64,000 nt of DNA. Origin: Ruminococcus flavefaciens. Its GTDB lineage: Bacteria; Bacillota; Clostridia; Oscillospirales; Ruminococcaceae. The stretch is taken from the NCBI GenBank assembly GCA_015067005.1, contig SVNH01000007.1, forward strand, positions 41,410 through 105,409, in the 5' to 3' direction. A program made the translations under genes and the position numbers. The notes beneath the pieces were generated by a model. The model did no database searches. It had not been told where the DNA came from and worked only from the letters and a program-made list of their open reading frames with translations. Positions 1 to 64,000 of this stretch are shown here, in pieces; positions within the stretch are counted from its first letter, which is position 1, and each line of letters opens with the position of its first letter.

Positions 1-1043
1 ACTGCAAGTCGCTTTTCCTCGGATGATGCAGCCATTACATAGCCTCCCGGACACATACAGAATGTGTAAAGAGAACGTCCGTCCGGCAAATGTACCGCAA
101 GCTTGTAATCGGCTGCTTTCAGTGCGGGATGTCCGGCAAAATCGCCGTACATAGCCTTGTCTATGTCCTTACGCAAATGCTCGATACGAACTCCGACTGC
201 AAATACTTTCTGCGAAAGGCTTACTTCATTTTCATAGAGAAGCTCAAACACATCGCGCGCACTGTGTCCTGTTGCAAGAATGACATTATCAGCTTCAATG
301 GTAAATAGTTCAGAATCCCGCTCATAAGTTACTGATACTATCCTGTCATCTGCTGTTTCGTAGCCGCAAAATCTTGCACCGAATTCAACTGTTCCGCCAA
401 GTGATATTACCCTCTCACGCAGTCGCTTTACTACCTCACGCAGTTTATCAGTTCCGATATGAGGCTTTGCAAGATACCGTATTTCTTCAGGTGCTCCGAA
501 CTCTACAAGGCGTTCAGTCACCCAGCCTATACGCTTGTCCTTGATGCCTGTTGTCAGTTTTCCGTCGGAAAATGTACCTGCTCCACCCTCTCCGAACTGT
601 ACATTGCATTCAGTATCAAGTATGCCTTCATTGCGGAATCTTTCTACCTTTTCACATCTTGTATCAACATCATATCCGCGCTCAAGCACAACAGGTCTCG
701 CACCTGACATGGCAAGCACAAGCGCAGCATACATCCCAGCTGGTCCGAATCCCACAACGACAGGTCTCTTGCATCCGGACTTGACTGGTTCGATATTATA
801 GACGTATTCCTTGACTGCTGCTGCATTTTTAAGACGTTTAAGCAGAGAGGCTTCATTATCCGTTTCTATATCAAGTGACAATACAAAGTGTACATCACTT
901 TTCTTTCTGGCATCTACTGATTTCTTTGAAAGCTTCACGCTTTTTATATGTCCGGCATCTATTCTGAGCTTCCTTGCACATAAAGCTGTAAGGTCAGAGA
1001 GGTCTTCATCAAGTGCCGCCTTTATACTGCCTATCCTTATCAT
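1..1043 (-). CDS. FAD-dependent oxidoreductase (COG2509-like); 3' part lies beyond the window edge
   Basis: Absent from the ORF track because no stop falls inside the window. Manual minus-strand translation from ATG at 1043 gives an uninterrupted frame: MIRIGSIKAALDEDLS...RPVVVGFGPAGMYAALVLA (GxGxxG fold)...FCMCPGGYVMAAS, running to nt 1. The ATG overlaps the TGA of the upstream gene (ATGA at 1040-1043). Confidence 0.75.
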   Translation of the reverse strand, partial: MIRIGSIKAALDEDLSDLTALCARKLRIDAGHIKSVKLSKKSVDARKKSDVHFVLSLDIETDNEASLLKRLKNAAAVKEYVYNIEPVKSGCKRPVVVGFGPAGMYAALVLAMSGARPVVLERGYDVDTRCEKVERFRNEGILDTECNVQFGEGGAGTFSDGKLTTGIKDKRIGWVTERLVEFGAPEEIRYLAKPHIGTDKLREVVKRLRERVISLGGTVEFGARFCGYETADDRIVSVTYERDSELFTIEADNVILATGHSARDVFELLYENEVSLSQKVFAVGVRIEHLRKDIDKAMYGDFAGHPALKAADYKLAVHLPDGRSLYTFCMCPGGYVMAASSEEKRLA

Positions 1044-2278
1044 TTTCTTTCACCTTTCAAAGATAATGCACAGTTTCTTCCGGCAATTGCTCCGGATGTC
1101 CACGCCCATTGCAGATTGTAGCCGCCGCAGTCTCCGACTGTATCCACTATCTCACCGCAGAAATATATCCCCTTTTCACGCCGTGAAGCAAGTCTGCCGT
1201 CTATCTCAGATGCGTGTATACCGCCATGTGTAGCCTGTGCGCTCTGCCATGAGGATGTTCCAGTTATACTGAAACCGCACCTCTTTATCAGCTTAGCGAC
1301 TGCGTTCATACCGTCTCTTCCGATTGATGATATAGGCGTGTTCATATTGATTCCGAGTGCTCGTTTTGCTATATATATCGCAAGATTCTTTGTAAATAAG
1401 CCTGTCAGCAGTTCATCCGCGCCAAGCTCCGGGCGCTGTTTCTTTATATCCATGAGATAGTCATATAGCTGTTCGGACGAAAACTCGGGTGCAAGATCAA
1501 GACTGAGAGTTAGTTCTCCCTCATGTTCGCTCAGCAGATAAGCCATATTGAATACGCATATGCCCGAAAGAGAATTCTCAGTAAACTGCACTTCTCCGTT
1601 TTCTTCACGAAGCAGCTTACCTCTGCTGTATGCCGAAACCTTGCACTTTGCGCGTACACCCTTCAGTCCTTTCAGACTATCCGGCGAAGTCCTCAGAGGT
1701 GCGACCGCCGGTACTATCTTACTGACCTTATATCCCTTTTCACGCATAAGCTTTATCATACTGCCATCTGTTCCGCAAGAAGGTGCAGCATATCCGCCGG
1801 CGGCTATTATAACACGCTTTGCAGTTACCTTCTCGCCGTTTTCGGCTGTAACTGTGTAAGCGTTCGGTCCGCATTTTATGTCAACCGCTCTGAAGCCGCT
1901 GATAACTTCAACACCAAGTGCCGCAAGCCTGATCCTCAGCGCGTTGAGAACCGAAGCCGCACTGTTGCTGTAAGGGTATATTCTTCCCTGCTCATCATAA
2001 GAACAAAGAAGTCCAAGCTCCGAGAAAAACTCATCAGCAGACTGACAGCCCTCCATATACTTCACAGCTTCAACTGATCCGTGGTAATTCTTCCCGGTAA
2101 TACTGCGATTGCTGAGATTACATCTGCCGTTTCCGGTGGAAAGTATCTTCTTACCGATGCGATCAAGCCTTTCACAAATAACAACTCTGAGACGCATATC
2201 AGTCTTTTTTGCTTCAATTGCCGCAGCTATGCCTGAAGCACCGCCTCCTATTATCACTATATCAGCCTGCATTCTCAC
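1040..2278 (-). CDS. NAD(P)/FAD-dependent oxidoreductase, HI0933/BaiN-like flavoprotein
   Basis: 412-aa ORF. N-terminal DIVIIGGGASGIAAA dinucleotide-binding motif. C-terminal GEIVDTVGDCGGYNLQWAWTSG is typical of the HI0933 family. Confidence 0.85.
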   Translation of the reverse strand: MRMQADIVIIGGGASGIAAAIEAKKTDMRLRVVICERLDRIGKKILSTGNGRCNLSNRSITGKNYHGSVEAVKYMEGCQSADEFFSELGLLCSYDEQGRIYPYSNSAASVLNALRIRLAALGVEVISGFRAVDIKCGPNAYTVTAENGEKVTAKRVIIAAGGYAAPSCGTDGSMIKLMREKGYKVSKIVPAVAPLRTSPDSLKGLKGVRAKCKVSAYSRGKLLREENGEVQFTENSLSGICVFNMAYLLSEHEGELTLSLDLAPEFSSEQLYDYLMDIKKQRPELGADELLTGLFTKNLAIYIAKRALGINMNTPISSIGRDGMNAVAKLIKRCGFSITGTSSWQSAQATHGGIHASEIDGRLASRREKGIYFCGEIVDTVGDCGGYNLQWAWTSGAIAGRNCALSLKGERK

Positions 2279-2293
2279 ATCACCTTTTTACTT

Positions 2294-3187
2294 TCATTCC
2301 GGCATCAATTCTATTACTGCTACTTCAGGACGATTATTGAATCTTATCGGAAACGGCGAATCACCAAGTCCTGATGTTATAAACATCTGCCCGCCTTTAT
2401 AATCGAAAAGGCCTTTGTCATAGACCTTCATATCTTTGTCAAGTATCTCCGGAAACCATGCGCCTCCGTCAGGATAGAACACCGGTCCGAGGTCAAACGG
2501 AAGCTGTACCATACAGCCGTGAGTATCAGCACAAATCGTAAGGTCAGCACCGAAATGCTCAAACTTTTCAAAATTCGGAATATGAGCGAGAAGTATATTG
2601 TATTCATTTTCATCGGTATCGAATTCATTGTGAAGATCAAAGGTGTCGCTGTAATACACATTGTCTATTCCGAAAACTCTTATATTATTCCCTTTCAGCT
2701 CTAACTTTTCCGAGCGATAATCAAGAACATGAACTCCGATCGCTTTCAGCTTTTTGATGTAGCTGAGGTCTGTATCATGCTCACCGGACACAAAGTAGAC
2801 CGGGTATTTGTCATCAACCAGTGACTTTGCAAGTTCGACCGGTATATCACGTATCTCAGCAGAACTGTCACGCGTATACATATCTCCGAGTATGAATACT
2901 GCATCCGGTTCTGTGCTTTCTACCTTTTTCAGTATACGTCTGTTGCTTATACTGAGCTTGTGGGCGTGCTGATCGCTTATTACAGCTATCCTTACCGGTT
3001 CTTTTATCTTATTTGAGTGGAGCGTTACTGTATTTATCCTTATGGTGTAATTATTGAACCACCATATCAGCAATAATACTGTAAGCACTGCCGCTACTCT
3101 GAAAAGGCTGAATTTCTTTTTCTTTTTATTCTTGGCTTTATGTTCGGGCTTGCCTTCCAGAGGTATATTTATCTCTTTTTCATCCAT
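2294..3187 (-). CDS. membrane-anchored metallophosphoesterase
   Basis: 297 aa with an N-terminal Lys-rich stretch and a TM helix. Calcineurin-like motifs are present: ISDQHAH, LGDMYT, SGEHD, CADTHG. Confidence 0.8.
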   Translation of the reverse strand: MDEKEINIPLEGKPEHKAKNKKKKKFSLFRVAAVLTVLLLIWWFNNYTIRINTVTLHSNKIKEPVRIAVISDQHAHKLSISNRRILKKVESTEPDAVFILGDMYTRDSSAEIRDIPVELAKSLVDDKYPVYFVSGEHDTDLSYIKKLKAIGVHVLDYRSEKLELKGNNIRVFGIDNVYYSDTFDLHNEFDTDENEYNILLAHIPNFEKFEHFGADLTICADTHGCMVQLPFDLGPVFYPDGGAWFPEILDKDMKVYDKGLFDYKGGQMFITSGLGDSPFPIRFNNRPEVAVIELMPE

Positions 3188-4113
3188 TAGTTTTGTTCCT
3201 TAATCTGTTCTTTAACATATACATCAAGCTGATTGAACGGTATCACTATTCCGTTCTCATCGAATACTCTCTTTACTGTTTCTATCATATCATAGCGAAC
3301 TGTAAAATAATCGGCGTTGTTTGTCCATACAAGTACGTCTATCGAGACCGAACTCTCATTATGCGAGCTCATACGCACGATCGAAGCCGGATTCTTTAGT
3401 ATCATCTTATTCTCTTCTATTGCTTTGAGTATGAGTTCACGCGCCTTGCCGTAATCAGCAGAATAACTGATCGAAAACTTCATATCTACACGTATTACCG
3501 GACTTGATGTGAAATTCACTATCTTGCCGTCCGAGACCTTTCCGTTCGGAATAAATACAGTCTTGTTATCAAACGTAATAAGCTTTGTGTAAAGTATGCT
3601 TATTGATTCAACTCTTCCGAGTGAGCCGTCCACTTCAAGAAGATCTCCGGCTACAAACGGCTTCGAGAAAAGTATTATGAATCCGCCGGCAAGATTTGAA
3701 AGGCAGTTCTGCAATGCAAGTGATATGGCAAGTCCTGCCGCACCAAATATCGTGATTATCGAAGACATCGGCACCTTCAGCGCAGACAGCACCATTATCA
3801 TTACATTTACGTAAAGAATTATCTTTATCAGCGACAACAAAAAACTCTTAGCCGCATTGTCTATATTTGAACGCTTCATAGTGCGATTCACGATACGCAT
3901 TATTACCTTGACCGTTATTATTCCGACTATCATTAAAGTAAGCGCCATAAAAATTGCTGGCAGCGCACTCTTGAATCTGTCCGCTGCGCGTTCAAGTATG
4001 CTTGTTGTCTTTTCGACCTGCTCCTGAATCGCAGTTATAGTAGTCGTAGCCGCTGTATTGTCCGATGCATCAGTTACAGCCTCAGTAACAGTCTCTTCAA
4101 CCAAATCTATCAC
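3187..4113 (-). CDS. mscS: small-conductance mechanosensitive channel (MscS family)
   Basis: 308 aa with three TM helices, then a GDLLEVDGSLGRVESISILYTKLITFDNKTVFIPNGKV beta-domain. The track start is GTG at 4113 with an SD directly adjacent; a TTG at 4104 is an alternative start. Confidence 0.85.
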   Translation of the reverse strand: MIDLVEETVTEAVTDASDNTAATTTITAIQEQVEKTTSILERAADRFKSALPAIFMALTLMIVGIITVKVIMRIVNRTMKRSNIDNAAKSFLLSLIKIILYVNVMIMVLSALKVPMSSIITIFGAAGLAISLALQNCLSNLAGGFIILFSKPFVAGDLLEVDGSLGRVESISILYTKLITFDNKTVFIPNGKVSDGKIVNFTSSPVIRVDMKFSISYSADYGKARELILKAIEENKMILKNPASIVRMSSHNESSVSIDVLVWTNNADYFTVRYDMIETVKRVFDENGIVIPFNQLDVYVKEQIKEQN

Positions 4114-4240
4114 TCTCCATAGTTGGGATTATTATAAATTCATACACTTTTTATTATAGCAGATTAGTATGCAAAGGTCAATATATTTCCTGATTTATGG
4201 GCAAGCAATAATGTTAAATAAATAAAATTAATATCAGGTG

Positions 4241-4269
4241 TTGCATTTTTCACTGAAATATGATAATAT
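4241..4269 (+). promoter_or_regulatory. sigma-A type promoter for tRNA-Arg(CCT)
   Basis: TTGCAT (4241-4246), 17-nt spacer, TAATAT (4264-4269) preceded by a TG extended -10. It lies 11 nt upstream of the tRNA 5' end. Confidence 0.6.
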
Positions 4270-4280
4270 AATTATGTTGT

Positions 4281-4357
4281 GTCCCAATAGCTCAGTAGGA
4301 TAGAGCGACTGCCTCCTAAGCAGTAGGCCGGAGGTTCGACTCCTCTTTGGGACGCCA
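4281..4357 (+). tRNA. tRNA-Arg (anticodon CCT)
   Basis: Hand-folded cloverleaf: acceptor GTCCCAA/TTGGGAC, TA-GCTC D arm, anticodon loop CT-CCT-AA, T arm GGAGGTTCGACTCCTC, encoded CCA. Confidence 0.9.
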
Positions 4358-4368
4358 GCACAGTGCCT

Positions 4369-4397
4369 GTGCCCCCTTCCACGGGGGCACTCGTTTT
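4369..4397 (+). terminator. intrinsic terminator after tRNA-Arg(CCT); part of a repeated tRNA-trailer element
   Basis: GTGCCCCC-TTCCAC-GGGGGCAC stem-loop followed by TCGTTTT. Confidence 0.7.
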
Positions 4398-4528
4398 ACT
4401 CGTTCACTCTGTACGAAATTGCTACTCTGCTTTCGCTCACGGCACTCTCATCAGTTTTCTTACACACAAACAGCGAAGCCCCCGCGGGCGGACACATTGC
4501 CGCTCGTACAGGCTTTTTCGTAATATAA

Positions 4529-4555
4529 AAGGTCACTGCATTACGCAGTGACCTT
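4529..4555 (-). terminator. intrinsic terminator downstream of pta
   Basis: AAGGTCACTGC / GCAGTGACCTT 11-bp stem, followed on the minus strand by TTTTATATT. Confidence 0.7.
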
Positions 4556-4579
4556 AATTCTTTTATTATTTCCAAGTAA

Positions 4580-5596
4580 TCAAGCCATACCAGCTGTGAT
4601 GATAGCCATTTTGTATACTTCATCAGCTGTACAGCCTCTTGAGAGATCGTTGATAGGAGCATTAAGTCCCTGAAGGATAGGACCGTAAGCCTCAAATCCG
4701 CCGAGTCTCTGAGCGATCTTGTAGCCGATGTTACCAGCCTCGATGAGCGGGAAGATGAATGTATTAGCCTGTCCTGCAACCTTTGAGTCAGGGCACTTTG
4801 TCTTTGCAACTTCTGCTGAAACTGCTGCATCGAACTGGAATTCGCCGTCGATAACGAGATTTGGATCAAGCTGACGTGCTTCGATAACAGCATCGTGGCT
4901 GAGCTGTACTGTACCGCCCTTGCCTGAGCCGTATGTTGAGAAGCTGAGAACTGCTACCTTTGGATCAATGCCGAAGAAATCAGCTGTTCTTGCTGTTTCA
5001 ACAGCAACCTCTGCAAGCTGTCTTGCAGCTGAGAGTACAACATTACCGTCTTTATCGAGTCTGTCTGAGTAGCTGAGGTTGATAGCACAGTCGCCCATTG
5101 CTATCTTCTCTTCCTTACCTTCCTTTTCTCTGAAAAGGATGAATGAAGAACTTACAAGGTTTGAGCCCTTCTTGGTCTTGATTATCTGGAGAGCAGGTCT
5201 TACAGTATCAGCTGTTGAATATGTTGCACCTCCGAGAAGAGCATCTGCCTTTCCTGCCTTTACGAGCATTGTTCCGAAGTAGTTAGACTTCTGAAGGAAT
5301 GAGCGGCACTCATCCTCTGTCATCTTGCCCTTTCTGAGCTCAAACATCTGTGAAACAAGTGCTTCCATCTCAGGATATGTTGCAGGATCGAGTATCTCAG
5401 CACCTTCGATATTGAAACCGCCTGCTGATGCTGCGGACTTTACTTCTTCTACGTTTCCGCAGAGGATAACTCCCATAAGACCTTCCTTGAGGAGTCTGTC
5501 AGCAGCTGAAAGTATGCGGTTATCGCTGCCCTCAGTGAAAACGATCGTCTTTTTACTTGATTTCAGATTAGCTATAAGCTTGTCAAACATTCCCAT
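4580..5596 (-). CDS. pta: phosphate acetyltransferase
   Basis: MGMFDKLIANLKSSKKTIVFTEGSDNRIL... is typical of short-form Pta. The start is moved to ATG 5596, which has GGAGG 8 nt upstream; the track start at 5611 is a TTG lying inside the SD. Confidence 0.9.
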   Translation of the reverse strand: MGMFDKLIANLKSSKKTIVFTEGSDNRILSAADRLLKEGLMGVILCGNVEEVKSAASAGGFNIEGAEILDPATYPEMEALVSQMFELRKGKMTEDECRSFLQKSNYFGTMLVKAGKADALLGGATYSTADTVRPALQIIKTKKGSNLVSSSFILFREKEGKEEKIAMGDCAINLSYSDRLDKDGNVVLSAARQLAEVAVETARTADFFGIDPKVAVLSFSTYGSGKGGTVQLSHDAVIEARQLDPNLVIDGEFQFDAAVSAEVAKTKCPDSKVAGQANTFIFPLIEAGNIGYKIAQRLGGFEAYGPILQGLNAPINDLSRGCTADEVYKMAIITAGMA

Positions 5597-5699
5597 GTGT
5601 TTAACCTCCAAAAAATATATTATGTTATTATTATATCACACGATGCTGCTGTTTTCAATACCCTGTTTGATTTTTCTTTCAAAATCCGGATATTCAGCT

Positions 5700-6644
5700 T
5701 TATTTCTGATATTTTTTATTCAAATATGAATAGATGCTTTCTGTATGGTCAGGACTGCTGATATAGCTGCAATAGCCGAGAAGCGTGGATGCATCGACAT
5801 TGGTATATCTGCCGTCGCAGTTAATATCGGCTGCAATAAGCTGTGCCTCTGACAAGCCGGTCTCCTTGTTGTTAGCAAGTTTTGAACAAGCTGTCAGTAT
5901 CTTTGAAGCATCTGTAACATTCCAGCGCTCATTATTGTCGATGTCTCCGAGTTCACGGTCAGAAACCGCAAATTTTACTCCCTTTGCGGTGTTCTTGTTA
6001 TATTTGTATTCACGGAAAGGCGGATCTATTTGGGGAGTCTGGAGGACGCCGTATGTGAACAGATCCGTAGTTTTGCCTGTCTGCGGATCAATATCGCCGG
6101 AAAATACGAAATCTACGCTATGAACGCCTATCTCAACATCCTTTGCGATATCAATATCAAACTCTGCAAGGCATACAGGTGATTCAAGATCATTTGCGCG
6201 TCCAAGCGGCTGTGTAGTCGTTCCGCCTCTATAATATGAAGCGGAGCAGAAGTTTGTATTCTCGATCTGATACACATTGTCTGCAAAGTCACTCGGCTCA
6301 GTGTACTGAGTAAAGGGTGAACCGTAGCCTGCTGCCATCGGATCTTTAAGATCAGACAGTGTTATGTACTTATCCTGAGTATTCCATCTTGTGAAAATAC
6401 CGCCTGTCTGAGCAGTTACATCCTTGAAGTTGACATTAGCTCTGTATTTTATTGTATCAGTATTGATCTTGTTCTGGTTTATATAGCCGTAATTCGATGT
6501 AATTGACCAATAGCCGTTCCACGATCTGAGTTTCATTGAAACTGACGGCACGTATGTTGCAAGGTCAACAGCAGATGAAGTCATTGCAGGAACAGAAGCA
6601 GCAACAATTACAGAAGCGGATAATATTGATATTAATTTCTTCAT
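5700..6644 (-). CDS. secreted cohesin-like beta-sandwich protein with C-terminal dockerin
   Basis: Signal peptide MKKLISILSASVIVAASVPA. C-terminal duplicated Ca-binding segments GDIDNNERWNVTDASKIL ... ADINCDGRYTNVDASTLL. The segment SPVCLAEFDIDIAKDVEIGVHSVDFVF resembles the last strands of cohesins. Confidence 0.6.
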   Translation of the reverse strand: MKKLISILSASVIVAASVPAMTSSAVDLATYVPSVSMKLRSWNGYWSITSNYGYINQNKINTDTIKYRANVNFKDVTAQTGGIFTRWNTQDKYITLSDLKDPMAAGYGSPFTQYTEPSDFADNVYQIENTNFCSASYYRGGTTTQPLGRANDLESPVCLAEFDIDIAKDVEIGVHSVDFVFSGDIDPQTGKTTDLFTYGVLQTPQIDPPFREYKYNKNTAKGVKFAVSDRELGDIDNNERWNVTDASKILTACSKLANNKETGLSEAQLIAADINCDGRYTNVDASTLLGYCSYISSPDHTESIYSYLNKKYQK

Positions 6645-6807
6645 TTTTTCTCCTCTTTCATTATTAATTTTGAAAAGATACCTGTCTTTCCTATCGCATA
6701 CTATTCTAACACATCCAACAACTAAAAGTCAAGTATCATTTTTATGCATATCTATAAATTTTATTCACAATAAGCAAAATATGGCAATTAATTAGCAATG
6801 AAATATC

Positions 6808-6836
6808 TTGACAATTCTTCACTAATATGTTAAAAT
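6808..6836 (+). promoter_or_regulatory. sigma-A type promoter of the TetR gene
   Basis: TTGACA (6808-6813), 17-nt spacer, TAAAAT (6831-6836). Confidence 0.55.
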
Positions 6837-6880
6837 AACTTCTATAAGCAGCAAAATTGTCCTGTAATGGAGGAATTGAA

Positions 6881-7528
6881 ATGAAAACTGAAGTTATTAA
6901 TGAAAGTATGAAAACAAGGCGCATAAACCGCGCTGTCGCTATTTCTGCCGATCTGTTCCTTAAACGCGGCATCGACAATGTCAAAATGACTGATATTGCG
7001 GATGTCAGCGGTGTCGGCGTTGCTACACTTTATCGCTATTTTGGTACCAAGACTGGTATAACAATAGCTGCAATGACACACCTCTGGAACGAACTCAACA
7101 ATATGTTCAGCGGCATATTTGAATCGGAAGTATTCAGAAAGCAGACAGGTCTGAAGCAGCTTACCGACCTTATGCGTATGTATATCGTTCTTTATGAGGC
7201 TCATAAGGACTTCATGAAGCTGCTCGGCGAGTTCGATCTCATTATGCTCCGTGATAATGTCCCTAAGGATGAGCTTATTGACTACGAACGCTCTATTATC
7301 AATTTCTATGAGGTTTACGAATCTGCCTGCAAGGTAGGTATCGCTGACGGTACTATACGTGATGACATCGACTTAAAACTCGTTTATCTCACTTACGGTC
7401 ACTCGATGATGGAGCTCGGCAAGAAACTCATCCGCGGCGAGATACTCCCTTCCGATAACTTCTCAGAGGGCAGTTCAGAGCTCTCTATGCTTATCGAAAT
7501 GGCAGCCTCATACATCAGAAAAAAGTGA
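6881..7528 (+). CDS. TetR/AcrR family transcriptional regulator
   Basis: N-terminal HTH: RAVAISADLFLKRGIDNVKMTDIADVSGVGVATLYRYFGTK. The start is set at ATG 6881, which has GGAGG 8 nt upstream. Confidence 0.85.
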   Translation: MKTEVINESMKTRRINRAVAISADLFLKRGIDNVKMTDIADVSGVGVATLYRYFGTKTGITIAAMTHLWNELNNMFSGIFESEVFRKQTGLKQLTDLMRMYIVLYEAHKDFMKLLGEFDLIMLRDNVPKDELIDYERSIINFYEVYESACKVGIADGTIRDDIDLKLVYLTYGHSMMELGKKLIRGEILPSDNFSEGSSELSMLIEMAASYIRKK

Positions 7529-7584
7529 TTTTAGTTCCTGACCGGAAGTTCGCTCCCTAACGGTTGACACTTATAGTATTAAAA

Positions 7585-7615
7585 ACACCCACGCTACATA
7601 ATGTAACGCGGGTGT
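7585..7615. terminator. bidirectional intrinsic terminator between the TetR gene and prs
   Basis: ACACCCACG...CGCGGGTGT stem with T-runs on both strands. Confidence 0.6.
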
Positions 7616-7660
7616 TTGTGTTTATATTCAGTAAATAGGCAGAATAAGCATCAGCTTATA

Positions 7661-8818
7661 TTACTTCATGCCGTACTTTTTAAGAAGACTTTCGATTTTC
7701 TCGTGAGGATCAATGATCTTTCCGATAGACACATCGTGATTGATAGCTTCAATGAAATATGCGATATACTTGGAAACATCTACCTCATGGAACCATGGTC
7801 TGCTGAGAAGCTCAGGTGTTCTGTAAGTAAGGTTTGTACCGAATACGCCGTCGATTATGCCATCCTTATAAGCCTTGTCAAACTTGTCCAGACCATTAGT
7901 GAAAATAGCATATGTAGCGTAAGCAAAGATCCTGCCAGCCTTTTTCTCCTTAAGAGCATATGCAAGATCAAGCATAGATTCGCCGGATGAGATAATATCA
8001 TCAGAAACGAAGATGTCCTTGCCTTCAACAGGATTTCCGAGGTATTCATGTGCAACGATAGGATTGCGTCCATTGACGATTGTTGAATAGTCACGGCGCT
8101 TGTAGAACATTCCCATTTCAACGCCAAGAACAGAAGCATAGTACATATTTCTGTTGAGTGCGCCCTCGTCAGGACTTACTACCATAAAGTTTTCCTTATT
8201 GAAATTGATGTCCTTGATGTCCTTGAGCATTGCCTTGAGCACCTGATATGTAGGCATTACATTATCAAATCCCATAAGCGGAACTGCGTTCTGAACGCGA
8301 GGATCGTGAGCGTCAAATGTTACGATATTAGATACGCCCATTGCCTCAAGCTCCTGAAGTGCACAAGCACAGTCAAGTGACTCACGGTAGCTTCTTCTGT
8401 GCTGTCTGCCGCCATAGAGAATAGGCATTATTACAGTTATACGGTGTGCCTTGCCGCTTGCTGCCTGAATGATCCTCTTCAGATCCTGGAAATGATCGTC
8501 AGGAGACATTGCATTCTGCATACCGAAATAATCATACTTTATATTATAATTTCCGACATCAACGATGATGAAGAGATCCTTTCCGCGGATAGTAGACTTG
8601 ATAAGTCCCTTACCATCGCCGGATGAAAATCTCGGGCACTCGCTCTCCAGCAGGAAAGTATCAACATTGATACCGCCCTTGCCAGCCCAGTCAACGAGAT
8701 AGCTGTCGATCTTGTCACCGAGTTCGGTAACGCTGTTCATAGCAATGATTCCGATGGGGGCAACATTAGAGCTGCTGCCGAATAAAATTTCACTTGAAGC
8801 TGTCATAAGCATTTTCAC
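7661..8818 (-). CDS. prs: ribose-phosphate pyrophosphokinase (long form)
   Basis: 385 aa. PRPP-binding loop VSDDIISSGESMLD. The RQHRRS / FDAHDP segments are typical of Prs. Confidence 0.8.
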   Translation of the reverse strand: MKMLMTASSEILFGSSSNVAPIGIIAMNSVTELGDKIDSYLVDWAGKGGINVDTFLLESECPRFSSGDGKGLIKSTIRGKDLFIIVDVGNYNIKYDYFGMQNAMSPDDHFQDLKRIIQAASGKAHRITVIMPILYGGRQHRRSYRESLDCACALQELEAMGVSNIVTFDAHDPRVQNAVPLMGFDNVMPTYQVLKAMLKDIKDINFNKENFMVVSPDEGALNRNMYYASVLGVEMGMFYKRRDYSTIVNGRNPIVAHEYLGNPVEGKDIFVSDDIISSGESMLDLAYALKEKKAGRIFAYATYAIFTNGLDKFDKAYKDGIIDGVFGTNLTYRTPELLSRPWFHEVDVSKYIAYFIEAINHDVSIGKIIDPHEKIESLLKKYGMK

Positions 8819-8904
8819 CGCGCTGTCAGAGCAGCTGCGGTACTCCTTTCAGAATTTTAGTTACTTCCGCATCCGGCGGATGCATGATTTGGATCGGACT
8901 TCGT

Positions 8905-9435
8905 TCACTTGCAGAAATTGTCGATATACCTGTCAATATCGCTGGCGATAATCTCCTTTGCAACATCTGCGTGATCAATCTCATTAACTGCTGTCGTTTT
9001 ATTTTCAAGTTCCTTATAAACTGTGAAGAAATGAGTCATCTCATCGAAAACGTGTTTCGGCAACTGCTCAATATCCATATAGACATTATAGTTCGGATCA
9101 TCGAACGGAATGGCAATGATCTTGTCATCGCGGTGTCCGTTATCGAGCATTCTGATAACGCCGATAGGATAGCACCTTACAAGAGTCATAGGCATGAGCT
9201 TTTCGGAACACAGAACAAGAACATCAAGCGGGTCATTATCGTCAGAATACGTTCTTGGTATAAAGCCGTAATTCGCCGGATAATGTGTCGAGGTATGAAG
9301 GATGCGGTCCATTTTTATGAGACCTGTTTCCTTATCCAGTTCATACTTGATCTTGCTGCCTTTTCCGATCTCGATAACTGCATAGAACTCATCTGGATTG
9401 ATTCTTTTCGGACTGATATTATGCCAAATATTCAT
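8905..9435 (-). CDS. ppa: inorganic pyrophosphatase, family I
   Basis: MNIWHNISP...[22 protein letters not shown] signature. The start is set at ATG 9435 with a GGAGG SD. Confidence 0.9.
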
Positions 9436-9866
9436 AGAATTCCTCCGCAGCATTTACCGGTAAGTTTTCCGGTAGGATTCCGGATCCCCGTCTTGATGAC
9501 AGAGTTATCCCTCACTAATTAGTATACCATTTTTTTGCGATTTGTCAATAACGGCAGCGAATTTCGTCGATATGATATAAAAACTTGAAAAATGTCGTCA
9601 GTTTTTTAAGTCAATACCTCACAAATGATATGCAGAGTATAATTTCGTCGTATAAGTATCGACTGGTTGTAGATTATGCTCCTGTTATACTAAACGGAGA
9701 ATTAAATTAACAGAATGTTAATAATCTGATAAAGAATTGTACTTAAATTCTATTGATTTTTTACTTCAAATATTGTATAATATAGATAATCGTTTTACCG
9801 GCATGGGGATATTACGATTTGCCGGATCATGTTTCACGTTATACGAAAAGGGGTGCAGTCACCAGA

Positions 9867-11795
9867 ATGTCTACCTATAAAGTCGCATTGATAGTCGAGG
9901 AAATGGATCAGTCTTACCAGAGTTCTATCCTCAGCGGTATATCTTCAGCAGCTGCTGAGTTCTCGCTCAATATTTCTGTTTTCGTTTCATTCAGCGGCTC
10001 TATCAATCCAGATCACGAAAAAGGTGAATTCAATATCTTCAACCTGCCGGATTTCAACGACTTCGACGGCGCTATCCTCCTGACTAACACTCTTGCTCAT
10101 CAGAATGTCGTAGATGAGATACTTGAACGCATCAAAGCCGCAGGTATCCCTGCTGTCAGTCTCGATAATGATATACCTTACCTTTACCATGTCGGCATAG
10201 ATAACAGAACTGCTATGTACCGTATAACAGAGCATCTCATCAATGCTCACGGGTTCACAAGGTTTGCGTATATTTCAGGTCCGGATGATAATCCGGAAAG
10301 CTGCGACCGTCTGAATGGGTTCCTCGAAGTTCTCCACGAGCATAACCTTTCCATTCCGGATGAGTTCATCTATCGGGGCAGCTTCCGTGCCCCTTCAGGC
10401 AGACACGCTGTCGATCACTTTCTTTCCCTCGGCTGCGATCTTCCGGAAGCCATTATCTGTGCCAATGACGTTATGGCCGCTGCCGCTATCAACCGTCTAA
10501 CCGATGCCGGCTACAAAGTTCCGGACGACATTGCTGTCACAGGATTCGATAATACTTACAACTCACACAACTACCACATTGAGCTTACTACTGTTGACCG
10601 TCCGCTCGCGCTCTCGGGCAGACTTGCCTGCAAAATGCTGTTTAACCATTTCAATAATATGCCGCAGGACAGAAGTGTTATCCTGAATATGTCAACACGA
10701 TTCACGGAAAGCTGCGGCTGTGCTCATAATGCAAACCGTAAGCTTTCAGAGTTCAGGGAACTCAATTACCGCAATTATATGCGCTTTGAGAAATCACAGG
10801 ACTTTATGTCCGACCTCAATAAGCTTTCTGTTGACCTTATCAGCACCGATTCATTTGAGCAGTTTTTGTCTTATCTGAAGAATTTTACCAAGAAATTCTC
10901 TCCTGAGGAATACTACTTCTGCCTTTGTGACAACTGGCTGTGCGATGCTGATATTGACGAGCTGCGTCCAAACAAGGTGAAGTCACTCGGAGACGTTACG
11001 GAATTCACCGATGATATACTGGTACCGATCGCTTATATCAACGGAGTTTTTTGCGATGTTCCAAAGATAAAGCGTAAAGAGATCATTCCGCACATCCTCG
11101 ATAACCAGAAGCCGGGCAGGGTTTATTATCACATTCCCCTGCATTTCGGCGACAGATGTCTCGGATATATGGTCATATGCAACTCAAAACTGCCCCTGCA
11201 CAATTCAATGTTCGAGACCTTCTGCATAACTCTGAGCAACTCCCTTGAAAACATACGCAAGGTCATAACTCTTGAAAATGCTCTGGAACGTCTCGGCAAG
11301 CTGTATGCAACTGATACTTTCTCAGGTATCAATAACCGCAACGGATTTGTACTCGAATCTGAGGACGTTTACCGCCAGTGCGTTGAGGAGCAAAGAGACA
11401 TTATGCTGATGTTCATTGATCTGGACGGCTTGAAAAAGATCAATGACACTTACGGACACGATACCGGCGACAAGGCTATCTGCTGCATTGCCGATGTGCT
11501 TGTAAAATCCTGCGTAAACGGCGAAATATTCTGCCGTTTCGGCGGCGATGAATTTATCGTATTCGCTGCCGACTTTACCGATCTTCAGGCTCAGAAGCTT
11601 ACAAAAGACATCCAGAACAACATAACAGAAATTAATAACAGCGGTAAGAATCCTTTTACTCTTAGCGCAAGTACCGGTTATGTTATCGCTAAACCTCAGG
11701 AGGGTGAAGACATTTTCAATTTCGTTACGGATGCCGATAATGTCATGTACACTCAGAAGCGAAAAAAGAAGCTTTCAAAATACCTGAAAGGTTGA
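9867..11795 (+). CDS. cytoplasmic PBP1 (LacI-type sugar-binding) - GAF-like - GGDEF diguanylate cyclase
   Basis: The N-terminal 290 aa resemble the LacI/RbsB-type ligand domain without an HTH (ICANDVMAAAAINRL, GFDN). The C-terminus has intact DLDGLKKINDTYGHDTGD and RFGGDEF motifs. No TM segment. The start is set at ATG 9867 after AAGGGGTG. Confidence 0.8.
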   Translation: MSTYKVALIVEEMDQSYQSSILSGISSAAAEFSLNISVFVSFSGSINPDHEKGEFNIFNLPDFNDFDGAILLTNTLAHQNVVDEILERIKAAGIPAVSLDNDIPYLYHVGIDNRTAMYRITEHLINAHGFTRFAYISGPDDNPESCDRLNGFLEVLHEHNLSIPDEFIYRGSFRAPSGRHAVDHFLSLGCDLPEAIICANDVMAAAAINRLTDAGYKVPDDIAVTGFDNTYNSHNYHIELTTVDRPLALSGRLACKMLFNHFNNMPQDRSVILNMSTRFTESCGCAHNANRKLSEFRELNYRNYMRFEKSQDFMSDLNKLSVDLISTDSFEQFLSYLKNFTKKFSPEEYYFCLCDNWLCDADIDELRPNKVKSLGDVTEFTDDILVPIAYINGVFCDVPKIKRKEIIPHILDNQKPGRVYYHIPLHFGDRCLGYMVICNSKLPLHNSMFETFCITLSNSLENIRKVITLENALERLGKLYATDTFSGINNRNGFVLESEDVYRQCVEEQRDIMLMFIDLDGLKKINDTYGHDTGDKAICCIADVLVKSCVNGEIFCRFGGDEFIVFAADFTDLQAQKLTKDIQNNITEINNSGKNPFTLSASTGYVIAKPQEGEDIFNFVTDADNVMYTQKRKKKLSKYLKG

Positions 11796-11807
11796 TATTA
11801 AAATAAG

Positions 11808-11828
11808 CGTACCGCTAAGCGGTACGCC
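11808..11828. terminator. bidirectional terminator between convergent genes
   Basis: GCGTACCGC-TAA-GCGGTACGC perfect 9-bp stem, with A/T runs on both sides. Confidence 0.7.
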
Positions 11829-11841
11829 TATTTATTGCTGT

Positions 11842-13746
11842 TTATGAGAAATCGTCGATAAGATTGAGTGTGAATCTCTGGATTATCAGAGCATCGTTCG
11901 GAGTAAGTCCAGCCTTGCCGTCAACATCTCCGTTGATCTTTCCGATCTCTGTGATACGGTCTTCACTTGTTCCGTCAACATCGTACTTCTTAGGATTGAG
12001 AGTACACTGCATTACCATTACCACGTCAGACATATCTACTGAGTCGTCGCAGTTTGCATCGCCCAGAAGTGTGGGCTTGAGTTCTTCTGTTGTTGGCTCT
12101 GTCGGAACTTCTGCGTAGTATACCTCAACATTATCAACAGTTATGGTATCTGATTCGCCATAGTAGTAGCCGAATACAACGTTTCCTTCCGGATTAACGA
12201 TGCTCTTGTCAGGTGTTGCTCCTGCAATACTATCAGGAAGTATCCACATTATCTCGACCTTTTCCTCTGCACCGATAATTGCAGAATTAACAGGATCCTG
12301 ATACCAGTATTTGCTGCTCTTGTTTGTTGTACCTGTACCTGTTCCATATACGAGCTTATTGATAGGCTTATCTGCTGAGACATCAAAGCGGATAGCATAA
12401 GGTCTCATATCAGCTGTTATACCCAGATCCTCATATGAGATCTCAAAATTCTTCTTTGAATCAGCTGTTGCAGTACAGTCAAGAGTCTTCTTCTGCTTGG
12501 TCTTTGTTGAACCGGTGTAAGGTATCGTCTTGGTTACAGTATATGTAATTGCAGCACCTGTTATCTTGACAGGATCTTTGCTTGTGATCTCTGTATACTT
12601 TGAAGCCTCTTTAGTACCGTACCAGAACTGGAATCCGATAGAATCGCTCGGTCTTGTAGTCTGGCACTCCTGAACCTCAGCCGGAACATCCCAGAGACAC
12701 TGGATATATTTTCCTGCACCTTCGAGAGTTGTTCCCTCTCCTATTTCTTCCAAGCCAAACTCAACGCCGTCAGCTTCGAGCTCTTCCTTGACCTCAGCGC
12801 CCATTTCATTATACCAGTAGCCTGCATTTGCTTTTCCTGATACCTGTGCCTTTGCATATTCAGTATCAGCAGCAGAGCCTTTTTCTACGTTGGTTCCGCA
12901 GCCATACATGAACTTATCAATATCATAATCAGATTCAACAGTAACTAAAAGTGATTCGATAGTTACATTGCCGTCAGACGGGATCCCGAAATCGCTGTAT
13001 TTGAACTTGTGACTGTTGATAGGATCGCCTTCCTCAGGAACGATGCCTTTCTTCTCATAGTATTCATCATCATAGCCAACTGTGAGTTCGTAATCAAGTT
13101 CGTCAAGCTGCTTTGAGATAGTAGCGGAAATTGTTGCTGTGCCGTCCTTGTTATCCTTGAACGACCATGTTCCGCTCTTCTTGTTCTTCGTTTCAGGAGT
13201 TGAACTTGAACTGCTTGAAGAACCGCTTGAGAAATCAACATCTGTAAGCTTTACAGTATTTGCTACCATGTCTTTCTTTGAATTATCCCAATGAGCAGAA
13301 TAGTAGCATCTGAACTCAAATGTTCCGCCCGGCTTTGCATTTATCTCAGAAAGATCAATGGTTATCGTGCTGGAAGCTTTATCAAGCTTGCAAGCTGTTC
13401 CCTCTACCTTTGAGCCTGCACCGCCTTCCATCCACTCGCCGCTCTTATCGAGTTCGAGCCAATATGGTTTTTCAGCAGTTGAACAGCCAAATCCGTAAGA
13501 GAAGCTCTGTCCGGCATAATTGGTGTCAAGTGTGAATGTAACAGAATCCGCACCGTCTTCAGGGATAGTTCCCTTATATACCGATGTATCGTCCATAGTC
13601 TGTGAAAGTCCCTTGCAGACTGTGATAGACGATGAATCCGGTACTGAAACTGCATTTACCGGTGCCGAACATACCGGCACCATAGCAGCAGCCATAGTAA
13701 GGCTTAAAACAGTAGCTTTGATTCTGTTCCTGAGTTGTTTCTTCAT
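11842..13746 (-). CDS. secreted non-catalytic cellulosomal protein: three related beta-sandwich (CBM-like) modules plus dockerin
   Basis: Signal peptide, then repeated module signatures: SFSYGFGCS..FEFRCYYSAHW; KFMYGCGT..GFQFWYGT; KLVYGTGTG..VVFGYYYGE. There is a Ser-rich linker. The C-terminal dockerin reads GDANCDDSVDMSDVVMVMQCTLNPKKYD...NGDVDGKAGLTPNDALIIQRF. Confidence 0.7.
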   Translation of the reverse strand: MKKQLRNRIKATVLSLTMAAAMVPVCSAPVNAVSVPDSSSITVCKGLSQTMDDTSVYKGTIPEDGADSVTFTLDTNYAGQSFSYGFGCSTAEKPYWLELDKSGEWMEGGAGSKVEGTACKLDKASSTITIDLSEINAKPGGTFEFRCYYSAHWDNSKKDMVANTVKLTDVDFSSGSSSSSSSTPETKNKKSGTWSFKDNKDGTATISATISKQLDELDYELTVGYDDEYYEKKGIVPEEGDPINSHKFKYSDFGIPSDGNVTIESLLVTVESDYDIDKFMYGCGTNVEKGSAADTEYAKAQVSGKANAGYWYNEMGAEVKEELEADGVEFGLEEIGEGTTLEGAGKYIQCLWDVPAEVQECQTTRPSDSIGFQFWYGTKEASKYTEITSKDPVKITGAAITYTVTKTIPYTGSTKTKQKKTLDCTATADSKKNFEISYEDLGITADMRPYAIRFDVSADKPINKLVYGTGTGTTNKSSKYWYQDPVNSAIIGAEEKVEIMWILPDSIAGATPDKSIVNPEGNVVFGYYYGESDTITVDNVEVYYAEVPTEPTTEELKPTLLGDANCDDSVDMSDVVMVMQCTLNPKKYDVDGTSEDRITEIGKINGDVDGKAGLTPNDALIIQRFTLNLIDDFS

Positions 13747-13935
13747 TTCTGATCAATCCTTTCAAATAATAAATAATAATGATATAAGATTTGCCCTCTT
13801 TATACAGGCACATTATACCATACATTAAGCCGGCAAATGTTAACAAATTATGAATGACAAGCAAAAATCGTTATAAACAATAAATATCGCAGACATTATT
13901 TGTTAATAATTACCATACTTTCCCGGAGGTTTTAC

Positions 13936-14400
13936 ATGAAAAAGTTTATTTCGCTCTTATCAATTATTGCTATTGCAGCTGCACCAACGTCCTGCACCAG
14001 CAAATCATCTTCCACGGACAGCACTAAAGCTTCAGCTGCTGTAAGTGGCGCATATGACAATTCAAGTGCAGACAAGTATGTCGGTTCATGGAGCAGCGGA
14101 AGATGTTCCATAACCGTATATGAAGAAGATGGCAAATACCCGGTAATGATACGTTGGGCTACGAACGCTTCAGATTACAGTGAATGGGAATATTCCTGCA
14201 CTTACAATGAAGATAAATGCTCTCTGATCTGTGATGGCGGCGCTGTACGCACAGACCGCTTCTTTGACAGCAGCATCGGCGCTGAAAAATCGGAAGTCAG
14301 ATACACCGATGGTAAGGCAGAATTCACTCTCAGCAACGACAAACTTATATGGAATGACCTCATTGATAATGCAGGAAAAAATATGCTCTTTGAACGATAA
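13936..14400 (+). CDS. lipoprotein of unknown function
   Basis: MKKFISLLSIIAIAAAPTSC lipobox-like signal. GGAGG SD upstream of ATG 13936. Confidence 0.6.
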   Translation: MKKFISLLSIIAIAAAPTSCTSKSSSTDSTKASAAVSGAYDNSSADKYVGSWSSGRCSITVYEEDGKYPVMIRWATNASDYSEWEYSCTYNEDKCSLICDGGAVRTDRFFDSSIGAEKSEVRYTDGKAEFTLSNDKLIWNDLIDNAGKNMLFER

Positions 14401-14534
14401 ATTATTGTAGGCTAAGTTATCTGAACAGTTAAGCCTATCATATCACAAAGACATTTACAACACTTCTGAAAAATGATATAATAGAAGTGACATAGTTTCA
14501 AAACAAAAACTCTATTCAAAGTGAGGTAACAGCT

Positions 14535-15104
14535 ATGGAATCATACAGAATAACAGCCGATGAGGCGAAGAAAAGGCTCGAAAACGGAAACATTGAATAT
14601 GTTAATACTAATAAATCAGTCTGTGACACATCTTTGGAGCAGCTCAAAAAATTCAGTGAGAACGGTCAGCAGCCTTATGCGATAATCATTACCTGTTCAG
14701 ATTCGAGAGTTGTGCCGGAACTGATATTCTCAGCAGGTATCGGTGACCTTTTCGTCATAAGAGTTGCAGGAAACGTTATCGACTCACACCAGCTCGGCAG
14801 TATAGAGTACGCTGCTGAGCACCTCGGCACGGGACTTATCGTTGTACTCGGTCACGACCACTGCGGAGCCGTTGATGCCGCCATGAACCACGAACCCGAC
14901 GGCTACATCAAGTACATCACAGACGAGATAGTCAAGGCTATCGGCGACGAAAAGGATGAAGTCAAGGCTTGCTGTCTGAACGTCAAGCATAGCTGCGAGA
15001 TCATCGAGCACAGCTTACAGATACAGAAGGACGAGCGCGAATACGGACTGAAAGTTCTCGGCGCTATCTATCATCTTGAAAGCGGAGAGGTCGAGTTCTT
15101 ATGA
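14535..15104 (+). CDS. beta-class carbonic anhydrase
   Basis: Zinc-ligand motifs CSDSRV and GHDHCGAV. Confidence 0.85.
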   Translation: MESYRITADEAKKRLENGNIEYVNTNKSVCDTSLEQLKKFSENGQQPYAIIITCSDSRVVPELIFSAGIGDLFVIRVAGNVIDSHQLGSIEYAAEHLGTGLIVVLGHDHCGAVDAAMNHEPDGYIKYITDEIVKAIGDEKDEVKACCLNVKHSCEIIEHSLQIQKDEREYGLKVLGAIYHLESGEVEFL

Positions 15105-15553
15105 TAAGGATAATGTTCGTCTGCCACGGCAATATCTGCCGCTCGCCAATGGCTGAGTTTGTTATGAAAAAGCTGGTATCAGACGCAGGCTGCGGTGACG
15201 AGTTTTACATTGCTTCGAGTGCAACAAGTACTGAGGAACTCGGCAATCCTGTCTATCCGCCTGCACGTTCCGAGCTTGCAAATCACGGTATAGGCTGTGC
15301 CGGAAAGTACGCCGTACAGCTGAGAAAATCCGACTATGATAAATACGACTATTTCATCGGAATGGACACCGCCAATATCCGCAATATGAATCGCATTTTC
15401 GGCAGTGACAAGGACGAAAAAATATACAAGCTCCTCACCTTTGCAGGTCGGGGCGATGATGTTTCAGATCCGTGGTACAGCCGTGATTTTGGTAAAGCTT
15501 ACGCTGACATTGAGGAAGGCTGCAAGGAACTTCTCGCTCGCCTTATGAAGTGA
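15101..15553 (+). CDS. low-molecular-weight protein-tyrosine phosphatase
   Basis: P-loop VCHGNICRSPMAE (CX5R-S) and a DPWY Asp loop. The ATGA overlap with the carbonic anhydrase stop implies translational coupling. Confidence 0.9.
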   Translation: MIRIMFVCHGNICRSPMAEFVMKKLVSDAGCGDEFYIASSATSTEELGNPVYPPARSELANHGIGCAGKYAVQLRKSDYDKYDYFIGMDTANIRNMNRIFGSDKDEKIYKLLTFAGRGDDVSDPWYSRDFGKAYADIEEGCKELLARLMK

Positions 15554-15620
15554 TAAGGTTAAGAATATGCAAACAGAGCGCAAATTTCGCAATAGACTCT
15601 GATAATGTGCTGATATACAG

Positions 15621-15652
15621 ATAAGACCGACTGCTTTCGCAATCGGTCTTAT
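15621..15652. terminator. terminator between convergent genes
   Basis: ATAAGACCGA...TCGGTCTTAT 10-bp stem followed by CATTTAT. Confidence 0.6.
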
Positions 15653-15720
15653 CATTTATAATTATATTGTACTATTCACAGTTTTAGAATAGACTTGCTT
15701 TTATCGTAATATGAATCGGC

Positions 15721-16428
15721 TTATCGTCCGATAATGTTTCTGATATTCTGCATTCTTCTGTCCCATGCAGCACTCTGATCGGCGCAGACTTTCATCTCGC
15801 CCGAAAGGAATCTAAGCTGTGCAGCAGAAAGATCCTTTTTATACCTTAGCTTATGCTCAAGACTTGCCCAGAAGTCCATTGCAATGGTTCTAAGCTGAAC
15901 CTCAACCTTGATCGGTCTTTTTTCATGCTCAAGGAATATAGGTACCTCCACTATAAGGTGCAGACTGCGGTAGCCATTCGGCTTAGGATCGCGGATATAA
16001 TCCTTCTTTTCGATAAGACGTATGTCATCCTGTGCAAGGAAACAATCAGCAAGGTGGTAGATGTCCTGTATAAACGAGCATACAACTCTTACACCTGCAA
16101 TATCATGTATGCTGCTTTCAATTGCATCGAGATTCTTCGGTATGGATTTGGATTCCATTTTCTTATAAAGACTGCCATAGCTTTTGATTCTCGACTCGAT
16201 AAACTCTATCGGATTGCTCTCACCATGCAGCGAAAACTGCTCGTTAAGCACCTTGAATTTCGTTTCAACTTCCATTATCGCACATTTATAATACATAAAG
16301 AATTGCTGCAAAGATGTCATATCTTTCTCTATTGAACTCAGAAACTGCGACTCTGTCATTTCGGAAGCTACAAAATCCTTTACCGTTTCTATATTATCTG
16401 AAATGTACTTTGTATCAATACTGTTCAT
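15721..16428 (-). CDS. small alarmone synthetase (RelQ/RelP-like GTP pyrophosphokinase)
   Basis: Single-domain 235-aa protein with RelA/SpoT synthetase motifs IAGVRVVC, NGYRSLHLIV and VEVQLRTIAMDFWASLEHKLRYK. Confidence 0.85.
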   Translation of the reverse strand: MNSIDTKYISDNIETVKDFVASEMTESQFLSSIEKDMTSLQQFFMYYKCAIMEVETKFKVLNEQFSLHGESNPIEFIESRIKSYGSLYKKMESKSIPKNLDAIESSIHDIAGVRVVCSFIQDIYHLADCFLAQDDIRLIEKKDYIRDPKPNGYRSLHLIVEVPIFLEHEKRPIKVEVQLRTIAMDFWASLEHKLRYKKDLSAAQLRFLSGEMKVCADQSAAWDRRMQNIRNIIGR

Positions 16429-16757
16429 ATTTTTTCAAAACCCTCTAATCTGCGCTTATTAACGCACATACTACTTGATAATTATATCACATGATAGACT
16501 GTTTTTCAATAGTTTTTTGTCCGGAAATTATTAATTTATTCTTAATTATTCCAAACAAAAAACAGAGCGACTATTGCCGCCCTGCTTTTTTAGATCAACC
16601 TTTATAAATGTACTTTTTGGGTCTTTCCTTAATAATATAATACCATACGTATTCGGTTTTGTCAATAGCCGGCAGAAAAATTAACAATTTGTATACAATA
16701 TATTTTCTTTGCGTTAAAAACTTTCCCTGCACTTCCCTATTATCCGTTTGAATCACT

Positions 16758-16791
16758 AAGGCGCTCCCGGAAAAATTCCCGGAGCGCCCTT
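16758..16791. terminator. terminator downstream of the GH44 gene
   Basis: GGCGCTCCCGG-AAAAATT-CCCGGAGCGCC stem-loop. Confidence 0.6.
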
Positions 16792-16842
16792 CGTTTAATG
16801 TTTTCTATTCTTTTCTATTTATACCAGGAGAGGTTTTTATGC

Positions 16843-19254
16843 TTATTCAAATTTTGTTATTATCTTAAGAATGAACTGCTGGATAGCAAGCGCATCTGTA
16901 ATGTCAAGACCATTCTTGTTTACGTCGCCGTTCTTAACGCCTTCATCCTTGATCCTGTCCTCACTTGTACCATTAACTCCGTATTTAGCCGGATTGAGAC
17001 AAGCCTGCATTACGATAACTACGTCTGACATATCTACTCCGCCATCACAGTTTGCATCACCGTTAGGCTCAAATGCATCCTCAGTAGTATCAGTTACCGG
17101 ATCTTTGCTTGAAGGCTCAACAGCGCCATCGTTGTCGTAAACGAGAGTGATAGTGTTATATGTAACGCTTACATCCTCTCCGCTTGATGAGTTAGCGGAA
17201 GACTTCCACCAATCCTGGAATTCGATGTATGTATCGTTATAAGTCGCCTTGACTTCGAGGTTCTTATCCTTATTATCAGGATCCGGGATAGTGAATGTGC
17301 CGTCCATTTCGACCTCGACATCGCCTGAGCCGTTGTAAGAGAATGACTTGTTGCCCCAGCCGTAGTTAGTACCGTCTGTACCTACGAGCTTGTTAAAGCA
17401 GAGACCGCCGCCGCCGCAGTACCATGCAGAGCCTGTGCTGCTGCTTGCTGTGCAGTTAATGATTATTCTCTTGAGCTTCTTATCCTCAAGCGGGATCATA
17501 GGTACCTTGTTAGGTGACATATCAAGATCAGCGAAGTTGTATTTAACCTCAGTTTCGTTTATTACAGGCGGAACATAGATCTCAGCATCTGATTCCTTAT
17601 CTGAGAGGACTACCTGAGCGAAGGAAAGTGCAGGAAGTTCAACTGTTACCTTGTTATCCTTGACATCGTTGTCGATGCTTACAACTCTGATGCCGCTGTC
17701 TTCCTGAGTTACAGCGTATACAGTAGCGCTCTTGTACTTGCTTTTTGCCCCTGAAAGGTCGATAGTAGCCTTTTCAGACTTGGTCTCATCCTTGTTGCCG
17801 AGAACAACAGTTACCTTTGAATCGTCATCGCCGTTGATAGCAGCGTAAGCATATGACTTTGAAAGATCCTCAGTTGAAGTCTTTAAGAGTGTATCGCCAA
17901 ATGAGCTTCCCTTTCCGTCATAGTTAGTGTAGAGGTTGATCGCGGACTCTACGAAAGGAGCGGTTGAAAGAGTGCCCCAGTAGGTTGCGAAGTAAACATC
18001 GTTATCAGCAAAAGCACCGAGAGCCTCTGCCTCTGCGATACCGGAATGTATCATCTTTCCAGTAACCTTCTCGTTTGCGATGTTGCCGAGGTTATACTCA
18101 GAAATAGCGATCTTTGTTCCCGGATAATACTTATCCACTGACTTCTTGAGATTTGCAAGGAACGGGAAGTACTGCTTGCCCCACGGCATGAGCCAGCTGT
18201 TCTCTTCGTATTCCGGATCATAAAGGCTTCTTGCAGCCTGAAGAATATCACTGTCGGAATTAAGTCCCTGTGAGTAGTAGTGAACGTCAATTACATCGAG
18301 GAGTCTCTTGCCAGCATCCTTTTCAGCCTTAGCCATAGACTCAAGATAATAATCAAGGAACCAGAAGTAATTCGACTTTACAGCCTGCCAATCCTTATCC
18401 TCAAAGGTTCCGGTAACAGCGCCGGTAGCCTTATCCTTTATCTCTGAACCGTCACCGCAGTTCATACATGGAAGCATTCCCCAGAAAGCCGGTCCGAATA
18501 CCTCAGCGTCAGGATCTATCTCCTTGACTACCTTTGCAAGCTCGATCGACTTGGTTATAAGCTCTGTGCTTGATACCTCTTCCGGGTGGAGATACGGATG
18601 AGTATCGTTCCAGAGAACAGGCTCGTTATCAAGGCTGTATCCCTGAATTCCTGTTTCAGACTTGGAATTTCCAAGCTTATTGACGATGTAATTTACATAC
18701 TCGTCCATGTATACCTTATCATCTGTAAGATCAGGCTCAAGTGAAAGCTCGCCATCTTTCTTGAATACTACTTCATTCCAGCGCTTTGAAGGTGCTGTTT
18801 CAGCTGCTGAAACATCGCCTGCCTTATCAGCTGCTACATAACCTGCCATCTGAAGTGTTACGAGCTTATAAGGGATATTCTTATCAGCAGCCATTGCAGA
18901 GAATTTTCTTACTGCACCAGCAGGTCCGTCAGCGAGATCGCCCTGATTAGTATCAGAACTGTTGTGCCAGTCCTCACCGGCATTTGACCAGTTGGTCTCC
19001 CAGTTGTAACCTGTGAAACGGTTACCGCCCTGACGTATGTTATTTACTGTTACCTTCTTCAGACTTGAAGTATCAAATGCATTTACGCCATAGATGTAAG
19101 GGCTGATCGACTTCTTTTCGCCTGAAAAATCGACAGATACCTTTGTTGAGTAGCTGCTTTCGCCTTCTGCTGCTACTGCTGGTCCCGGAAGTACTGATGC
19201 ACTTGAAAGCACACAGATTCCTGCAAGTAATCCTGCAAAGCTTCTTTTAACCAT
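16843..19254 (-). CDS. cellulosomal GH44 endoglucanase/xyloglucanase with C-terminal beta-sandwich module and dockerin
   Basis: GH44-type N-terminus: SPYIYGVN...GGNRFTGYNWETNWSNAGEDW...YSLDNEPVLW. Signal peptide MVKRSFAGLLAGICVLSSASV begins at ATG 19254, which has an AAGGAG SD; the 59-aa upstream extension in the track is rejected. C-terminal dockerin GDANCDGGVDMSDVVIVMQACLNPAKYG... Confidence 0.8.
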   Translation of the reverse strand: MVKRSFAGLLAGICVLSSASVLPGPAVAAEGESSYSTKVSVDFSGEKKSISPYIYGVNAFDTSSLKKVTVNNIRQGGNRFTGYNWETNWSNAGEDWHNSSDTNQGDLADGPAGAVRKFSAMAADKNIPYKLVTLQMAGYVAADKAGDVSAAETAPSKRWNEVVFKKDGELSLEPDLTDDKVYMDEYVNYIVNKLGNSKSETGIQGYSLDNEPVLWNDTHPYLHPEEVSSTELITKSIELAKVVKEIDPDAEVFGPAFWGMLPCMNCGDGSEIKDKATGAVTGTFEDKDWQAVKSNYFWFLDYYLESMAKAEKDAGKRLLDVIDVHYYSQGLNSDSDILQAARSLYDPEYEENSWLMPWGKQYFPFLANLKKSVDKYYPGTKIAISEYNLGNIANEKVTGKMIHSGIAEAEALGAFADNDVYFATYWGTLSTAPFVESAINLYTNYDGKGSSFGDTLLKTSTEDLSKSYAYAAINGDDDSKVTVVLGNKDETKSEKATIDLSGAKSKYKSATVYAVTQEDSGIRVVSIDNDVKDNKVTVELPALSFAQVVLSDKESDAEIYVPPVINETEVKYNFADLDMSPNKVPMIPLEDKKLKRIIINCTASSSTGSAWYCGGGGLCFNKLVGTDGTNYGWGNKSFSYNGSGDVEVEMDGTFTIPDPDNKDKNLEVKATYNDTYIEFQDWWKSSANSSSGEDVSVTYNTITLVYDNDGAVEPSSKDPVTDTTEDAFEPNGDANCDGGVDMSDVVIVMQACLNPAKYGVNGTSEDRIKDEGVKNGDVNKNGLDITDALAIQQFILKIITKFE

Positions 19255-19303
19255 GTTTTTAACTCCTTTTTTGTATCTGTAATGCCTGACAGATACATAT
19301 TTA

Positions 19304-20143
19304 TTATTCTTCCGCTCTGAACGGCGGTCTTGTCCAGATGTCGATGTCCGGTTCACGGCACGAAAGGAAATGCACCAGAGATTCGGCAAGAGTAAGTATA
19401 CCGACAAGCGGAATATTATGAACATATCCATATATCGGGAAAGGCTCTCCGCCGGTATTGGCTGTGAGCTGCCACATTATCCCGAAATGCTCAAGGCGGT
19501 CAACTATATCGGAAACTATATCCAGTGGTATATCGAGTTTCTTCGAGATACACTCCTTTGTGAGGATGTAGTTGCGTCCGAGGGTTTCGGCATAGCTGAT
19601 TATTTTGAGCGCATTTTCATCGGAAAGGAAACCGAAAAGCTCCATTATCCTCTGACTTATCGAAAAATAGCTGTTGATCCCTTTTTCGGGGATACGCATG
19701 AAGCATATGTACTGCATATCAGGATTGAGTCGGGCAAGTCCCAGCTCATGATCAGTACGCAGATGAGCAAATGTCTCATGTGCAAAAGCCTCAGGGTACT
19801 TTATGTTCTCAGGAGCGGTGTTCATATTGTATGCACAAAGCATACTGTAAAACTGCTCCATAACGAACCGCCCCTTGTTCTCAGGAGGAAGCCTTCTTAT
19901 CTTCTCGGCTGAGGCAGTACCAAGATCAAGCATTCCCGAGTCATCGGTGAGACCAAAAAGCGAATCGAGTGAAACTCCAAGTGTACGTGCAAGTAACGGC
20001 AGCAATTCACTGTCGGGGTAGCTGCCCTTCTCCCACTTTGATACCGCCTGCGGAGTGACCATCAGCGCGGCGGCAAGCTGACTTTGTGTAAGCCCTGCCT
20101 TTTTGCGGTATTTTATAAGATTCTGACTGAATTTCATATCCAT
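19304..20143 (-). CDS. XRE-family HTH regulator with a ~210-aa uncharacterised C-terminal domain
   Basis: HTH_3: IKYRKKAGLTQSQLAAALMVTPQAVSKWEKG. The start is ambiguous: ATG 20143 and 20137 lie just before the HTH, while the track ORF extends to 20332. The stop is 49 nt upstream of the GH44 start on the same strand. Confidence 0.7.
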   Translation of the reverse strand: MDMKFSQNLIKYRKKAGLTQSQLAAALMVTPQAVSKWEKGSYPDSELLPLLARTLGVSLDSLFGLTDDSGMLDLGTASAEKIRRLPPENKGRFVMEQFYSMLCAYNMNTAPENIKYPEAFAHETFAHLRTDHELGLARLNPDMQYICFMRIPEKGINSYFSISQRIMELFGFLSDENALKIISYAETLGRNYILTKECISKKLDIPLDIVSDIVDRLEHFGIMWQLTANTGGEPFPIYGYVHNIPLVGILTLAESLVHFLSCREPDIDIWTRPPFRAEE

Positions 20144-20376
20144 AACAAGAGCGTCCTCTCCGGAAGAAATTCTGCGTTGAATGTCCTGAGCCTGCTGTGC
20201 CTTGACCATGTCCTTTTTCATATACTTATAATAACACAGGTACAAGTTGAATTCAAGCAAGGCTTTCTTTGCAGAATTAAACCCATGATTGATTGTTAAA
20301 CTGTTGGTTGTATCAATTATACCATACGCCACAGCTCATGTAAAGTCCGGCACAAGATTGTTTACAAAAAATTAAA

Positions 20377-20410
20377 AAGGCTGACTCCGTATCATGCGAA
20401 GTCAGCCTTC
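20377..20410 (-). terminator. intrinsic terminator downstream of the cohesin-dockerin gene
   Basis: AAGGCTGACT...AGTCAGCCTT stem flanked by A/T runs. Confidence 0.65.
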
Positions 20411-20414
20411 AATA

Positions 20415-21815
20415 TCAGTTTTGTTTCTTTGGCTTTTTTCCTATCGAAGCCAGCCAAGCTAAAATATCATTGTCCTTAGGGTTATTTGCAAGATATGCGC
20501 AATACCTCATCACAAGCGTTGCATCAGTAACATTTATCCTGCCATCAAAGTTAAGATCAGCAGCGATCCATTGTTTATCGTTAAAAGCGCCCGGCTTGTT
20601 ATTTGCAAGCAATGAAACCTCACGCAGCACCTTAGTAGCATCAATTGTATTGATTCTGCCGTTACCGTCAACATCGCCCAGCGAGTATTCTTTCTCATTT
20701 GGCTGTGTCACCGGATCAGTTGGTGGATCTGTCACCGGATCCGTTGGCGGGTCTGTTACCGGAGCAGTTGGCGGCTCTGTTACCGGATCAGTTGGCGGCT
20801 CTGTCACCGGATCCGTTGGTGATTCTGTCACCGGATCCGTTGGCGGCTCTGTTACCGGATCAGTTGGCGGCACTGTTACCGGATCCGTTGGCGGATCTGT
20901 TACCGGATCAGTTGGCGGATCTGTCACCGGATCAGTTGGCGGATCTGTCACCGGATCAGTTGGCGGATCTGTCACCGGATCAGTTGGAGGCTCTGTCACC
21001 GGATCTGTTGGCGGCTCTGTCACCGGATCAGTTGGCGGATCTGTTACCGGATCAGTTGGCGGCTCTGTCACCGGATCTGTTGGCGGATCTGTTACCGGAT
21101 CTGTTGGCAGATCTGTTACCGGATCAGTTGGCGGTTCTGTCTGTTTTTCACAGATTCTGATATACCCGTTATGGATTCCGTTTTTGAAGAACCATGCTTC
21201 CATCAGATCGCTTTTATCATCACTCGGAACATTCTGAAAACAATCGTGCGTATATTCATCCTCGTAATACTCAACACCGATCGGGTATACATCGCCTACT
21301 GAAGCGTCAGACGGCAAAACAAAATCGACCGTCCATGCAGCTCCGTCAGAACCATGTCCGCTGCCGCTGTAAATACTAAGGAACAACTGACCTTCCACAT
21401 ATTTTTTACAGTCAAAATCCATATCAGAAAGCGCTTCACATTTCTGTGCAATTTTTCCGGAATTATCCGGCTTTATGGTAAGACGGTCATCATAATAGAT
21501 GTTAAGTCCAACAGCTGAGTAGCTGTTCTGAGTTCCCTGCATAGTAAACTCGACCGTCTGCACTGAACCTCCTATGGATTCGCTGTACTCGACATCAGCC
21601 TGTGTAATATAAAGCTCTGGACGTATCGTTGATTTATCAACGTCAAGTGTAGTAGTAAAGCTGCTGTTGTCATAAGGTATGATCTGGTTACTGTGTGACT
21701 TGACAATACTGTAAGTATGTTCTGATGCCACTGCTAAAGCTGAGATTGAAACCGAAGCGGTAATTGCAGCCGCAGTCAATCCTGCAATAAACCTTTTCAA
21801 ATAATGATTCTTCAT
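20415..21815 (-). CDS. adaptor-scaffoldin-like protein: cohesin-like module, 18x PTDPVT(D/E)P linker, dockerin
   Basis: Signal peptide begins at ATG 21815 (MKNHYLKRFIAGLTAAAITASV). Cohesin-like pattern: VEFTMQGT..AVGLNIYYDDRLTIKPD..GQLFLSIYSG..GAAWTVDFVLPSDASVGDVYPIGVEY. C-terminal dockerin: GDVDGNGRINTIDATKVL...ADLNFDGRINVTDATLVM. Confidence 0.7.
   Translation of the reverse strand: MKNHYLKRFIAGLTAAAITASVSISALAVASEHTYSIVKSHSNQIIPYDNSSFTTTLDVDKSTIRPELYITQADVEYSESIGGSVQTVEFTMQGTQNSYSAVGLNIYYDDRLTIKPDNSGKIAQKCEALSDMDFDCKKYVEGQLFLSIYSGSGHGSDGAAWTVDFVLPSDASVGDVYPIGVEYYEDEYTHDCFQNVPSDDKSDLMEAWFFKNGIHNGYIRICEKQTEPPTDPVTDLPTDPVTDPPTDPVTEPPTDPVTDPPTDPVTEPPTDPVTEPPTDPVTDPPTDPVTDPPTDPVTDPPTDPVTDPPTDPVTVPPTDPVTEPPTDPVTESPTDPVTEPPTDPVTEPPTAPVTDPPTDPVTDPPTDPVTQPNEKEYSLGDVDGNGRINTIDATKVLREVSLLANNKPGAFNDKQWIAADLNFDGRINVTDATLVMRYCAYLANNPKDNDILAWLASIGKKPKKQN
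20702..21136 (-). repeat. 18 tandem copies of a 24-nt coding repeat (PTDPVTDP/EP linker)
   Basis: Near-identical ccggatcagttggcggatctgtca units read directly in the sequence. The antisense ORFs in the track (GSVTGSVGG...) are artefacts of the repeat. Confidence 0.95.
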
Positions 21816-21890
21816 TTTTGATTCCTTTCCAAAAATAATATCCCTATCTACAATTTTAACATCATAGCCATTAAATGTCAATAGAAAAAA

Positions 21891-21920
21891 ATTATGCTGC
21901 CATTTTCATGACAGCATAAT
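21891..21920 (-). terminator. intrinsic terminator downstream of the GH43 gene
   Basis: ATTATGCTG...CAGCATAAT stem, followed on the minus strand by TTTTTTTC. Confidence 0.65.
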
Positions 21921-21957
21921 CCCATTTTTTGGAGGACAAATCAATCCTGTAATTCAA

Positions 21958-24900
21958 TTATTGATTCTCACGGAAGAAGTAAGGAAGTGCATCATAGATG
22001 TACCATCTTACAAAGCCCCACCAGTGAGTTTTCTTAACTCCGTCGTTACTGCTTGCAACGAGGAAGTAGAAGTTGCCCTGTGAGAAGTCGGATGTGTAGG
22101 TGAAGCGCTTTGTATCGTTCTTGAGTGTCGGGATTAGAGTCTGCATATTTCCGTATGCGAGATCCTCATCGCCGGTAGCAGCGAGTACAAAGTAGTCTCT
22201 CTGAGTAAATCCGGACTTGTCGATAGCGTTCTGTATACCTTCTGCGCCAAGCCAGCAGTGACCTGAAAGCGGCATAAAGTATGCGATAATATCAAGGTTA
22301 TTGCAGAAATTGTTCCATGTTGAACCGCCGCCCATTGAGAAGCCGCCGTATGCACGGTGGAATCTTGAAGCCTTGAGTCCATCAAGAGTTGTGTTTTCTG
22401 CGTATGTAGAGTATTTACCTTCTACGAACGGTATGATGCTCTGACGCATTTCATCCCATACTGTTCCGGCGCCCATGTTGTTATCAGGTGCAGGACAGCC
22501 GTTGAATGTAGGTGTAACAACGATCATCGGTTCGATCTCGCCGTTCTTTATCATCCAGTCGAGTATCTGCTGCATTTTAACATCATTACTGAAGCAGGTA
22601 TTCTCATTCTCTCCGCCGCCGTGCATGAGGTAGAATACGTTATACTTCTTGGACGAATCATAGCCGTAAGGCGTATAAACATTGAGTGCCTTATTGCCAT
22701 TGATGCCGGAATAGTATTCCTTGGTCACCTTACCAGCCTCAGGACAGGTCTGTTTCAGGTAATCGTCGTTAGCGTGATACTGGAGATTAGCAACATACTC
22801 ATAGTTGCTTGTCGGCTTTTCAGGTACCGGGAATTCATCTATCTTGCCGAGTACGAACTCCTGCATGAGAGTTACATCTGTAATATTGAATTCGCCGTCC
22901 TGATTAACGTCTGAATTGAGTTCAGCAGCCTTTGTATCGAATTTGCCGTTTATAAGTCCGCGGCGGGCAATTATCATATCGTATCCATTGATACGTCCAT
23001 CGCCTGTGAGATCGCCAAGAACGCAGCTGACACCCTTAGGTCCCTTTATTTCAGTACCTTCAACAGCACCGATAGCCTCATCTACATAGAAGCTGCTTGA
23101 GCCGCTTTCTGTCTCAACATATATCGAGATCTCAGAAGCATCCGCAGGGATAGTATAGCTCGGATTATAAAGCTGTACCCACTCACCTGCTATCGTGCTG
23201 CCCTCTGCGATAGTTGAATAGATCATTTCGTCAGAGGAATCCTTATACTGGAGCTTCATGAAGAATTTCTGACTCTTTGCTCCTTCGGTATACATTGCAT
23301 CAGCACTAAAAGCATAGGTCTCTCCGGGCTTGAATACATTTTTACTAAGAGTCTTGATCGCACCGTTCCATGAAGCCTCTCTGTTTGAAGTGTACAGTGA
23401 ACCAGTACCGGCATAAGCCATTTCAGTGCTTGCACTTACCTTTGCGCTTCCGCGTCCTGACCAGCTGTTTGTACCGCTCTCAAATGTATCATGGTAATAA
23501 TAGCCATTGTCATCGGCTTCAAAATTAGTGATCTTACCAGTAAGCTGCTTGCTGCCGTTAGCACCGTTCCAGCTTGTACGGTCATAATCAAAATAGTCAA
23601 TATCAGCATAACCGCCGGTAGTCTTTGTAGCGTAGCTGTAAATGCCGCTTCTGTAACCGGTGAAGAGTTTAAGGTCATAGGACATACTGAGTTCTTCGCC
23701 GATCTTAGTCCAGCTGATACCGTCGTAAGAATAGTAGAAATTAGCCTTGTCAATGTCTCTTGAAGCGCTCTTGTCAGAGCCTACATCAGCAAACTTGAAG
23801 TCCACCTTGAGGTATACCTCATCGCCGCTGAGATTAGCCTCTTCAACTATCTTGTTGGAGGTCGTATCTATCGCATCGCCGCTGTTTTTCGACATATATA
23901 TCTTCTTTGCGCCGCTGTCTGTAACATAAACGCCTACGCAGCCGTACTTGAGCTGGAAAGCTGAAAGTCCGGCGTAGTCGCCTGCCTTCATGTTCTTGGT
24001 ATCAAGCTTTATCGAGCTGCTGCAAGCCGGTCCCTCTGTACGCATCGTAAGAGTATTTCTTGCATTGAGAAGATGTGAAGCGAGCGTCTTGTTCTTTAAT
24101 CTGAGATAGCCGGGACGTTCAGTAACTGACCATGCTGAATTGTCAGGATTGTGATTCCACTGCCATTCAAGCGCAAGATTGTTATCAGTGTAATCAAAGC
24201 TGTCATCTCCTGCGAGATCAGTACCGGATCCGGAAATATCAAGTGTGAGCGGAGCCTTACCGCTTTCGCCCATTATCGGCCAGTCGTTCTGCCATGTTAC
24301 AGGAACGAGGACAGGTATACGCCCCACTGAGCCGTGATCCTGGAAAAGCATACCATACCACTTGCCGTCAGGAGTTTCAACTATGCCGCCCTGAGCAACT
24401 CCGCTTCCGTAAGAACCTACGCCGGAATCAAGGATGGTCTTGCTCTCGTAAGTTCCGAGAAGATCCTTGCTTCTGTAACAGATCTCAACACGTCCTGTCC
24501 CCTGCGGCCATGCTATGATAAATATGTAGTAATAATCCCCTATTTTCTGGATATGTGAACCTTCGCCGGCAACATATCCTGTTATATTTGTCTTAAAGAG
24601 AGTCTTATCAACTCCGCCGCTCTTGAAGCCGGTCATATCGGAATTGAGTTCCTTGATCTTGATCTCTCCGCCACCGTAAACGAGGTAATTCCTGCCGTCG
24701 TCATCGAAAAGCAGAGAAGCGTCATGATACATACCGTTCAGCTCAACCTTTGACCATTCACCATTTTCAATATCATCGGTCGAGTAGATGTATGACTTGT
24801 TAGTGCTGTAACTTCCAAAAAATACGTAAAACTTGCCTGTTTTTTCATTGTAGCGCAGACTTGCTGCCCACTGACCTTTTGCATAGTCATGCTTGCCGTT

Positions 24901-25209
24901 TTTCAGATTTTCGCCGTCGCCCTCTGCAAGGCGGTCGTAAACATAGCCGCACATCTCCCATGAAACAAGGTCCTTGGACTTCATTATCGGTGCACCGGGG
25001 CTGAAATACATCGTCGTGCTGACCATGTAATAAGTATCCCCAACGCGGATAACGTCATCATCAGGAACATCTGACCAGATCACCGGATTGTTGATAACAG
25101 ACACTGCGGCATCAGCTGTCACGGGCTCCCTCGGAATGTAAACACTTGTCATCACAGCAGCTGCTGAAAGACATACTGCCAATGCTGACTTTATCTTTCT
25201 TATATTCAT
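21958..25209 (-). CDS. multidomain cellulosomal hemicellulase: GH43 + beta-sandwich + CBM(22/4_9-like) + internal dockerin + CE1-type esterase
   Basis: GH43 N-terminus: NPVIWSDVPDDDVIRVGDTYYMVSTTMYFSPGAPIMKSKDLVSWE. CBM-like segment: YYHDTFESGTNSWSGRG...FYVDEA. Dockerin: GDLTGDGRINGYDMII...DVNQDGEFNITDVTLM. Esterase: YLMHGGGENENT...GGFSMGG. The start is set at ATG 25209 (MNIRKIKSALAV signal peptide). Confidence 0.8.
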   Translation of the reverse strand: MNIRKIKSALAVCLSAAAVMTSVYIPREPVTADAAVSVINNPVIWSDVPDDDVIRVGDTYYMVSTTMYFSPGAPIMKSKDLVSWEMCGYVYDRLAEGDGENLKNGKHDYAKGQWAASLRYNEKTGKFYVFFGSYSTNKSYIYSTDDIENGEWSKVELNGMYHDASLLFDDDGRNYLVYGGGEIKIKELNSDMTGFKSGGVDKTLFKTNITGYVAGEGSHIQKIGDYYYIFIIAWPQGTGRVEICYRSKDLLGTYESKTILDSGVGSYGSGVAQGGIVETPDGKWYGMLFQDHGSVGRIPVLVPVTWQNDWPIMGESGKAPLTLDISGSGTDLAGDDSFDYTDNNLALEWQWNHNPDNSAWSVTERPGYLRLKNKTLASHLLNARNTLTMRTEGPACSSSIKLDTKNMKAGDYAGLSAFQLKYGCVGVYVTDSGAKKIYMSKNSGDAIDTTSNKIVEEANLSGDEVYLKVDFKFADVGSDKSASRDIDKANFYYSYDGISWTKIGEELSMSYDLKLFTGYRSGIYSYATKTTGGYADIDYFDYDRTSWNGANGSKQLTGKITNFEADDNGYYYHDTFESGTNSWSGRGSAKVSASTEMAYAGTGSLYTSNREASWNGAIKTLSKNVFKPGETYAFSADAMYTEGAKSQKFFMKLQYKDSSDEMIYSTIAEGSTIAGEWVQLYNPSYTIPADASEISIYVETESGSSSFYVDEAIGAVEGTEIKGPKGVSCVLGDLTGDGRINGYDMIIARRGLINGKFDTKAAELNSDVNQDGEFNITDVTLMQEFVLGKIDEFPVPEKPTSNYEYVANLQYHANDDYLKQTCPEAGKVTKEYYSGINGNKALNVYTPYGYDSSKKYNVFYLMHGGGENENTCFSNDVKMQQILDWMIKNGEIEPMIVVTPTFNGCPAPDNNMGAGTVWDEMRQSIIPFVEGKYSTYAENTTLDGLKASRFHRAYGGFSMGGGSTWNNFCNNLDIIAYFMPLSGHCWLGAEGIQNAIDKSGFTQRDYFVLAATGDEDLAYGNMQTLIPTLKNDTKRFTYTSDFSQGNFYFLVASSNDGVKKTHWWGFVRWYIYDALPYFFRENQ

Positions 25210-25406
25210 TGGATCTTCCCCCTTTGTGTACAATATATATATTTATTATATTATTATCCCCGCAGTCGCGTCAACTCACATAATGAAGATAAGGTGTACA
25301 AAATGCACATCATCCACAATAATATCAATATTTTACGTTGATTATTAAGATTCATTTTGTACACTTTCACATTTTAGTCCGATAAGATGCTGATTTTACA
25401 CAAAAA

Positions 25407-25432
25407 TCACGGAAGTCATTTGACTTCCGTGA
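25407..25432 (-). terminator. intrinsic terminator downstream of the GLUG/Big_2 gene
   Basis: CACGGAAGTCA / TGACTTCCGTG inverted repeat. Confidence 0.6.
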
Positions 25433-25453
25433 CAGTAATTGTATTTTATTTAA

Positions 25454-27655
25454 TTAAAGCGAGTCCAGAAGCTTGAGGATATACTCCTGTATTCTAAGCG
25501 CATCCTGTAAGTTCAGACCCTGTATAGTATCAACATCGCCGTTTATGATGCCCTGTGGCTTTATACGTTCGCTGCTCGTACCCTTTTCACCGTATTTTGC
25601 AGGATTAAGATATGACTGCATTATCATTACAACATCCGACATATTTACCTCAAAGTCACAGTTTGCATCCCCTCTGATTTTTGATATTTCCGTGCCTGCC
25701 TCTTTTACAGTTACCTGACAAGTAAGATTTTTTCCAGTTGAAAGCATAGCGTATATAGTTGCTTCACCTGCTCCGACAGTTGTGATCGAAGCCGTATTCC
25801 CCTCGCCCTTTGCTACTTTCACGACCTGAGTATCCGAGGATATCCAAGTTATACTTCCGCTGTAATTAAGAACCGTGATCTTATCTTCATCGCCATTTGT
25901 GAGCGTCAAAGAATCCTTATCAAGTCTTAAGCTTTCAGTTACAGGCTCTTCAGAAGTAGGCTCTATCTCATTGCTTACAGTTACCTTGCAGACATATTTG
26001 TTTCCATTTATAGATGCAGTAATGTCGCAGCTGCCTTCACCGATAGCTTTTACAGTACCGTCCTTAGCAACTGTTGCAACCTTTGCATCAGATGAAGCAA
26101 ATGCTACCTTAGCCGGATCAATAGCAGTTTTATTGGAATAAACGGTAAGCTTTTCAAATGCGCCGATATTCATCGAAAGACTCTCCTTGTCGAGAGAATA
26201 GGCACTGACAGTTACATCGCATACTGCCTTTGAATCGCCGTAAAGAGCGTAGATAAGGGCATTTCCGTTTCCTACCGGTTTTACGACTCCTTCGATGTCA
26301 ACGATAGCCACTTCCGGATCAGAGGAAAGCCAAGTTATCTCACCTTCATCGTTTTCCCACAGCTTCAACTGTTCAGTTTTATCAAAGCTGTCAAACCTGA
26401 GCGACGGCTTATCAAATCTAAGGTGGACGTTCTCCTTCTCGATTGCAAGATGCGAAAAATCATTAGGCACATACACGTACGCCCCGCCAAGCGAGCCTGC
26501 AAATTTCTCAGTCTTCATATTTGCTTCTGTTTTTGCGTAAACTCCGGTTGGATCTGCCTTATTATATGCTGCACTCTTAGCTGTCGTATTCAGATAGTAT
26601 ACATTCGTAGTTTTTAAATAACCCCGTTCGTTGCAAATGCCGTATATTGCTCCGCACGAACTTCCAGAGACATTTCCGGAATTATAAATATTAGCTATTT
26701 CATGAACATTTGTACTATCGTAATCATCGTAGCCAAATACACCGCCATTATATTCATCACCTGTTACTATTCCGCGGTTATAACAGCTATTCATGGTAAA
26801 TCTTTCGCTTGTATATCCAAATATACCACCGGCATAATTACCACCTGTTACTTTAGCATAATTAAAACAATTATTGATAGGACCAGATGTAACTCTACCT
26901 GATATTCCGCCTGCCCCGAATGCTGATGATATCTCACCATAGCTGGCACAATTCTTAGGATTAACTGTTGAATATCCACAGATTCCGCCGCAGTAAGTAT
27001 ATTTTTTATTGGATCTGATTTCACCGCTGAAAACACAATCAGTAGCGCTTCCTTTTCCACAGATTCCGCCAATATAATATTTATTGGTACTTGTTCCATC
27101 TAAACCGCCTGATATTTTTCCGCTGAAATAACAATTCTCGATATTTGCAGCGTATCGGCAGATACCACCTACATTTCCTTCAGTAGTACTTATGGTTGCG
27201 TTAACAAAATTGATGTTCATTATTTTTCCGCCCACATTATCAAACATACCATTTTTAGCGGAGTAATAATTATAAATATAATGTCCTTTTCCGTCAAACG
27301 TTCCGCTGAAAGTTGTCGATTTACCTATCGGTATCCAGCTGTTCTTTTGGCTGTCTGATTCATTGAGATACAAGTCATTTTCGAGGTAGATAGTCTTGTT
27401 TTTAAAATCTTTTTTGCTGGAAGTCGAAAGCACCACAACTCCTGCAAGCTGCTCAGCCGTTGTAAGGTGGAACTCGGTTTCCTCATCGTCATACCATGTA
27501 GTATCAGATGTTCCATCCCACACGGTTATCTTAGCTGCTTCCTCAGCCTGAGATACTATCACGCTGCTGTTATCAGATGCAAGCGGAACGTAGCCAACGC
27601 TTCCGATCGCACATAGAGCCGCAATTGCTGCTGCGGCTATCTTTCGTGTTTTCAT
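25454..27655 (-). CDS. secreted GLUG-repeat / three Big_2 / dockerin protein of unknown function
   Basis: Signal peptide. Repeated GGICxxxxxIxNCxxxGxI(S/T)G units are GLUG-like. Three Ig-like modules: ..VAIVDIEGVVKPVGNGNALIYA.., ..ATVAKDGTVKAIGEGSCDITA.., ..VKVAKGEGNTASITTVGAGEATIYA... C-terminal dockerin GDANCDFEVNMSDVVMIMQSYLNPAKYG. Confidence 0.7.
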   Translation of the reverse strand: MKTRKIAAAAIAALCAIGSVGYVPLASDNSSVIVSQAEEAAKITVWDGTSDTTWYDDEETEFHLTTAEQLAGVVVLSTSSKKDFKNKTIYLENDLYLNESDSQKNSWIPIGKSTTFSGTFDGKGHYIYNYYSAKNGMFDNVGGKIMNINFVNATISTTEGNVGGICRYAANIENCYFSGKISGGLDGTSTNKYYIGGICGKGSATDCVFSGEIRSNKKYTYCGGICGYSTVNPKNCASYGEISSAFGAGGISGRVTSGPINNCFNYAKVTGGNYAGGIFGYTSERFTMNSCYNRGIVTGDEYNGGVFGYDDYDSTNVHEIANIYNSGNVSGSSCGAIYGICNERGYLKTTNVYYLNTTAKSAAYNKADPTGVYAKTEANMKTEKFAGSLGGAYVYVPNDFSHLAIEKENVHLRFDKPSLRFDSFDKTEQLKLWENDEGEITWLSSDPEVAIVDIEGVVKPVGNGNALIYALYGDSKAVCDVTVSAYSLDKESLSMNIGAFEKLTVYSNKTAIDPAKVAFASSDAKVATVAKDGTVKAIGEGSCDITASINGNKYVCKVTVSNEIEPTSEEPVTESLRLDKDSLTLTNGDEDKITVLNYSGSITWISSDTQVVKVAKGEGNTASITTVGAGEATIYAMLSTGKNLTCQVTVKEAGTEISKIRGDANCDFEVNMSDVVMIMQSYLNPAKYGEKGTSSERIKPQGIINGDVDTIQGLNLQDALRIQEYILKLLDSL

Positions 27656-27882
27656 AATAACCCCTCCTGAAATATTATACTTATCTGCATCCCCACAGAT
27701 AGTTTATTATAAGCATTATACCATATTATTCCAGATTAATAAACAACATTTTGTTAATTTTGTCTTGATATTTTACTATTTTGTATATATCTACAAGACG
27801 TGCAGCGATCCTTTGTGTAAGTTGCTTTATACTCTTTCCGTCTGGAAAGCAGCTGAAAATAATACGTTACAATTCAAAGAGC

Positions 27883-27916
27883 AAAAGCGGCATCGCTTAT
27901 ATGCAATGCCGCTTTT
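27883..27916 (-). terminator. intrinsic terminator downstream of the GH5 gene
   Basis: AAAAGCGGCAT...ATGCCGCTTTT stem-loop. Confidence 0.65.
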
Positions 27917-27960
27917 ACATACACCTATTCAGTTTGGAGGGGAATTTTTCAGCTTATTAT

Positions 27961-29442
27961 TCAGATCGTTTCAATGATATGAAGCGAAAAGCGCTGTATA
28001 ATGAGCGCATCATTAGTAGTCAGGACTTCATTGCCGTCAACATCCGCTGCAACTGTGCCTTCCGGCGTTATTCGGTCATCACTTGTACCATTCTCGCCAT
28101 ACTTTGCCGGATTCAGACAAGCCTGCATTACCATTACAACATCTGACATATCTACTTCATTATCGCCGTTGGCATCGCCCTTGACAAAAGTTACACCTTC
28201 GGTTGATGTCTCAGTAACAGTTTCATCTGTGGTCTCGACCGGCTCGCTGGTAATAGTACGCGGACTGTATTCCTTTCCGCCGATAGCGAATAGATTATTC
28301 CGGAGTTCCTGATCTTCCATCTTGAATGTCTCGCGGTTATAATGTCCGCCGGGTGTTGACCACATTACAGGACAGTGTCCGCACTTATAAGCCTCGTCAC
28401 ATACTGCTGTAAGGAAACGTCTTACTGATTCGGGTTCTTTATTCTTGGTCGGGCATCCGTATTCACCGATAATTACAGGGATTCCCTTATCCGTGAAGTT
28501 AGTCTTCATCATGTTCATTTCACTGCGGAGCGATGCATAATCCTGATCGCTGCCCCATGTCGGAGTAGCCTTGCCCCAGTCTGCATCCTCTTCAAGTATT
28601 GCGAAGCCTGCCGGCGAGTAATAATGCACCGAAACTGCCATACGGTTCGCCGGATCTGACGGCATCCTGAACAGAGGATCACAAGTACGGTCAATGCCGG
28701 TATTATAGCCGGAGATCAGGAGATGTCTCTCGGCGTTATTGCCTCCGGAGCTGCGGATAGTATCAACAAATTTCTGGTTTATCTCGTTGCATAGCGCATA
28801 GGATTCAGCCTTGCCTTCAGTACCGCCCCACGGGTTCCAGATGCTTTCCCAGCCAAGTTCCTCATTCTGCGACTCGAACATGAGGTAATCGTCATAATCC
28901 TTGAAGCTGTCCGCGATCTGCTCCCACATATGGGTGTAGCGCTTCATGCTCTCAGTCTTATCGTCCGGGAATTTGTTTACCCAGCCGCCGTCCCAGTGGA
29001 TGTTAATGATAGCATACATACCGCATTCGAGAGTCCAGTCAACTATCTCATGTACACGCGCATCGTAGTCCTTATTGATCGTGTAAGTATCGTCATGCAC
29101 CATCATATTCGACCATGCAACAGGTATTCTGAGGACACCAAAGCCTTCTTTCGCCATGCCCTCGATCATTTCCTTTGTTACTTCCGGACTTCCCCATGCT
29201 GTTTCATAGTTTACAGGCTTGCCCTCGGACCATTTTGCGATCCAGTCCTCTTCATACCAGCTCGGACATGATTCAAGAGTGTTGCCGAGATTTATGCCAA
29301 TACCCATGTCCTTTACAAGTTCAAGAGTGGATATATCGCGCATTTTCTCCTGAGCTGCCGCTCCCGTCGGAACCGAAAGATCAACACTTGAAACAAGCAT
29401 GAATACCGCTGTCAGCGATGATACTATCTTCTTTAAATTCAT
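27961..29442 (-). CDS. cellulosomal GH5 endoglucanase with C-terminal dockerin
   Basis: GIGINLGNTLES, VLRIPVAWSNMM, FESQNEE (acid/base) and IIGEYGC (nucleophile). Dockerin GDANGDNEVDMSDVVMVMQACLNPAKYG. The start is set at ATG 29442 (MNLKKIVSSLTAVFML signal peptide) with an AGGGGG SD. Confidence 0.85.
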   Translation of the reverse strand: MNLKKIVSSLTAVFMLVSSVDLSVPTGAAAQEKMRDISTLELVKDMGIGINLGNTLESCPSWYEEDWIAKWSEGKPVNYETAWGSPEVTKEMIEGMAKEGFGVLRIPVAWSNMMVHDDTYTINKDYDARVHEIVDWTLECGMYAIINIHWDGGWVNKFPDDKTESMKRYTHMWEQIADSFKDYDDYLMFESQNEELGWESIWNPWGGTEGKAESYALCNEINQKFVDTIRSSGGNNAERHLLISGYNTGIDRTCDPLFRMPSDPANRMAVSVHYYSPAGFAILEEDADWGKATPTWGSDQDYASLRSEMNMMKTNFTDKGIPVIIGEYGCPTKNKEPESVRRFLTAVCDEAYKCGHCPVMWSTPGGHYNRETFKMEDQELRNNLFAIGGKEYSPRTITSEPVETTDETVTETSTEGVTFVKGDANGDNEVDMSDVVMVMQACLNPAKYGENGTSDDRITPEGTVAADVDGNEVLTTNDALIIQRFSLHIIETI

Positions 29443-29553
29443 TGAAATACCCCCTGAAAGATTTAACGTTGTTTCATCTACGATAATTATACTTTCACTT
29501 TCAAGGATTATCAACTCACAAAGTGTGATAGCAGTGGACAAAAATGCAATTTC

Positions 29554-31731
29554 TTACATTTTTATCAGATTTCTGTACTTCAATGCAGGTATACCCGTGT
29601 TCTGTGTGAACTGACGCTGGAAATACTTATGGTCTATATAGCCGCATTTCTCGGAGATCTCAGCTATGCTCACAGACGTTGTTGCAAGATAGTATTTTGC
29701 TTTGGCAATACGTGCATTTATGCAGTCCTGATGAAATGTTACTCCGAAGCAGCTTTTGTAATTCCTGCGGAATGCGTCGATCTTTTCTATCGAGGTATTA
29801 TCTCTGTCACTCTCGAAGGTCGATTCAACAGATGCGTAAATGCTGTTGCGTATTAACGACATTTCGCCAAACAACTTGTTTTTTCTCTGTGCAGCGAGTT
29901 CAAGGTGCTTCTGCTCACATATTTCGTTTGCACTCTGCAATAGTTCATCAAAAGAAGCGTCCTTGCACGGCACGGCACAGCATACAAAAGACGTCACACC
30001 TGCATAGTCTGTATAGGCTCTTTCCTGTATAAGTACAGCACTGAGAAGGTCAGCGATCATATCCGCATCAGCCATACTCTGAACAAGACACACAAATTCA
30101 TCGCTGCCGATACGTCCGGAAATGTCGTGATTCCCACAGAATTTTGATATTGCTTTAGCTGTTCCGAGAATCGCTTCTGTTTTCTGGCTTATTTCCTCCT
30201 CACTGAAACGTCTCGGAAACAGATCTGTACGCAGCATAACGAAATACAGCCTTTTACTGCCGTGAACATTCACTGCCTGAAATGCACGGCGGATCCCCTT
30301 TTCGTTGGACATTCCCGTGAGAGTGTCTCTGTATTCCGAAACGTTCTGACAGCTCAGCAGATAGCGTATATCGTTTTTCAGGCGCAGGAATTCAAGTCCG
30401 ATAGATACTGATTTCAGCCAGTGTCTGTAAATATCATCGTAGCTTTCGGGGGTATCATATAATATGGTCATATACCCGAACAGTCTCTGTCCGGAAAACA
30501 GCGGAGTAAAATAGCACACCTCCGCACTGCTGTTCATTTCAAAGAACGTATGCAGGTCATGGTGATGCATTTCAAAGGCTTTACTGCCGTCCCAATGAAA
30601 AATACTGCGCGAAAACATTATGTCCGAGCCTTCGGATTTAGTATCGTGCCAATCTGAATACAGGCACAGGTAAATATTCTTCTTATTCTGTATCAGCCAC
30701 TGAAAATCACCGATTATATGTACGAATTCTTCCATATCCCGGCACAGTATCAGTTTCTGTTCCATTGTACTGAACAGATTAAGGTCGTTATAGTTCTTTT
30801 TCGACTCCGCAAGTTTCAGTTCGGAAAGCGACTGCTCCTTGTCTATACTGCATGAACAGCTGCTGCCGAATATGATTTCTCCGCGCGGAGCTTTATACTC
30901 CGGGATCGGCTCCCCCTCAATGACCGCTCTGAGACGATTTGCCGCAGCTTTTCCGAGGTCTTCACGATTGCGGTGATAGGAAGTAAGCAGCGGATAATAA
31001 TAAAGTCTTGTATCAGTGTATTCGTAGCTGACGACCGTTATCTGCTGAGGTACATTTATGTTGTTTTCAGCAAAGCAGCGCAGCATACCATACGCCATAA
31101 CGTCGTTTGCACATATCACCGCCTGAGGCATCGGTATCTCTCCCCTGACGTAGCGTCCTGCAAGCTTCTCGCCTGAATTATACCAGAAGTCACCGTAGTA
31201 GACCTTGTTCATATCAGGCTCTATCCCATGCGATCTCAGGGCTTTGAGGTAGCCTTCGACTCTCAGGCGGGAGGTCTCTATCTCCTTCATGCCCGATAAA
31301 AACGCAATGTCCGTGAACGAATGGTGCTCTATGAGGTGATCGGTGAGTTCCTCAATGTCCTCAATGTCGCTCGTGTTGATAAGGTCGTAATCAATTCTTT
31401 CAAATTCTTCAAGACGAGTTCCGATGCCTACTATCGGTATTCTTTTTCCTTCAAGTATCGCAGCGATCCTGCGGCGTGTATCGCTTTCCACAAACGATTC
31501 GCAAAGAAGTATAACTCCGCTTATATCAGATGATCCGAGAAGTTCATATATACGATGCTCACATAACAGATCATCGCCCTCATTGACTATGTTATATATA
31601 TTTGATAACACAACTGTCGCATAGCCGTTATTCCTGTTTTCAGTTATTATACCTCGCAGCAGTTCCTTTTCTGCGAAGCCGTTGGCTGCTGCCGTTACAA
31701 CTGCGATTATCGGACTTTTTGAATAATTCAT
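29554..31731 (-). CDS. one-component regulator: PBP1 sugar-binding - GAF-like - degenerate GGDEF - AraC-type HTH
   Basis: Paralogous over its length to the 9867-11795 product (ICANDVMAYGMLRCF; FTPLFSGQRLFGYMTILY). The GGDEF region is reduced to GRIGSDEFVCLV and lacks the DxDxFKxxNDxxGHxxGD segment. The C-terminus ...CGYIDHKYFQRQFTQNTGIPALKYR is an AraC HTH. Confidence 0.75.
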   Translation of the reverse strand: MNYSKSPIIAVVTAAANGFAEKELLRGIITENRNNGYATVVLSNIYNIVNEGDDLLCEHRIYELLGSSDISGVILLCESFVESDTRRRIAAILEGKRIPIVGIGTRLEEFERIDYDLINTSDIEDIEELTDHLIEHHSFTDIAFLSGMKEIETSRLRVEGYLKALRSHGIEPDMNKVYYGDFWYNSGEKLAGRYVRGEIPMPQAVICANDVMAYGMLRCFAENNINVPQQITVVSYEYTDTRLYYYPLLTSYHRNREDLGKAAANRLRAVIEGEPIPEYKAPRGEIIFGSSCSCSIDKEQSLSELKLAESKKNYNDLNLFSTMEQKLILCRDMEEFVHIIGDFQWLIQNKKNIYLCLYSDWHDTKSEGSDIMFSRSIFHWDGSKAFEMHHHDLHTFFEMNSSAEVCYFTPLFSGQRLFGYMTILYDTPESYDDIYRHWLKSVSIGLEFLRLKNDIRYLLSCQNVSEYRDTLTGMSNEKGIRRAFQAVNVHGSKRLYFVMLRTDLFPRRFSEEEISQKTEAILGTAKAISKFCGNHDISGRIGSDEFVCLVQSMADADMIADLLSAVLIQERAYTDYAGVTSFVCCAVPCKDASFDELLQSANEICEQKHLELAAQRKNKLFGEMSLIRNSIYASVESTFESDRDNTSIEKIDAFRRNYKSCFGVTFHQDCINARIAKAKYYLATTSVSIAEISEKCGYIDHKYFQRQFTQNTGIPALKYRNLIKM

Positions 31732-31795
31732 AATACATCCCCTTGTATGTATCAGATTTTCAGTTTGTGTATGCTTATCATTTTAATGTAATTTC

Positions 31796-34255
31796 TCATT
31801 TGAAAAGTGATTCATAGTATTCGGGAGTTCTGTCCGGAAGACAAGTTGTTACATATATCCAGCATATAAGGTCATCATCGAGCTTTTTTATATAGAAGCA
31901 ATCAAAACTGTTCGCCTCATAAGTATTCACATCTCTTGAAAACTCTTCTTCTCCGAGCTTGACCTTCGTTCTTTCCTGCCATTTCACATCGGCTACGCTG
32001 TCTATCCATTTTCTGCAATAGTCGAGTGCATAATCCTCTGTAACGTTCTCGACACCAGGGAATATGATATTAGTATTTACAAAGTAAACAAATATAGCTT
32101 CTTTTTGATTACCAAAATATGCATCGCATATTTGCGATTTTTCGCGTCTGTATTCTTCTTCGTCTGTCACCCCTGCCAGATACTCTTCCTTTTCCTCTAA
32201 GTTTGGCGAAAAATAATTCATATCTCCGGGAACGCTTATATTGAGTTTGCCGTAATCGTTGACGTAAACGCCGTCCTTGAACGTACCTCTCGTATAATTT
32301 GTTCCCTCAGCTGCCGGATCCATGACATTTGTTTCAGTTGGCACATCGAGGACTGTCTCAGGCTCTGTCTTAGGCGTGAAGTCTGCACCATAATTCAGTC
32401 CATAGCCCTTCTCAAGCCAGCTCTTACCCGTACCGATCTGGCTTATATCACCATACCACGGTGCAGGCAGCTTGCCTTTAAAGTCAGCACAGCCGCAGAG
32501 AACGTCAGATATTCCCTTGCCCTCTGAACCCGGAAGATAGCACATTACAACGCTGTCCCATTCCGAATAATCTGCTTCATCGAGTATTACCTGTCTGCCT
32601 GCGATTATACAGGCAACAGTAGGCTTGCCAAGCGCTTTAACTTCGTCGATAGCAGCTCTGTTCTTTTCAAGTCCCAACTTGCCGCAGAGGTTCATATCCT
32701 CAGTATCGCCGTTCCACTCGGCATAAGCCTGTTCTCCCACGCAGAGCAGAACAACATCGGCTTCGTTTGCTTTGGCGGAATCTGTTATAACTTCGATCTT
32801 ATAGTCACCGGCATATCGCTCAAAGGCTTCCTTTATAGTTGTTACCCCCTGAACGTCCTTAACGCTCGGACCGTTCCAGTCCATAGTCCAGCCGCCGCAC
32901 TGCGACTGTCCGTTATCTGCCGCAGGACCTGCAATATAGACCTTGGCGCCTTCTTTGAGAGGAAGCACATCGTTATCGTTTTTAAGCAGCACAAGGCTCT
33001 CCTCGACCAGCTTTTCAGCGACCTTTCTGTATTCAAGTGAACCGGTTTCCTGCTGCTTGGTGACAAGCTTTTCAAGGAGAGGATCATTAAACAATCCTGC
33101 ATCCTTCTTGACCCTGATTATTCTTGTTACAGCATCATTAACACGTTCTTCGCTTATATCACCGCTGCCGACAGCTTCAACGATTATCTTTTTGGCTTCT
33201 TCAAATTTATCTGTCTCCATAAGCATATCAATACCGGCATTGACGCTCTTGATAACCTGTTCCTTATAAGAAGAACCGGTTATATTCTGCACAGAACCCC
33301 AGTCACTCACGATAAAGCCCTTGAAGCCCATTTCGTCCTTCAGCTTCATTATGTACTCTTTATTCTCGTGCATCTTCACTCCGTTGAGTGACGAATGACT
33401 TATCATTATGGTCTGAACTCCGGCATCTATATGAGCCTTATATACTTTGAGGAGTTCCTCTATCTCATCGTCATCAAGCTGAGCATCGCCGCGGTCGATG
33501 AGCATTTTTATATCGCCCTGCTCGCCTGTTCCGTAAACAACATTTCCGTCACCGAAATAGTGCTTTGTACAAGCTACCAGTCCACCGTCGATAAGTCCCT
33601 TTGTATAGGCGGTGCTGAGTTTCGTTATAGTTTCAAGATCAGAACCGTAGGACTCATATGTCCTTCCCCAGCGAGGATCAACTGACTGCGCTACACACGG
33701 CGAGAAATTCCACAGCATATGGCAAAGCTTCGCTTCGTCAGCCGTAATAAGACCGACCTGATAGGCAAGCTCTTCATCGTTCGCAGCACCTTGTCCGATG
33801 TTATGCGGAAAATATACTGCATTCAGGCAGTAATTAACACCGTGTACATCGTCCTGTCCGTATATATACGGGATACCTGCTTTTGAACTTATAGCTGCTC
33901 TCTGATAACCGTCAACAGTCTCACGCCATGAAGAAGCATCAATACAGCCGAATGAAGAGAGAATGCTGCCATAGTCATTACTCTTCATCTGCTCCTCAGT
34001 AACGTTATATATGGCAGGCTGAACCATCTGATCTGCCTTCTGTTCAATTGTAAGTGTATCAACGATCTCCTCCGGCGTCATAGACGCATACTTCTGAAAT
34101 TTCGGACCGTGATCGTCACTGTTTACATCCGAAGATGTTTCAGTCTGTGTAACAGCTGTTGTTGTTGTTGAATCCGATGAGCTGCTCTTTCCTGAGCATG
34201 ACGTTGCAGATATGAGCATCGCCAGCGGGAGTAAAACTGCAAGTACTTTTTTCAT
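31796..34255 (-). CDS. GH3 beta-glucosidase, probable lipoprotein, with ~190-aa uncharacterised C-terminal extension
   Basis: Signal peptide MKKVLAVLLPLAMLISATSCSG. GH3 motifs GQDDVHGV and GFIVSDWGS (nucleophile Asp). Residues ~630-819 carry no recognisable motif. Confidence 0.85.
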   Translation of the reverse strand: MKKVLAVLLPLAMLISATSCSGKSSSSDSTTTTAVTQTETSSDVNSDDHGPKFQKYASMTPEEIVDTLTIEQKADQMVQPAIYNVTEEQMKSNDYGSILSSFGCIDASSWRETVDGYQRAAISSKAGIPYIYGQDDVHGVNYCLNAVYFPHNIGQGAANDEELAYQVGLITADEAKLCHMLWNFSPCVAQSVDPRWGRTYESYGSDLETITKLSTAYTKGLIDGGLVACTKHYFGDGNVVYGTGEQGDIKMLIDRGDAQLDDDEIEELLKVYKAHIDAGVQTIMISHSSLNGVKMHENKEYIMKLKDEMGFKGFIVSDWGSVQNITGSSYKEQVIKSVNAGIDMLMETDKFEEAKKIIVEAVGSGDISEERVNDAVTRIIRVKKDAGLFNDPLLEKLVTKQQETGSLEYRKVAEKLVEESLVLLKNDNDVLPLKEGAKVYIAGPAADNGQSQCGGWTMDWNGPSVKDVQGVTTIKEAFERYAGDYKIEVITDSAKANEADVVLLCVGEQAYAEWNGDTEDMNLCGKLGLEKNRAAIDEVKALGKPTVACIIAGRQVILDEADYSEWDSVVMCYLPGSEGKGISDVLCGCADFKGKLPAPWYGDISQIGTGKSWLEKGYGLNYGADFTPKTEPETVLDVPTETNVMDPAAEGTNYTRGTFKDGVYVNDYGKLNISVPGDMNYFSPNLEEKEEYLAGVTDEEEYRREKSQICDAYFGNQKEAIFVYFVNTNIIFPGVENVTEDYALDYCRKWIDSVADVKWQERTKVKLGEEEFSRDVNTYEANSFDCFYIKKLDDDLICWIYVTTCLPDRTPEYYESLFK

Positions 34256-34554
34256 TGCTGTATTCCTTTCGTTGTAATTTCATCCTGAATTAATGAACCC
34301 AATTTTACATGACATTTTTTGCAAATATTCAGTTACACCGTATAAAACTATTAATTCATACAGTATAAAACTATGTACATTCTACCACACATTGGTGATA
34401 ATGTCAATTACCGCACAGTTTTTCCGGCGTCCCTCACTAATAAAGCCTTTCAATAGCCTATTATCAGATACAGCACATAATAAAAACATTTACAACATAT
34501 CTGAAAAGTGCTATAATATGAATAGACGCTATTACTGAATAAGGGGATACAGCT

Positions 34555-35274
34555 ATGCACCATAATCTATTATTCGATCTTGACCAGACTTTGCTTGATT
34601 TTCACGCTTCTGAGCATACTGCATTAAAGATCATCATGGAAAGAAATCATCAGGTATTCACAGAAGAACGCTATGATCTCTTTAAACAGGTCAATAAGTC
34701 CCTATGGCTTGAATTTGAAAAAGGCAGCATTTCCAAAAATGAACTGTTTGAAACAAGATTCAGACGTCTGTTTGAAGAGTGCGGATGTGATACAGAAACA
34801 ATGGATCTTCTGAGAATAAACAGTGATTTCATAGATACTATGTCGCAGAATGGTGCAGTGATGACAGGTGCTCTCGGTTTTCTTCAAAAGATCGCAGATG
34901 ATCTGCCGGATGCAAGTATATATATCATTACAAACGGTGTGACCAGAAATGCTATGGGAAGGATCGCTTCCACAGGACTGCAAAAATATATACGCAAGGT
35001 GTTCATAAGCGATGCAATAGGCTTCTCAAAGCCTTCACCTGAATACTTCAAGGCTGTAAAAAATGAGGTCAACGAGCCTGATGACAGTTACCTCGTTATC
35101 GGAGATTCTCTTTCCTCCGATATGCTTGGCGCAAAAAATGCAGCTCTTGCAAGCTGCTGGTTTATGCCGGAAGGGAAAATCGAAGAAGCAATTAAAGAAT
35201 ATGAGATCAACTACACTGCTTCGTCCTTTGATGAACTGTATGAAATAATACGCGAATGGGCTTCTGTTTCATAA
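34555..35274 (+). CDS. HAD-superfamily hydrolase (YjjG-like nucleotidase subfamily)
   Basis: Motif I FDLDQTLLDF and motif IV IGDSLSSDMLGA. Confidence 0.75.
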   Translation: MHHNLLFDLDQTLLDFHASEHTALKIIMERNHQVFTEERYDLFKQVNKSLWLEFEKGSISKNELFETRFRRLFEECGCDTETMDLLRINSDFIDTMSQNGAVMTGALGFLQKIADDLPDASIYIITNGVTRNAMGRIASTGLQKYIRKVFISDAIGFSKPSPEYFKAVKNEVNEPDDSYLVIGDSLSSDMLGAKNAALASCWFMPEGKIEEAIKEYEINYTASSFDELYEIIREWASVS

Positions 35275-35472
35275 GCATAATGAAACAATTACACTTTCAT
35301 CAGGTCTTTTGCAGACATATCCATTTGCTCCGGCAGTTTTTTCAGAATGACTTTGAGCACAGCTTACGATACAAAAAACGACCGTGAATACGGTCTGAAA
35401 GTGCTCTGTGCTATCTGCTGCCTTTAAAGCGGAGAGTTCGAGTTTATATGACAAAGGAGTGTTCATTAGCCT

Positions 35473-36555
35473 ATGAGGAAACACTATATTGATAATTTAA
35501 GGTGGCTTGCAATTCTGCTTCTTATCCCCTACCACGCTGCAATGGCTTGGAACAGCTGGGAAGAGCCGAATTATATATTCTTCCAAGGCAATAAAATTAT
35601 AAGCAGTCTGATAGTATTTTTCAGCCCTTACTATATGCCGCTGCTGTTCCTCCTTGCTGGTATCAGTACGAAATATGCACTCAGAAAGCGCACTTACACA
35701 CAATACATCGCTGAACGTGCAAAGCGTTTATTGATACCACTTTTATCCGGTACTCTGCTGCTTATGCCGGTAATGACATTTGTTGCAGATAAATATAACT
35801 CAGGCTATAAAGGTAGTTTTTTCGCCCATTACCGCGTTTTTTTCACTAAGTATACCGATCTGACCGGCGCCGACGGAGGTTTTTCACTCGGACAATTCTG
35901 GTTTCTTCTCTATCTGTTCGTTATATCTGTAATTGCTGCCGGAATAATTGCACTAAGGGAAAAATTCTCATCCGGAAGTGCTTCCGCCCCTCACTTCTTA
36001 CTTGTAATACTGCTCGGACTTCCGCTGCCGCTTCTGAATAATTTATTGTCCATAGGCGGAAAAAGTCTTGCTGAGTATCTTTATATTTTTCTCATCGGAT
36101 TCTACATTTTTTCGTGGGAAAGTATTATCGGCAAGGTCGCAAAACACAGATATATTATGCTTGCCATAGGGCTATCGTCAAGTATTCTCAACGTGTATCT
36201 GTTCTTATGGTCAGATTCGCTATATCCCGTTATAAACGTCATTGCAAAGTTTACCGCAGAATGGTTTATGCTGCTTGCGATAATGGGGATCGGAAAAAGC
36301 TGCCTTGATTTTACCGGAAAGATCTCAGGACATATGTCCAGAATATCATTTCCGTTTTTCAGTTTTCATTTTGTATGGATAGTAGTATTCCAGTATATTG
36401 CATCAGAAGTTTCGGTAAAAGGTACAGCAGTTCTATACTTCATACCAGTTGCAGCCGCATATCTGCTTACATTCATATGCTGCGAGGTCACACTCAGGAT
36501 ACCTCTGCTATGCACTCTTACAGGCACTAAAACCAATAAGCTTAAAGAGAAATAA
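35473..36555 (+). CDS. acyltransferase family 3 integral membrane protein
   Basis: DNLRWLAILLLIPYHAAMAW N-terminal signature and ~10 TM helices. Confidence 0.75.
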   Translation: MRKHYIDNLRWLAILLLIPYHAAMAWNSWEEPNYIFFQGNKIISSLIVFFSPYYMPLLFLLAGISTKYALRKRTYTQYIAERAKRLLIPLLSGTLLLMPVMTFVADKYNSGYKGSFFAHYRVFFTKYTDLTGADGGFSLGQFWFLLYLFVISVIAAGIIALREKFSSGSASAPHFLLVILLGLPLPLLNNLLSIGGKSLAEYLYIFLIGFYIFSWESIIGKVAKHRYIMLAIGLSSSILNVYLFLWSDSLYPVINVIAKFTAEWFMLLAIMGIGKSCLDFTGKISGHMSRISFPFFSFHFVWIVVFQYIASEVSVKGTAVLYFIPVAAAYLLTFICCEVTLRIPLLCTLTGTKTNKLKEK

Positions 36556-36645
36556 TATGCCCCCCCGCGCCGGGATATAACGATTTCCCGATAACCGAAA
36601 AGGAACTGTCAGACCTGTTCCTTCATTCTTCCGCGAGTTTATACA

Positions 36646-37029
36646 CTATACCGTTATCTCGATCTGATTGCTTTCGATAGCTACAATGCAGCTCTCGTAA
36701 TAACCGTCACCTGTCATTCGAGGACCGCTTTTTACTCTATATCCCGCCAAACGCAGGCACTCGGTCAGTGAATCAACTTTCTCCCTGCTTCCAACACTGA
36801 AAGCTATATGTGCATAGCCTGTCCGTTCTGATGTTTTATCAGTATCAGCTACATCCGGCTTGTTCATCAGTTCAAGCCGTGCGCCGTCATCAAAGCTTAT
36901 AAAGTAAGACCTGAAGCCTGTCTTTACATTATGATACCCATCATTTGAATGACCATCAAGATATTCTAAGAAAAACTCTCTTGCGGCTTCCAAATCATCC
37001 ACATACATCGCAATATGTTCTATGCGCAT
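36646..37029 (-). CDS. VOC/glyoxalase-bleomycin-resistance family protein
   Basis: MRIEHIAMYVDDLEAAREFF...GYAHIAFSVGS. The start is set at ATG 37029 with a GGAGG SD; the track extension to 37146 overlaps the upstream gene's 3' end and is rejected. Confidence 0.75.
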   Translation of the reverse strand: MRIEHIAMYVDDLEAAREFFLEYLDGHSNDGYHNVKTGFRSYFISFDDGARLELMNKPDVADTDKTSERTGYAHIAFSVGSREKVDSLTECLRLAGYRVKSGPRMTGDGYYESCIVAIESNQIEITV

Positions 37030-37075
37030 ATTTTCCTCCGTGTTTTTTAGCCTTACAGCAATTGTAAGGCTTCGA

Positions 37076-38569
37076 TCATCCTCTGTTCTTACCGGCAGTT
37101 GCATTGACCCATAAAGCATATCTGGTTGAATCTGAAGGCTCTGCATTATTATGATTTGCCTTTTCAGTGTTGTAAAGCTTTATCCAGTTAAGAAGCATAG
37201 AAGCATCTGTTACATTGAATCTTCTGCCGTTTTTCTTAGTTTTCCAGTTGTTTACATCGTATTCATTCTGGTCTGCGTCTGCAAGGAATGCAGAAAGCTC
37301 TTCAAGATCAGAATCTGTGCCGTAATCAATTCTGCTGTTCAGACGTAACTTATACGGTGCATCCGGATCATTTATCAATACAGGATCATTGAGTGCCTTA
37401 ACATACCTGAGTGTAAATGTAGCATCAGTGACATTCAGTCTGTTATCGAGGTTTGTATCCCCTTTGATACCAATGTATACTGTTGCACATACCGGCTTGC
37501 CGTCTTTAGTTACAAGAGGAGTTTTGCCAATATAGATCGGAACTTCATACTTGAATGTCTTATTATTACTATCGTAAGTGTTTGCAGGTGTTGCACCATT
37601 GAAGCTTATATCATTAATATCAATATCTTTTCCAAGGACCTTTACAACTTCCTTGCCGTCAGCTTTCTCGACTAACTTGAGAGACTTGAGCATCTTCTTG
37701 GAGAAGCCCAGACCGGTACTTACGCCGTCATCGTGGCTGAAATAGTAACCATCTTCAAGTTCATAAGACTCAGCATAGATCGAGGATTCTGTCTCCGGAG
37801 CAGTAGTTGTGGCAGGTTTTTTCTCGCCATTAATCCTTATGTAACCGTTGTAGATACCTTTAGTGAATACATAAGTCATCTGAAGCTTGCCGGCATCGTC
37901 CTTTGCTGAATTAATGAATGTATCAGTTGCTATGCCGTCATTAACATATGCTAAACCGAATGGATAAAGATCGCCCGGTTCCGCATTTTCAGGAACGATA
38001 AAATCAACGGTGAATATGCAGCCTGCACTTAGCAGTTTATCTGTTGATGAAGTTGCATAGAAAACCAGCTGTCCCTCTTCCACCATCGCAGAACCTGTTG
38101 TAAAGCCGTTTAATCCATCTCTTGCTGTTATATAATTTCCATTTGAATCTGGCTTAACTTTAAGTCGGGTATCATAAAAAAAGTGAAACTTAATACTGCT
38201 TACAGGTTCAGTTGCATCTGTCATACTGAAATAAACTCTCTGAACTTTGCCCTTAGAGTATTCAGGCTCAAGTCCTATCCTATCAAAATAGAGCATTATA
38301 GAGCCGTTATAGTTCTTGGGATCTATTTTAGGACAATTCCATTCTGACGGCTGTACCCAGCTTTTGCGGTTATACTCAACTATATTATCATCCTGATAGT
38401 TAAACGGATTTTCTGTTTCAGTTTCAGAAACGGCAAAAGAATCGCTGCTTGTTGATGACGTTACTGAATTTGTATCTATAATATTATTTGGAAAACAAGT
38501 ATTGATCAGTAAAACGATCGCCAAACTCGTTACCACAGTTATTAAACGATTTATAAGCCTCTTTTTCAT
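37076..38569 (-). CDS. adaptor-scaffoldin-like protein: cohesin-like module, middle module, atypical dockerin
   Basis: Signal/anchor MKKRLINRLITVVTSLAIVLL begins at ATG 38569 (GGAGG SD). The cohesin-like module is paralogous to 20415-21815 (SSIKFHFFYDTRLKVKPD..GQLVFYATSS..GCIFTVDFIVPENAEPGDLYPFGLAY..KGIYNGYIRI). C-terminal segments: GDTNLDNRLNVTDATFTL ... DADQNEYDVNNWKTKKNGRRFNVTDASMLL. Confidence 0.65.
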   Translation of the reverse strand: MKKRLINRLITVVTSLAIVLLINTCFPNNIIDTNSVTSSTSSDSFAVSETETENPFNYQDDNIVEYNRKSWVQPSEWNCPKIDPKNYNGSIMLYFDRIGLEPEYSKGKVQRVYFSMTDATEPVSSIKFHFFYDTRLKVKPDSNGNYITARDGLNGFTTGSAMVEEGQLVFYATSSTDKLLSAGCIFTVDFIVPENAEPGDLYPFGLAYVNDGIATDTFINSAKDDAGKLQMTYVFTKGIYNGYIRINGEKKPATTTAPETESSIYAESYELEDGYYFSHDDGVSTGLGFSKKMLKSLKLVEKADGKEVVKVLGKDIDINDISFNGATPANTYDSNNKTFKYEVPIYIGKTPLVTKDGKPVCATVYIGIKGDTNLDNRLNVTDATFTLRYVKALNDPVLINDPDAPYKLRLNSRIDYGTDSDLEELSAFLADADQNEYDVNNWKTKKNGRRFNVTDASMLLNWIKLYNTEKANHNNAEPSDSTRYALWVNATAGKNRG

Positions 38570-38697
38570 ATTGATCCTCCTAAAATTGAACTTATTGCTT
38601 CTCTGATGATTTATGCCAGAAAAAAAATTCGCGTTCCACAAAAAGTGAAACGCGTAAACTCACGCGCAGGATATGTACAGTGTTATCTGTACAAAAT

Positions 38698-38860
38698 TGA
38701 TTACAGTGCTGTGAGCGATGCAAATTATGTCTTTCTTAAAGTGTGAGCGAATAAAACGAGTGCCCCAGTGGAAGGGGACACAGGCTCTGTGCTGTGTCAA
38801 CTATATATAATAGATGACAGTGCCGTGAGCGAAAGCAAACTGAGAGCGAAAGCAAACTGA
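38698..38860 (-). repeat. tRNA-trailer repeat element (about 1.5 units) homologous to 4358-4450
   Basis: rc(4358-4450) aligns with 38698-38797: GAT.A.AGTGC.GTGAGCGA..GCA ... AGTG.GA.CGA.TAAAACGAGTGCCCC.TGGAAGGGG.CACAGGC.CTGTGCT. There is also a 17-nt tandem duplication, GAGCGAAAGCAAACTGA x2, at 38827-38860. Confidence 0.8.
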
Positions 38861-38924
38861 CACTTTCATAAAAAATAAGCAGTCCCCGCGAGCGTCAACG
38901 TGGAAGCCCGCGGGGACTCCCCGC

Positions 38925-39000
38925 TGGTGAGACATGAGGGATTTGAACCCTCGACCCTACGCTTAAAAGGCGTATGCTCTACCGACTGAGCTAATGTCTC
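38925..39000 (-). tRNA. tRNA-Lys (anticodon UUU)
   Basis: Hand-folded 76-nt cloverleaf: GAGACAT-TA-GCTC..GAGC, anticodon loop CT-TTT-AA, T arm GAGGGTTCAAATCCCTC, acceptor ATGTCTC-A-CCA. Confidence 0.9.
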
Positions 39001-39012
39001 ACAACAAAATTT

Positions 39013-39041
39013 ATTATATCAAATATCCGCTTAAAAGTCAA
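39013..39041 (-). promoter_or_regulatory. consensus sigma-A promoter for tRNA-Lys
   Basis: On the minus strand: TTGACT, 17 nt, TATAAT. The -10 ends 12 nt upstream of the tRNA 5' end. Confidence 0.7.
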
Positions 39042-39129
39042 GACCTTACGAGCAGTTTTACATATAATCATTTTTATACCAACAAATTGCAGCTACACTT
39101 GTGTAATATAACGATTTTGAAAAAAGATA

Positions 39130-39158
39130 TTGACTTTTGTTCCTGTACATGATATAAT
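39130..39158 (+). promoter_or_regulatory. consensus sigma-A promoter for tRNA-Arg(ACG)
   Basis: TTGACT (39130-39135), 17 nt, TATAAT (39153-39158). Confidence 0.7.
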
Positions 39159-39175
39159 ATTTAAGTCGTCAAGAT

Positions 39176-39252
39176 GTGCTTGTAGCTCAGCTGGATAGAG
39201 TGACTGGCTACGAACCAGTAGGTCGGGGGTTCGAATCCCTCCAGGCACGCCA
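39176..39252 (+). tRNA. tRNA-Arg (anticodon ACG)
   Basis: Hand-folded 77-nt cloverleaf: GTGCTTG-TA-GCTC..., anticodon loop CT-ACG-AA, T arm GGGGGTTCGAATCCCTC, CAGGCAC-G-CCA. Confidence 0.9.
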
Positions 39253-39285
39253 AACCCTGTTGTATTTTTCAGCAGGGTTTTTCTT
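39253..39285 (+). terminator. intrinsic terminator after tRNA-Arg(ACG)
   Basis: AAACCCTG...CAGGGTTT stem followed by TTCTT. Confidence 0.65.
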
Positions 39286-39309
39286 ATATCAGAATTGTGA
39301 GGTGCAGTT

Positions 39310-39792
39310 ATGAAGAGAAATGACTACATAGGCTGGGATGATTATTTCATGGGCATTGCCATGCTCTCTGCAGAAAGAAGTAAGGATTCAAATACACAGG
39401 TCGGTGCCTGTATCGTCAACTCCGAGAATAAGATCGTTTCAGTTGGCTATAATGGTATGCCAACAGGCTGCTCCGATGACGATATGCCGTGGGAACGCTC
39501 AGCTGATTCCCCTCTTGATACAAAGTATCCCTACGTCTGCCATGCTGAACTCAACGCTATACTGAACAGTAATATCGGCAACCTTTCAGGCTGTACAGTT
39601 TATGTGACTCTCTTCCCGTGCAATGAGTGTGCAAAAGCTATCATACAATCCGGCATAAAGAGAGTAGTTTACTATGACAATAAGTATGCTGATTCTGACA
39701 GCACTAAAGCTTCAGCATTCCTCTTTAAAATGTGCGGCGTAACTTTTGAAGAGTATCATCCTAGCGGAAAGACTGTGACGCTTTCCTTATGA
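39310..39792 (+). CDS. comEB: dCMP deaminase (ComEB-type)
   Basis: Zinc motifs CHAELNAI and PCNECAKAI; 160 aa. Confidence 0.9.
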
Positions 39793-39818
39793 TCACGCAC
39801 CAATTCTGTAAATAAATC

Positions 39819-39850
39819 AAGCCCCGAAGCTATTGCTTCGGGGCTTTGTT
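39819..39850. terminator. bidirectional terminator between convergent genes
   Basis: AAGCCCCGAAGC-TATT-GCTTCGGGGCTT perfect 12-bp stem followed by TGTT. Confidence 0.75.
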
Positions 39851-39888
39851 ATTAATAATGTATCAACTATTTTTTCAGCATTACACAG

Positions 39889-41523
39889 TCAGTTGCGTAT
39901 CTGCTTTGCTACAAGGCTCTCTCCGCAGTAGATCTCACGAAGCTTCGGCTTCTCGATCTTGCCGGTAGGATTACGCGGTACATCCGCAAAAATAAGCTTA
40001 TGAGGTCTCTTGTATCTCGGAAGCTTATGGCAGAACTCGTTGATGTCTTCCTCTGTGCAGGTCATGCCCTCCTTAACAGAGATTATTGCTGCTGCTATCT
40101 CTCCGAGACGCTTATCAGGAAGTCCTATTACAGCTACGTCCTTTATAGCCGGATGTGCTCTGAGGAAGTCCTCGATCTGTACCGGATAGAGGTTCTCACC
40201 GCCGCTGATAATTACGTCTTTCTTACGGTCAACGAGGTAAATGAAACCGTCCTCATCCTCCTGCGCCATATCTCCGGTAAGCAGCCAGCCGTCCTTGAGT
40301 GTGTCAGCTGTTGCCTTTTCATCGCGGTAATAGCAGGTCATAACACCGGGGCCTTTGACGTAAAGCTCACCGACCTCGCCGCGCTGTACTGTTTTTCCGT
40401 TTTCGTCTGCTATCTTTACTTCCCAGCCATAGCCAGCCTTGCCGATAGCACCGACCTTGTGTATATTCTCAACTCCGAGATGTACACATCCGGGACCGAT
40501 AGACTCGCTGAGTCCGTAATTTGTATCGTACTGATGATTCGGGAATATTGCTTTCCAGCGTGATATCAGCGATGGCGGTACAGGCTGAGCGCCTATGTGC
40601 ATAAGTCTCCACTGATCGAGTTTATACTTGCTGAGGTCAATGTCTCCTCTGTCGATAGCATCAAGTATATCCTGCGCCCACGGTACAAGCAGCCATACTA
40701 TCGTACAGCCCTCATTTGATACGGCATCGAGTATTACCTTTGGCTTTATGCCCTTGAGGAGAACTGCTTTGCTTCCGGAATAGAGGCTGCCGAACCAGTG
40801 CATTTTTGCACCTGTATGATAAAGAGGCGGAATGCAGAGGAATATATCGTCACGAGTCTGTCCGTGATGATTCTGCTCGACCCTTGCCGAATGCATAAGG
40901 CTCTCATGATTATGAAGGATAGCCTTCGGAAATCCTGTCGTACCGGATGAGAAATAGATAGCCGCATTATCCTGATCGGTAAGTTCTATTTCAGGCTTTT
41001 CACTTGTACAGTTTGCGACAAGGCTGTCATAATGCTCTGCAAATGTCGGACAGCCCTCGCCTACGTAGAAAAGCAAGCGGTTGCGGCTTATCTCATCAGC
41101 TATCTCCTCAACACGTCCTATAAATTCAGGTCCGAACATAAGTACATCTACTTCAGCAAGATCGAGACAATATTTTATCTCGTCGGAAGTATAGCGGTAA
41201 TTAAGCGGAACTGCAAGTGCGCCTGTCTTGAGGATACCAAAATATATAGGAAGCCACTCCAGACAGTTCATAAGCAGGATGCCTACTTTATCGCCCTTAT
41301 GTACTCCCCTTTCAAGGAGAAGATTTGCGAAACGATTAGCCTTTTCATCAAAAACTTTCCATGTTATCTCACGTCTGTAATGGGATACCGGATCCGGTTC
41401 TATCAGTTCATAATCCTTCCATGTAACACGTCTTACCTCACTGATCTCAGGGTTTACTTCGACAAGTGCTACATCACCGCCATAAAGCTCGGCGTTTCTT
41501 TCAAGTAATTCAGTAATCGGCAT
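39889..41523 (-). CDS. AMP-dependent acyl-CoA synthetase/ligase
   Basis: AMP-binding motif YFSSGTTGFPKA, plus GELYVKGPGVM, TGDMA and a C-terminal PRNPTGKIEK. Confidence 0.85.
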   Translation of the reverse strand: MPITELLERNAELYGGDVALVEVNPEISEVRRVTWKDYELIEPDPVSHYRREITWKVFDEKANRFANLLLERGVHKGDKVGILLMNCLEWLPIYFGILKTGALAVPLNYRYTSDEIKYCLDLAEVDVLMFGPEFIGRVEEIADEISRNRLLFYVGEGCPTFAEHYDSLVANCTSEKPEIELTDQDNAAIYFSSGTTGFPKAILHNHESLMHSARVEQNHHGQTRDDIFLCIPPLYHTGAKMHWFGSLYSGSKAVLLKGIKPKVILDAVSNEGCTIVWLLVPWAQDILDAIDRGDIDLSKYKLDQWRLMHIGAQPVPPSLISRWKAIFPNHQYDTNYGLSESIGPGCVHLGVENIHKVGAIGKAGYGWEVKIADENGKTVQRGEVGELYVKGPGVMTCYYRDEKATADTLKDGWLLTGDMAQEDEDGFIYLVDRKKDVIISGGENLYPVQIEDFLRAHPAIKDVAVIGLPDKRLGEIAAAIISVKEGMTCTEEDINEFCHKLPRYKRPHKLIFADVPRNPTGKIEKPKLREIYCGESLVAKQIRN

Positions 41524-41654
41524 TTATAATAGTTCCTTTCAGAGTTGTCAAATACTGCCGCGTTCAGACGCAGCGCAAAAAACTATTATTATTTTAACAC
41601 AAAAAAGCGAAAAAGTAAAGCAATTTTGCATATCATTTTTCACAAATCGCAGTC

Positions 41655-43709
41655 TTAATTTTCAGCACCTTCACCAATATACAGCATTCTCTTCAACAGG
41701 CACAGATCATATACATCAAGCTTGTAATTCTCGTTGAGATCCGCTGCTGTCCAGTTTTTCACGCCTTCCTCTTTGCCTTTGAGCAGATATTGCTGGAGAG
41801 TGACCACATCCGCCACTGAAACTTCCCCGTCCTCATTGATGTCGCCGTAGATATATGTGCTCGGCTTCCAGAGATCAGTGAGCCAGTTTTTACGCTTTTC
41901 AATAAAGCTGCGTACCATCTCCACTGAATCAATAAAGTCCTTACCGCTCGATGAACCGAAAACTGTATAGTCTTTTCCGCCGTAGGTATGCCATTCTGCG
42001 TTGCTCATTTCTGCGGAAGAACGTATACTTTCAGCTAACTGCATTATGTAAGGATCATCACCTGATACAAGCTGTGTCAGATAAGGCTCAAAATACTTGA
42101 AATAAGCATTTGCAGTACGTCTTACATAACTGGCATTCTTGTAGATTTGTCCGAGCCAGCTGTAACCAGCAACAGGTTTGCCGTCAGCATATCCCAAAAC
42201 CGGAAAATATGCCGCAAAGAGATTATCCGCCTTGTAGGAATATCCCCTGTTACCGTCGGCATTACTGCGGGACTGAGGAAAATTATCATAAGCAAAATCG
42301 TAATCCCACGGAGGTCCGAAATGCAGCTTGCCATCGCCTTTGGTGTCGGATTCCTTCCAGAAGTAGAAGCTTGAATAGGTAGCGTCGATATTCATTGTTA
42401 TCTCTTCCGTAAGATACGCCTTTATCAGCGAATCAAGATCAATATACTCGGTAAAGTGCTTACCCTTTGCATTATATCCATCCTCTGAATACAATGCATC
42501 TTCCATATCCTGTACAAAGCTGCGGATATACTCGACCTGTGCTTTTGAAGCATATTCAGGACCGTCTATCTGTATAGGCTGTCCGCGCGATGTGACAAAT
42601 CCGCTGTCTGCCTTTGTGCCGTATCTGTTCCACTGCTGGAACTGGAGAAGATAACCGCCCGTGATGTCATCGGGATCGTTGGGAATATCATAGTATTTAT
42701 AGCTGTTTGCAGTTGAGTCCTTGACACTGTCGGCTCCGACTACCTTACGCGGATACTCATCGAGATCCTTCTCATTGAGCTTTTCTGTTATTTCTTCAAG
42801 GTCGGTTATATTCACGCGGTTCTTCTGAACCTGCACCCTTTCACACAGCTGATAAGTTCCGCGATAGGAGCCGTCAGCATAAAGATCTATAAATACAGAA
42901 TCACCTACAAAATCAATATCAGCCGACTTGCACATTTCTTCGGTGATCTTATTTCTTAACATGGAATGATCCATGTAATTTGAAAGCAATATCCACTTCT
43001 TGGCTTTCCCCATGCCGTAAAGATCAGCTTTTTTGGGCAATTTAAGGTTATATGGCTTTTTCTTGCTGTAATCCCAAGATGAATTTCCATGAGAGGAAAG
43101 CTTTGCAAACTCGCCGCTGTATTCGGTCTTACCTTCAGCATTGAGCATAAGTACCGTTCCGTTTTCCTCTGAATAATTCAAGTACCTGTAAGTAGTGTCG
43201 AGGGTATCAAGTCCGCCGGTCTTAGTCGAAATGTATATACAGCCAAGTTCAGACTGCATTACGTGCAGCTTGCCGCAGTCTGTATCGCCTACCCTCAGCG
43301 TGAATTCATCCCCCTCACTGAGTATGGATGTTTTCTCGCCTGACTTCACTTCCTTATCATTGAGATAGATCACATCATCTGCCGTATACTCAATAGTCAA
43401 AGAACTGCGGTCCGCTGTTGAGGGCAGGAAAATGTAGTGTGAATCATCCCACTGACTGTAAAACAGGTCTACGTAGTCAAGATCCGTTGAGACCAGAGGT
43501 GAAATATCATCAACTCTGAAACTGCTCACCGGTATATCGGCGTATAACTTCTCTGTATCTTCTTCGCCGGCAGTCTTTTCAGCTGCTATAACACTCTGAG
43601 CAAGATCAGCGGCACCAGTTTCCGCAGCAAGTGCGGAAAGCGGATTCTGAAGCATGGCCGCCGATATTAAGCCGCTGCATAGAAGCCTAAATATATTCCT
43701 TTTATTCAT
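41655..43709 (-). CDS. secreted CotH-family (atypical kinase-like) protein with C-terminal dockerin
   Basis: Signal peptide. CotH-like core: KKPYNLKLPKK..KKWILLSNYMDHSMLRNK. C-terminal dockerin: GDINEDGEVSVADVVTLQQYLL...ADLNENYKLDVYDLCLLKRML. Confidence 0.65.
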   Translation of the reverse strand: MNKRNIFRLLCSGLISAAMLQNPLSALAAETGAADLAQSVIAAEKTAGEEDTEKLYADIPVSSFRVDDISPLVSTDLDYVDLFYSQWDDSHYIFLPSTADRSSLTIEYTADDVIYLNDKEVKSGEKTSILSEGDEFTLRVGDTDCGKLHVMQSELGCIYISTKTGGLDTLDTTYRYLNYSEENGTVLMLNAEGKTEYSGEFAKLSSHGNSSWDYSKKKPYNLKLPKKADLYGMGKAKKWILLSNYMDHSMLRNKITEEMCKSADIDFVGDSVFIDLYADGSYRGTYQLCERVQVQKNRVNITDLEEITEKLNEKDLDEYPRKVVGADSVKDSTANSYKYYDIPNDPDDITGGYLLQFQQWNRYGTKADSGFVTSRGQPIQIDGPEYASKAQVEYIRSFVQDMEDALYSEDGYNAKGKHFTEYIDLDSLIKAYLTEEITMNIDATYSSFYFWKESDTKGDGKLHFGPPWDYDFAYDNFPQSRSNADGNRGYSYKADNLFAAYFPVLGYADGKPVAGYSWLGQIYKNASYVRRTANAYFKYFEPYLTQLVSGDDPYIMQLAESIRSSAEMSNAEWHTYGGKDYTVFGSSSGKDFIDSVEMVRSFIEKRKNWLTDLWKPSTYIYGDINEDGEVSVADVVTLQQYLLKGKEEGVKNWTAADLNENYKLDVYDLCLLKRMLYIGEGAEN

Positions 43710-43951
43710 TGTTTTTCACTCCCTGATAGACACTATATCATAATTGTTATTAAAAGTATATCACTTGCAGCGATAATTGTCAAATATAAATATTTTGTCA
43801 TTAAAGCAGCTGTAATTGTAAATTTTTTGTAAACGCCTATATATAGCCATTTATGGGAATTGACAATAAGCATTCCCTATTGTATTTTTTTATCTTTTAT
43901 GATAAAATATAGTTATACCAAACAATTTCTATTCAAAAAGGGGGAATCTAT

Positions 43952-45079
43952 ATGCCAAAATTCTGCAAGGTCTGTGGAAAAGAAATACTTGACGGCTCTC
44001 AGTTCTGTATCGGATGCGGTACTAAAGTTGAACCTGATATTCAGCCTGCACCGGAAGTTATCCAGCCGGCAAATCCACCAGCTGATATATCATCCTCTGC
44101 ACCAAACAGCATAAACAAATTCTGTAAGAAATGCAATACCCCTCTCGCAGATGACGACGTTTTCTGCTACGTTTGCGGAACTCCGGTAGAATCCCCGCCC
44201 CCTGCTCCAGCGCCTCAGAATGCCGTTCAGCCGCCTCCGCCTCAGTTCCAACAACAGCCGCCTCAGTACCAACAGCAGCCTCAGTTCCAGCAGTCTCAAA
44301 ACAAAGGAAGCAAGGCGCCGATAATAATTGCAGTTATTTCGGCTATTATCGCCGTTGCTGCTATTGCAGTTCTGCTCGTGCTTCTTCTTAAAGGTAAGGG
44401 CGACGACAGCTCCGATACCTCCTCGGCAAAATCAACTGCCAGCAGCACGGCTTCTGCCGTCTCAACTGATGCTTCTTCAAGCAATACGACCACCGCCGCA
44501 GAAACTGTCTCAACCACTGCAACATCTGCTGCAACGACTACAACTGCGGCAACTACCACAACTGCTCCGGAAACCTCAGTCGTAACAACTGAGCCGACTG
44601 AGACCTCACCTGTTCCTTCGCCGCAGGATTACTCTACCTCTGAACGTCCTAACCTTGAAGAATTTGCATGGTTCGATAACTCTGTCGCAAAGGGCAATCC
44701 TCCTTCAAATGCTGTATATTATGATGATCTTACGCCTTTTATCGGTGATTGGAAGGGTATCATCATATTCGATATGGACAGAACTCTAAACTCATATTAT
44801 CAGTGTCTCCTGAACGCAAAACTTGATTACGGTCAGGACAATATCACCCTTACCCTCGACTGGTACAGATATATCCCGGAATTCTCAGAATGGGAAGATA
44901 TGAGCAGTGTGCCGGATGACGTCCTGAGCGGATATATGTGGGGCGGCGGTATCAAAGTGAACGGCTCGATAGAGGTCGTTATCGACTGCTTCTATGAATG
45001 TGACGGCAAGCAGTATGCTATCGGTCAAGTTACTACATATGACGGTTCTAAGGCTTATATCGGTTTGGTACGTCCATAA
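43952..45079 (+). CDS. double zinc-ribbon / PQ-rich / single-TM / Ser-Thr-rich membrane protein
   Basis: CKVCGKEILDGSQFCIGCG and CKKCNTPLADDDVFCYVCG ribbons; QPPPPQFQQQPPQYQQQPQFQQ; TM helix APIIIAVISAIIAVAAIAVLLVLLL; S/T-rich linker; ~160-aa extracytoplasmic domain. Confidence 0.7.
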   Translation: MPKFCKVCGKEILDGSQFCIGCGTKVEPDIQPAPEVIQPANPPADISSSAPNSINKFCKKCNTPLADDDVFCYVCGTPVESPPPAPAPQNAVQPPPPQFQQQPPQYQQQPQFQQSQNKGSKAPIIIAVISAIIAVAAIAVLLVLLLKGKGDDSSDTSSAKSTASSTASAVSTDASSSNTTTAAETVSTTATSAATTTTAATTTTAPETSVVTTEPTETSPVPSPQDYSTSERPNLEEFAWFDNSVAKGNPPSNAVYYDDLTPFIGDWKGIIIFDMDRTLNSYYQCLLNAKLDYGQDNITLTLDWYRYIPEFSEWEDMSSVPDDVLSGYMWGGGIKVNGSIEVVIDCFYECDGKQYAIGQVTTYDGSKAYIGLVRP

Positions 45080-45097
45080 AAATCGGTAAACAGATGC

Positions 45098-45129
45098 ACA
45101 GGCATTCCACAAGGAATGCCTGTTATTTT
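45098..45129 (+). terminator. intrinsic terminator
   Basis: ACAGGCATTCC-ACAA-GGAATGCCTGT followed by TATTTT. Confidence 0.75.
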
Positions 45130-45167
45130 GTTCAGAAACCGCTGAAAAAAATTTTTTCATTTCCCTC

Positions 45168-45196
45168 TTGACAAATCTGATTTGTTAGTATATAAT
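45168..45196 (+). promoter_or_regulatory. consensus sigma-A promoter of the second TetR gene
   Basis: TTGACA (45168-45173), 17 nt, TATAAT (45191-45196). Confidence 0.7.
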
Positions 45197-45201
45197 ATAC
45201 A

Positions 45202-45228
45202 CAACAAATGTTGCGCAACAGCTGTTGC
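45202..45228. promoter_or_regulatory. two tandem CAACA-NN-TGTTG palindromes (putative TetR operators)
   Basis: CAACAAATGTTG (45202-45213) and GCAACAGCTGTTGC (45215-45228, a perfect 14-bp palindrome) lie between the -10 box and the SD. Confidence 0.55.
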
Positions 45229-45244
45229 ATAGGAGATGAACATT

Positions 45245-45868
45245 ATGCCGCCTAAAACAAAATTCACTAAAGAAGAAATAATCAGCGCCGCTCTTGAAGT
45301 CGTCAGAACTAAAGGCAGCGAAGGTCTTACAGCGCGCGAAGTAGCTGCTGTTCTCGGAGTTTCTACACGTCCAATATTCACTTATTATGCCTCTATGGAC
45401 GATCTCAGGCGGGATGTCTACATTGCAGCCAAAGACATCCACAAAGAATATATCAGGAACGGATTACAGCAGAAGATACCATTTCTCGGTGTCGGTTTGC
45501 AGTATATCGCCTTTGCCAAGGAAGAGCCTGAGCTGTATAAGCTGCTGTACCTCACAAAACCTGACGGAGTAACAGGCGGTGCTATGGAATCGCTGAAAAT
45601 GTCACAGGACATGGTAAGGGATTCGATAATGAGCATATACAATCTCGACTCCTTCACTGCCGACTGCTACTACCGCGATCTATGGCTGACAGTTTATAGC
45701 TTCGCTACGATGATCGTCACAGGTGAATCCGGCTTCACCGAAGAACAGATGAGCGCTGTACTCTCTGAGTTGAGCCTTTCTGTCTGCAAGGCTTATAAGG
45801 AAATCCCCGGTCTGCCATACGGCGATTATGATAAAGACGCTATTTTCAGAGAGTTGGTGAAAAAATAA
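45245..45868 (+). CDS. TetR/AcrR family transcriptional regulator
   Basis: HTH: IISAALEVVRTKGSEGLTAREVAAVLGVSTRPIFTYY. ATG 45245 is preferred because GGAG lies 9 nt upstream; the track start at 45236 abuts the SD. Confidence 0.8.
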   Translation: MPPKTKFTKEEIISAALEVVRTKGSEGLTAREVAAVLGVSTRPIFTYYASMDDLRRDVYIAAKDIHKEYIRNGLQQKIPFLGVGLQYIAFAKEEPELYKLLYLTKPDGVTGGAMESLKMSQDMVRDSIMSIYNLDSFTADCYYRDLWLTVYSFATMIVTGESGFTEEQMSAVLSELSLSVCKAYKEIPGLPYGDYDKDAIFRELVKK

Positions 45869-45920
45869 TTACAGGACTATCAACTCTGATCAATTTTATA
45901 AAAATGAAAGGTAATGTATC

Positions 45921-46664
45921 ATGAACAAAAAATCTACACTCATTATCGCTATGCTTACAGGTGCTTTACTTACAGGCTGCGGCAGTTCAGTAAGCACTGC
46001 ATCTTCAAATAACTCTTCAACTGCTAAGGCTTCGTCATCCGAAGCTTCCTCGGCTGCTGTTACGACCTCCGAAAACCTCCCGGCAACCTCTGCCCAGCAG
46101 AACTCTGAAACTGCCGCTCAGAATACGGAAGACATCGCTCCCTCAGCTGCGACCAAAGCTGCTGTCACAGTTAATACTGAAAACAAAGTCCCTGATCCCA
46201 ATGCACCTTCTCAGGCTGTCGCAGTCGAAATGCTGAATACAGTCAATTCTGTTGAAAAAATAGCCTCCGGCGGACTTCAGTTCGATGAATCACAGTCTTA
46301 TACTGATCCTAACGGCAATGTTTACTATAAGTGTACTGAATCAAACTATGATTCAGTACACAGGATAAGCCGGATGATGCATAGATTCCTTACACCTGAA
46401 TTCATCAGCCGTGATTATTCGTTTATTCTCGATTCTGATGCACCTTTATGCATTGATGTCGACGGCGTTCTGTATGTCCGGAATCAGCCAAGAGGCGCAC
46501 GCTTCCATTACTCCGGCGGAAAAGTTACGATAGAGAAATCCTTTGAAGGCGGGTACTCTGTTCTGGCTGAATATGATAACTACGGCTCAAAGGAAACTGC
46601 CGATCTCCAGATAGTTTTCGCTGACGGACACTGGATGGTCAGCGGACTTACATTAGGGATATAA
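45921..46664 (+). CDS. lipoprotein of unknown function
   Basis: Lipobox LLTGC, followed by a Ser/Ala-rich linker and a ~140-aa globular domain. Confidence 0.6.
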   Translation: MNKKSTLIIAMLTGALLTGCGSSVSTASSNNSSTAKASSSEASSAAVTTSENLPATSAQQNSETAAQNTEDIAPSAATKAAVTVNTENKVPDPNAPSQAVAVEMLNTVNSVEKIASGGLQFDESQSYTDPNGNVYYKCTESNYDSVHRISRMMHRFLTPEFISRDYSFILDSDAPLCIDVDGVLYVRNQPRGARFHYSGGKVTIEKSFEGGYSVLAEYDNYGSKETADLQIVFADGHWMVSGLTLGI

Positions 46665-46668
46665 TTTT

Positions 46669-46702
46669 AAGGCTGCATGAATCATTATCATGCAGCCTTT
46701 TT
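46669..46702. terminator. bidirectional terminator
   Basis: AAGGCTGCATGA...TCATGCAGCCTT 12-bp stem followed by TTT. Confidence 0.75.
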
Positions 46703-46715
46703 GCCTGCTCCTCAT

Positions 46716-46985
46716 TTATATTACATCGAAACTGTAATCACCGTGTACAGGTATGCTGTCAGCTTCTATCCTTTCAACACTCCCCCATGAGTGATTTTCA
46801 AGCGCTTCGATAAGATCATCAATGTCACGCGGAGTTCCTTCCGCTTCCATTTCAACCGAGCCGTCAGGAAGATTTTTAACCCAACCGCTTATGCCAAGTC
46901 TGCGCGCTGTATTGCTTGCTTTCCAGCGGAATCCTACTCCCTGAACGTAACCATAGAATTTGATATGTCTGCGTATCTTTTCCAT
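46716..46985 (-). CDS. acyP: acylphosphatase
   Basis: 89 aa with the GYVQGVGFRW and GWVKNLPDGSVE signatures. Confidence 0.9.
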   Translation of the reverse strand: MEKIRRHIKFYGYVQGVGFRWKASNTARRLGISGWVKNLPDGSVEMEAEGTPRDIDDLIEALENHSWGSVERIEADSIPVHGDYSFDVI

Positions 46986-47201
46986 TATGCAGCTCCTGTT
47001 CCATTATTATATAATTATTATACCACATTTTTCAGCAGACTTCAATGCCTTCTTACAATCACCTCATCAGGCACTTTTAATTTGACTTTTAATTTTCCAT
47101 ATGATATGATTTATTCTGAATCTGCAATCAACACATATTTTCAAAATCAAACTTAATGATTTCTTAATTTTATATAACGTATTATAGGCGTAAACAAGCA
47201 C

Positions 47202-47224
47202 TTTACACACATTTTACACACAAT
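47202..47224. repeat. attL core candidate
   Basis: TTTACACACATTTTACACACAAT is identical to 61438-61461 except for a single A indel. Confidence 0.75.
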
Positions 47225-47275
47225 CTTATACAAAAACACCCCTCCGAGGACTGAACCTCAGAGGGGATTTTTGTA

Positions 47276-48055
47276 CTATTTGAGCCACATATCTGCAAGA
47301 GCGCAAAACATGGCGTTAGTTGTACGCGGACCGATAATGCCGTCGGCAGGACCGCAGTCGTAGCCGCGAGTGATAAGCGCGAGCTGAAGATCCTTAACGT
47401 CTGCGGAGTTGTCCGGACTGAACGTGCGCTTCGAGGGACTTCCGAAGCCGTTGTCTCCTGCGTCCCTGATTATTTGCGGATAATCGAGGTAACACTCATC
47501 GACATCAGTATCGCCGGATATGCCTGCAACACGCCCCTTGCCTGACTGCCACATACCGTAGTCGCCGCTGTACGCTGGTTTATCCACATCGTAGTTGGCA
47601 ACCCATATCGTGAAGCGTTTCTTGATATAGTCAGTCGTGTAGTTAGTCAGGAAGTATGAGGACATATACAGTCCGGCATAGTAGCCTGCATTTTCGAGTT
47701 CTGTAAGGAATGCGTTGATGATTGCGCTGACCTTCTCGCGTCCGAGAGCGAATACCTTCTGCTCCTCAACATCGAAGTAAATGGGGTACTCAAACTGCTT
47801 GCCCTTGAGTATCTCGATGCAGACAGCAGCTTCACGGCGAGCTTCATCCTCGCTCATCGCGTAGCTGTACCAGTATGCGCCGCAGGGAATTCCAGCTGAT
47901 TTTGCACCGGCATAATTCCTCTCGAACTTCTTATCCTTCTGGGATGCTTCCCTGCCGTATCCGGCACGAATTATCACGAAATCTGTGTTGACAGCAGACC
48001 AGTCAATGTCTCCCTGCCACTCAGAAACGTCGATACCATTTTTAGTCATTTTCAT
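47276..48055 (-). CDS. phage endolysin: GH25 muramidase + PG_binding_1 domain
   Basis: GIDVSEWQGDIDW..FVIIRAGYG (GH25). The C-terminal LQLALITRGYDCGPADGIIGPRTTNA is a peptidoglycan-binding repeat. The start is ATG 48055 or 48049, downstream of AGGAGG. Confidence 0.85.
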   Translation of the reverse strand: MKMTKNGIDVSEWQGDIDWSAVNTDFVIIRAGYGREASQKDKKFERNYAGAKSAGIPCGAYWYSYAMSEDEARREAAVCIEILKGKQFEYPIYFDVEEQKVFALGREKVSAIINAFLTELENAGYYAGLYMSSYFLTNYTTDYIKKRFTIWVANYDVDKPAYSGDYGMWQSGKGRVAGISGDTDVDECYLDYPQIIRDAGDNGFGSPSKRTFSPDNSADVKDLQLALITRGYDCGPADGIIGPRTTNAMFCALADMWLK

Positions 48056-48242
48056 TTTCCTCCTTTTTGGATTTGATTGTTTGCGTACCAAAATAGAAAC
48101 CGATTATCATCGTGTAAACTGACATAAAAATCTGCGGTTCTATTTCGCCGCATACTGCAAGATATGTAAAAGCGCCGGTCAGCGTGAATGTGACCAGCGT
48201 TTTTACGTCTATTAACTTAGCAAGCCTGTCCTTAATTTTCAT
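48042..48242 (-). CDS. holin (two TM helices, charged C-terminus)
   Basis: 66 aa: LVTFTLTGAFTYLAVCG and IFMSVYTMIIGFYFG helices, KSKKEENEND tail. It overlaps the endolysin start. Confidence 0.7.
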   Translation of the reverse strand: MKIKDRLAKLIDVKTLVTFTLTGAFTYLAVCGEIEPQIFMSVYTMIIGFYFGTQTIKSKKEENEND

Positions 48243-48450
48243 GTTCCAAGTCCTCCAATCTGTGGTTGATGACCTTGATCTGCTCCTCGACTACCGGCAG
48301 GCGCTGCGCGAAGTGATTGTGCTCCGCGACACGGTTTTCAAGCTGCTGCAAGCGGTAGTTCGTAAGCTTCGAGCTGACGAGGATACCGCCAAGCGAGCCT
48401 CCAAGAGTGCCGACAAGTGAAAGCATTGCGACTATGATGTTTGTGTCCAT
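48232..48450 (-). CDS. holin-like membrane protein (N-terminal TM + coiled coil; BhlA/UviB-like)
   Basis: 72 aa: IIVAMLSLVGTLGGSLGGILV TM helix followed by a heptad-rich segment. It overlaps the holin start. Confidence 0.55.
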   Translation of the reverse strand: MDTNIIVAMLSLVGTLGGSLGGILVSSKLTNYRLQQLENRVAEHNHFAQRLPVVEEQIKVINHRLEDLEHEN

Positions 48451-48467
48451 TACTTTGCCTCATTTCT

Positions 48468-49043
48468 TTATAAATCATTGTAAAAATAACGTTGCTGAAC
48501 TCCGTAGTGACGTACACCGTCTATTTCGATATAAGGTTTTACAACTGCACCAAGACCGTCTCCGCGGTTGTCATTAATCATAGATGTTACACTCATCGAA
48601 TTATCTAAGCCTATGTCTCCATCGCAGTTTTCGGTTGTTATTTCGGTATTGTATGGGAACGAGCGCGCTGCCAAAAAACCAGTTCTTGTAACAACTCCAC
48701 TACCACTATAATAACTTGTAGCTGTAAAGCGTATTCTATATGGATTATCAGTTTGTTTTTCGACTTCCGATATTTCTGCATATCCTACATACGCCATAAA
48801 TGTGCGGAGTAGCGTAATATCAGATGTGTTAGCAGCTATCTGAGCCACCTTCGCACTGTCGATTCCGCTGTTCACGGCAGCGAGCTGAAAAGTGGTGAGA
48901 GCGTCCTGCTTACTTTCGATTGCATCCACATTATCTTTCAGCGCTTCATCTATGGTGTCTGCGTTATCGTTGAGTTGCTCGATTAATATAGGATCATCTG
49001 TGCCGGGCTTAATCAGCCCATAATTAGTTGTCGATGTTGGCAT
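48468..49043 (-). CDS. phage tail fibre / receptor-binding-like protein
   Basis: The N-terminal TTNYGLIKPGTDDPI motif is common at phage fibre N-termini. It sits between the tail endopeptidase-like gene and the lysis cassette. Confidence 0.45.
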   Translation of the reverse strand: MPTSTTNYGLIKPGTDDPILIEQLNDNADTIDEALKDNVDAIESKQDALTTFQLAAVNSGIDSAKVAQIAANTSDITLLRTFMAYVGYAEISEVEKQTDNPYRIRFTATSYYSGSGVVTRTGFLAARSFPYNTEITTENCDGDIGLDNSMSVTSMINDNRGDGLGAVVKPYIEIDGVRHYGVQQRYFYNDL

Positions 49044-50328
49044 ATTTCTGCACATCCTTCCATGTGTATTTTGCTACCTCTCCCCACTTATAGGCGGCAG
49101 CTCCACCCCAAGTTCTGAGCGCTCGGAGCGTCATATCACTGAGCTGTGTGTTGATAGCAATGATTTCTTTGTCAGCAGGAGTATCTCCGCTGCTGACTGT
49201 TTCAGACATAAACGTTCTGCGTGTGATCGCGCCCTTGAAACTGCCGATCTGGATCTCCATAGTCCTTTGAGCGACAGCGTCAAAGCGCTTGCTGATGATT
49301 TCGAGGTTCGAGTAGTAGATGTCAAGGTCGCTATGATACACCGTTATCCTATCGCCTACCTCAAAGCTGTCGAGATCTATATACTGCCTGTACTTTTCGA
49401 GGTCTGACAGGTTAGCAAAGCGCACTGTAATGTTGATTTTTGACTGCTTGTGCTCATCGAAATAGGCTTGTGCATCCGCATGGAACTGCTGCACATTTTT
49501 TGTGTCATAGTTAAATCGTGCATATCCGTAGATGTGATGCGGTATAGCCTGCGTTGGAACATCAGGATTGCTGATCGTGTAGGTATTTCCGAAGTTGTCC
49601 TCTGCTTTCAGAATTGTTATCAGCTGCGAGTCATCTTCCTCGAATTCAATTTCCGTCATGTTGTAGCTGTACATGATAACACCGGATTTTCGGCAGTTCT
49701 CCATTTCTGAATTCAACGAAAAATAGTTGCCGTGCCGGTATAGCCTTCCGCCCCAGCGATTGACAAATGCTTGATCTACGCCAAGCAGTGCAGATACTAC
49801 ATTGCAGTTCTGATAGTACGCAGTTGCTGTCTTGACGATGTCTGAAGAGTACGTGAAATCGTTTGAAAAACTGCCGTACCAGCCGTGAGAGAAAAGCCAG
49901 TCCAGTGCCGCTTGCCCTTTTAGTGCTGTCGGGCGGCAGTCCTGTATAAGATAGCGTGAAATGTCGTAGAATCGGTGCTGTGCTATTGCTGTGATACGAT
50001 AGTTTCCGTAACTATCCATTTTTCGCGTTACCTGACGGACACGAAATTCCTCGTTTATCAACTCACCGTGATAGTGTATAGGAATTTTGACTTGCGCCTG
50101 CTTTTTCAAATAGCTGAACTTTTGATACTTGTCGCAGTATGTCTCGAAGGTTGCCTCATATGTACCGTTTTCTTCGTGATAGACCTCACAGCTGATAGGT
50201 TCGAGGATAGCGTATCCGTTGCCGGACATCTGCTTGTCACGGCTGTCGTATACGTGTATCATAGGGCGCGGAGGCTGTAATTCCATTGTCGGCGGCTGCA
50301 TTTTCGGAATTAATGGACTGTATATCAT
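49024..50328 (-). CDS. siphovirus tail endopeptidase / minor structural protein (Prophage_tail-like); 5' end uncertain
   Basis: MIHVYDSRDKQ..GYAILEPISCEVYHEENGTYEATFE.. matches the usual N-terminus of tail-associated lysins. None of the three candidate ATGs (50328, 50286, 50262) has an SD, which fits a deletion junction just upstream. Confidence 0.6.
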   Translation of the reverse strand: MIYSPLIPKMQPPTMELQPPRPMIHVYDSRDKQMSGNGYAILEPISCEVYHEENGTYEATFETYCDKYQKFSYLKKQAQVKIPIHYHGELINEEFRVRQVTRKMDSYGNYRITAIAQHRFYDISRYLIQDCRPTALKGQAALDWLFSHGWYGSFSNDFTYSSDIVKTATAYYQNCNVVSALLGVDQAFVNRWGGRLYRHGNYFSLNSEMENCRKSGVIMYSYNMTEIEFEEDDSQLITILKAEDNFGNTYTISNPDVPTQAIPHHIYGYARFNYDTKNVQQFHADAQAYFDEHKQSKINITVRFANLSDLEKYRQYIDLDSFEVGDRITVYHSDLDIYYSNLEIISKRFDAVAQRTMEIQIGSFKGAITRRTFMSETVSSGDTPADKEIIAINTQLSDMTLRALRTWGGAAAYKWGEVAKYTWKDVQKYANIDN

Positions 50329-50348
50329 GCCGTTATTAGTTACGCCGT

Positions 50349-50519
50349 CTACACGCCAGAGGATGTCTGGATAGCGTCAAGCTGCTTGATCTCAGCTTCG
50401 ATTTCGTCAAACTTCTTTGTCTCCTCATCGGTAAATGCTCTGTTCTCGGTCTTGACCGCTTCCAGCATGGAATTGAGGAGAGCCACAAGTCCGGCTCTTC
50501 TTTCGATAAAATTTTTCAT
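50349..50519 (-). pseudogene. 5' fragment (delta-domain only) of an HK97-fold major capsid gene
   Basis: MKNFIERRAGLVALLNSMLEAVKTENRAFTDEETKKFDEIEAEIKQLDAI is the typical capsid N-terminal coiled coil. The ORF stops after 56 codons, 20 nt before the tail gene. GGAGG SD upstream of ATG 50519. Confidence 0.7.
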
Positions 50520-50556
50520 TATTTTTTCCTCCATTTCGTTATTTGGATATAAAAAT

Positions 50557-50594
50557 AGCGCCTGCGACCGACATTCTTGTCGGTTGCAAACGCT
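50557..50594 (-). terminator. conserved long hairpin plus U-run immediately upstream of the capsid fragment
   Basis: Minus strand: AGCGTTTGCAACCGAC-AAGAAT-GTCGGTCGCAGGCGCT-ATTTTTATA. It is homologous at the stem base to 51998-52033. Confidence 0.55.
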
Positions 50595-50610
50595 TTTTAA
50601 CGTATTAGGT

Positions 50611-50664
50611 GTGCAGTTGACTGCACAGATGGGTATAAGAAAACCGCCTAATTACTTAGACGGT
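50611..50664 (-). repeat. 54-nt repeat, copy 1 (terminator hairpin + 18-bp palindrome)
   Basis: 53/54 identical to 56009-56062. Minus strand: ACCGTCTAAGTAATTAGGCGGT-TTTCTTATACCCAT-C-TGTGCAGTCAACTGCACA. Confidence 0.9.
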
Positions 50665-50856
50665 TTAATCGTTATTCGATTCGCCCCATGTGCTTACATG
50701 ATCCTTGCACTTTTTGCATATTTCCTTGTAGTTAGGCTTGACCTTGAATTCGTTGGGAATATACGACTCGTTCCCGAACATCTCATCAACAACATCGGTT
50801 ATTACAAGGCAATCACCCGGTTCAATTTCATCATCAATAAGTGGGCATTTGGCCAT
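50665..50856 (-). CDS. small Cys-containing protein, immunity-like partner of cassette 2
   Basis: 63 aa. AAGGAG SD 8 nt upstream of the ATG. It starts 5 nt after the stop of the 50862-51386 ORF and is followed directly by 54-nt repeat copy 1. Confidence 0.5.
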   Translation of the reverse strand: MAKCPLIDDEIEPGDCLVITDVVDEMFGNESYIPNEFKVKPNYKEICKKCKDHVSTWGESNND

Positions 50857-50861
50857 TTATA

Positions 50862-51386
50862 TCACTCCTTTTCCTTCAAGTGCTTATTTACAGTATCGAG
50901 TATCCTATCAGTTCCGGGGTTAAACTCTTTTTTTGGGAATGATGTTCTTATGAGATTTTTGGTAATATTAACATACGTTGCACCTTTATCACCATAATAG
51001 TTCTCAAACTCTTCGCCTTCTATAACTTTCGTTACAGAAATTTTCGCGTTTTTTATATACTGTCTTGCACTTTTGAGATTGACATCATGGTTTTCGTCCA
51101 TTATATGCTTTTTATCAAAGCCAAGACTATCCACGTCGATCTCTCTTGGCGGTATATGAATCTCGCCATTGAAATTTGTTGACTTGAAATCAGCTATAAT
51201 CTCTTCCTTATGTTCAATTATAGCATCTTTTTCGGATTTGTCAACCTTTTTCTTAGTCTTTGCACCGCCGTTGCTGTAAAGGCGCGGAGTTTTGCCGCCT
51301 GCTCCTCTGGAAGAACCTCCGCCTTCATCACCGATCAGGATATGCCGTCCATTTCTGGTGATCCATCCGCGAAGTTCAATTGCCCT
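50862..51386 (-). CDS. effector-like ORF (cassette 2) with no start codon of its own, in frame with the protease TGA
   Basis: Manual translation from the codon after TGA 51387-51389: RAIELRGWITRNGRHILIGDEGGGSSRGAGGKT...KKKVDKSEKDAII...GFDKKHIMDENHDV...IRTSFPKKEF..*. The first ATG/GTG/TTG is only at 51134. The N-terminal 45 aa are paralogous to 56292-56840. Confidence 0.5.
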   Translation of the reverse strand, partial: RAIELRGWITRNGRHILIGDEGGGSSRGAGGKTPRLYSNGGAKTKKKVDKSEKDAIIEHKEEIIADFKSTNFNGEIHIPPREIDVDSLGFDKKHIMDENHDVNLKSARQYIKNAKISVTKVIEGEEFENYYGDKGATYVNITKNLIRTSFPKKEFNPGTDRILDTVNKHLKEKE

Positions 51387-51968
51387 TCACTCGTAATCGA
51401 GCATTTTCAGCCTGTTCTCATACTCGGTATAGTCAGGCTTGTTCTCAATATAGAGTTCCGGCTCGATGTCAAGTCCGCGCTGTTCGATGTCAATATCTTC
51501 TCCGGCTCTGCACTCAACTGAGGTCGCTGCATAACACGGGACCTTATCCTTTATGAGAGACACATGGTCAAGCAGGAAGCCCTTTACATGGCGTATCGGT
51601 AATTCATCAGTGCCTCTGCTTTCCATTTCATCCTGTACGTTGTACATTCCGAACGACCAGCCTCTCAGCTTACCCTTACGCGCCATCTCTATTACCGTTT
51701 CGTCTGTGATAAGAGTCTCGGCATGAAGACCGATAGCATCCTCTCTAAGAGTAAGTGTATTATCTCTTGTGCTCGCATAGGCGTGTCCCTTGTCATGGTC
51801 AAGAGTTACCGTTACTTCTCCGCTGTTCTTGATCGCCTCAGAAAAGGCTCTTTCCTCGATAGTTTCAATGACCTTTCCTCGCGGCGTTATTACAGGGCGT
51901 GAACGCTTTCCGGTAACGTTTACGTATCCGCTGATATGCAGACCGTCCGCTCTTACTTCGATTTTCAT
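51387..51968 (-). CDS. HK97-family prohead protease (S78)
   Basis: MKIEVRADGLHISGYVNVTGKRSRPV...VTLDHDKGHAYAST..LREDAIGLHAE. The start is set at ATG 51968 with a GGAAGTGA SD. Confidence 0.75.
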   Translation of the reverse strand: MKIEVRADGLHISGYVNVTGKRSRPVITPRGKVIETIEERAFSEAIKNSGEVTVTLDHDKGHAYASTRDNTLTLREDAIGLHAETLITDETVIEMARKGKLRGWSFGMYNVQDEMESRGTDELPIRHVKGFLLDHVSLIKDKVPCYAATSVECRAGEDIDIEQRGLDIEPELYIENKPDYTEYENRLKMLDYE

Positions 51969-51997
51969 TCTTTCACTTCCTTTTAGGTATAAAAATA

Positions 51998-52033
51998 GCA
52001 CTTGCAACTTAGTTTCAAACTTGTTGCAAATGC
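51998..52033 (-). terminator. conserved hairpin plus U-run immediately upstream of the protease gene
   Basis: Minus strand: AGCATTTGCAAC...GTTGCAAGTGCT-ATTTTTATAC. It shares the stem base and tail with 50557-50594. Confidence 0.5.
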
Positions 52034-52045
52034 TTGTAAGCGGTA

Positions 52046-52279
52046 TTAAAGATCGATGCGAGCCAGTTCAGCACGAAGCTCCAGTATGTGAAGATATTCG
52101 CCCATAACGGTCTGCTGCTTTTTCAGAAGCGCCCTGCTGTACATATCTTCCGGCTCTTCTGCAACGTCTTTGAGCAGATAGGCTTCAACTTCCTGCTTGT
52201 TATTATAGACTTTCAGTTTCTCATATCGTTCCTTTGTCTGAGCGTACTCAGCTTTCAGCCTGTCCTTCCAGTCATCCAT
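52046..52279 (-). CDS. small conserved phage protein (crAss001_48-like helical protein)
   Basis: MDDWKDRLKAEYAQTKERYEKLKVY...LLKKQQTVMGEYLHILELRAEL. GGAGGTGA SD upstream of ATG 52279. Confidence 0.5.
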   Translation of the reverse strand: MDDWKDRLKAEYAQTKERYEKLKVYNNKQEVEAYLLKDVAEEPEDMYSRALLKKQQTVMGEYLHILELRAELARIDL

Positions 52280-52303
52280 TCCCTCACCTCCTTCAAATGG
52301 GCA

Positions 52304-52332
52304 TAAAAAAACCGCCCTCATTGAGAACGGTT
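52304..52332 (-). terminator. intrinsic terminator ending cassette 3
   Basis: Minus strand: AACCGTTCTC-AAT-GAGGGCGGTT (two G-U pairs) followed by TTTTTTATG. It abuts the stop of 52332-52526. Confidence 0.55.
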
Positions 52333-52526
52333 TAATTAATTATTTCGAGACTTTTTATTTCAGATTGAAGATAATATTGACCATTTGTTAAGCCAATGAT
52401 AGGCTCATCGTATCCACTGTCATCCTCTGTCTCATATAAATCAGCGACAGCAATAATTTCATTATCATCACTATCGACAAGCTTAACCTTTTTGCCCAAT
52501 GCATCATATAAGCTAACCATGTTCAA
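52332..52526 (-). CDS. small acidic protein, immunity-like partner of the portal-borne toxin domain (cassette 3)
   Basis: 64 aa. The ATG overlaps the portal stop by 4 nt (ATGA). Confidence 0.5.
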   Translation of the reverse strand: MNMVSLYDALGKKVKLVDSDDNEIIAVADLYETEDDSGYDEPIIGLTNGQYYLQSEIKSLEIIN

Positions 52527-54277
52527 TCTCCTTCAATAGGTGCCGACGGAACTAAATGAGTCCCTTTTTTTGAATAATGAATGGTTGCGCGATGTGTAGG
52601 AATATATTTTCCTGTTCTCAAATCACCAAACATTCCGATATTTTCTTTTAGCGAAATAGTCTCTCTAAATTGTCCATCTTGTCCTTTACGGACTTTGCCA
52701 GTGAGTGAATAAGTATTAATAATTTTTTGAATTTCCATATTGCTCATTTCAGTATAGCTTGGCATTCTCCCTTCAGCTATACGCTTCAAATACTCAGCCG
52801 AGTCTTTCTTATGAGCTAATTGAGCTTTTTTATCAAGCTTTGTGACAATTTTACCGTCAGCAATAGCCTTTTCAAGTTCTTTTTTATTCTTTTCAAAGTC
52901 AATTATATCACTTTTCTCAGTTTTGTCAACCTTTTTCGCTGATTTTCCGCCGCTTTTTGAACTGTCTCCGGACTTGCCGCCGTTATTGCCGCCGGTGCTG
53001 CCGTTCATTTTGCCGTTTGGAAGCTGTATGTACTCCCTGAGTTCCATACCGTCTGCTCTCTCTTCGCCTGTTTTCAGATTCTTAGTCTGTCCTGTATTCG
53101 GCGTGAATACGTCCATTGTCTCGGGATTGAGGAGAACATCCTGCAAGCCAAGCTTAATGAAGTTGAAGCCGAGCGGTTCATAGTCCTCTTCGCGGCGTAT
53201 TTCATCCACCTGAAGAATGTTATTCCGGACAGCGATCTCGTAAGCATCATAACGTTCCTTTAAGCTGCCGCGTGTGAGTTCCTTCGTGTCGAATGCCCAG
53301 TAGTACCCCTGCTCCTTCTCGGATTCCAGCAAAAGAACGTTGTCGAGCTCAGTCTCGATCTGATTGATTATTGATATTACTGCCGCTATAAACTTCTTGT
53401 TATCGTCCTCGGTAGCTCCGCCGTCAATGACCGTGTGAGGGAAGCCAAACAGCTTACAGATCTCGATGCTGTTGGTCTTCTTGTTCTCGTTCATCTGGAG
53501 TTCTGCCGCCGTTGATGATATAGCCTCGAAGTCTATTCCGTCATTGAGCACAAGTATTTTCTCCCGATTGTCCTCATTGTCGTATACCCGCGCATATCCT
53601 TCCTTGATAGATGCAATAGCAGCGTCCGAGAGACGGTTCTTCGACTTCAAAAAGCCGGGCTTACATCCGCCGTTGGAGTTCATCATGTTCTCAAGTTTCA
53701 GAGAGTTCCACGCTGCGGACAGTATCGCGGAAGCTTCCTTCTGCAACGGTATATTGGTATAGCCGTCTCTGGTCTTTCTCAGGAGCTTAATGAACTGAAA
53801 ATCATAGTAAGTGACCGCATTTATCTGCACACGAAACGCCTTGAAGATAGGATCCTGATTACACAGATAACTCACATTGGTGCTGTCGACATAATTCAGG
53901 CTTTTTGTATTCAAACCGTCACTGTTGACGTATATCCATGCACCGCCGCCGAGGTAATAGTCCTCGATAGCCGCCTTCCACATATCTACTGTGCTGAGTG
54001 TATCGCCGGTATTGCCGTTGAGCAGCTTAATACGCGGATCATCGTATATTTCGGTGACCTCTTCCTCGTCACGCTTGTATAGCTTCACCGGAAGCTGCGA
54101 AATCGTATCACCTATCTTGTTGATACAAGCAGATACAGTCGGTATGCTTATCGCTGCCTCTCTGGTGAGTTCTCCAGTAATACCGAAGAATGTCAGTATT
54201 GATGTCTCAGCTCCTGACGGAGTATCCGCTCTTATTTCCTGCTTCTTTTTCCTTCTGAAAAGTCCTATTTTGAACAC
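52523..54277 (-). CDS. phage portal protein (HK97-type) fused to a C-terminal polymorphic-toxin-type-50-like domain
   Basis: Residues 1-405 are portal-like (IPTVSACINKIGDTISQLPVKLY...). Residues 411-460 are the shared linker ELREYIQLPNGKMNGSTGGNNGGKSG..KKVDKTEKSDII. Residues ~484-580, QLAHKKDSAEY...LTGKV..G..RE.I....IG......T....IHYSKKGTHLVPSAP, match my recollection of Ntox50 domains at MuF C-termini. GTG start. Confidence 0.7.
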   Translation of the reverse strand: MFKIGLFRRKKKQEIRADTPSGAETSILTFFGITGELTREAAISIPTVSACINKIGDTISQLPVKLYKRDEEEVTEIYDDPRIKLLNGNTGDTLSTVDMWKAAIEDYYLGGGAWIYVNSDGLNTKSLNYVDSTNVSYLCNQDPIFKAFRVQINAVTYYDFQFIKLLRKTRDGYTNIPLQKEASAILSAAWNSLKLENMMNSNGGCKPGFLKSKNRLSDAAIASIKEGYARVYDNEDNREKILVLNDGIDFEAISSTAAELQMNENKKTNSIEICKLFGFPHTVIDGGATEDDNKKFIAAVISIINQIETELDNVLLLESEKEQGYYWAFDTKELTRGSLKERYDAYEIAVRNNILQVDEIRREEDYEPLGFNFIKLGLQDVLLNPETMDVFTPNTGQTKNLKTGEERADGMELREYIQLPNGKMNGSTGGNNGGKSGDSSKSGGKSAKKVDKTEKSDIIDFEKNKKELEKAIADGKIVTKLDKKAQLAHKKDSAEYLKRIAEGRMPSYTEMSNMEIQKIINTYSLTGKVRKGQDGQFRETISLKENIGMFGDLRTGKYIPTHRATIHYSKKGTHLVPSAPIEGD

Positions 54278-54283
54278 TTCCTT

Positions 54284-55798
54284 TCATATTATCTGACAGC
54301 CGAAGCCCTGATCCATGTTATCGAGAACGTTTACCTGCAAAAGGAACAACGCATTTATAACTGATACTACCATATCGACCTTGCCGGCAGACTTCTTTTT
54401 GTTGACATACTGATTGAGGTTAGTATCCTGTGTACAGCGTGAGTTCTCGAAGTTTATCTCAAGCATCTGGTTTTCTTCATACCTGAACTTCTGACTGAGA
54501 ATATATTCTTTCAGCAGCTTTGTCGGACGATGAAGGGCGCTGGAATGCTGCTTGATCTCAACACATTCGATAGGCTCTTCTCCACTTTCATGTTTCTGAA
54601 CCGTAGATATAGCATTGTACCGGTCGAAACCTAACTGCACGATCTCCACACCGTATTTCTCCGGAAGTGACTGTATGAACCGCTCAACAAAGCCGTAATC
54701 TATGACTTCATCACCGCAGGCGAAGCAGTCACCATTGGAAATAAGTTTATTGTAGTTCACTTTTTCCTTCTGTGATTTCTTTTCTATGCTGTCAGCCGGA
54801 ATAAAGCCCCACACCTTTACATATATCAGATCCTCGATTTCGTCATATGCTGCCATAGCGACCGAAGTATTATCATCGGTCTGTGACAGATCAAGTCCGA
54901 TATAGACCTGCCTGCCACTCCAGAATCCATTATCTTTCGGAGCTTTACATAGCCTGACCTTCGTTATATCCACAAAGCCCTCAACTCCGAGTCCCTTGTA
55001 GAGAATGTTCATATGCTTGCACAGGAAATTCGGGCGGCTGTTCTCATAAAGGATGGCTTCCTGCCGCTTTTTCAGGAGTTCGGCAAACATATAGTCGTGT
55101 GCATAAGCCGCAGGATTTGCCTGATAAAGTGCAATGTCCGAGGTTTGCCAAATATCGCCTGTCTTAAACTCATCGTCCGGTTCATACAGCAGTGAGAAGC
55201 GTTTCTCATAGTCGTTCAGACCGTCAAGCGCCTTCTTTGACTTGTCGATTTCATCTATCATTGCATTATTATCGTTCGGATACTGCGTTGATATGATGAT
55301 ACCAAGCTTCTCTCTGAGTGCTATCTGCGATGAGCGCATAGCTTCAATGGGATAATTATCCATATCGCCGCACTCGTCAGCAAGGAACATATTCGCCTGT
55401 TTACCGTCAAGCCTGTCCTGAGAATACGCAAGAGGAGTAAACTCTGACTCTGTCAGCTTGCAGCGCACCTCCTTACGCATCAACTTGAATATCTTCTCGT
55501 CAGCTATGTAAGGACTTGATTTTATTATCTTCTTTACAGCATTGTGCAGCTCGCTTGACAGCTTCAGGTCAGGAGCTACACTGAAAAAGCGACTGAACTG
55601 TGGCTCTGTCAGGAGACCGATAATAAAAATGACCGCAGACGTGAACGTTTTGAAGTTCTTACGTGCGATCTCTAAAAGCCCTGTCTCATAATACCGCAGA
55701 TTATCACTCCTGCGCTTAGTACAAAACAGAGCATATATAAACAATACTGCATAATCTTCAAGTCCCTCGTACATTGAGTGACCGAGATCCGGGTGCAT
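54284..55798 (-). CDS. terL: terminase large subunit, possibly degenerate
   Basis: Terminase_1-like: LEIARKNFKTFTSAVIF (Walker-A position reads F where G is expected), FLADECGDMD. The frame stays open and homologous for 63 more codons up to ATT 55987 (IDIVKDSRAYKYALWCAESDNHYVGRYVKRQAEQW), with AAAGGAG 10 nt upstream, but there is no ATG/GTG/TTG there. Confidence 0.7.
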   Translation of the reverse strand: MHPDLGHSMYEGLEDYAVLFIYALFCTKRRSDNLRYYETGLLEIARKNFKTFTSAVIFIIGLLTEPQFSRFFSVAPDLKLSSELHNAVKKIIKSSPYIADEKIFKLMRKEVRCKLTESEFTPLAYSQDRLDGKQANMFLADECGDMDNYPIEAMRSSQIALREKLGIIISTQYPNDNNAMIDEIDKSKKALDGLNDYEKRFSLLYEPDDEFKTGDIWQTSDIALYQANPAAYAHDYMFAELLKKRQEAILYENSRPNFLCKHMNILYKGLGVEGFVDITKVRLCKAPKDNGFWSGRQVYIGLDLSQTDDNTSVAMAAYDEIEDLIYVKVWGFIPADSIEKKSQKEKVNYNKLISNGDCFACGDEVIDYGFVERFIQSLPEKYGVEIVQLGFDRYNAISTVQKHESGEEPIECVEIKQHSSALHRPTKLLKEYILSQKFRYEENQMLEINFENSRCTQDTNLNQYVNKKKSAGKVDMVVSVINALFLLQVNVLDNMDQGFGCQII

Positions 55799-56008
55799 GA
55801 TAAGCTTCAGAAGCTTTGTTATCTTCTTCCAGCGTTTCTCGCAGACGTATGCTGCGGCATTTTTACCGTTGACGACAGCGAGCCACTGCTCCGCCTGCCG
55901 TTTGACATACCGTCCGACATAGTGATTATCAGACTCTGCACACCACAGAGCATACTTGTATGCCCGGCTGTCCTTTACTATGTCAATTCTCAGTCAGCTC
56001 CTTTCTCT

Positions 56009-56062
56009 GTGCAGTTGACTGCACAAATGGGTATAAGAAAACCGCCTAATTACTTAGACGGT
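56009..56062 (-). repeat. 54-nt repeat, copy 2
   Basis: 53/54 identical to 50611-50664. It overlaps the last 4 codons and stop of 56050-56295 and lies directly upstream of the TerL SD. Confidence 0.9.
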
Positions 56063-56295
56063 AATCTGTCTTTATTCTGTTCGATAAGGTCATAGATATA
56101 GTCAGGAAGAGTACCGTTTTTCCACTGTTCGCGGTGCTGATTTTGGCTTCTATGATTGCAGCCTCCCTTATAGTCAGGATCTTCACGCTGAATAAGATCA
56201 TCAAACCAACCGCAAATAGGGCATAAATCAAAACTGTCCTTTTCTTCGAAATAGAACTGTCTGCAAACAGGACAAATCAAGTTTTCATCTTTCAT
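56050..56295 (-). CDS. Cys-rich CPCC-type small protein, immunity-like partner of cassette 1
   Basis: 81 aa: LICPVCRQFYFEEKDSFDLCPICGWFDD. The ATG overlaps the stop of 56292-56840 by 4 nt. Confidence 0.6.
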   Translation of the reverse strand: MKDENLICPVCRQFYFEEKDSFDLCPICGWFDDLIQREDPDYKGGCNHRSQNQHREQWKNGTLPDYIYDLIEQNKDRLPSK

Positions 56296-56840
56296 TCCTT
56301 TACACCTTCTGCTTTCTCGAAACGCTTATAGTATTCAACGCCTTCTCTTGGCTTAAACAAGGTTATTAGCCCTTTGTTAACATTTGCCTTAACATAGTCG
56401 TTTTTCTTGACATCATAACGGCAGATATGGCCTTCTTTGGTCTTATAACCTAAGATTTTCTTTCCGTCAGCAGCACTTTCAGCAAGCTCTACGCCCCGCT
56501 TTTCATATTGCTCTTTGGTCGTTATACCGTCAGGCTTGTATTCTTCAGCGTGTGTTCTGCCGTTCTGCCAGTGATTATTCAGCTTCTGCTTGCTTGGAAA
56601 GCCCTTTTTCCTAAGTTCATTCTTACCAGTAGCAGATACTTCCTCTGGCTTTATTATACCACTTTTCGCGGATTTGTCAATACTCTCGCCTGCTCCGCTG
56701 GAAGAACCTCCTCCGTCATCTCCGATCAGGATTTGCCTTCCGTTTTTAGTTATCCAGCCGCGAAGCTCAAGCCTGTGAGTTTCTATATCTATTGCTCTGA
56801 GTACGTGCTCGGCATAATCTATGAACCACTCCCTGCTCAC
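56292..56840 (-). CDS. effector-like protein (cassette 1): shared ELRGWIT linker + nuclease-toxin-like C-terminal domain
   Basis: GTG start with an AAGGAG SD 10 nt upstream. N-terminus ..IDYAEHVLRAIDIETHRLELRGWITKNGRQILIGDDGGGSSSGAG. C-terminus NNHWQNGRTHAEEYKPDGITTKEQYEKRGVELA..ILGYKTKEGHICRYDVKKNDYVKANVNKGLITLFKP. Confidence 0.6.
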   Translation of the reverse strand: MSREWFIDYAEHVLRAIDIETHRLELRGWITKNGRQILIGDDGGGSSSGAGESIDKSAKSGIIKPEEVSATGKNELRKKGFPSKQKLNNHWQNGRTHAEEYKPDGITTKEQYEKRGVELAESAADGKKILGYKTKEGHICRYDVKKNDYVKANVNKGLITLFKPREGVEYYKRFEKAEGVKE

Positions 56841-57096
56841 CTCTGCTCGTCTCCTTCGTTATCTTCGACATAGTTCATGCCCCTTTCAATCGTTATAGAA
56901 TGTGAGCCAAGAAACTTATTACTGCTCTTGTAAAAAAGCCAATAATAAACCATTTCCAAAATATCGATGCATAGTTTGTCTTCTTTCCTGCCGTACCAGT
57001 TGCGGCAGGATTTTTCATTTCCTGCTCCTGCTCTTCCTTTTCCACTCCTCCCCCTCCTTTCCTTTATCGCTGTGAGTGATTGCTTTTGGTTAGTTT

Positions 57097-57112
57097 GTCG
57101 CATTTACGCGAC
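57097..57112. promoter_or_regulatory. operator-like near-palindrome (second copy)
   Basis: TTTGTCGCATTTACGCGACT shares TTTGTCGCAT-N4-GCGACT with the site at 57338-57353. Confidence 0.4.
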
Positions 57113-57173
57113 TGTATCGCTAAAAAAAATTGATGTTGCTTCATCATAATTAAGAGAAAGAACCTCGATAAGT

Positions 57174-57317
57174 CTATCCGCTTCTCTTATCGTAAAATGA
57201 ATTGTTCTTCATTTTACGATAAAAAGTAGCCGGATTGATGCCTATATCAGCGGATACACATTCAACATTCTTGCCTTTTTCAACTATCTTTGCTTTTAAC
57301 TTTTGAACATTAAGCAT
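57174..57317 (-). CDS. Cro/excisionase-like small HTH protein
   Basis: 47 aa from ATG 57317 (AGAGGTGA SD): MLNVQKLKAKIVEKGKNVECVSADIGINPATFYRKMKNNSF. It diverges from the CI-like repressor gene. Confidence 0.6.
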   Translation of the reverse strand: MLNVQKLKAKIVEKGKNVECVSADIGINPATFYRKMKNNSFYDKRSG

Positions 57318-57337
57318 TGTATCACCTCTTGTCCTTT

Positions 57338-57353
57338 GTCGCATATATGCGAC
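57338..57353. promoter_or_regulatory. operator: perfect 16-bp palindrome in the switch region
   Basis: GTCGCATATATGCGAC lies between the leftward -10 box and the cro-like start. Confidence 0.55.
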
Positions 57354-57365
57354 TTTCTTGATATT

Positions 57366-57394
57366 ATAATACCACGCTCTCAAACGTTTGTCAA
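57366..57394 (-). promoter_or_regulatory. leftward (lytic) promoter
   Basis: Minus strand: TTGACA, 17 nt, TATTAT, with an overlapping TATAAT 3 nt further downstream. Confidence 0.55.
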
Positions 57395-57444
57395 TACCTT
57401 TTCGCACTTTTTGAGATTTTTTTTGTAAAGTTACATTTTCTCTA

Positions 57445-57473
57445 TTGCATTTTTGCGAATATCGTGTTATAAT
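57445..57473 (+). promoter_or_regulatory. rightward (repressor) promoter
   Basis: TTGCAT (57445-57450), 17 nt, TATAAT (57468-57473). Confidence 0.6.
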
Positions 57474-57502
57474 ACAAAAAACAGAAAAGTTGGTGATAGA
57501 TA

Positions 57503-58156
57503 ATGACTATTGGTGAAAGAATAAAGCAACGACGCAAAGAGCTTGGCTTGTCAGTCGATGAACTCGCTGAAATGCTCCATAAAAATCGTGCTACTATATA
57601 CAGATATGAAAGTAACGAAATTGAAAAGCTTCCAACCACTGTATTAGAACCATTAGCAAAAGCATTAGGTGTTACTCCAGCATACCTTATGGGTTGGGAA
57701 ATAGAACTCCGAGCTGTTGATCCTTTCGATGAACTTTACGCAAAATACGACAACATCAAGCCCATAAAGATGAAGCGCTTTCCGATGCTGGGCGAGATAG
57801 CCTGCGGAGAGCCTGTCTTTGCTGATGAAGATAAGGAACACTATATTATGGCAGATATGGATATCAACGCCGATTTCTGCCTTACCGCAAAGGGCGATAG
57901 CATGATTAACGCCCGTATATATGAGGGGGATATCGTTTTTATAAAGGAAATGCCTATGGTTGAAAACGGCGAGATCGCAGCTGTTATCATTGAGGATGAG
58001 GCTACGCTCAAACGTGTTTACTATTACAAAGAAGACAACCTGCTCCAGCTCGTTGCTGAGAACCCGAAGTATAAGCCTCTCGTCTATCAGAATGAGGATC
58101 TTGACCGCATACGCATCCTCGGCAAGGCGGTCTATTTTATGAGCGCGGTGGAATAA
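57503..58156 (+). CDS. CI/LexA-like phage repressor (XRE HTH + S24 peptidase)
   Basis: HTH: IKQRRKELGLSVDELAEMLHKNRATIYRYE. S24 domain: AKGDSMINARIYEGDIVFIK...ATLKRVY. Confidence 0.85.
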   Translation: MTIGERIKQRRKELGLSVDELAEMLHKNRATIYRYESNEIEKLPTTVLEPLAKALGVTPAYLMGWEIELRAVDPFDELYAKYDNIKPIKMKRFPMLGEIACGEPVFADEDKEHYIMADMDINADFCLTAKGDSMINARIYEGDIVFIKEMPMVENGEIAAVIIEDEATLKRVYYYKEDNLLQLVAENPKYKPLVYQNEDLDRIRILGKAVYFMSAVE

Positions 58157-58167
58157 GGAGGTAGCTT

Positions 58168-58740
58168 ATGAACATATACACGATAATAGGCGGAGTAAAC
58201 GGCGCAGGCAAGAGCAGTCTTTCCGGTGTTCTGACGGCTGAGAACTCAGACCTCGGTATCATCATCGACACCGACAAGCTCAATGCTTCATTCGGCGGCG
58301 ACCGCATAAAGGGCGGCAAGGCTGCAATAGCTCTGATAGATGACTGTCTCAGCAAACGTATAAACTTCACTCAGGAGACCACTCTCTCAGGCGTGAGAAC
58401 ACTGAAAACCATACAGAAAGCCCGTGAGCTCGATTACTTCATAAGACTTTACTATGTAGGCATCAGCTCCGCAAATGAGAGTATCAAGCGCATTAAGAAC
58501 CGTGTTGAAAAGGGCGGTCACGATATACCGTCCGCTGACGTTGAAAGACGTTACCTCAAGCGCTTTGATGACCTTGCAAAGGTGCTTCCCTACTGCAACG
58601 AGGTCAGATTTTTCGACAACGAGAACGGATTTGCAGAAAAAGCTGAGTACCGCAACGGTCAGCTCATAACCAAAGGCGGAGATATACCGCAGTGGCTCAC
58701 AGAGCTGAGAAAATATCTGGATAAAGGGGCAGAGATATGA
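58168..58740 (+). CDS. zeta-toxin-like P-loop kinase/ATPase (COG4185-type)
   Basis: Walker A IIGGVNGAGKSS; 190 aa; RVEKGGHDIP segment. AAGGAGG SD; starts 12 nt after the repressor stop. Confidence 0.65.
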   Translation: MNIYTIIGGVNGAGKSSLSGVLTAENSDLGIIIDTDKLNASFGGDRIKGGKAAIALIDDCLSKRINFTQETTLSGVRTLKTIQKARELDYFIRLYYVGISSANESIKRIKNRVEKGGHDIPSADVERRYLKRFDDLAKVLPYCNEVRFFDNENGFAEKAEYRNGQLITKGGDIPQWLTELRKYLDKGAEI

Positions 58741-59138
58741 ATATAGTAAAATATCCATCTGAGGAAGCCGTAAGCAAGGTAATGGCAGCAGACGAGCCGC
58801 TGCTGGTACTCATTTCCTTTAACGGTGAGACTGCCATTATGAGCCAGATAGATGAGGCTATGGAGCATCATATCCTGCTGATGAATGCCGGCTTCAAGGA
58901 TACCGACATCGACAAGTTCTTCCGCATAGTCCTCGACCGCAGCGGTGCAGACTGGACTTTCATCTGTCCGCCGGACTACAAGGGGATACCATTCAATGAT
59001 AAGCGCATAGAAGCGTTCTACAAGGACGGCTTTGCGGTAATATCAAACTTCCTGCACTCTATCGGATACCTTGTAGGTATAAATATCCCGAAGCGTTACA
59101 GACGGCATCTTGATGTCCTCAGCAATGACACATATTAA
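58737..59138 (+). CDS. hypothetical protein translationally coupled to the zeta-like ATPase
   Basis: 133-aa ORF. The ATG overlaps the upstream stop (ATGA). No motif recognised. Confidence 0.5.
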   Translation: MNIVKYPSEEAVSKVMAADEPLLVLISFNGETAIMSQIDEAMEHHILLMNAGFKDTDIDKFFRIVLDRSGADWTFICPPDYKGIPFNDKRIEAFYKDGFAVISNFLHSIGYLVGINIPKRYRRHLDVLSNDTY

Positions 59139-59190
59139 AATTCCCCCTGCCAAAAAACAGGAGTTCAAACCATAAAAGAGCTGATACAAC

Positions 59191-60204
59191 ATGAATGACA
59201 TAAACAAAGAAATGCAGTTTTTACTATACCATTCTGATGAAGATGATGTATCAGTAAACGCTGTCATTAAGAATGAAAGCATCTGGATAACACAAAATGC
59301 TATGGCGGAGCTGTTTGGCTGCTCTACTGATAACATTTCTCTTCATTTGAAGAATATATATTATGACGGAGAATTAAGTAAAGATTCAACTACCGAGAAA
59401 TTCTCGGTAGTTCAAAATGAGGGTGGCAGGGACGTTTCAAGAAATATTACTTTTTACAACCTCGACGCTATAATCTCCGTAGGCTACCGTGTGAACTCAC
59501 ACCGTGCTACGCGCTTCCGCATCTGGGCAACTTCTGTCCTTAAAGAATACATGATAAAAGGCTTTGCTATGGACGATGAACGTCTGAAACAAGGTGAAAC
59601 TGCTTTCGGTAAAGACTACTTCCGCGAACTCCTTGAAAGAGTACGCTCCATTCGTGCCAGTGAGCGCAGAATATGGCAGCAGATAACTGATATTTTCGCC
59701 GAGTGCAGCATAGACTACGATAAAAATTCAGATATAACTAAGAAGTTCTATGCAACTATTCAAAACAAGTTTCACTATGCAATAACTGGTCAGACAACTG
59801 CGGAGATAGTTTATTTCTCTGCCGACCATGAAAAAGACCACATGGGCTTGACCACATGGAAAAACGCTCCCGAAGGAAGAATACTAAAATCGGATACAAC
59901 AATAGCCAAGAATTACCTCGAAGCCGACCAGATCAGAAGCCTCGAACGCAGTGTGTCTTCCTATTTTGATTACATCGAAGGTCTTATAGAACGAGAGAAT
60001 ACATTTACCATGCTCGAATTCTCTGAAAGCGTTAACGCTTTCCTGTCTTTCAACAAATACGACATACTCAAGGACCAAGGACAGGTTTCTCACGCTGATG
60101 CTGAGAAAAAAGCTCACAGCGAGTATGATATTTTCAATAAAACTCAGAAAATCAAGTCAGACTTCGACAAGGAAATTGATAAAATGCTGAAAAGTAAAGA
60201 ATAA
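59191..60204 (+). CDS. RhuM-family protein
   Basis: IWITQNAMAELFGCSTDNISLHLKNIY...FYNLDAIISVGYRVNSHRATRFRIWATSVLKEYMIKGF is characteristic of RhuM. Confidence 0.75.
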   Translation: MNDINKEMQFLLYHSDEDDVSVNAVIKNESIWITQNAMAELFGCSTDNISLHLKNIYYDGELSKDSTTEKFSVVQNEGGRDVSRNITFYNLDAIISVGYRVNSHRATRFRIWATSVLKEYMIKGFAMDDERLKQGETAFGKDYFRELLERVRSIRASERRIWQQITDIFAECSIDYDKNSDITKKFYATIQNKFHYAITGQTTAEIVYFSADHEKDHMGLTTWKNAPEGRILKSDTTIAKNYLEADQIRSLERSVSSYFDYIEGLIERENTFTMLEFSESVNAFLSFNKYDILKDQGQVSHADAEKKAHSEYDIFNKTQKIKSDFDKEIDKMLKSKE

Positions 60205-60244
60205 AATAATCCCCCGCCGGTGCTGGAACACTAACGAGGGATAT

Positions 60245-60294
60245 GGACGTGCTATCACACATCACAACAATGTAATTATAGCACGTCCTTCTTG
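60245..60294 (+). terminator. possible terminator between the cargo genes and the integrase gene
   Basis: GGACGTGCTAT...ATAGCACGTCC 11-bp stem (22-nt loop) followed by TTCTT. Confidence 0.35.
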
Positions 60295-60326
60295 AAATGT
60301 CAAATTTTAGGAAGGTGGATTGAAAT

Positions 60327-61436
60327 ATGTTATGTATCAAATGCAAACGTGAACTGCCTGAAAACGCTGCATATTGCAGCTACTGCGGCAAGAAACAGAC
60401 CGCAAAGCAAACCGTGAAGCAGGCAAAGTATCATAAACGCGAACACGGCACTGGTACGATCCGCTGCGATAAGCGTTACAAAAAGCCGTGGATAGCTGTT
60501 GCGCCTGCCAGCAAATACGGACAAGGAAGACAGTACATAGGATGTTACGACACACGCCGTGAAGCTTCGGAGGCTCTGGACGACTTCATCAGGAACGGCA
60601 AGCCCACTCTTTACAACGCAACGGTCGGGAATATTTATGAAATGTGGTCTAAAACACATTTTAAGAGCGTTTCCGATTCGGCAGTACAATTATACTCTGT
60701 GATGTGGAAACGCTTCTCAGGCGTTCAGGATATGCCAATAAGGGAACTACGTACAGCCCACATACAAGAAATTGTTAATGCAGCGACCTCAAAGAGTTCT
60801 TGTGAGATCATCAAGACAATGGCTGTGATGCTCTGCAAGTTTGCTATGGAGAATGATATTGTTGCTAAAAACTATGCGGAATTTGTGAAAATCCCAAAGT
60901 TCAAGAAAAAAGAAAAACGCATTTTCACCCGGGAGGAAATCGCCCGGCTCTGGCAGCACTCAAATGATAAGAGAGTCCAGACAGTGCTTGTTATGATCTA
61001 TACCGGTTTCCGAGTAGGTGAAATACGAGCACTGACCAAGAGTAGTATACACTTACAAGAAGGATACATCGTCGGAGGGGAAAAAACCGAAGCCGGCAGA
61101 GATCGCATTGTCCCTATTCCACCGAGCATCCCTGAACTCAGATCCTTCATTGCTGACTGGCTGAGTTCGCCTTCGGAAAAAGTTTTTGATATTACTCCTC
61201 AGAAGTTCCGCACTGAGATATTCGATGCAGCTCTGAAGGAGGCAGGAATTGAGTCAAAAGGTCTCACACCACACAGCACTCGTCACACGTTCGCCTCTCT
61301 GAGTTCGTCAGCTGGTATCAAGCCTGAGAGTTTGCAGAAGATTATCGGTCACGCTAAGTTTGCCACGACAGCTGACATCTATATACATCAGGATCTCGCC
61401 AAGCTGATAGGCGAAATGAAAAAAATTACAAGGTGA
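60327..61436 (+). CDS. int: tyrosine integrase with N-terminal zinc ribbon
   Basis: CIKCKRELPENAAYCSYCG ribbon. The catalytic region has FRVGEIRAL, HSTRHTFAS and GHAKFATTADIYIH. The stop lies 1 nt before attR. Confidence 0.9.
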   Translation: MLCIKCKRELPENAAYCSYCGKKQTAKQTVKQAKYHKREHGTGTIRCDKRYKKPWIAVAPASKYGQGRQYIGCYDTRREASEALDDFIRNGKPTLYNATVGNIYEMWSKTHFKSVSDSAVQLYSVMWKRFSGVQDMPIRELRTAHIQEIVNAATSKSSCEIIKTMAVMLCKFAMENDIVAKNYAEFVKIPKFKKKEKRIFTREEIARLWQHSNDKRVQTVLVMIYTGFRVGEIRALTKSSIHLQEGYIVGGEKTEAGRDRIVPIPPSIPELRSFIADWLSSPSEKVFDITPQKFRTEIFDAALKEAGIESKGLTPHSTRHTFASLSSSAGIKPESLQKIIGHAKFATTADIYIHQDLAKLIGEMKKITR

Positions 61437-61437
61437 T

Positions 61438-61461
61438 TTTACACACAATTTTACACACAAT
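61438..61461. repeat. attR core candidate
   Basis: TTTACACACAATTTTACACACAAT; see attL. Confidence 0.75.
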
Positions 61462-61595
61462 TGAAGCGAAATATCGTCAAATCAGAAATAATGAAAGACG
61501 GTATTTCGCCATTTTTGCCTATATGCCGACCACTCCATTTAATGATTTCTTAATAATTGATATGTTAGAATGGATACAGAAAGTGAGGGAGCGCT

Positions 61596-63983
61596 ATGTA
61601 TCTAAGAATTCTCAAAAAAGATCTGAAGCGGAAAAAAACTCTGAACATTATTCTGCTGCTGTTCGTAATAATGTCATCAATGTTCGCTTCAAGCAGCGTA
61701 AACAACATTTTAGCCATTATGGGCGGACTTGATAATTACTTCGACAAAGCCGGTATTGGTGATTACTGTATCATAAGCAAAGCAAATAATGACCTGCTTT
61801 CCGATATGCTTGATAATGAACCGGAGGTTAATTCATACCGCTGTGAAGAGCAGCTGATGTCCACAACTGACAAAATACACATCAACGGCAACGAAAACAA
61901 TACAAGCAGTGAAAACAGATGGTGCTTTTTCATTTCGGTGGACAACTGCAAGCTGAATTTCTTTGATTCAGATAATGACAAGATCGTCACTGTGCCCAAG
62001 GGTGAGGTGTATGTCACAACTCCGATGATAAGAGACGGCAAGATCTCTGTCGGTGACGAACTCGAAATATCATTAGGCAGCGGCTCTGTAAAACTGAAAG
62101 TTAAGGGAGTTGCCAAGGATGCTTTACTCGGTTCGGAAATAATGAGCAATTCACGATTCATTATGAATCCTGAGGACTACGCAGCCCTGACCTCAGACAA
62201 AGAGGCATCTGATAAACAGATAACAAAAATATTCTATATTGATACCGACGATGTGAGCACACTCAAGCAGTCGCTTGCCGGATCAAGTGCATACGCAATA
62301 TCCTTTGACGGTGACCGTAATATGCTCAAAACTGCTAACATGATAAAAATGTTAGTTGCAATACTTCTTCTCATCGTAAGTTCAAGCCTTATAATACTTT
62401 CATTCGTTGTTCTGAAATTCACTATCGGCTTCACTATCGCTGAGGAATTCCGTGAAATAGGCGTTATGAAAGCTATGGGATTCAAAAACAGTTCTATACG
62501 CGCACTATATATCACAAAATACTCGGCTATTGCTGCTGTTGGCACAGTTATAGGATATTTTGCAGGACTTCCGCTTGGAAATATCCTGCTTGAAAAAGTC
62601 AGCAGCGATATTGTACTTGAATCCAAGAATTCTGTTCTTATAGGTGCTTTCGTTGCAGCAGCAGTGTTCCTCCTTATACTGTGGTTCAGCTGGATAGGCA
62701 CTTCAAAGATCAAGAAGCTCTCCCCTATTGACGCTGTAAGATGCGGTCAGACTGGTGAACGCTTCAAACGCAAGAGCCTCATGCATCTTGGAAAGAGCCG
62801 TCTCGGAACTACCGGTTATCTCGCTGCAAATGATGTTCTGAGCAGTCCTAAGGAATTCAGCATAATCACTATCGTATTCACTCTCTGTGCTATGATGATA
62901 ATGATGCTCTCGGCTGTTGCAAACACAATGAACAGCAGCAAGCTCGTTTACCTTTTCAGTGTAACCGATAGTGATGTCTATATTGATTACGGTTCGGATA
63001 TGGTCGATGTTATGAACGGCTCACAGCCGCTCAGCAATGTGCTTGAAAAGGCTGAAAAAGAACTTGCCGATAACGATATGCCGGCAGACGTTTTCATCGA
63101 GGTTACTTATAAGCTTTCCGTAACCCACAATGATAAACAATTACTGATGCACTTCACACAATGTAAATCCAGAAATCCCGATACGATAGATACTTCAAAA
63201 TACGCAATATATGAGGGAAAGTTCCCTGAATACCCTAATGAGATAGCTCTTACTAAAGTATGTGCGGACGAACTGGATGCTGAGATCGGTGATACAATTA
63301 TGATAGACATTGAAGGAAAAAACGAGGAATTCATTATCTCCGGTTATTTCGATTCAATGAATCAGATGGGGCTCATCGGCAGACTGAATCAGCACATTCA
63401 GCTGAGCGATGACAGTATAGCAACTTATTTCAGTTTACAGGCAAGTTTCACTGATTCTCCAAGTAAAAAAGTTAAAAACGAACGCATAGATACCCTTAAA
63501 AGCATTCATGGTGATGATAACGTTCAGACCACAAGCGAATTCGTTGCAAGCTGCTTCGGCGTTACAGATACTATCGTTGCATTGAAGAAATTTGTGATAA
63601 TCCTCTCTGTTATCATTATTCTCCTGATAACAGTTCTGATGGAAAAGTCGTTCATTACCAAAGAAAAGAGCGAGATAGCCCTTATGAAAGCTATCGGTTT
63701 CAAAAACAGTTCTGTTATTGCTCAGCACGTTCTGAGATTCTTCATAGTAAGTGTGATCGCTTCGTTTGCAGGTGCTGCTATATCACATCCTATGACAAGT
63801 CTTACTATGAAGCCGGTATTTGAAGCGTTCGGTGTAAGAAGCAGTATGAACTACGACTTCTCAGCTGTTGAAACACTGATCTTCTTCCCTGCGATAATCA
63901 TTGCTGCAACGATCATAGGTACTTTCCTTACCGCCCTCAACACAAGAAGGATCAGATCCTCAGACACCGCTGACATTGAATAA
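61596..63983 (+). CDS. ABC transporter permease with two FtsX/MacB-type domains
   Basis: 795 aa. N-terminal TM plus a large extracytoplasmic domain. FtsX signatures GVMKAMGFKNSSI and ALMKAIGFKNSSV, each followed by 3 TM helices. Confidence 0.8.
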   Translation: MYLRILKKDLKRKKTLNIILLLFVIMSSMFASSSVNNILAIMGGLDNYFDKAGIGDYCIISKANNDLLSDMLDNEPEVNSYRCEEQLMSTTDKIHINGNENNTSSENRWCFFISVDNCKLNFFDSDNDKIVTVPKGEVYVTTPMIRDGKISVGDELEISLGSGSVKLKVKGVAKDALLGSEIMSNSRFIMNPEDYAALTSDKEASDKQITKIFYIDTDDVSTLKQSLAGSSAYAISFDGDRNMLKTANMIKMLVAILLLIVSSSLIILSFVVLKFTIGFTIAEEFREIGVMKAMGFKNSSIRALYITKYSAIAAVGTVIGYFAGLPLGNILLEKVSSDIVLESKNSVLIGAFVAAAVFLLILWFSWIGTSKIKKLSPIDAVRCGQTGERFKRKSLMHLGKSRLGTTGYLAANDVLSSPKEFSIITIVFTLCAMMIMMLSAVANTMNSSKLVYLFSVTDSDVYIDYGSDMVDVMNGSQPLSNVLEKAEKELADNDMPADVFIEVTYKLSVTHNDKQLLMHFTQCKSRNPDTIDTSKYAIYEGKFPEYPNEIALTKVCADELDAEIGDTIMIDIEGKNEEFIISGYFDSMNQMGLIGRLNQHIQLSDDSIATYFSLQASFTDSPSKKVKNERIDTLKSIHGDDNVQTTSEFVASCFGVTDTIVALKKFVIILSVIIILLITVLMEKSFITKEKSEIALMKAIGFKNSSVIAQHVLRFFIVSVIASFAGAAISHPMTSLTMKPVFEAFGVRSSMNYDFSAVETLIFFPAIIIAATIIGTFLTALNTRRIRSSDTADIE

Positions 63984-64000
63984 AGGAGTTTTATTATGGA

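Follow-up and report, generated by a model that had tools for sequence, protein, structure and literature searches.

We found that three minus-strand loci in a 64-kb stretch of Ruminococcus DNA (the window) are probably three polymorphic effector/immunity cassettes of an HK97-like temperate Ruminococcus phage lineage. That the three loci share one build was confirmed: each has, as originally predicted, a common linker and its own C-terminal domain (tip), to which a small ORF is closely coupled, and ends in a terminator. A comparison with about 50 related loci, in which tips are swapped while pairs of tip and small ORF are kept, supports the grammar of polymorphic toxin-immunity systems that had been proposed for them.

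Results

One linker joins different carriers to different tips

The linker reads ELRGWITKNGRQILIGDDGGGSSSGAG..IDKSAKSGII in ORF-A (56292-56840, minus strand), ELRGWITRNGRHILIGDEGGGSSRGAGG..KKKVDKSEKDAII directly after the protease stop and in frame (50862-51386, minus strand), and ELREYIQLPNGKMNGSTGGNNGG..KKVDKTEKSDII in the portal. The linkers of cassettes A and B have 84 nt in common at 86% identity, a 42-nt block is common to all three cassettes, and the module, with its motifs kept, was found again in dozens of relatives, indicating that the likeness is real and goes beyond Gly/Ser composition. Among the related loci the linker is carried by the portal, by the prohead protease, or by a free-standing ORF that follows TerS or TerL. 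Behind this one linker stand 39 distinct complete tips that fall into at least 14 families, 8 of which were seen both on and off portals, and identical pairs of tip and small ORF reappear on different carriers. The portal bodies of relatives keep 65-92% identity as far as about aa 410, beyond which they carry different tips or none; relatives without cassettes at the same sites identify the cassettes as additions. In every one of the 14 families, the reading frame of the tip continues that of a procapsid-internal carrier or of a leader resembling the protease tail; in unrelated phages the same tips sit C-terminally on portal, MuF and protease proteins.

As anticipated, profile and fold searches of the tips led to toxin domains, not structural ones: Ntox50 and a CdiA-CT/colicin D fold in the window, DUF4258 and PBECR2 in relatives. 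Relatives keep the small ORFs next to the tips irrespective of carrier; the immunity role predicted for them found no counterpart in searches of immunity families, none of the three matching a known one. The DUF4258 tip and its own 78-80-aa ORF were found as a pair on a portal and after TerS. No small ORF was detectable for the PBECR2 tip of L004, and none was returned for the RadC-like tip of L007 by a scan whose window missed overlapping small ORFs elsewhere; if a small ORF is truly absent from a cassette, the linker promoter described below cannot serve immunity there. As to the three tips of the window, BECR-type RNases are indicated by Pfam for the Ntox50 tip and by fold for tip A, and the evidence for tip B is only suggestive.

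The portal cassette and cassette A

The portal protein (52523..54277, minus strand; 584 aa; Pfam Phage_portal, E=1.9e-45; NCBIfam TIGR01537) consists of an HK97-type body to about aa 410, the linker (aa ~411-460) and an RNase tip (aa 483-577; nt 52547-52831, minus strand). The original prediction had called this tip Ntox50-like, and its match to PF15542 (E=1.2e-15) scored 58.5 bits against a Pfam cut-off of 22.2 and ends with the family's HxVP motif (HLVP). A portal-fused tip would need cleavage for release; no cleavage site was identified in our analysis. The candidate immunity protein for Ntox50 is small ORF C (52332..52526, minus strand; phrog_1865, E=1.8e-7), which when read from TTG has 64 aa and overlaps the portal stop (TTGA); the ATG at 52518-52520 (62 aa), 2 nt past the portal stop and behind GAAGGAG, is more likely the start. 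The predicted spacing of the small ORFs, within 5 nt of the effector stop or overlapping it, was confirmed. Related small ORFs also trail the Ntox50 tips of L011 and L013. The portal cassette closes with a terminator (52294..52333, minus strand; hairpin 52309-52333) carrying the conserved 3' end GGTTTTTTTATGCCCATTTG.

ORF-A (182 aa), with an RBS and a GTG start, begins with a leader helix (aa 1-24; 56769-56840, minus strand), followed by the ELRGWITKNGRQILIG hairpin (aa 25-40; 56721-56768, minus strand), a Gly-rich disordered linker and tip A (aa ~75-180), which was modelled as an alpha+beta BECR-like RNase. In the AF2 model of ORF-A (mean pLDDT 77.7; >90 across most of the tip), the predicted fold of tip A matches that of CdiA-CT/colicin-D-like RNases, the best Foldseek match being 8ey4_A (CdiA-CT; E=6.8e-4, TMt 0.82) and the next colicin D. 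Pfam gave no match for tip A; among PHROG families, its match is the C-terminal end of portal family phrog_15528 (E=4e-31). The leader and linker of ORF-A are kept in homologues bearing many different tips, and in the free-standing ORFs the leader is conserved, as is the start, which overlaps the stop of TerS. The 24-aa leader resembles the C-terminal tail of the protease, with alignment z = 6.6-10.7 for the P0013 leader and z = 0.7-4.1 (most 1.4-3.7) for other leaders. Two free-standing cassettes (L021 and L042) have frameshifts in A-runs. ORF-A is free-standing, as had been predicted, but it does not replace TerS: relatives place such an ORF between TerS and TerL, and the prophage in the window has simply lost TerS.

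The candidate immunity protein for tip A is small ORF A (56050..56295, minus strand; 81 aa; Cys_rich_CPCC, PF14206, E=3.6e-13), whose start overlaps the ORF-A stop (ATGA). A CPCC ORF also follows tip A in L005 and L008 (portal), L014 (XkdF-type protease), L015 (after TerS) and L016 (after the protease), and the pair was found in five carrier contexts, an unrelated Mu-like phage among them. No paper that we found linked CPCC domains to immunity. The terminator of cassette A (56024..56062, minus strand) comprises a hairpin at 56041-56062 and the conserved 3' end GGTTTTCTTATACCCATTTG.

Cassette B follows a conserved stop codon of the prohead protease

The HK97-type prohead protease (Peptidase_S78, PF04586, E=4e-24), read from ATG at 51387..51968 on the minus strand, ends with ENRLKMLDYE and TGA (51387-51389). 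ORF-B (50862..51386, minus strand; 174 codons) continues in the protease frame with a RAI-ELRGWITRNGRHILIG hairpin, the Gly-rich linker and tip B, and has no ATG, GTG or TTG until a GTG at codon ~85 (51132-51134), inside tip B. The suspicion that had fallen on the in-frame stop behind the protease was borne out in relatives: the stop is TGA-A at the equivalent position, always in frame, in all nine distinct cassette-bearing relatives, whereas it is TAA in 7 of 8 cassette-less ones. In the 20 codons past the stop, synonymous and non-synonymous changes stood at 10:1 and 10:2, and comparison of tip B with that of L007 gave a dN/dS of 0.10 at a dS of 0.92. Because purifying selection continues past a conserved TGA, programmed readthrough of the protease UGA is possible, as judged from these alignments. 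No RNA structure able to stimulate readthrough is conserved after the UGA, and two of the nine post-protease cassettes (L013 and L043) have frameshifts in A-runs. A direct fusion of an XkdF-type protease to tip A exists (P0033).

Tip B matched no family in Pfam or PHROG. The best fold matches obtained with the ORF-B AF2 model (mean pLDDT 70.8) were BECR RNase toxins, at non-significant levels, and the modelled tip thus weakly resembles this class. Small ORF B (50665..50856, minus strand; 63 aa, Cys-rich; phrog_27009, E=7e-16), the candidate immunity protein, starts 5 nt past the ORF-B stop. On the L007 portal, tip B (84% identity) likewise precedes a homologue of small ORF B (65% identity). 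The terminator region of cassette B (50610..50664, minus strand) contains a hairpin (50643-50664), the 3' end GGTTTTCTTATACCCATCTG and the native inverted repeat TGTGCAGTCAACTGCACA, and is 98% identical to 56008-56062. Since the inverted repeat adjoins the protease stop in cassette-less relatives, it marks the boundary of the insertion.

A promoter sequence lies in frame within each linker

The "KKVDKSEKxxII" motif of the linker is, at the DNA level, a perfect extended -10 sequence of predicted sigma-70-type promoters. In cassette A the putative promoter (56653..56680, minus strand; TTGACA-16-TG-TATAAT) encodes IDKSAKSGII, scores 12/12 with the TG extension and is kept in relatives; its counterparts encode VDKTEKSDII in the portal cassette (52902..52929, minus strand) and VDKSEKDAII in cassette B (51217..51244, minus strand). 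TTGACA-N13-TGnTATAAT occurs exactly three times in the window, once per cassette, against 0.01 expected, and genuine intergenic promoters nearby match the TG-extended consensus. TTGACA and TG are identical in all of some 37 distinct linkers, with TATAAT or TAAAAT as the -10 element, while the overlapping codons vary (V/I/L, S/N/T/D/G/P, G/D/A). The KKVDK-EK motif of the original prediction is thus conserved, but not as a mere linker motif; 'KKVDK-EK..II' conservation appears to reflect mainly DNA-level selection on a promoter that had gone unseen.

All three small ORFs have a strong RBS. Tip A has no in-frame start codon 3' of the promoter, and the first ATG, GTG or TTG in tip B is a GTG about 28 codons on with no clear RBS, which makes production of a free toxin from the promoter transcript unlikely. 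A hairpin and T-run follow every small ORF (-13.6, -15.6 and -15.0 kcal/mol; z-scores -4.0 to -5.3), the T-runs being interrupted (TTTTCTTAT), and the 3' motif GGTTTTYTTATRCCCATYTG occurs exactly three times in the window against 0 expected. With its linker promoter and terminator, each cassette has the makeup of a moron (defined in PMC3594210), and such cassettes probably express immunity in lysogens.

The element is a decayed prophage

The cassette-bearing element is a defective prophage remnant. Its major capsid gene is reduced to 61 codons (50349..50534, minus strand), only capsid residues 2-63 being matched in the window; capsids at this position in relatives have 384-399 aa, and the cut at about residue 61 is a deletion that leaves the prophage defective. 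Most tail genes are also missing, and the cassettes are intact. The original prediction knew of no described system with several such cassettes spread over one element; L004 and L008 likewise carry three, and multiple cassettes are normal for this phage lineage.

Discussion

We propose a five-part cassette: attachment to a procapsid-internal protein (the C-terminus of the portal or prohead protease, or a free-standing ORF with the 24-aa leader); a short hairpin motif (ELRGWITKNGRHILIG or a variant) with a disordered Gly-rich linker; a sigma-70-type extended -10 promoter in frame within the linker; a variable effector tip; and a translationally coupled small ORF with an intrinsic terminator. 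During lytic growth the late operon would yield carrier-effector proteins that are built into the procapsid and exit with the DNA into the next cell, the post-protease effector probably being added by low-level readthrough of the conserved UGA. In the lysogen the late operon would be silent and the linker promoter would still transcribe the tip region and the small ORF; without a start codon in the tip region, and with a strong RBS before the small ORF, translation would yield the antidote alone. The terminator would shield downstream late genes from the linker promoter, and new tip-antidote pairs may enter through recombination bounded by the conserved linker/promoter on one side and the conserved terminator end on the other. 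The phage in the window is no longer able to make heads, and only its three promoter-driven antidote genes would be likely to matter to the host.

It is rather unlikely that the portal fusion is the sole expressed effector and that the post-protease and perhaps the free-standing cassettes are silent orphan tips, a recombination reservoir akin to orphan cdiA-CT/cdiI or rhs-CT modules, with only their immunity genes expressed from the linker promoter. Polymorphic toxin loci characteristically contain orphan cassettes next to immunity genes (PMC3482391), a carrier-junction-like fragment is kept at the cassette 5' end as in orphan modules, and silence would agree with the stop before ORF-B and its missing start codon, the frameshifts in L013 and L043, and the failure to find a readthrough-stimulating RNA structure. 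The invariant in-frame TGA-A, in contrast to the TAA of cassette-less proteases, argues for expression, as do the conserved leader and start of the free-standing ORFs, the P0033 fusion and the excess of synonymous changes past the stop and in tip B, although this purifying selection could have been acquired in translated contexts before the sequences were recombined in.

We give still less credence to the view that the cassettes work inside the cell as toxin-antitoxin or abortive-infection morons, acting in addiction or phage exclusion in the lysogen and never packaged, whose fusion to head genes is an accident of the insertion site. BECR RNases do occur in toxin-antitoxin systems (PMC3482391), every cassette comes with a promoter and terminator of its own, and the cassettes outlasted TerS, the capsid and most tail genes; however, a free toxin is unlikely to be made, the tips of 14 families keep the frame of head-interior carriers or the protease-tail-like leader, the same tips end portal, MuF and protease proteins in unrelated phages, and PADLOC returned no matches. 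That the C-terminal domains are ordinary structural or decoration extensions, with linkers alike in Gly/Ser composition only, would suit tip B with its lack of significant family or fold matches, but this highly improbable reading is refuted by the portal tip above the Ntox50 gathering threshold, the fold of tip A, the conserved linker with its invariant promoter, and the unrelated tips, or none, on orthologous portals.

Placing toxin-antidote cassettes on head-interior proteins, as we propose for this lineage, is a known strategy, and the novelty claimed in the original prediction was overstated. Published work already describes BECR RNases fused to portal and MuF, as well as polymorphic MuF toxins (PMC5512222, PMC5576092, PMC3482391), PBECR and 2H domains being fused to MuF and portal (PMC5512222) and MuF toxins being hypothesised to be injected (PMC5576092), and N-terminal capsid-targeting sequences are described for T4 and P1 (PMC7411985, PMC9024508). 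Beside these systems, two features of the present cassettes appear to be undescribed, namely a perfect promoter sequence inside a protein-coding linker and a conserved, putatively leaky stop codon between a head protease and a toxin.

Gene order of the prophage

In the order of the genes along the minus strand, a Cro-like ORF comes first, followed by the free-standing ORF-A (182 aa, 56292-56840) and small ORF A (81 aa, 56050-56295), which matches the Pfam family Cys_rich_CPCC (E=3.6e-13). TerL (54284 to ~55987), the HK97-type portal (584 aa, 52523-54277), small ORF C (52332-52526) and the prohead protease (Peptidase_S78, 51387-51968) lie downstream on the same strand. The protease gene ends in an in-frame TGA, past which ORF-B continues for 174 codons (minus strand, 50862-51386) and is followed by small ORF B (minus strand, 50665-50856). 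Next is a minus-strand major capsid gene remnant, of which only the first 61 codons are left; the tail endopeptidase gene (49024-50328) is joined to the capsid gene where it is cut after codon 61, and the lysis genes occupy 47276-48450. A CI/LexA-like repressor (57503-58156, plus strand) and an integrase-like ORF near 61134 were identified by reading translations only.

According to Pfam, TerL, portal and protease are adjacent and form a packaging module, as in MuF toxin loci. At the corresponding places relatives carry a TerS of 147-156 aa (Terminase_4 family) and a capsid protein of 384-399 aa; in the window TerS is absent and capsid residues 2-63 alone are present. The element is a defective prophage, and the parts of it that probably still work are the three promoter-driven small ORFs.

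The remnant spans ~47200-61500; neither TerS nor the replication genes are left between its Cro-like ORF and ORF-A. The portal cassette and the protease are separated by an ORF of 91 aa, which belongs to the crAss001_48 family (PF21825, E=2.4e-14; 52046-52321, minus strand) and is conserved in L001, one of the loci of relatives (L001-L050). Beside the repressor, the plus strand at 58168-60204 carries a P-loop ORF (190 aa, GGVNGAGKS), an overlapping 133-aa ORF and a 337-aa ORF, which could be a further accessory or defence module of the prophage. The N-terminus of TerL has no ATG, GTG or TTG, either in the window (55976-55990, minus strand) or in L003, L006, L007 and L008; since all five sequences have a strong RBS (AAAGGAG) and, 9-10 nt on, a conserved ATT (ATT GAC ATA GTn), TerL seems to start at this rare codon. 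None of 50,697 phage records matched the 6.9-kb region in a megablast search.

The tips and small ORFs of the three cassettes

The original prediction placed in this region three linkers, three unlike C-terminal domains (the tips), three coupled small ORFs and three terminators; all were found where it had put them, and its reading of the loci as effector/immunity-like cassettes is supported by the polymorphic system seen across relatives. The predicted Ntox50-like nature of the portal tip was confirmed by a match to PF15542 (E=1.2e-15; 58.5 bits against a gathering threshold of 22.2). Pfam places Phage_portal at aa 46-365 and Ntox50 at aa 483-577 of one 584-aa ORF, the C-terminal end of which (...THRATIHYSKKGTHLVPSAP) includes the HxVP motif of the family. 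This C-terminal HxVP is in the published list of Ntox50 motifs, and a BECR fold has been predicted for the family (PMC3482391).

Tip A, the C-terminal domain of ORF-A, had no match in Pfam. Its AF2 model (pLDDT >90 over the tip) consists of N-terminal helices and then a 4-stranded sheet, a layout that superposes on known BECR toxins. In Foldseek it superposed on the CdiA-CT toxin 8ey4_A (E=6.8e-4, TMt 0.82, rmsd 2.1 Å), and the next fold match was the colicin D tRNase 1v74_A (probability 0.96). Because the model superposes on CdiA-CT and colicin D, tip A is predicted to be a BECR-fold RNase. The model of tip B, the C-terminal domain of ORF-B, has the same layout, with helices and then four strands; its top Foldseek matches, CdiA-CT NC101 and colicin E5-type RNases, were non-significant (E = 0.5-3.7, TMt ~0.5), and Pfam and PHROG searches gave no match. 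That tip B is an RNase is thus probable from the model, and not established. A search of tips A and B against PDB sequences gave nothing significant, the best match being 8ey4 for tip A (E=0.42). The seven cassette proteins had no match in PADLOC, and NCBIfam matched only the portal and the protease. A literature search for a connection between the CPCC domain and immunity found none.

Polymorphism among relatives

A portal scan with one genome per species recovered 11 Ruminococcus loci and one Atopobiaceae locus. Identity among the portal bodies is 65-92%, and tips vary from one to the next or are missing: the body is kept up to ...NTGQTKNLLTGEERAE, beyond which come the linker and one of many tips, or nothing. 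Over all loci fetched, 39 distinct complete tips fall into 14 families behind one linker, and 8 of the 14 families are borne by two or more kinds of carrier. Tip A with its CPCC ORF is on the portal in L005 and L008, after TerS in L015 and after the S78 protease in L016; a Mu-like phage that is unrelated carries it too, as a fusion with an XkdF-type protease (database protein P0033, locus L014). Tip B, with a homologue of small ORF B, is on the portal of R. flavefaciens SAb67 (L007, contig NZ_UETD01000004.1), and a DUF4258 tip with its own 78-80-aa ORF is found on the portal and after TerS alike.

Pairs of tip and small ORF therefore recur across carriers (tip A/CPCC, tip B/small ORF B, DUF4258/its ORF), and by this co-occurrence the small ORFs are candidate cognate immunity genes that would move with their tips. 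A further tip in relatives is PBECR2 (Pfam), while others were judged RadC/JAB-like, caspase-like or zincin-like from motifs read in translations only; NUDIX domains serve as carriers in relatives (precomputed Pfam). Ntox50, the CdiA-CT (8ey4)/colicin D fold, DUF4258 and PBECR2 are tips shared with other delivery systems. Three cassettes each are present also in L004 and L008, and several cassettes per phage are normal in this lineage. The cassettes follow the grammar of polymorphic toxins (PMC3482391) and that of MuF toxins (PMC5576092).

A putative promoter within the linker

A promoter scan of the window found three perfect 12/12 sites with a TG extension, each lying exactly on the linker motif KKVDKSEKxxII, where 0.01 occurrences of the pattern would be expected in 64 kb. 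Among ~37 distinct linkers of relatives, TTGACA and TG are invariant, and the -10 hexamer is TATAAT in ~31 and TAAAAT in 6. The TG-extended consensus is shared by intergenic promoters in these genomes. Given that TTGACA and TG are invariant while the spacer and the amino acids of the overlapping codons vary (V/I/L; S/N/T/D/G/P; G/D/A), the alignment points to selection on the motif as DNA rather than as peptide.

Tip A lacks an in-frame start beyond the promoter, and the first start in tip B is a GTG ~28 codons on without a clear RBS, whereas a strong RBS precedes every small ORF. Read most economically, these features mean that the antidote would be made constitutively from the repressed prophage. 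Each unit ends in a hairpin and T-run, followed by a conserved GGTTTTYTTATRCCCATYTG. With its own promoter and terminator, each cassette therefore fits, by its sequence, the definition of a moron (PMC3594210). The portals of L009, L010 and L012 have no tip, and in L001, L003, L005, L006 and L007 the capsid gene directly follows the protease, with no cassette. In the base-composition test for morons, GC was 0.435-0.451 over 50-56 kb, like the flanks, in 2-kb windows that are a coarse measure.

Two further arrangements of such promoters were observed. In L004 (2776-2804) a free-standing cassette has a PBECR2 tip that finishes with a second ..KKVDKSE* motif, which is again a perfect TTGACA-17-TGaTATAAT promoter immediately upstream of TerL; the double motif suggests deletion or recombination between two linker promoters, and constitutive transcription into TerL is possible. 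Streptococcus phage EJ-1 (AJ609634; L050 2732-3771) has an annotated promoter within the 3' end of a minor head gene of the MuF type; the C-terminus encoded by this gene is similar to tip A, and four small ORFs and a terminator come after it. This moron-like layout is a partial precedent, parallel to the cassettes described here.

Boundaries of the cassettes

Relatives without a cassette at the protease have an inverted repeat, TGTGCAGTCAACTGCACA, within ~8 nt after the protease stop, and in the window cassette B sits exactly between the protease stop and this repeat. Its 5' edge (..E-TGA-R-A-I-E-L-R..) resembles the portal junction (..E-E-R-A-E-D-I-E-L-R..). Because the ends are conserved on both sides and repeats of 84 nt and 55 nt are present within the window, exchange by homologous recombination would fit these boundaries.

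An inverted repeat of 18 bp, TGTGCAGT(C/T)(A/G)ACTGCACA, occurs in the window at 50610-50627 and 56008-56025 and, in one or two copies, in L001, L003, L005-L008, L013, L016, L020 and others. Throughout the lineage it is intergenic, just upstream of TerL and of capsid or protease genes, and could serve to bind a regulator or as a site of RNA processing. In the linker itself, at least four swappable motifs were seen at one position (WITKNGRHILIG, YIQGPDGKMxGS, NHNHDxKGRF(A/S)SG and WIKGEHGYFAGS) among the window, L001-L011 and the proteins P0006-P0033. They have in common the pattern aromatic-x4-[DNH]G-basic/aromatic-x2-G, and variants of them also connect NUDIX domains to tip A; they could act as a cleavage site or docking hairpin, among other roles.

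A conserved TGA between protease and effector

Junction and linker searches yielded nine distinct junctions of a protease with a cassette (window, L013, L016, L020, L035, L040, L043, L045 and L049). [quoted passage not shown] Of eight proteases that have no cassette, seven end in TAA and the eighth in a TGA that apparently overlaps the capsid start. When the stop codon was left free in the junction pattern, one IMG/VR contig was found, again with TGA, and nothing was found in the JGI metagenome collection; the broader ELRGWIT pattern recovered 9 and 18 loci.

These junctions raise the possibility that the TGA is a site of programmed UGA readthrough, to which we give not quite an even chance. 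Over the 20 codons past the stop, synonymous changes are far more numerous than non-synonymous ones; the ratio is, for instance, 10:1 between the window and L013 and 10:2 between the window and L020. Tip B compared with the portal-borne tip B of L007 gave a dN/dS of 0.10 at a dS of 0.92, the same as tips in a translated context, and post-protease tips as a group gave 0.05-0.16, a signal that recombination with translated copies can also produce. A protease fusion with no stop exists elsewhere (P0033). Termination followed by reinitiation at the third codon after the stop, which is ATT, ATC or TTG in most junctions and GCC in L020 and L043, is a minor possibility, and it leaves the conserved frame and the preference for TGA unexplained. 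Three points count against readthrough: no conserved RNA structure was found downstream of the UGA (RNAalifold -7.2 kcal/mol, with disagreeing individual folds), although such a stimulator accompanies some cases of readthrough and not all; two copies are frameshifted in A-runs; and the selection signal was perhaps imported by recombination. A small hairpin around the stop is present in the window and L013 and missing from L020 and L035.

Two other explanations of the stop were discarded. Selenocysteine or phage-wide stop recoding was dropped, as the window has no suppressor tRNA (only two tRNA-Arg and one tRNA-Lys) and a single in-frame stop. A mutated Trp codon was considered from the database protein P0067 (..MLEYEWRAIELRGW..) and rejected, since the DNA has TGA; the Trp at this position came from gene calling under a TGA=Trp code. 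P0067 (L013 1220-1777) is a public record from a short contig in which the protease stop appears as Trp, and such records can mimic fusions.

Relative to intact homologues, frameshifts were seen in the tip of L013 (~1745-1760) and in the Gly-rich linkers of L043, L021 and L042. Those of L013, L043 and L042 are at poly-A runs, and the run in L043 and L042 is just upstream of the -35 hexamer. These frameshifts may reflect misassembly, decay, or a slip-strand mechanism that switches the toxin frame and spares the promoter.

The leader of free-standing effectors

The free-standing ORF of relatives, placed either after TerS and before TerL or after TerL and before the portal, begins with an ATG(ATG) start that overlaps the upstream stop. 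These free-standing ORFs have a conserved leader of ~24 aa (MMNKDWFMDYAEHAVRVIDIETHWY) ahead of ELRGWIT, modelled with low confidence as a helix and then a beta-hairpin. The leader of P0013, a database protein (..EPVCIPDYSDYERRLQYIEL..), resembles the C-terminal tail of the protease (..EPELYIENKPDYTEYENRLKMLDYE..) at z = 6.6-10.7; other leaders gave z = 0.7-4.1. Duda and colleagues are said to have reported in 2013 that the tail of the HK97 protease directs encapsidation. In T4 (internal proteins/Alt) and P1 (DarB), targeting to the capsid by an N-terminal peptide is well established (PMC7411985, PMC9024508). Because of this resemblance and these capsid-targeting precedents, we propose that the leader may be a targeting peptide borrowed from the protease tail.

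Discussion

Proposed working of the cassettes

The linker may act at once as a flexible protein tether, an in-frame constitutive promoter and a recombination site, and a captured toxin-antidote pair would therefore become capsid-loadable and lysogen-safe in one step. Two loading routes besides the portal fusion can be envisaged. In one, UGA readthrough would append the effector to a small fraction of the prohead protease molecules; in the other, a free-standing effector would borrow the C-terminal tail of the protease as a capsid-targeting leader. We put forward the combination of three-in-one linker, readthrough loading and tail-like leader tentatively, as its chance of holding in all parts is well short of even.

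If true, the arrangement would be a temperate phage's genetic answer to the "toxic cargo" problem, in which immunity is hard-wired to each exchangeable tip because the promoter is in the constant linker. It would extend the carriers of virion-delivered effectors from MuF and portal proteins to the prohead protease, suggest a dose-limiting recoding event in UGA readthrough, and offer a natural toolkit (leader, linker and exchangeable tip) for loading proteins into HK97-like capsids. The dead prophage is perhaps kept because its three promoter-driven antidotes could shield the host from the injected effectors of related rumen phages.

Comparison with known systems

MuF toxins have a constant head-morphogenesis carrier and a variable C-terminal toxin, mostly a nuclease, including Ntox50 (PMC5576092, PMC3482391). 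An immunity gene often lies behind; Firmicutes carry these toxins in temperate phages and in prophage remnants, and delivery with the DNA has been hypothesised (PMC5576092). The present cassettes likewise join a constant head carrier, a variable tip and a neighbouring small gene in the remnant of a temperate phage. Searches of the ten head-region proteins (49024-56840) against Pfam and PHROGs revealed no MuF domain (PF04233, PF06152, MuF3 or MuF4), the exception being a weak similarity to the C-terminus of a PHROG for a 'minor head protein'. By sequence, the cassettes would work like MuF toxins, yet are not members of that group, as they lack the MuF domain. Their carriers are instead an HK97-type portal, an S78 prohead protease and a free-standing leader, with up to three cassettes per phage, and in the paper by Jamet et al. 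on MuF toxins (PMC5576092) promoter, terminator and orphan cassette have 0 occurrences each.

Iyer et al. 2017 (PMC5512222) describe PBECR and 2H domains fused to portal and MuF proteins, among them a portal domain with a BECR-fold RNase, with packaging and injection predicted, and the portal studied here likewise has Ntox50 in the same polypeptide. The PBECR2, RadC-like, NUDIX and zincin-like domains of relatives are typical of that repertoire. The polyvalent proteins described there have 2-15 domains, in contrast to a single tip per polypeptide with a candidate cognate small ORF here, and a search of passages of that paper found neither a protease carrier nor a promoter-bearing linker.

The orphan CT/immunity cassettes of CDI, Rhs and MafB systems (PMC3482391) have the same order of toxin and then immunity gene, several cassettes per locus, and a short conserved 5' stretch that permits replacement of the tip by recombination. 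Unlike those, which are arrayed after one carrier, the present cassettes are dispersed behind different genes of one operon, and the non-portal copies have either a start codon and leader or a conserved leaky stop, if readthrough occurs.

Morons (Cumby, Davidson and Maxwell 2012, PMC3594210) are likewise units added to a late operon with their own sigma-70 promoter and terminator; relatives lack them at the corresponding site, and expression is expected while the prophage is repressed. The cassettes differ in that the promoter is within, and in frame with, a late structural gene, so that the unit overlaps a protein which is produced in lytic growth alone, and in that their GC content does not stand out. 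Nuclease colicin operons contain, inside the colicin gene, a constitutive immunity promoter that is active while the toxin promoter is repressed. The internal promoter in the toxin gene that upholds immunity expression is common to both systems, but here its place is the constant linker, ahead of the variable toxin domain, and any incoming pair of tip and immunity gene would therefore inherit it.

For the loading routes, T4 internal proteins/Alt and P1 DarB (PMC7411985, PMC9024508) provide the parallel of a short terminal peptide that sends cargo into the procapsid, from which it is ejected into the host; in contrast to those targeting sequences, the role of the present leader is deduced from similarity to the protease tail only. 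With respect to recoding, the literature searched contained no report of UGA-readthrough dosing of effectors in tailed phages. The A1 protein of Q-beta is a UGA readthrough product. MuLV Gag-Pol readthrough, lambda G/GT and the frameshifts of Listeria and Lactobacillus phages likewise make a minor extended assembly protein at a fixed low ratio, and the passages of PMC5009743 retrieved for tailed phages describe C-terminal extensions by frameshifting only, with no readthrough. In-frame UGA readthrough on a prohead protease, if it takes place, would differ from these in being new. Phage head proteins with polymorphic effectors are thus of a kind already published, to which the present loci add, as read from their sequences, a putative dual-coding promoter-linker, a protease carrier behind a conserved UGA and a leader like the protease tail.

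Follow-up and report, generated by a model that had tools for sequence, protein, structure and literature searches.

A predicted portal–Ntox50 protein as an allele within a polymorphic toxin system of HK97-like temperate phages from rumen and gut Ruminococcus

In nuclease colicin operons and in CDI and Rhs loci, a constitutive promoter for the immunity gene lies inside the toxin gene, and orphan toxin–immunity cassettes are found. Most of what is known of toxins riding on head proteins of phages concerns MuF and comes almost wholly from sequence surveys, and the question of how a lysogen is immune while its structural operon is silent was previously left open. Toxin fusions to head proteins, including portals, have already been published: PBECR RNase, 2H, InPase, Nudix and ART domains are reported joined to MuF, portal and capsid-processing serine peptidase proteins, with packaging and injection inferred (PMC5512222, PMC9503650). 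Since the portions of these surveys (Iyer et al. 2017, 2022) drawn on here report such fusions, the idea of a portal–effector fusion is itself already in the literature. Here, we describe a locus in a 64,000-nucleotide stretch of Ruminococcus flavefaciens DNA (the whole stretch analysed, hereafter the window), whose sequence points to a bipartite virion protein, a full HK97-type portal tethered flexibly to an Ntox50 (BECR-fold) toxin. Judged by its relatives, this portal–Ntox50 protein is one allele of a polymorphic toxin system of HK97-like temperate phages from rumen and gut Ruminococcus.

Portal core and Ntox50 domain

The gene and its immediate surroundings contain the following features.

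54284..55798, minus strand: large terminase (Pfam TerL_ATPase and TerL_nuclease)
53063..54277, minus strand: complete HK97-type portal core, residues 1–405 (PF04860, TIGR01537, Foldseek, relatives)
52931..53062, minus strand: pre-linker module (ELREYIQLPNGKMNGS) and Gly/Ser/Lys-rich linker, residues 406–449 (AF2 pLDDT, relatives)
52902..52929, minus strand: match to the sigma-70/sigma-A consensus promoter, TTGACA-16 nt-TG-n-TATAAT, on the sense strand (12/12, extended -10)
52526..52900, minus strand: Ntox50 BECR RNase toxin domain, residues 460–584 (Pfam, PDB sequence match, AF2, Foldseek)
52811–52813 (H489), 52577–52579 (H567) and 52547–52558 (H574-L-V-P), minus strand: catalytic residues, together with K570 (alignment to YxiD-CTD)
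52332..52520, minus strand: candidate cognate immunity gene, 62 aa, pI 4.05 (sequence, family co-occurrence, phrog_1865)
52309..52333, minus strand: intrinsic-terminator-like hairpin (AAACCGTTCTCAATGAGGGCGGTTT, then a T-run) at the cassette end (sequence)

The large terminase has about 60 more conserved in-frame codons upstream, without a canonical start. The ORF at 52523..54277 (minus strand, GTG start) encodes a 584-aa protein of three parts, an HK97-type portal (residues 1–405), a disordered Gly-rich linker (406–459) and an Ntox50 BECR RNase domain (460–584). Pfam Phage_portal (PF04860) matches residues 46–365 over its entire profile (1–321 of 321, E 2e-45), the NCBIfam equivalog portal_HK97 (TIGR01537) matches with E 1e-45, and Foldseek searches with the predicted portal body retrieve HK97 portal 8fql_A and other HK97-type portals. 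Together with a position between TerL and the prohead protease, the full-length profile match and the portal fold place the protein in the HK97 portal family. The original prediction held that the portal fold is complete by about residue 405, and this stands because natural portals of 410–415 aa stop at that point, ending at ...TGEIN or ...TGEERAxxx (the equivalent of residue 405–412); GenBank phage portals align to residues 1 to ~410 only. The C-terminal extension that it placed at 52523..53062 is real and corresponds exactly to residues 406–584 plus the stop codon. Its expectation of two separate domains was likewise borne out by structure prediction: in the full-length AF2 model, a portal-like body, modelled with moderate confidence only, and a YxiD-CTD-like C-terminal domain (pLDDT ~90–92) fold separately, joined by a disordered stretch with pLDDT <50 at residues 404–458.

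Ntox50 (PF15542, gathering cut-off 22.2 bits) matches residues 483–577 with 58.5 bits in the full protein, and the extension scanned on its own scores 61.7 bits (E 1.2e-16), well over threshold, which confirms the proposed Ntox50-like identity. In an exhaustive search, 149 of the best 150 matches were likewise Ntox50. The residue signature H, S, K, T, H, K, HxVP described for Ntox50 (Zhang 2012) is found in residues 460–584. The motifs named in the original prediction are also real: in AQLAH489KK and IH567YSK570KGTH574LVP, the numbered residues align with His447, His521, Lys524 and His528, which are catalytic in YxiD-CTD, and H574-L-V-P577 aligns with its HxVP motif. YxiD K446 is aligned to Ala488; KK, however, comes after H489. 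Among 150 cluster representatives, Q486, H489, G527, T561, H567, H574 and P577 each lie in columns conserved in at least 90%. In PDB, the toxin domain matches YxiD-CTD (9v8i) by sequence with E 2.4e-8 and is 32% identical to 9v8i_B. The AF2 model of the domain (pLDDT 92) has four helices followed by a six-strand sheet, the alpha+beta arrangement of the BECR fold, and Foldseek matches it to 9v8i_B with E 8e-9, TM 0.80 and rmsd 2.2 Å, followed by 8hhj_B (MafB2-CT) and CdiA-CT 5e3e. For YxiD-CTD, tRNA cleavage and toxicity have been demonstrated, and the His triad, Lys and HxVP are required (PMC12700104). RNase activity of the portal-borne copy is predicted from these correspondences.

Two known families were considered and rejected. 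The protein is not a PBECR/polyvalent protein (Iyer et al. 2017), as PBECR1 gives a non-significant match to the 584-aa protein (E 0.83, 10.6 bits, cut-off 27.6) and there is a single effector domain. Nor is it a member of the MuF toxin family (Jamet et al. 2017), because no MuF domain (PF04233, PF06152, MuF3, MuF4) was found in the portal or in the other Pfam-scanned proteins of the window, although its function would be MuF-toxin-like. The statement that Ntox50 normally sits on MuF proteins holds in so far as MuF domains are the commonest carriers (37 of the best 150 Ntox50 cluster representatives), but portals, with 15 of the 150, are not rare.

Partner gene, allelic variation and predicted promoter

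The original prediction described a downstream acidic ORF of 64 aa that overlaps the portal stop by ATGA. The ORF is indeed small and acidic, but there is no ATGA overlap and 62 aa is better supported: the junction reads ...GGAGAT TGA AC ATG G..., with the ATG at 52520, two bases past the portal stop, and an AAGGAG ribosome-binding site 7 nt upstream. An alternative TTG start, overlapping the portal stop as TTGA, would give 64 aa. Gene callers report 62 aa for all close homologues (at least 68% identity) except one 56-aa entry, and the most remote homologue has 65 aa. The ORF has no match in Pfam, NCBIfam or PDB. Its family follows nine of nine non-redundant Ntox50 portals (45–100% portal identity to the window), and its HMM also matches the ORF behind the MuF-Ntox50 gene in two cultured phages, SN8 of Staphylococcus (E 2e-10) and Javan291 of Streptococcus (E 2e-4). 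Its position and family distribution suggest that the 62-aa protein neutralises the toxin. A terminator-like hairpin lies behind 35 of 41 partner ORFs in related loci, compared with 12 of 230 control windows.

A total of 1418 portal homologues were found. Close relatives carry C-terminal Ntox50, DUF4258, ART, PF15644, JAB-like and several unknown types of domains, and five of them (P0012, P0018, P0020, P0025 and P0027) share 96–100% identity with the window protein in the core but only 10–20% in the toxin. P0012 is 99% identical in the core, 100% in the pre-linker and 20% in the toxin, whereas P0018 combines a 100% identical core with a 51% identical pre-linker, which marks a recombination breakpoint at GEERA/ELR; the pre-linker of the 584-aa protein is one of at least six interchangeable modules among relatives. 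The 46 non-redundant extended portals fall into 14 toxin clusters. An ORF of at most 130 aa follows 41 of these 46 compared with 3 of 43 short portals (Fisher p 4e-16), and toxin and partner clusters correspond with an ARI of 0.95, reached by none of 20000 permutations. Orphans, either cassettes or immunity genes, are present in L016, L007/L033, L009, L046 and L126–L131, and in decayed cassettes the toxin gene is broken with the immunity gene intact. A constant carrier with a variable toxin, a co-varying downstream partner and orphan cassettes are features of polymorphic toxin systems as understood by Zhang et al. 2012. Thus, the extension is variable and accompanied by a co-varying small ORF; neither of the outcomes that would have spoken against the original prediction, an extension without a toxin-family match or one conserved throughout the clade without a small ORF, was observed.

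The codons between linker and toxin translate as V450-D-K-T-E-K-S-D-I-I459, an instance of the conserved linker peptide VDKxEKxxII, and that this peptide spells a perfect sigma-A promoter appears, as a sequence match, to be new here. Promoters were scored against the Bacillus/E. coli consensus, the sigma-A specificity of Ruminococcus being assumed equal. Three 12/12 sites occur in 47000–58200, all within the three cassettes of the window (see below). In related loci, 43 of 44 distinct linker versions selected by peptide have 12/12 hexamers and 42 of 44 the TG extension, counts that are not independent events because the copies share descent; of 52 perfect promoters in 1.18 Mb of these loci, 40 lie inside linkers. 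The best match in 1.2-kb portal cores reaches 8–9/12 only. No promoter was found in a clade that has a C-terminal extension but lacks the partner ORF, six of 41 extended portals with a partner ORF score below 11/12, and the MuF-Ntox50 genes of three cultured phages have a weak match (10/12) or none at the equivalent place.

The 28-nt sequence could instead be a recombination joint or a protein motif, for example a protease cleavage site, with the promoter match as a by-product. It separates tether from toxin, as one would expect of a processing site, and one breakpoint falls exactly within it, P0012 being the same up to KKVDK and unrelated beyond. However, a joint or peptide motif should not fix hexamers, TG and synonymous sites yet leave the 16-nt spacer free, and this is the pattern seen: synonymous sites of the hexamers are fixed while the spacer varies, and bases are kept though amino acids shift, changes being limited to hexamer-preserving ones (V/I/L, all NTT; G/D/A, all GNT). 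Distant clades arrive at the same hexamers through other peptides (LTxExxxxIL, LPxExxxxII), and presence of the motif follows that of the downstream partner ORF and terminator. A mere by-product is very unlikely, and the two roles are compatible, as the same 28 nt can serve as both promoter and joint. We predict that the linker sequence is an active promoter. Between it and H489 there is no in-frame ATG, GTG or TTG; because no start codon precedes the catalytic His489, its transcript would give no active toxin.

Further cassettes, the prophage remnant and a proposed mechanism

Two additional cassettes (50610..51386 and 56008..56840) lie within the same prophage remnant, on either side of the packaging genes. 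Neither these cassettes nor the remnant state nor the linker promoter figured in the original prediction.

47276..61436, no strand assigned: prophage remnant of ~14 kb, from integrase to GH25 endolysin
60327..61436, plus strand: integrase
57503..58156, plus strand: CI/S24 repressor
47276..48091, minus strand: GH25 endolysin
51387..51968, minus strand: prohead serine protease (S78), 193 aa, with the tail ...YENRLKMLDYE followed by TGA (stop 51387–51389; Pfam PF04586)
50862..51386, minus strand: cassette 2, toxin part of 174 codons (RAIELRGWITRNGRHILIG, Gly linker, promoter, toxin without recognised fold), in frame after the protease TGA
50665..50856, minus strand: cassette 2, partner ORF of 63 aa (element 50610..50856; family also after the same toxin type)
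50610..50664, minus strand: cassette 2, terminator/hairpin element of 55 nt, repeat D3 (98% identity)
56292..56840, minus strand: cassette 3, toxin gene of 182 aa with GTG start (leader of ~27 aa (SREWFIDYAEHVLRAIDIETHRLELR), GWITKNGRQILIG, Gly linker, promoter, toxin without recognised fold)
56050..56295, minus strand: cassette 3, CPCC-family partner ORF of 81 aa (element 56008..56295; Pfam PF14206, E 4e-13)
56041..56062, minus strand: cassette 3, terminator-like hairpin within repeat D3 at 56008..56062 (sequence, repeat)

Cassette 2 directly follows the protease TGA, in frame and without a start codon; the protease is likewise called as 193 aa on an identical contig. Its promoter (51217..51244) matches 12/12, and its toxin, which has no match in Pfam or PDB, shares 85–88% identity with the C-terminal domains found on portals P0140, P0048 and P0049; the partner family recurs in L034 and L099 behind portals that bear this toxin type. 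Cassette 3, with its promoter at 56653..56680, is of a gene type found between TerS and TerL in many related phages. Its toxin shares 93% identity with the domain at the C-terminus of portal P0064, and a CPCC ORF follows this type of toxin on six non-redundant portals. The remnant lacks TerS, HNH, connectors, tail tube and tape measure, and 61 codons of the capsid gene are left (50349..50534); intact relatives have capsid and tail genes. It is unable to make capsids, and the toxin in the window may never be expressed at all. As a 14-kb remnant without a capsid gene, it would therefore probably function through its immunity units, the three promoter–immunity units likely still working and making the remnant an immunity island.

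The best explanation overall, which we consider likely, is that the portal–toxin is an allele of a system of swappable promoter–toxin–immunity–terminator cassettes with delivery by the capsid. Domain identities, polymorphism, toxin/partner co-variation, promoter and terminator signatures and the remnant state are its established components. The swapped unit would have four parts, namely, a sigma-A promoter in linker codons, a toxin-domain sequence, an immunity gene with its own ribosome-binding site and an intrinsic terminator, exchanged by recombination at conserved joints (GEERA/ELR, the promoter motif and the terminator). In the packaging module, cassettes are found at three sites: the portal 3' end, the small leader-bearing gene between TerS and TerL, and the position right after the prohead protease. 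During lytic growth, the late operon would yield the portal–toxin, restrained by the immunity protein, and each capsid would receive twelve copies; the original prediction placed these at the DNA exit channel, and we infer a position at the portal crown, inside the capsid, where the portal C-terminus lies. Cleavage would probably separate the toxin within the linker, with EERA, the end point of natural short portals, as a possible site, and the freed toxin would depart together with the DNA when the next cell is infected. Delivery into another cell is suggested by the kind of proteins that act as carriers, and MuF toxins, T4 Alt and the T4 internal proteins are the models from which packaging, cleavage and ejection are extrapolated. 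From the internal promoter, the immunity gene would be transcribed constitutively in lysogens and at once when phage DNA enters a cell. As this transcript would supply immunity and no active toxin, cells that carry or accept the phage would therefore be protected and others poisoned. Such a self-contained cassette would explain host immunity while the phage structural genes are silent. Against this explanation, terminators in the middle of a late operon require read-through by late transcription, and no antitermination mechanism was identified.

A more specific scheme, with three routes of capsid loading, two of which would rely on the capsid-targeting tail of the prohead protease, seems to us rather doubtful. 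In addition to portal fusions (12 copies per virion), small genes between TerS and TerL would be loaded through a leader of ~27 aa derived from the C-terminal tail motif of the protease (PDYSDYExRL...ELR) and acting as a cargo-loading peptide, and startless post-protease cassettes would be expressed by low-level TGA read-through as a minor protease–tether–toxin fusion, the dose being set by the leakiness of the stop. With the antidote produced from the cassette promoter on incoming DNA, this device, its poison in the capsid and its antidote on the genome, would penalize cells destroying or silencing entering phage DNA. In favor of the scheme, all post-protease cassettes seen (window, L009, L046, L126–L131; two junction sequences, four toxins) are in frame behind TGA, and P0246 is an uninterrupted protease–Ntox50 fusion found elsewhere. 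Moreover, the leader of some toxin genes contains the protease-tail motif DYSDYERRL, and a protease-tail HMM ranks those of P0255 and P0258 first among its non-protease matches (E ~1e-3), though it gives no significant match to the local leaders. Against read-through, TGA is the commonest protease stop in any case (20 of 34), most post-protease junctions are of common ancestry, and the toxins there are sometimes frameshifted or deleted with the immunity gene intact.

The strongest competitor of the cassette explanation, possible though on the unlikely side, is that the injected domain is a takeover or anti-defence effector acting at the start of infection, for example by transient tRNA depletion, and is turned off later by its partner. 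Iyer et al. (PMC5512222, PMC9503650) favour this reading for head-packaged effectors, and Jamet et al. (PMC5576092) include it among their two models; if the incoming DNA brings a strong constitutive promoter, the antidote would be made early. However, an antagonistic toxin/immunity arms race between lineages accounts better than a housekeeping takeover function for diversifying allelic replacement with strictly cognate partners, for orphan cassettes and for the survival of copies that have immunity alone, and close portal relatives do without any extension. Takeover and weapon roles share the delivery mechanism of the cassette explanation, and the present evidence does not separate them. It is quite unlikely that the toxin and its partner act purely inside the producing cell, as a module without export (addiction/TA, abortive infection or superinfection exclusion, stabilising the prophage), the portal fusion being incidental or a means of toxin sequestration. 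The antidote does adjoin the toxin under its own predicted constitutive promoter, cassettes survive in remnants unable to make virions, and classical TA systems also contain BECR RNases (PMC3482391). Yet the toxin is joined only to capsid-internal proteins (portal, MuF, prohead protease) or to a protease-tail-like leader, its full-length form is obtainable from the late structural operon only, decay removes the toxin and keeps the immunity gene, the opposite of what an addiction module predicts, and high allelic diversity with cognate partners is a hallmark of toxins exchanged between cells. Finally, although the prophage is degraded and the AF2 portal body is of limited confidence, an artefact (assembly error, frameshift, pseudogene read-through) or a purely structural crown/barrel extension without enzyme function is scarcely credible, being contradicted by the identical 584-aa protein in the same remnant on eight contigs from different samples, by intact portal–Ntox50 ORFs on dozens of independent contigs (45–87% portal identity), by the conserved catalytic residues and by the confidently predicted toxin fold.

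Across a large group of Ruminococcus phages, uncultured and from rumen and gut, the portal, an essential protein, can thus act as a polymorphic carrier. The consensus promoter in the linker codons and the terminator of each cassette offer a concrete answer to the question of lysogen immunity, and the linker peptide provides a clean example, relevant to the reading of linker conservation, of an apparent protein motif whose conservation would in fact reflect a signal in the DNA. The cassettes also suggest why tiny remnants with packaging-gene fragments persist, namely, as immunity islands against the toxins of related phages. If capsid loading and read-through are true, the system would represent a natural cargo-loading system for HK97-type capsids and a new kind of competition, mediated by phages, within the rumen microbiome.

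Comparison with known systems

The closest parallel is with MuF toxins (PMC3482391, PMC5576092), which are likewise head-internal virion proteins of temperate Firmicutes phages and remnants, with variable C-terminal toxins that include Ntox50. In both systems, a small ORF follows the toxin-bearing and not the short forms (89% versus 25% in Jamet et al., 89% versus 7% for the portals here), and a partner of the 62-aa type stands behind MuF-Ntox50 in phages SN8 and Javan291. By contrast, the carrier here is the portal itself, no MuF gene was found between portal and protease in the relatives read, and 12 copies per virion are expected compared with the one or two reported for SPP1 gp7. Jamet et al. 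2017 (PMC5576092) mention neither promoters nor orphan cassettes. Compared with the fusions of Iyer et al., Ntox50 is a BECR clade other than PBECR; the portions of those surveys drawn on here treat the fusions as phage effectors and describe neither allelic replacement with cognate immunity genes nor cassette-borne promoters and terminators or orphan cassettes.

The same Ntox50/BECR domain is found in YxiD-YxxD of B. subtilis 6633 (LXG/T7SS, PDB 9v8i) and MafB2-CT/MafI2 of N. meningitidis (PDB 8hhj). These toxins are delivered through LXG/T7SS and MafB, whereas the carrier of the portal–toxin is a virion protein, and their immunity proteins have no sequence relation to the 62-aa ORF. T4 internal proteins and Alt have a capsid-targeting sequence, are cleaved by the prohead protease and are ejected with the DNA, and a segment of the HK97 protease gp4 has served to load GFP into capsids (see also PMC5512222, PMC11626933). 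The likeness lies in a short targeting peptide or head-component fusion that fills the prohead, with release in the next host; the T4 proteins are unrelated in sequence and come without immunity partners, and targeting and cleavage of the portal–toxin are predicted. Finally, as in colicin, CDI and Rhs loci, immunity is predicted to be transcribed apart from the toxin, and startless displaced cassettes are kept downstream and recombined. Here, however, the promoter lies in a conserved inter-domain peptide and moves with each cassette, the carrier genes are structural and essential to the phage, and three different slots of one operon hold cassettes.

Domain organization of the portal–Ntox50 protein

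52523..54277, minus strand: portal–Ntox50 ORF, 584 aa

In Pfam searches, the whole Phage_portal profile (1–321 of 321) matches residues 46–365 of this protein (E = 2e-45) and Ntox50 is found at residues 483–577, while the portal body is named portal_HK97 by NCBIfam and portal by PHROGs. The C-terminal extension, placed by the original prediction at 52523–53062, corresponds exactly to residues 406–584, and its suspected likeness to Ntox50 is borne out by the Pfam scan of the extension by itself, in which Ntox50 reaches 61.7 bits (E = 1.2e-16), above the gathering threshold of 22.2. The sole other nuclease family touching the extension, PBECR1, is not significant (E = 0.83). Natural portal relatives of 410–415 aa end in ...TGEIN or ...TGEERAxxx, and alignments with GenBank phage portals cover only residues 1 to ~410; the portal is thus already complete at residue 405, as had been proposed. 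In the full-length AF2 model, the portal body is moderately confident, residues 404–458 have pLDDT <50 and residues 460–580 reach pLDDT ~90. In Foldseek searches, the portal body matches HK97-type portals (8fql_A, 9lbn_H, 3kdr) and the tail separately matches 9v8i_B, consistent with the expected portal protomer followed by a separate C-terminal domain. Modeled alone, the C-terminal domain (pLDDT 92) has 9v8i_B as its best match (E = 8e-9, TM 0.80), followed by MafB2-CT (8hhj_B). A PDB sequence search with the extension likewise leads to this structure (9v8i, E = 2.4e-8), the C-terminal domain of YxiD (YxiD-CTD). YxiD-CTD is an Ntox50/BECR toxin that cleaves several tRNAs, requires His447, His521, His528, Lys446 and Lys524, and carries an HxVP motif (PMC12700104). 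The residues aligned to its catalytic positions in the window protein are H489, H567, K570 and H574-L-V-P, and these lie within motifs on which the original toxin assignment was based. In a set of 150 Ntox50 cluster representatives, the catalytic-residue columns are at least 90% conserved.

Polymorphic toxins, partner ORFs and putative regulatory signals

The portal has 1418 homologues, and its near relatives, from Ruminococcus of the rumen and gut, have a common sequence, ...PNTGQTKNLxTGEERA. This is followed by a pre-linker module of one of several kinds, a region rich in Gly, and KKVDKSEKxxII. The C-terminal domains that these homologues carry are unrelated to each other and include Ntox50, DUF4258, ADP-ribosyltransferase, PF15644, JAB-like and several domains without an assigned family. 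Portal P0012 is 99% identical to the window protein in the core, 100% in the pre-linker and only 20% in the toxin, and the core of P0018 is 100% identical, with divergence from ELR on. By these comparisons, the window portal–toxin represents a single allele within a polymorphic system. The pre-linker motifs ELRYNHNHDxKGRF, NPNQPRDxxGRW and RGDxWTKGxHGYFTGS, which precede the Gly-rich tether on portals (e.g. in loci L028, L034 and L004), also form the extreme N-terminus of small stand-alone Ntox50 proteins (P0239, P0240, P0250, P0256) and behave as interchangeable modules, which may serve in docking or as cleavage sites.

For analysis of gene neighborhoods, 119 related loci were fetched and reduced to 89 non-redundant portals, with portals considered extended if the extension was at least 90 aa and a partner defined as an ORF of at most 130 aa immediately downstream. 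In line with the original reading, the extension is variable, and such an ORF follows 41 of 46 extended portals but only 3 of 43 short ones (Fisher p = 4e-16). Toxin and partner clusters correspond nearly one-to-one (ARI 0.95, a value reached in none of 20000 permutations). All nine non-redundant Ntox50 portals, despite portal identities of 45–100%, are followed by members of an acidic 61–69-aa family ending in ...EIKSIEI(L/I)D. Furthermore, in two phages with a MuF-Ntox50 gene, Staphylococcus phage SN8 and Streptococcus phage Javan291, the ORF behind that gene matches the HMM of this family (E = 2e-10 and E = 2e-4, respectively), with zero false matches in ~4000 ORFs. Since the toxin–partner pairing is kept across carriers and genera, the 62-aa product is, on the best available evidence, probably the cognate immunity protein. 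Its likely start is ATG 52520, with AAGGAG 7 nt upstream; nearly all close homologues, of which a word-indexed search found at least 25, are also called as 62 aa by gene callers. The reported ATGA overlap with the portal stop is incorrect, as the DNA reads GGAGAT-TGA-AC-ATG. A PDB search found no solved-structure relative of the partner.

A scan of 47000–58200 with the common Firmicutes sigma-A consensus, including the extended −10, identified 27 promoter-like sites, of which three are perfect (TTGACA, 16 nt, TATAAT, TG extension). These three are the three copies of the linker, all in sense orientation (52929->52902, 51244->51217 and 56680->56653), the hexamers being encoded by V-D-K codons (gTTGACAaa) and x-I-I codons (nnTATAATn). 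When linkers were picked from all loci by peptide only, 43 of 44 distinct DNA versions matched at 12/12 positions and 42 had the TG extension. Linker residues vary solely where the bases stay (V/I/L, all NTT; G/D/A, all GNT). At synonymous sites, GTT, GAC and ATA are invariably used, compared with background frequencies of 30%, 54% and 43%, respectively, and spacer codons are free to vary. Related loci totalling 1.18 Mb contain 52 distinct perfect promoters, and 40 of these are linkers. Matches of at least 11/12 lie within the extension in 36 of 46 extended portals, compared with best matches of 8–9 in the 1.2-kb cores, and distant clades reach the same hexamers via other peptides. We infer that the linker motif acts as a promoter, assuming that Ruminococcus sigma-A shares the common Firmicutes consensus. 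Between the promoter and the catalytic His489 there is no in-frame ATG, GTG or TTG, so its transcript would give the immunity protein and not active toxin. The partner ORF of portal–Ntox50 is followed by a terminator-like hairpin (52333->52309), a feature present after partner ORFs in 35 of 41 loci versus 12 of 230 control windows. The cassette unit is therefore composed of promoter, toxin, immunity gene and terminator. At the level of sequence, the domain identities of the toxin cassette, its polymorphism, the co-variation of partners and the promoter and terminator signatures are established.

A more distant group of portals (L072–L074 and L077, ~44% identical) has a C-terminal extension with the P-loop GAPGSGKTTW, possibly kinase- or zeta-toxin-like. 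Neither a small downstream ORF nor a promoter-like site in the extension was found in this clade, which may represent a non-toxic effector class. Three cultured phages with MuF-Ntox50 genes (L137–L139) were also checked, namely, Staphylococcus phage SN8, Streptococcus phage Javan291 and Aeribacillus phage AP45. In two of the three genes, a weaker promoter-like site (10/12, with TG, −10 intact or nearly so) lies over a G-I-I peptide at the start of the toxin domain, and no such site is present in the SN8 gene; accordingly, we do not claim a perfect promoter as general for head-borne toxins.

Additional cassettes and the prophage remnant

The linker recurs twice more in the window, both as DNA repeats and in translation, marking cassettes 2 and 3:

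50862..51386, minus strand: toxin part of cassette 2, without start codon, in frame straight after the protease stop
56292..56840, minus strand: toxin gene of cassette 3, 182 aa, composed of a short leader, GWITKNGRQILIG, linker and toxin

The cassette 3 toxin shares 93% identity with its counterpart at the C-terminus of portal P0064 and is followed by a CPCC-family ORF; on six non-redundant portals, a CPCC partner likewise comes after this toxin. Genes of this type are located between TerS and TerL in many relatives. The junction of the protease with cassette 2 reads ...MLDYE-TGA-RAIELRGWITRNGRHILIG..., the toxin is 85–88% identical to portal C-terminal domains, and its 63-aa partner is the one found after the same toxin type on portals. 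Searches of Pfam, NCBIfam and PDB sequences found no family or structure relative for either toxin. Matches to gp41 do not reflect toxin homology, since they fall only on the leader and Gly-linker (residues 8–46), with no significant domain. A 55-nt repeat (98% identity) is present at 50610–50664 and 56008–56062 on the minus strand and consists of a terminator-like hairpin including the last codons of the CPCC immunity gene (P-S-K-stop), followed by a perfect hairpin, TGTGCAGTTGACTGCACA. Because it is preceded by a different immunity gene, the repeat copy behind cassette 2 resembles a scar left by recombination. In most related loci, the second hairpin is also present ahead of both TerL and the capsid gene; it may have a regulatory function or mark a site of RNA processing.

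The identical 584-aa protein occurs on eight contigs, in the same arrangement. In order, the prophage has genes for integrase, RhuM, a zeta-like protein, CI/S24 repressor, cassette 3 and TerL, then portal–Ntox50 and its partner. These are followed by an ORF resembling crAss001_48, the protease, cassette 2, a 61-codon fragment of the capsid gene, tail endopeptidase and GH25 lysin. Intact relatives have TerS, HNH, the capsid gene, connectors and tail, all of which are missing here, and this copy cannot build virions. The joint of the deletion that removed the head-completion and tail genes is the following junction:

50349-50534, minus strand: truncated capsid gene, first 61 codons only, delta-domain coiled coil
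49024-50328, minus strand: tail endopeptidase gene, 20 nt after the capsid fragment

Several other features of the remnant deserve mention. The 91-aa ORF at 52046–52321 (minus), located between the immunity gene and the protease, belongs to PF21825 (crAss001_48-related; Sequestin in the precomputed annotation); L028 and L029 have it in the equivalent position, and most relatives lack it. Upstream of TerL (54284..55798), ~60 conserved codons (55799–55978, minus) continue its frame before the first ATG; ATG, GTG and TTG are absent from this stretch in the window, L003 and L028, and L034 (the R. flavefaciens SAb67 prophage) has GTG at the equivalent Val. TerL may therefore start at a non-canonical codon (ATT, ATA or CTG) or be shortened. 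The genes at 58168–60204 (plus) for a zeta-toxin-like P-loop protein (190 aa), a 133-aa ORF and a RhuM-family protein adjoin the prophage repressor and integrase and may form a separate defence or toxin–antitoxin module. Rfam and tRNA scans of the window found nothing in the prophage region.

N-terminally truncated portals with Ntox50 and its partner are kept in other remnants, such as L132–L136. This second example of a remnant retaining the cassette adjoins host polysaccharide-degradation genes and has only a 291-aa truncated portal with Ntox50, a 65-aa partner, protease and a few tail and lysis genes. L035 is probably another rearranged remnant, in which the protease ORF (7503–8465) reaches 320 aa via an unrelated C-terminal part and is followed by tail-like genes rather than the capsid gene. 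In intact phages, the toxin of post-protease Ntox50 cassettes is sometimes frameshifted or deleted, with the partner gene intact. Among the intact phage contigs L126–L131, which share the junction EYE-TGA-RAIELRGW, three (L128, L129 and L131) have an intact toxin, two (L127 and L130) a frameshift near its C-terminus and one (L126) an internal deletion. All six retain an intact 62-aa immunity gene, the product of which is present in 47 index blocks of the collection (24 contigs examined). Thus, selection seems to hold immunity units more tightly than toxins.

Possible routes of delivery and relation to known systems

The portal C-terminus is located at the crown, and fusion would place 12 toxin copies there, inside the capsid. 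We propose that the late operon makes the portal–toxin, which the partner protein would neutralise; the tether would then be cleaved, with EERA, the end point of short portals, as a plausible site, and the toxin would leave with the DNA. The cassette promoter would supply antidote in lysogens and from the entering DNA. This scheme follows the model for MuF toxins (PMC5576092) and that for head-packaged effectors (PMC5512222, PMC9503650).

A connection of the toxin cassettes with the protease would be a more speculative route. All post-protease cassettes seen (in the window, L009, L046 and L126–L131) are in frame behind TGA, with two junction types and four different toxins, as might result from TGA read-through. 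The shared ancestry of the junctions argues against this explanation; moreover, TGA is the commonest protease stop (20 of 34), so its constant presence is of little weight and only the reading frame counts. No uninterrupted protease–toxin fusion was found in the close clade, where all top matches cover one half of the artificial read-through query, and longer proteases carry unrelated extensions. A scan of viral contigs for ELRGWITKNG returned four contigs, all already in the locus set, and no extra junctions. An uninterrupted protease–Ntox50 fusion does exist in a distant protein, P0246. Furthermore, two small Ntox50 proteins (P0255 and P0258) begin with the protease-tail motif DYSDYERRL and are the best non-protease matches of the protease-tail HMM when run over all ORFs (E ~1e-3). 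The same HMM gives E = 18 or no match with the local type A–C leaders, and leader–tail homology is therefore only suggestive for the window. Duda et al. are said to have described an HK97 protease targeting domain in 2013, and the GFP-loading segment of this protease is reportedly its C-terminal tail. That an HK97 protease segment can load GFP into capsids is stated in PMC11626933. Capsid loading through the protease tail, or TGA read-through of cassette 2, is a speculative proposal.

Our literature search found no description of a portal serving as carrier of polymorphic toxins that have cognate partners and orphans, of a cassette-borne consensus promoter in a linker peptide with a matching terminator, or of an in-frame post-protease slot. 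No portal with this extension was found among 50,697 GenBank phage records, in which the Ntox50 relatives, among the matches listed, are minor head (MuF) proteins or unannotated ORFs. The fusion itself is of an already-known kind, since MuF toxins are an established family and effector fusions to portal and prohead protease are noted in PMC5512222 and PMC9503650. The best 150 Ntox50 cluster representatives include 37 MuF proteins, 15 portals from two portal families and one prohead protease domain, indicating that portals are not rare carriers of Ntox50 in metagenomic sequence space.
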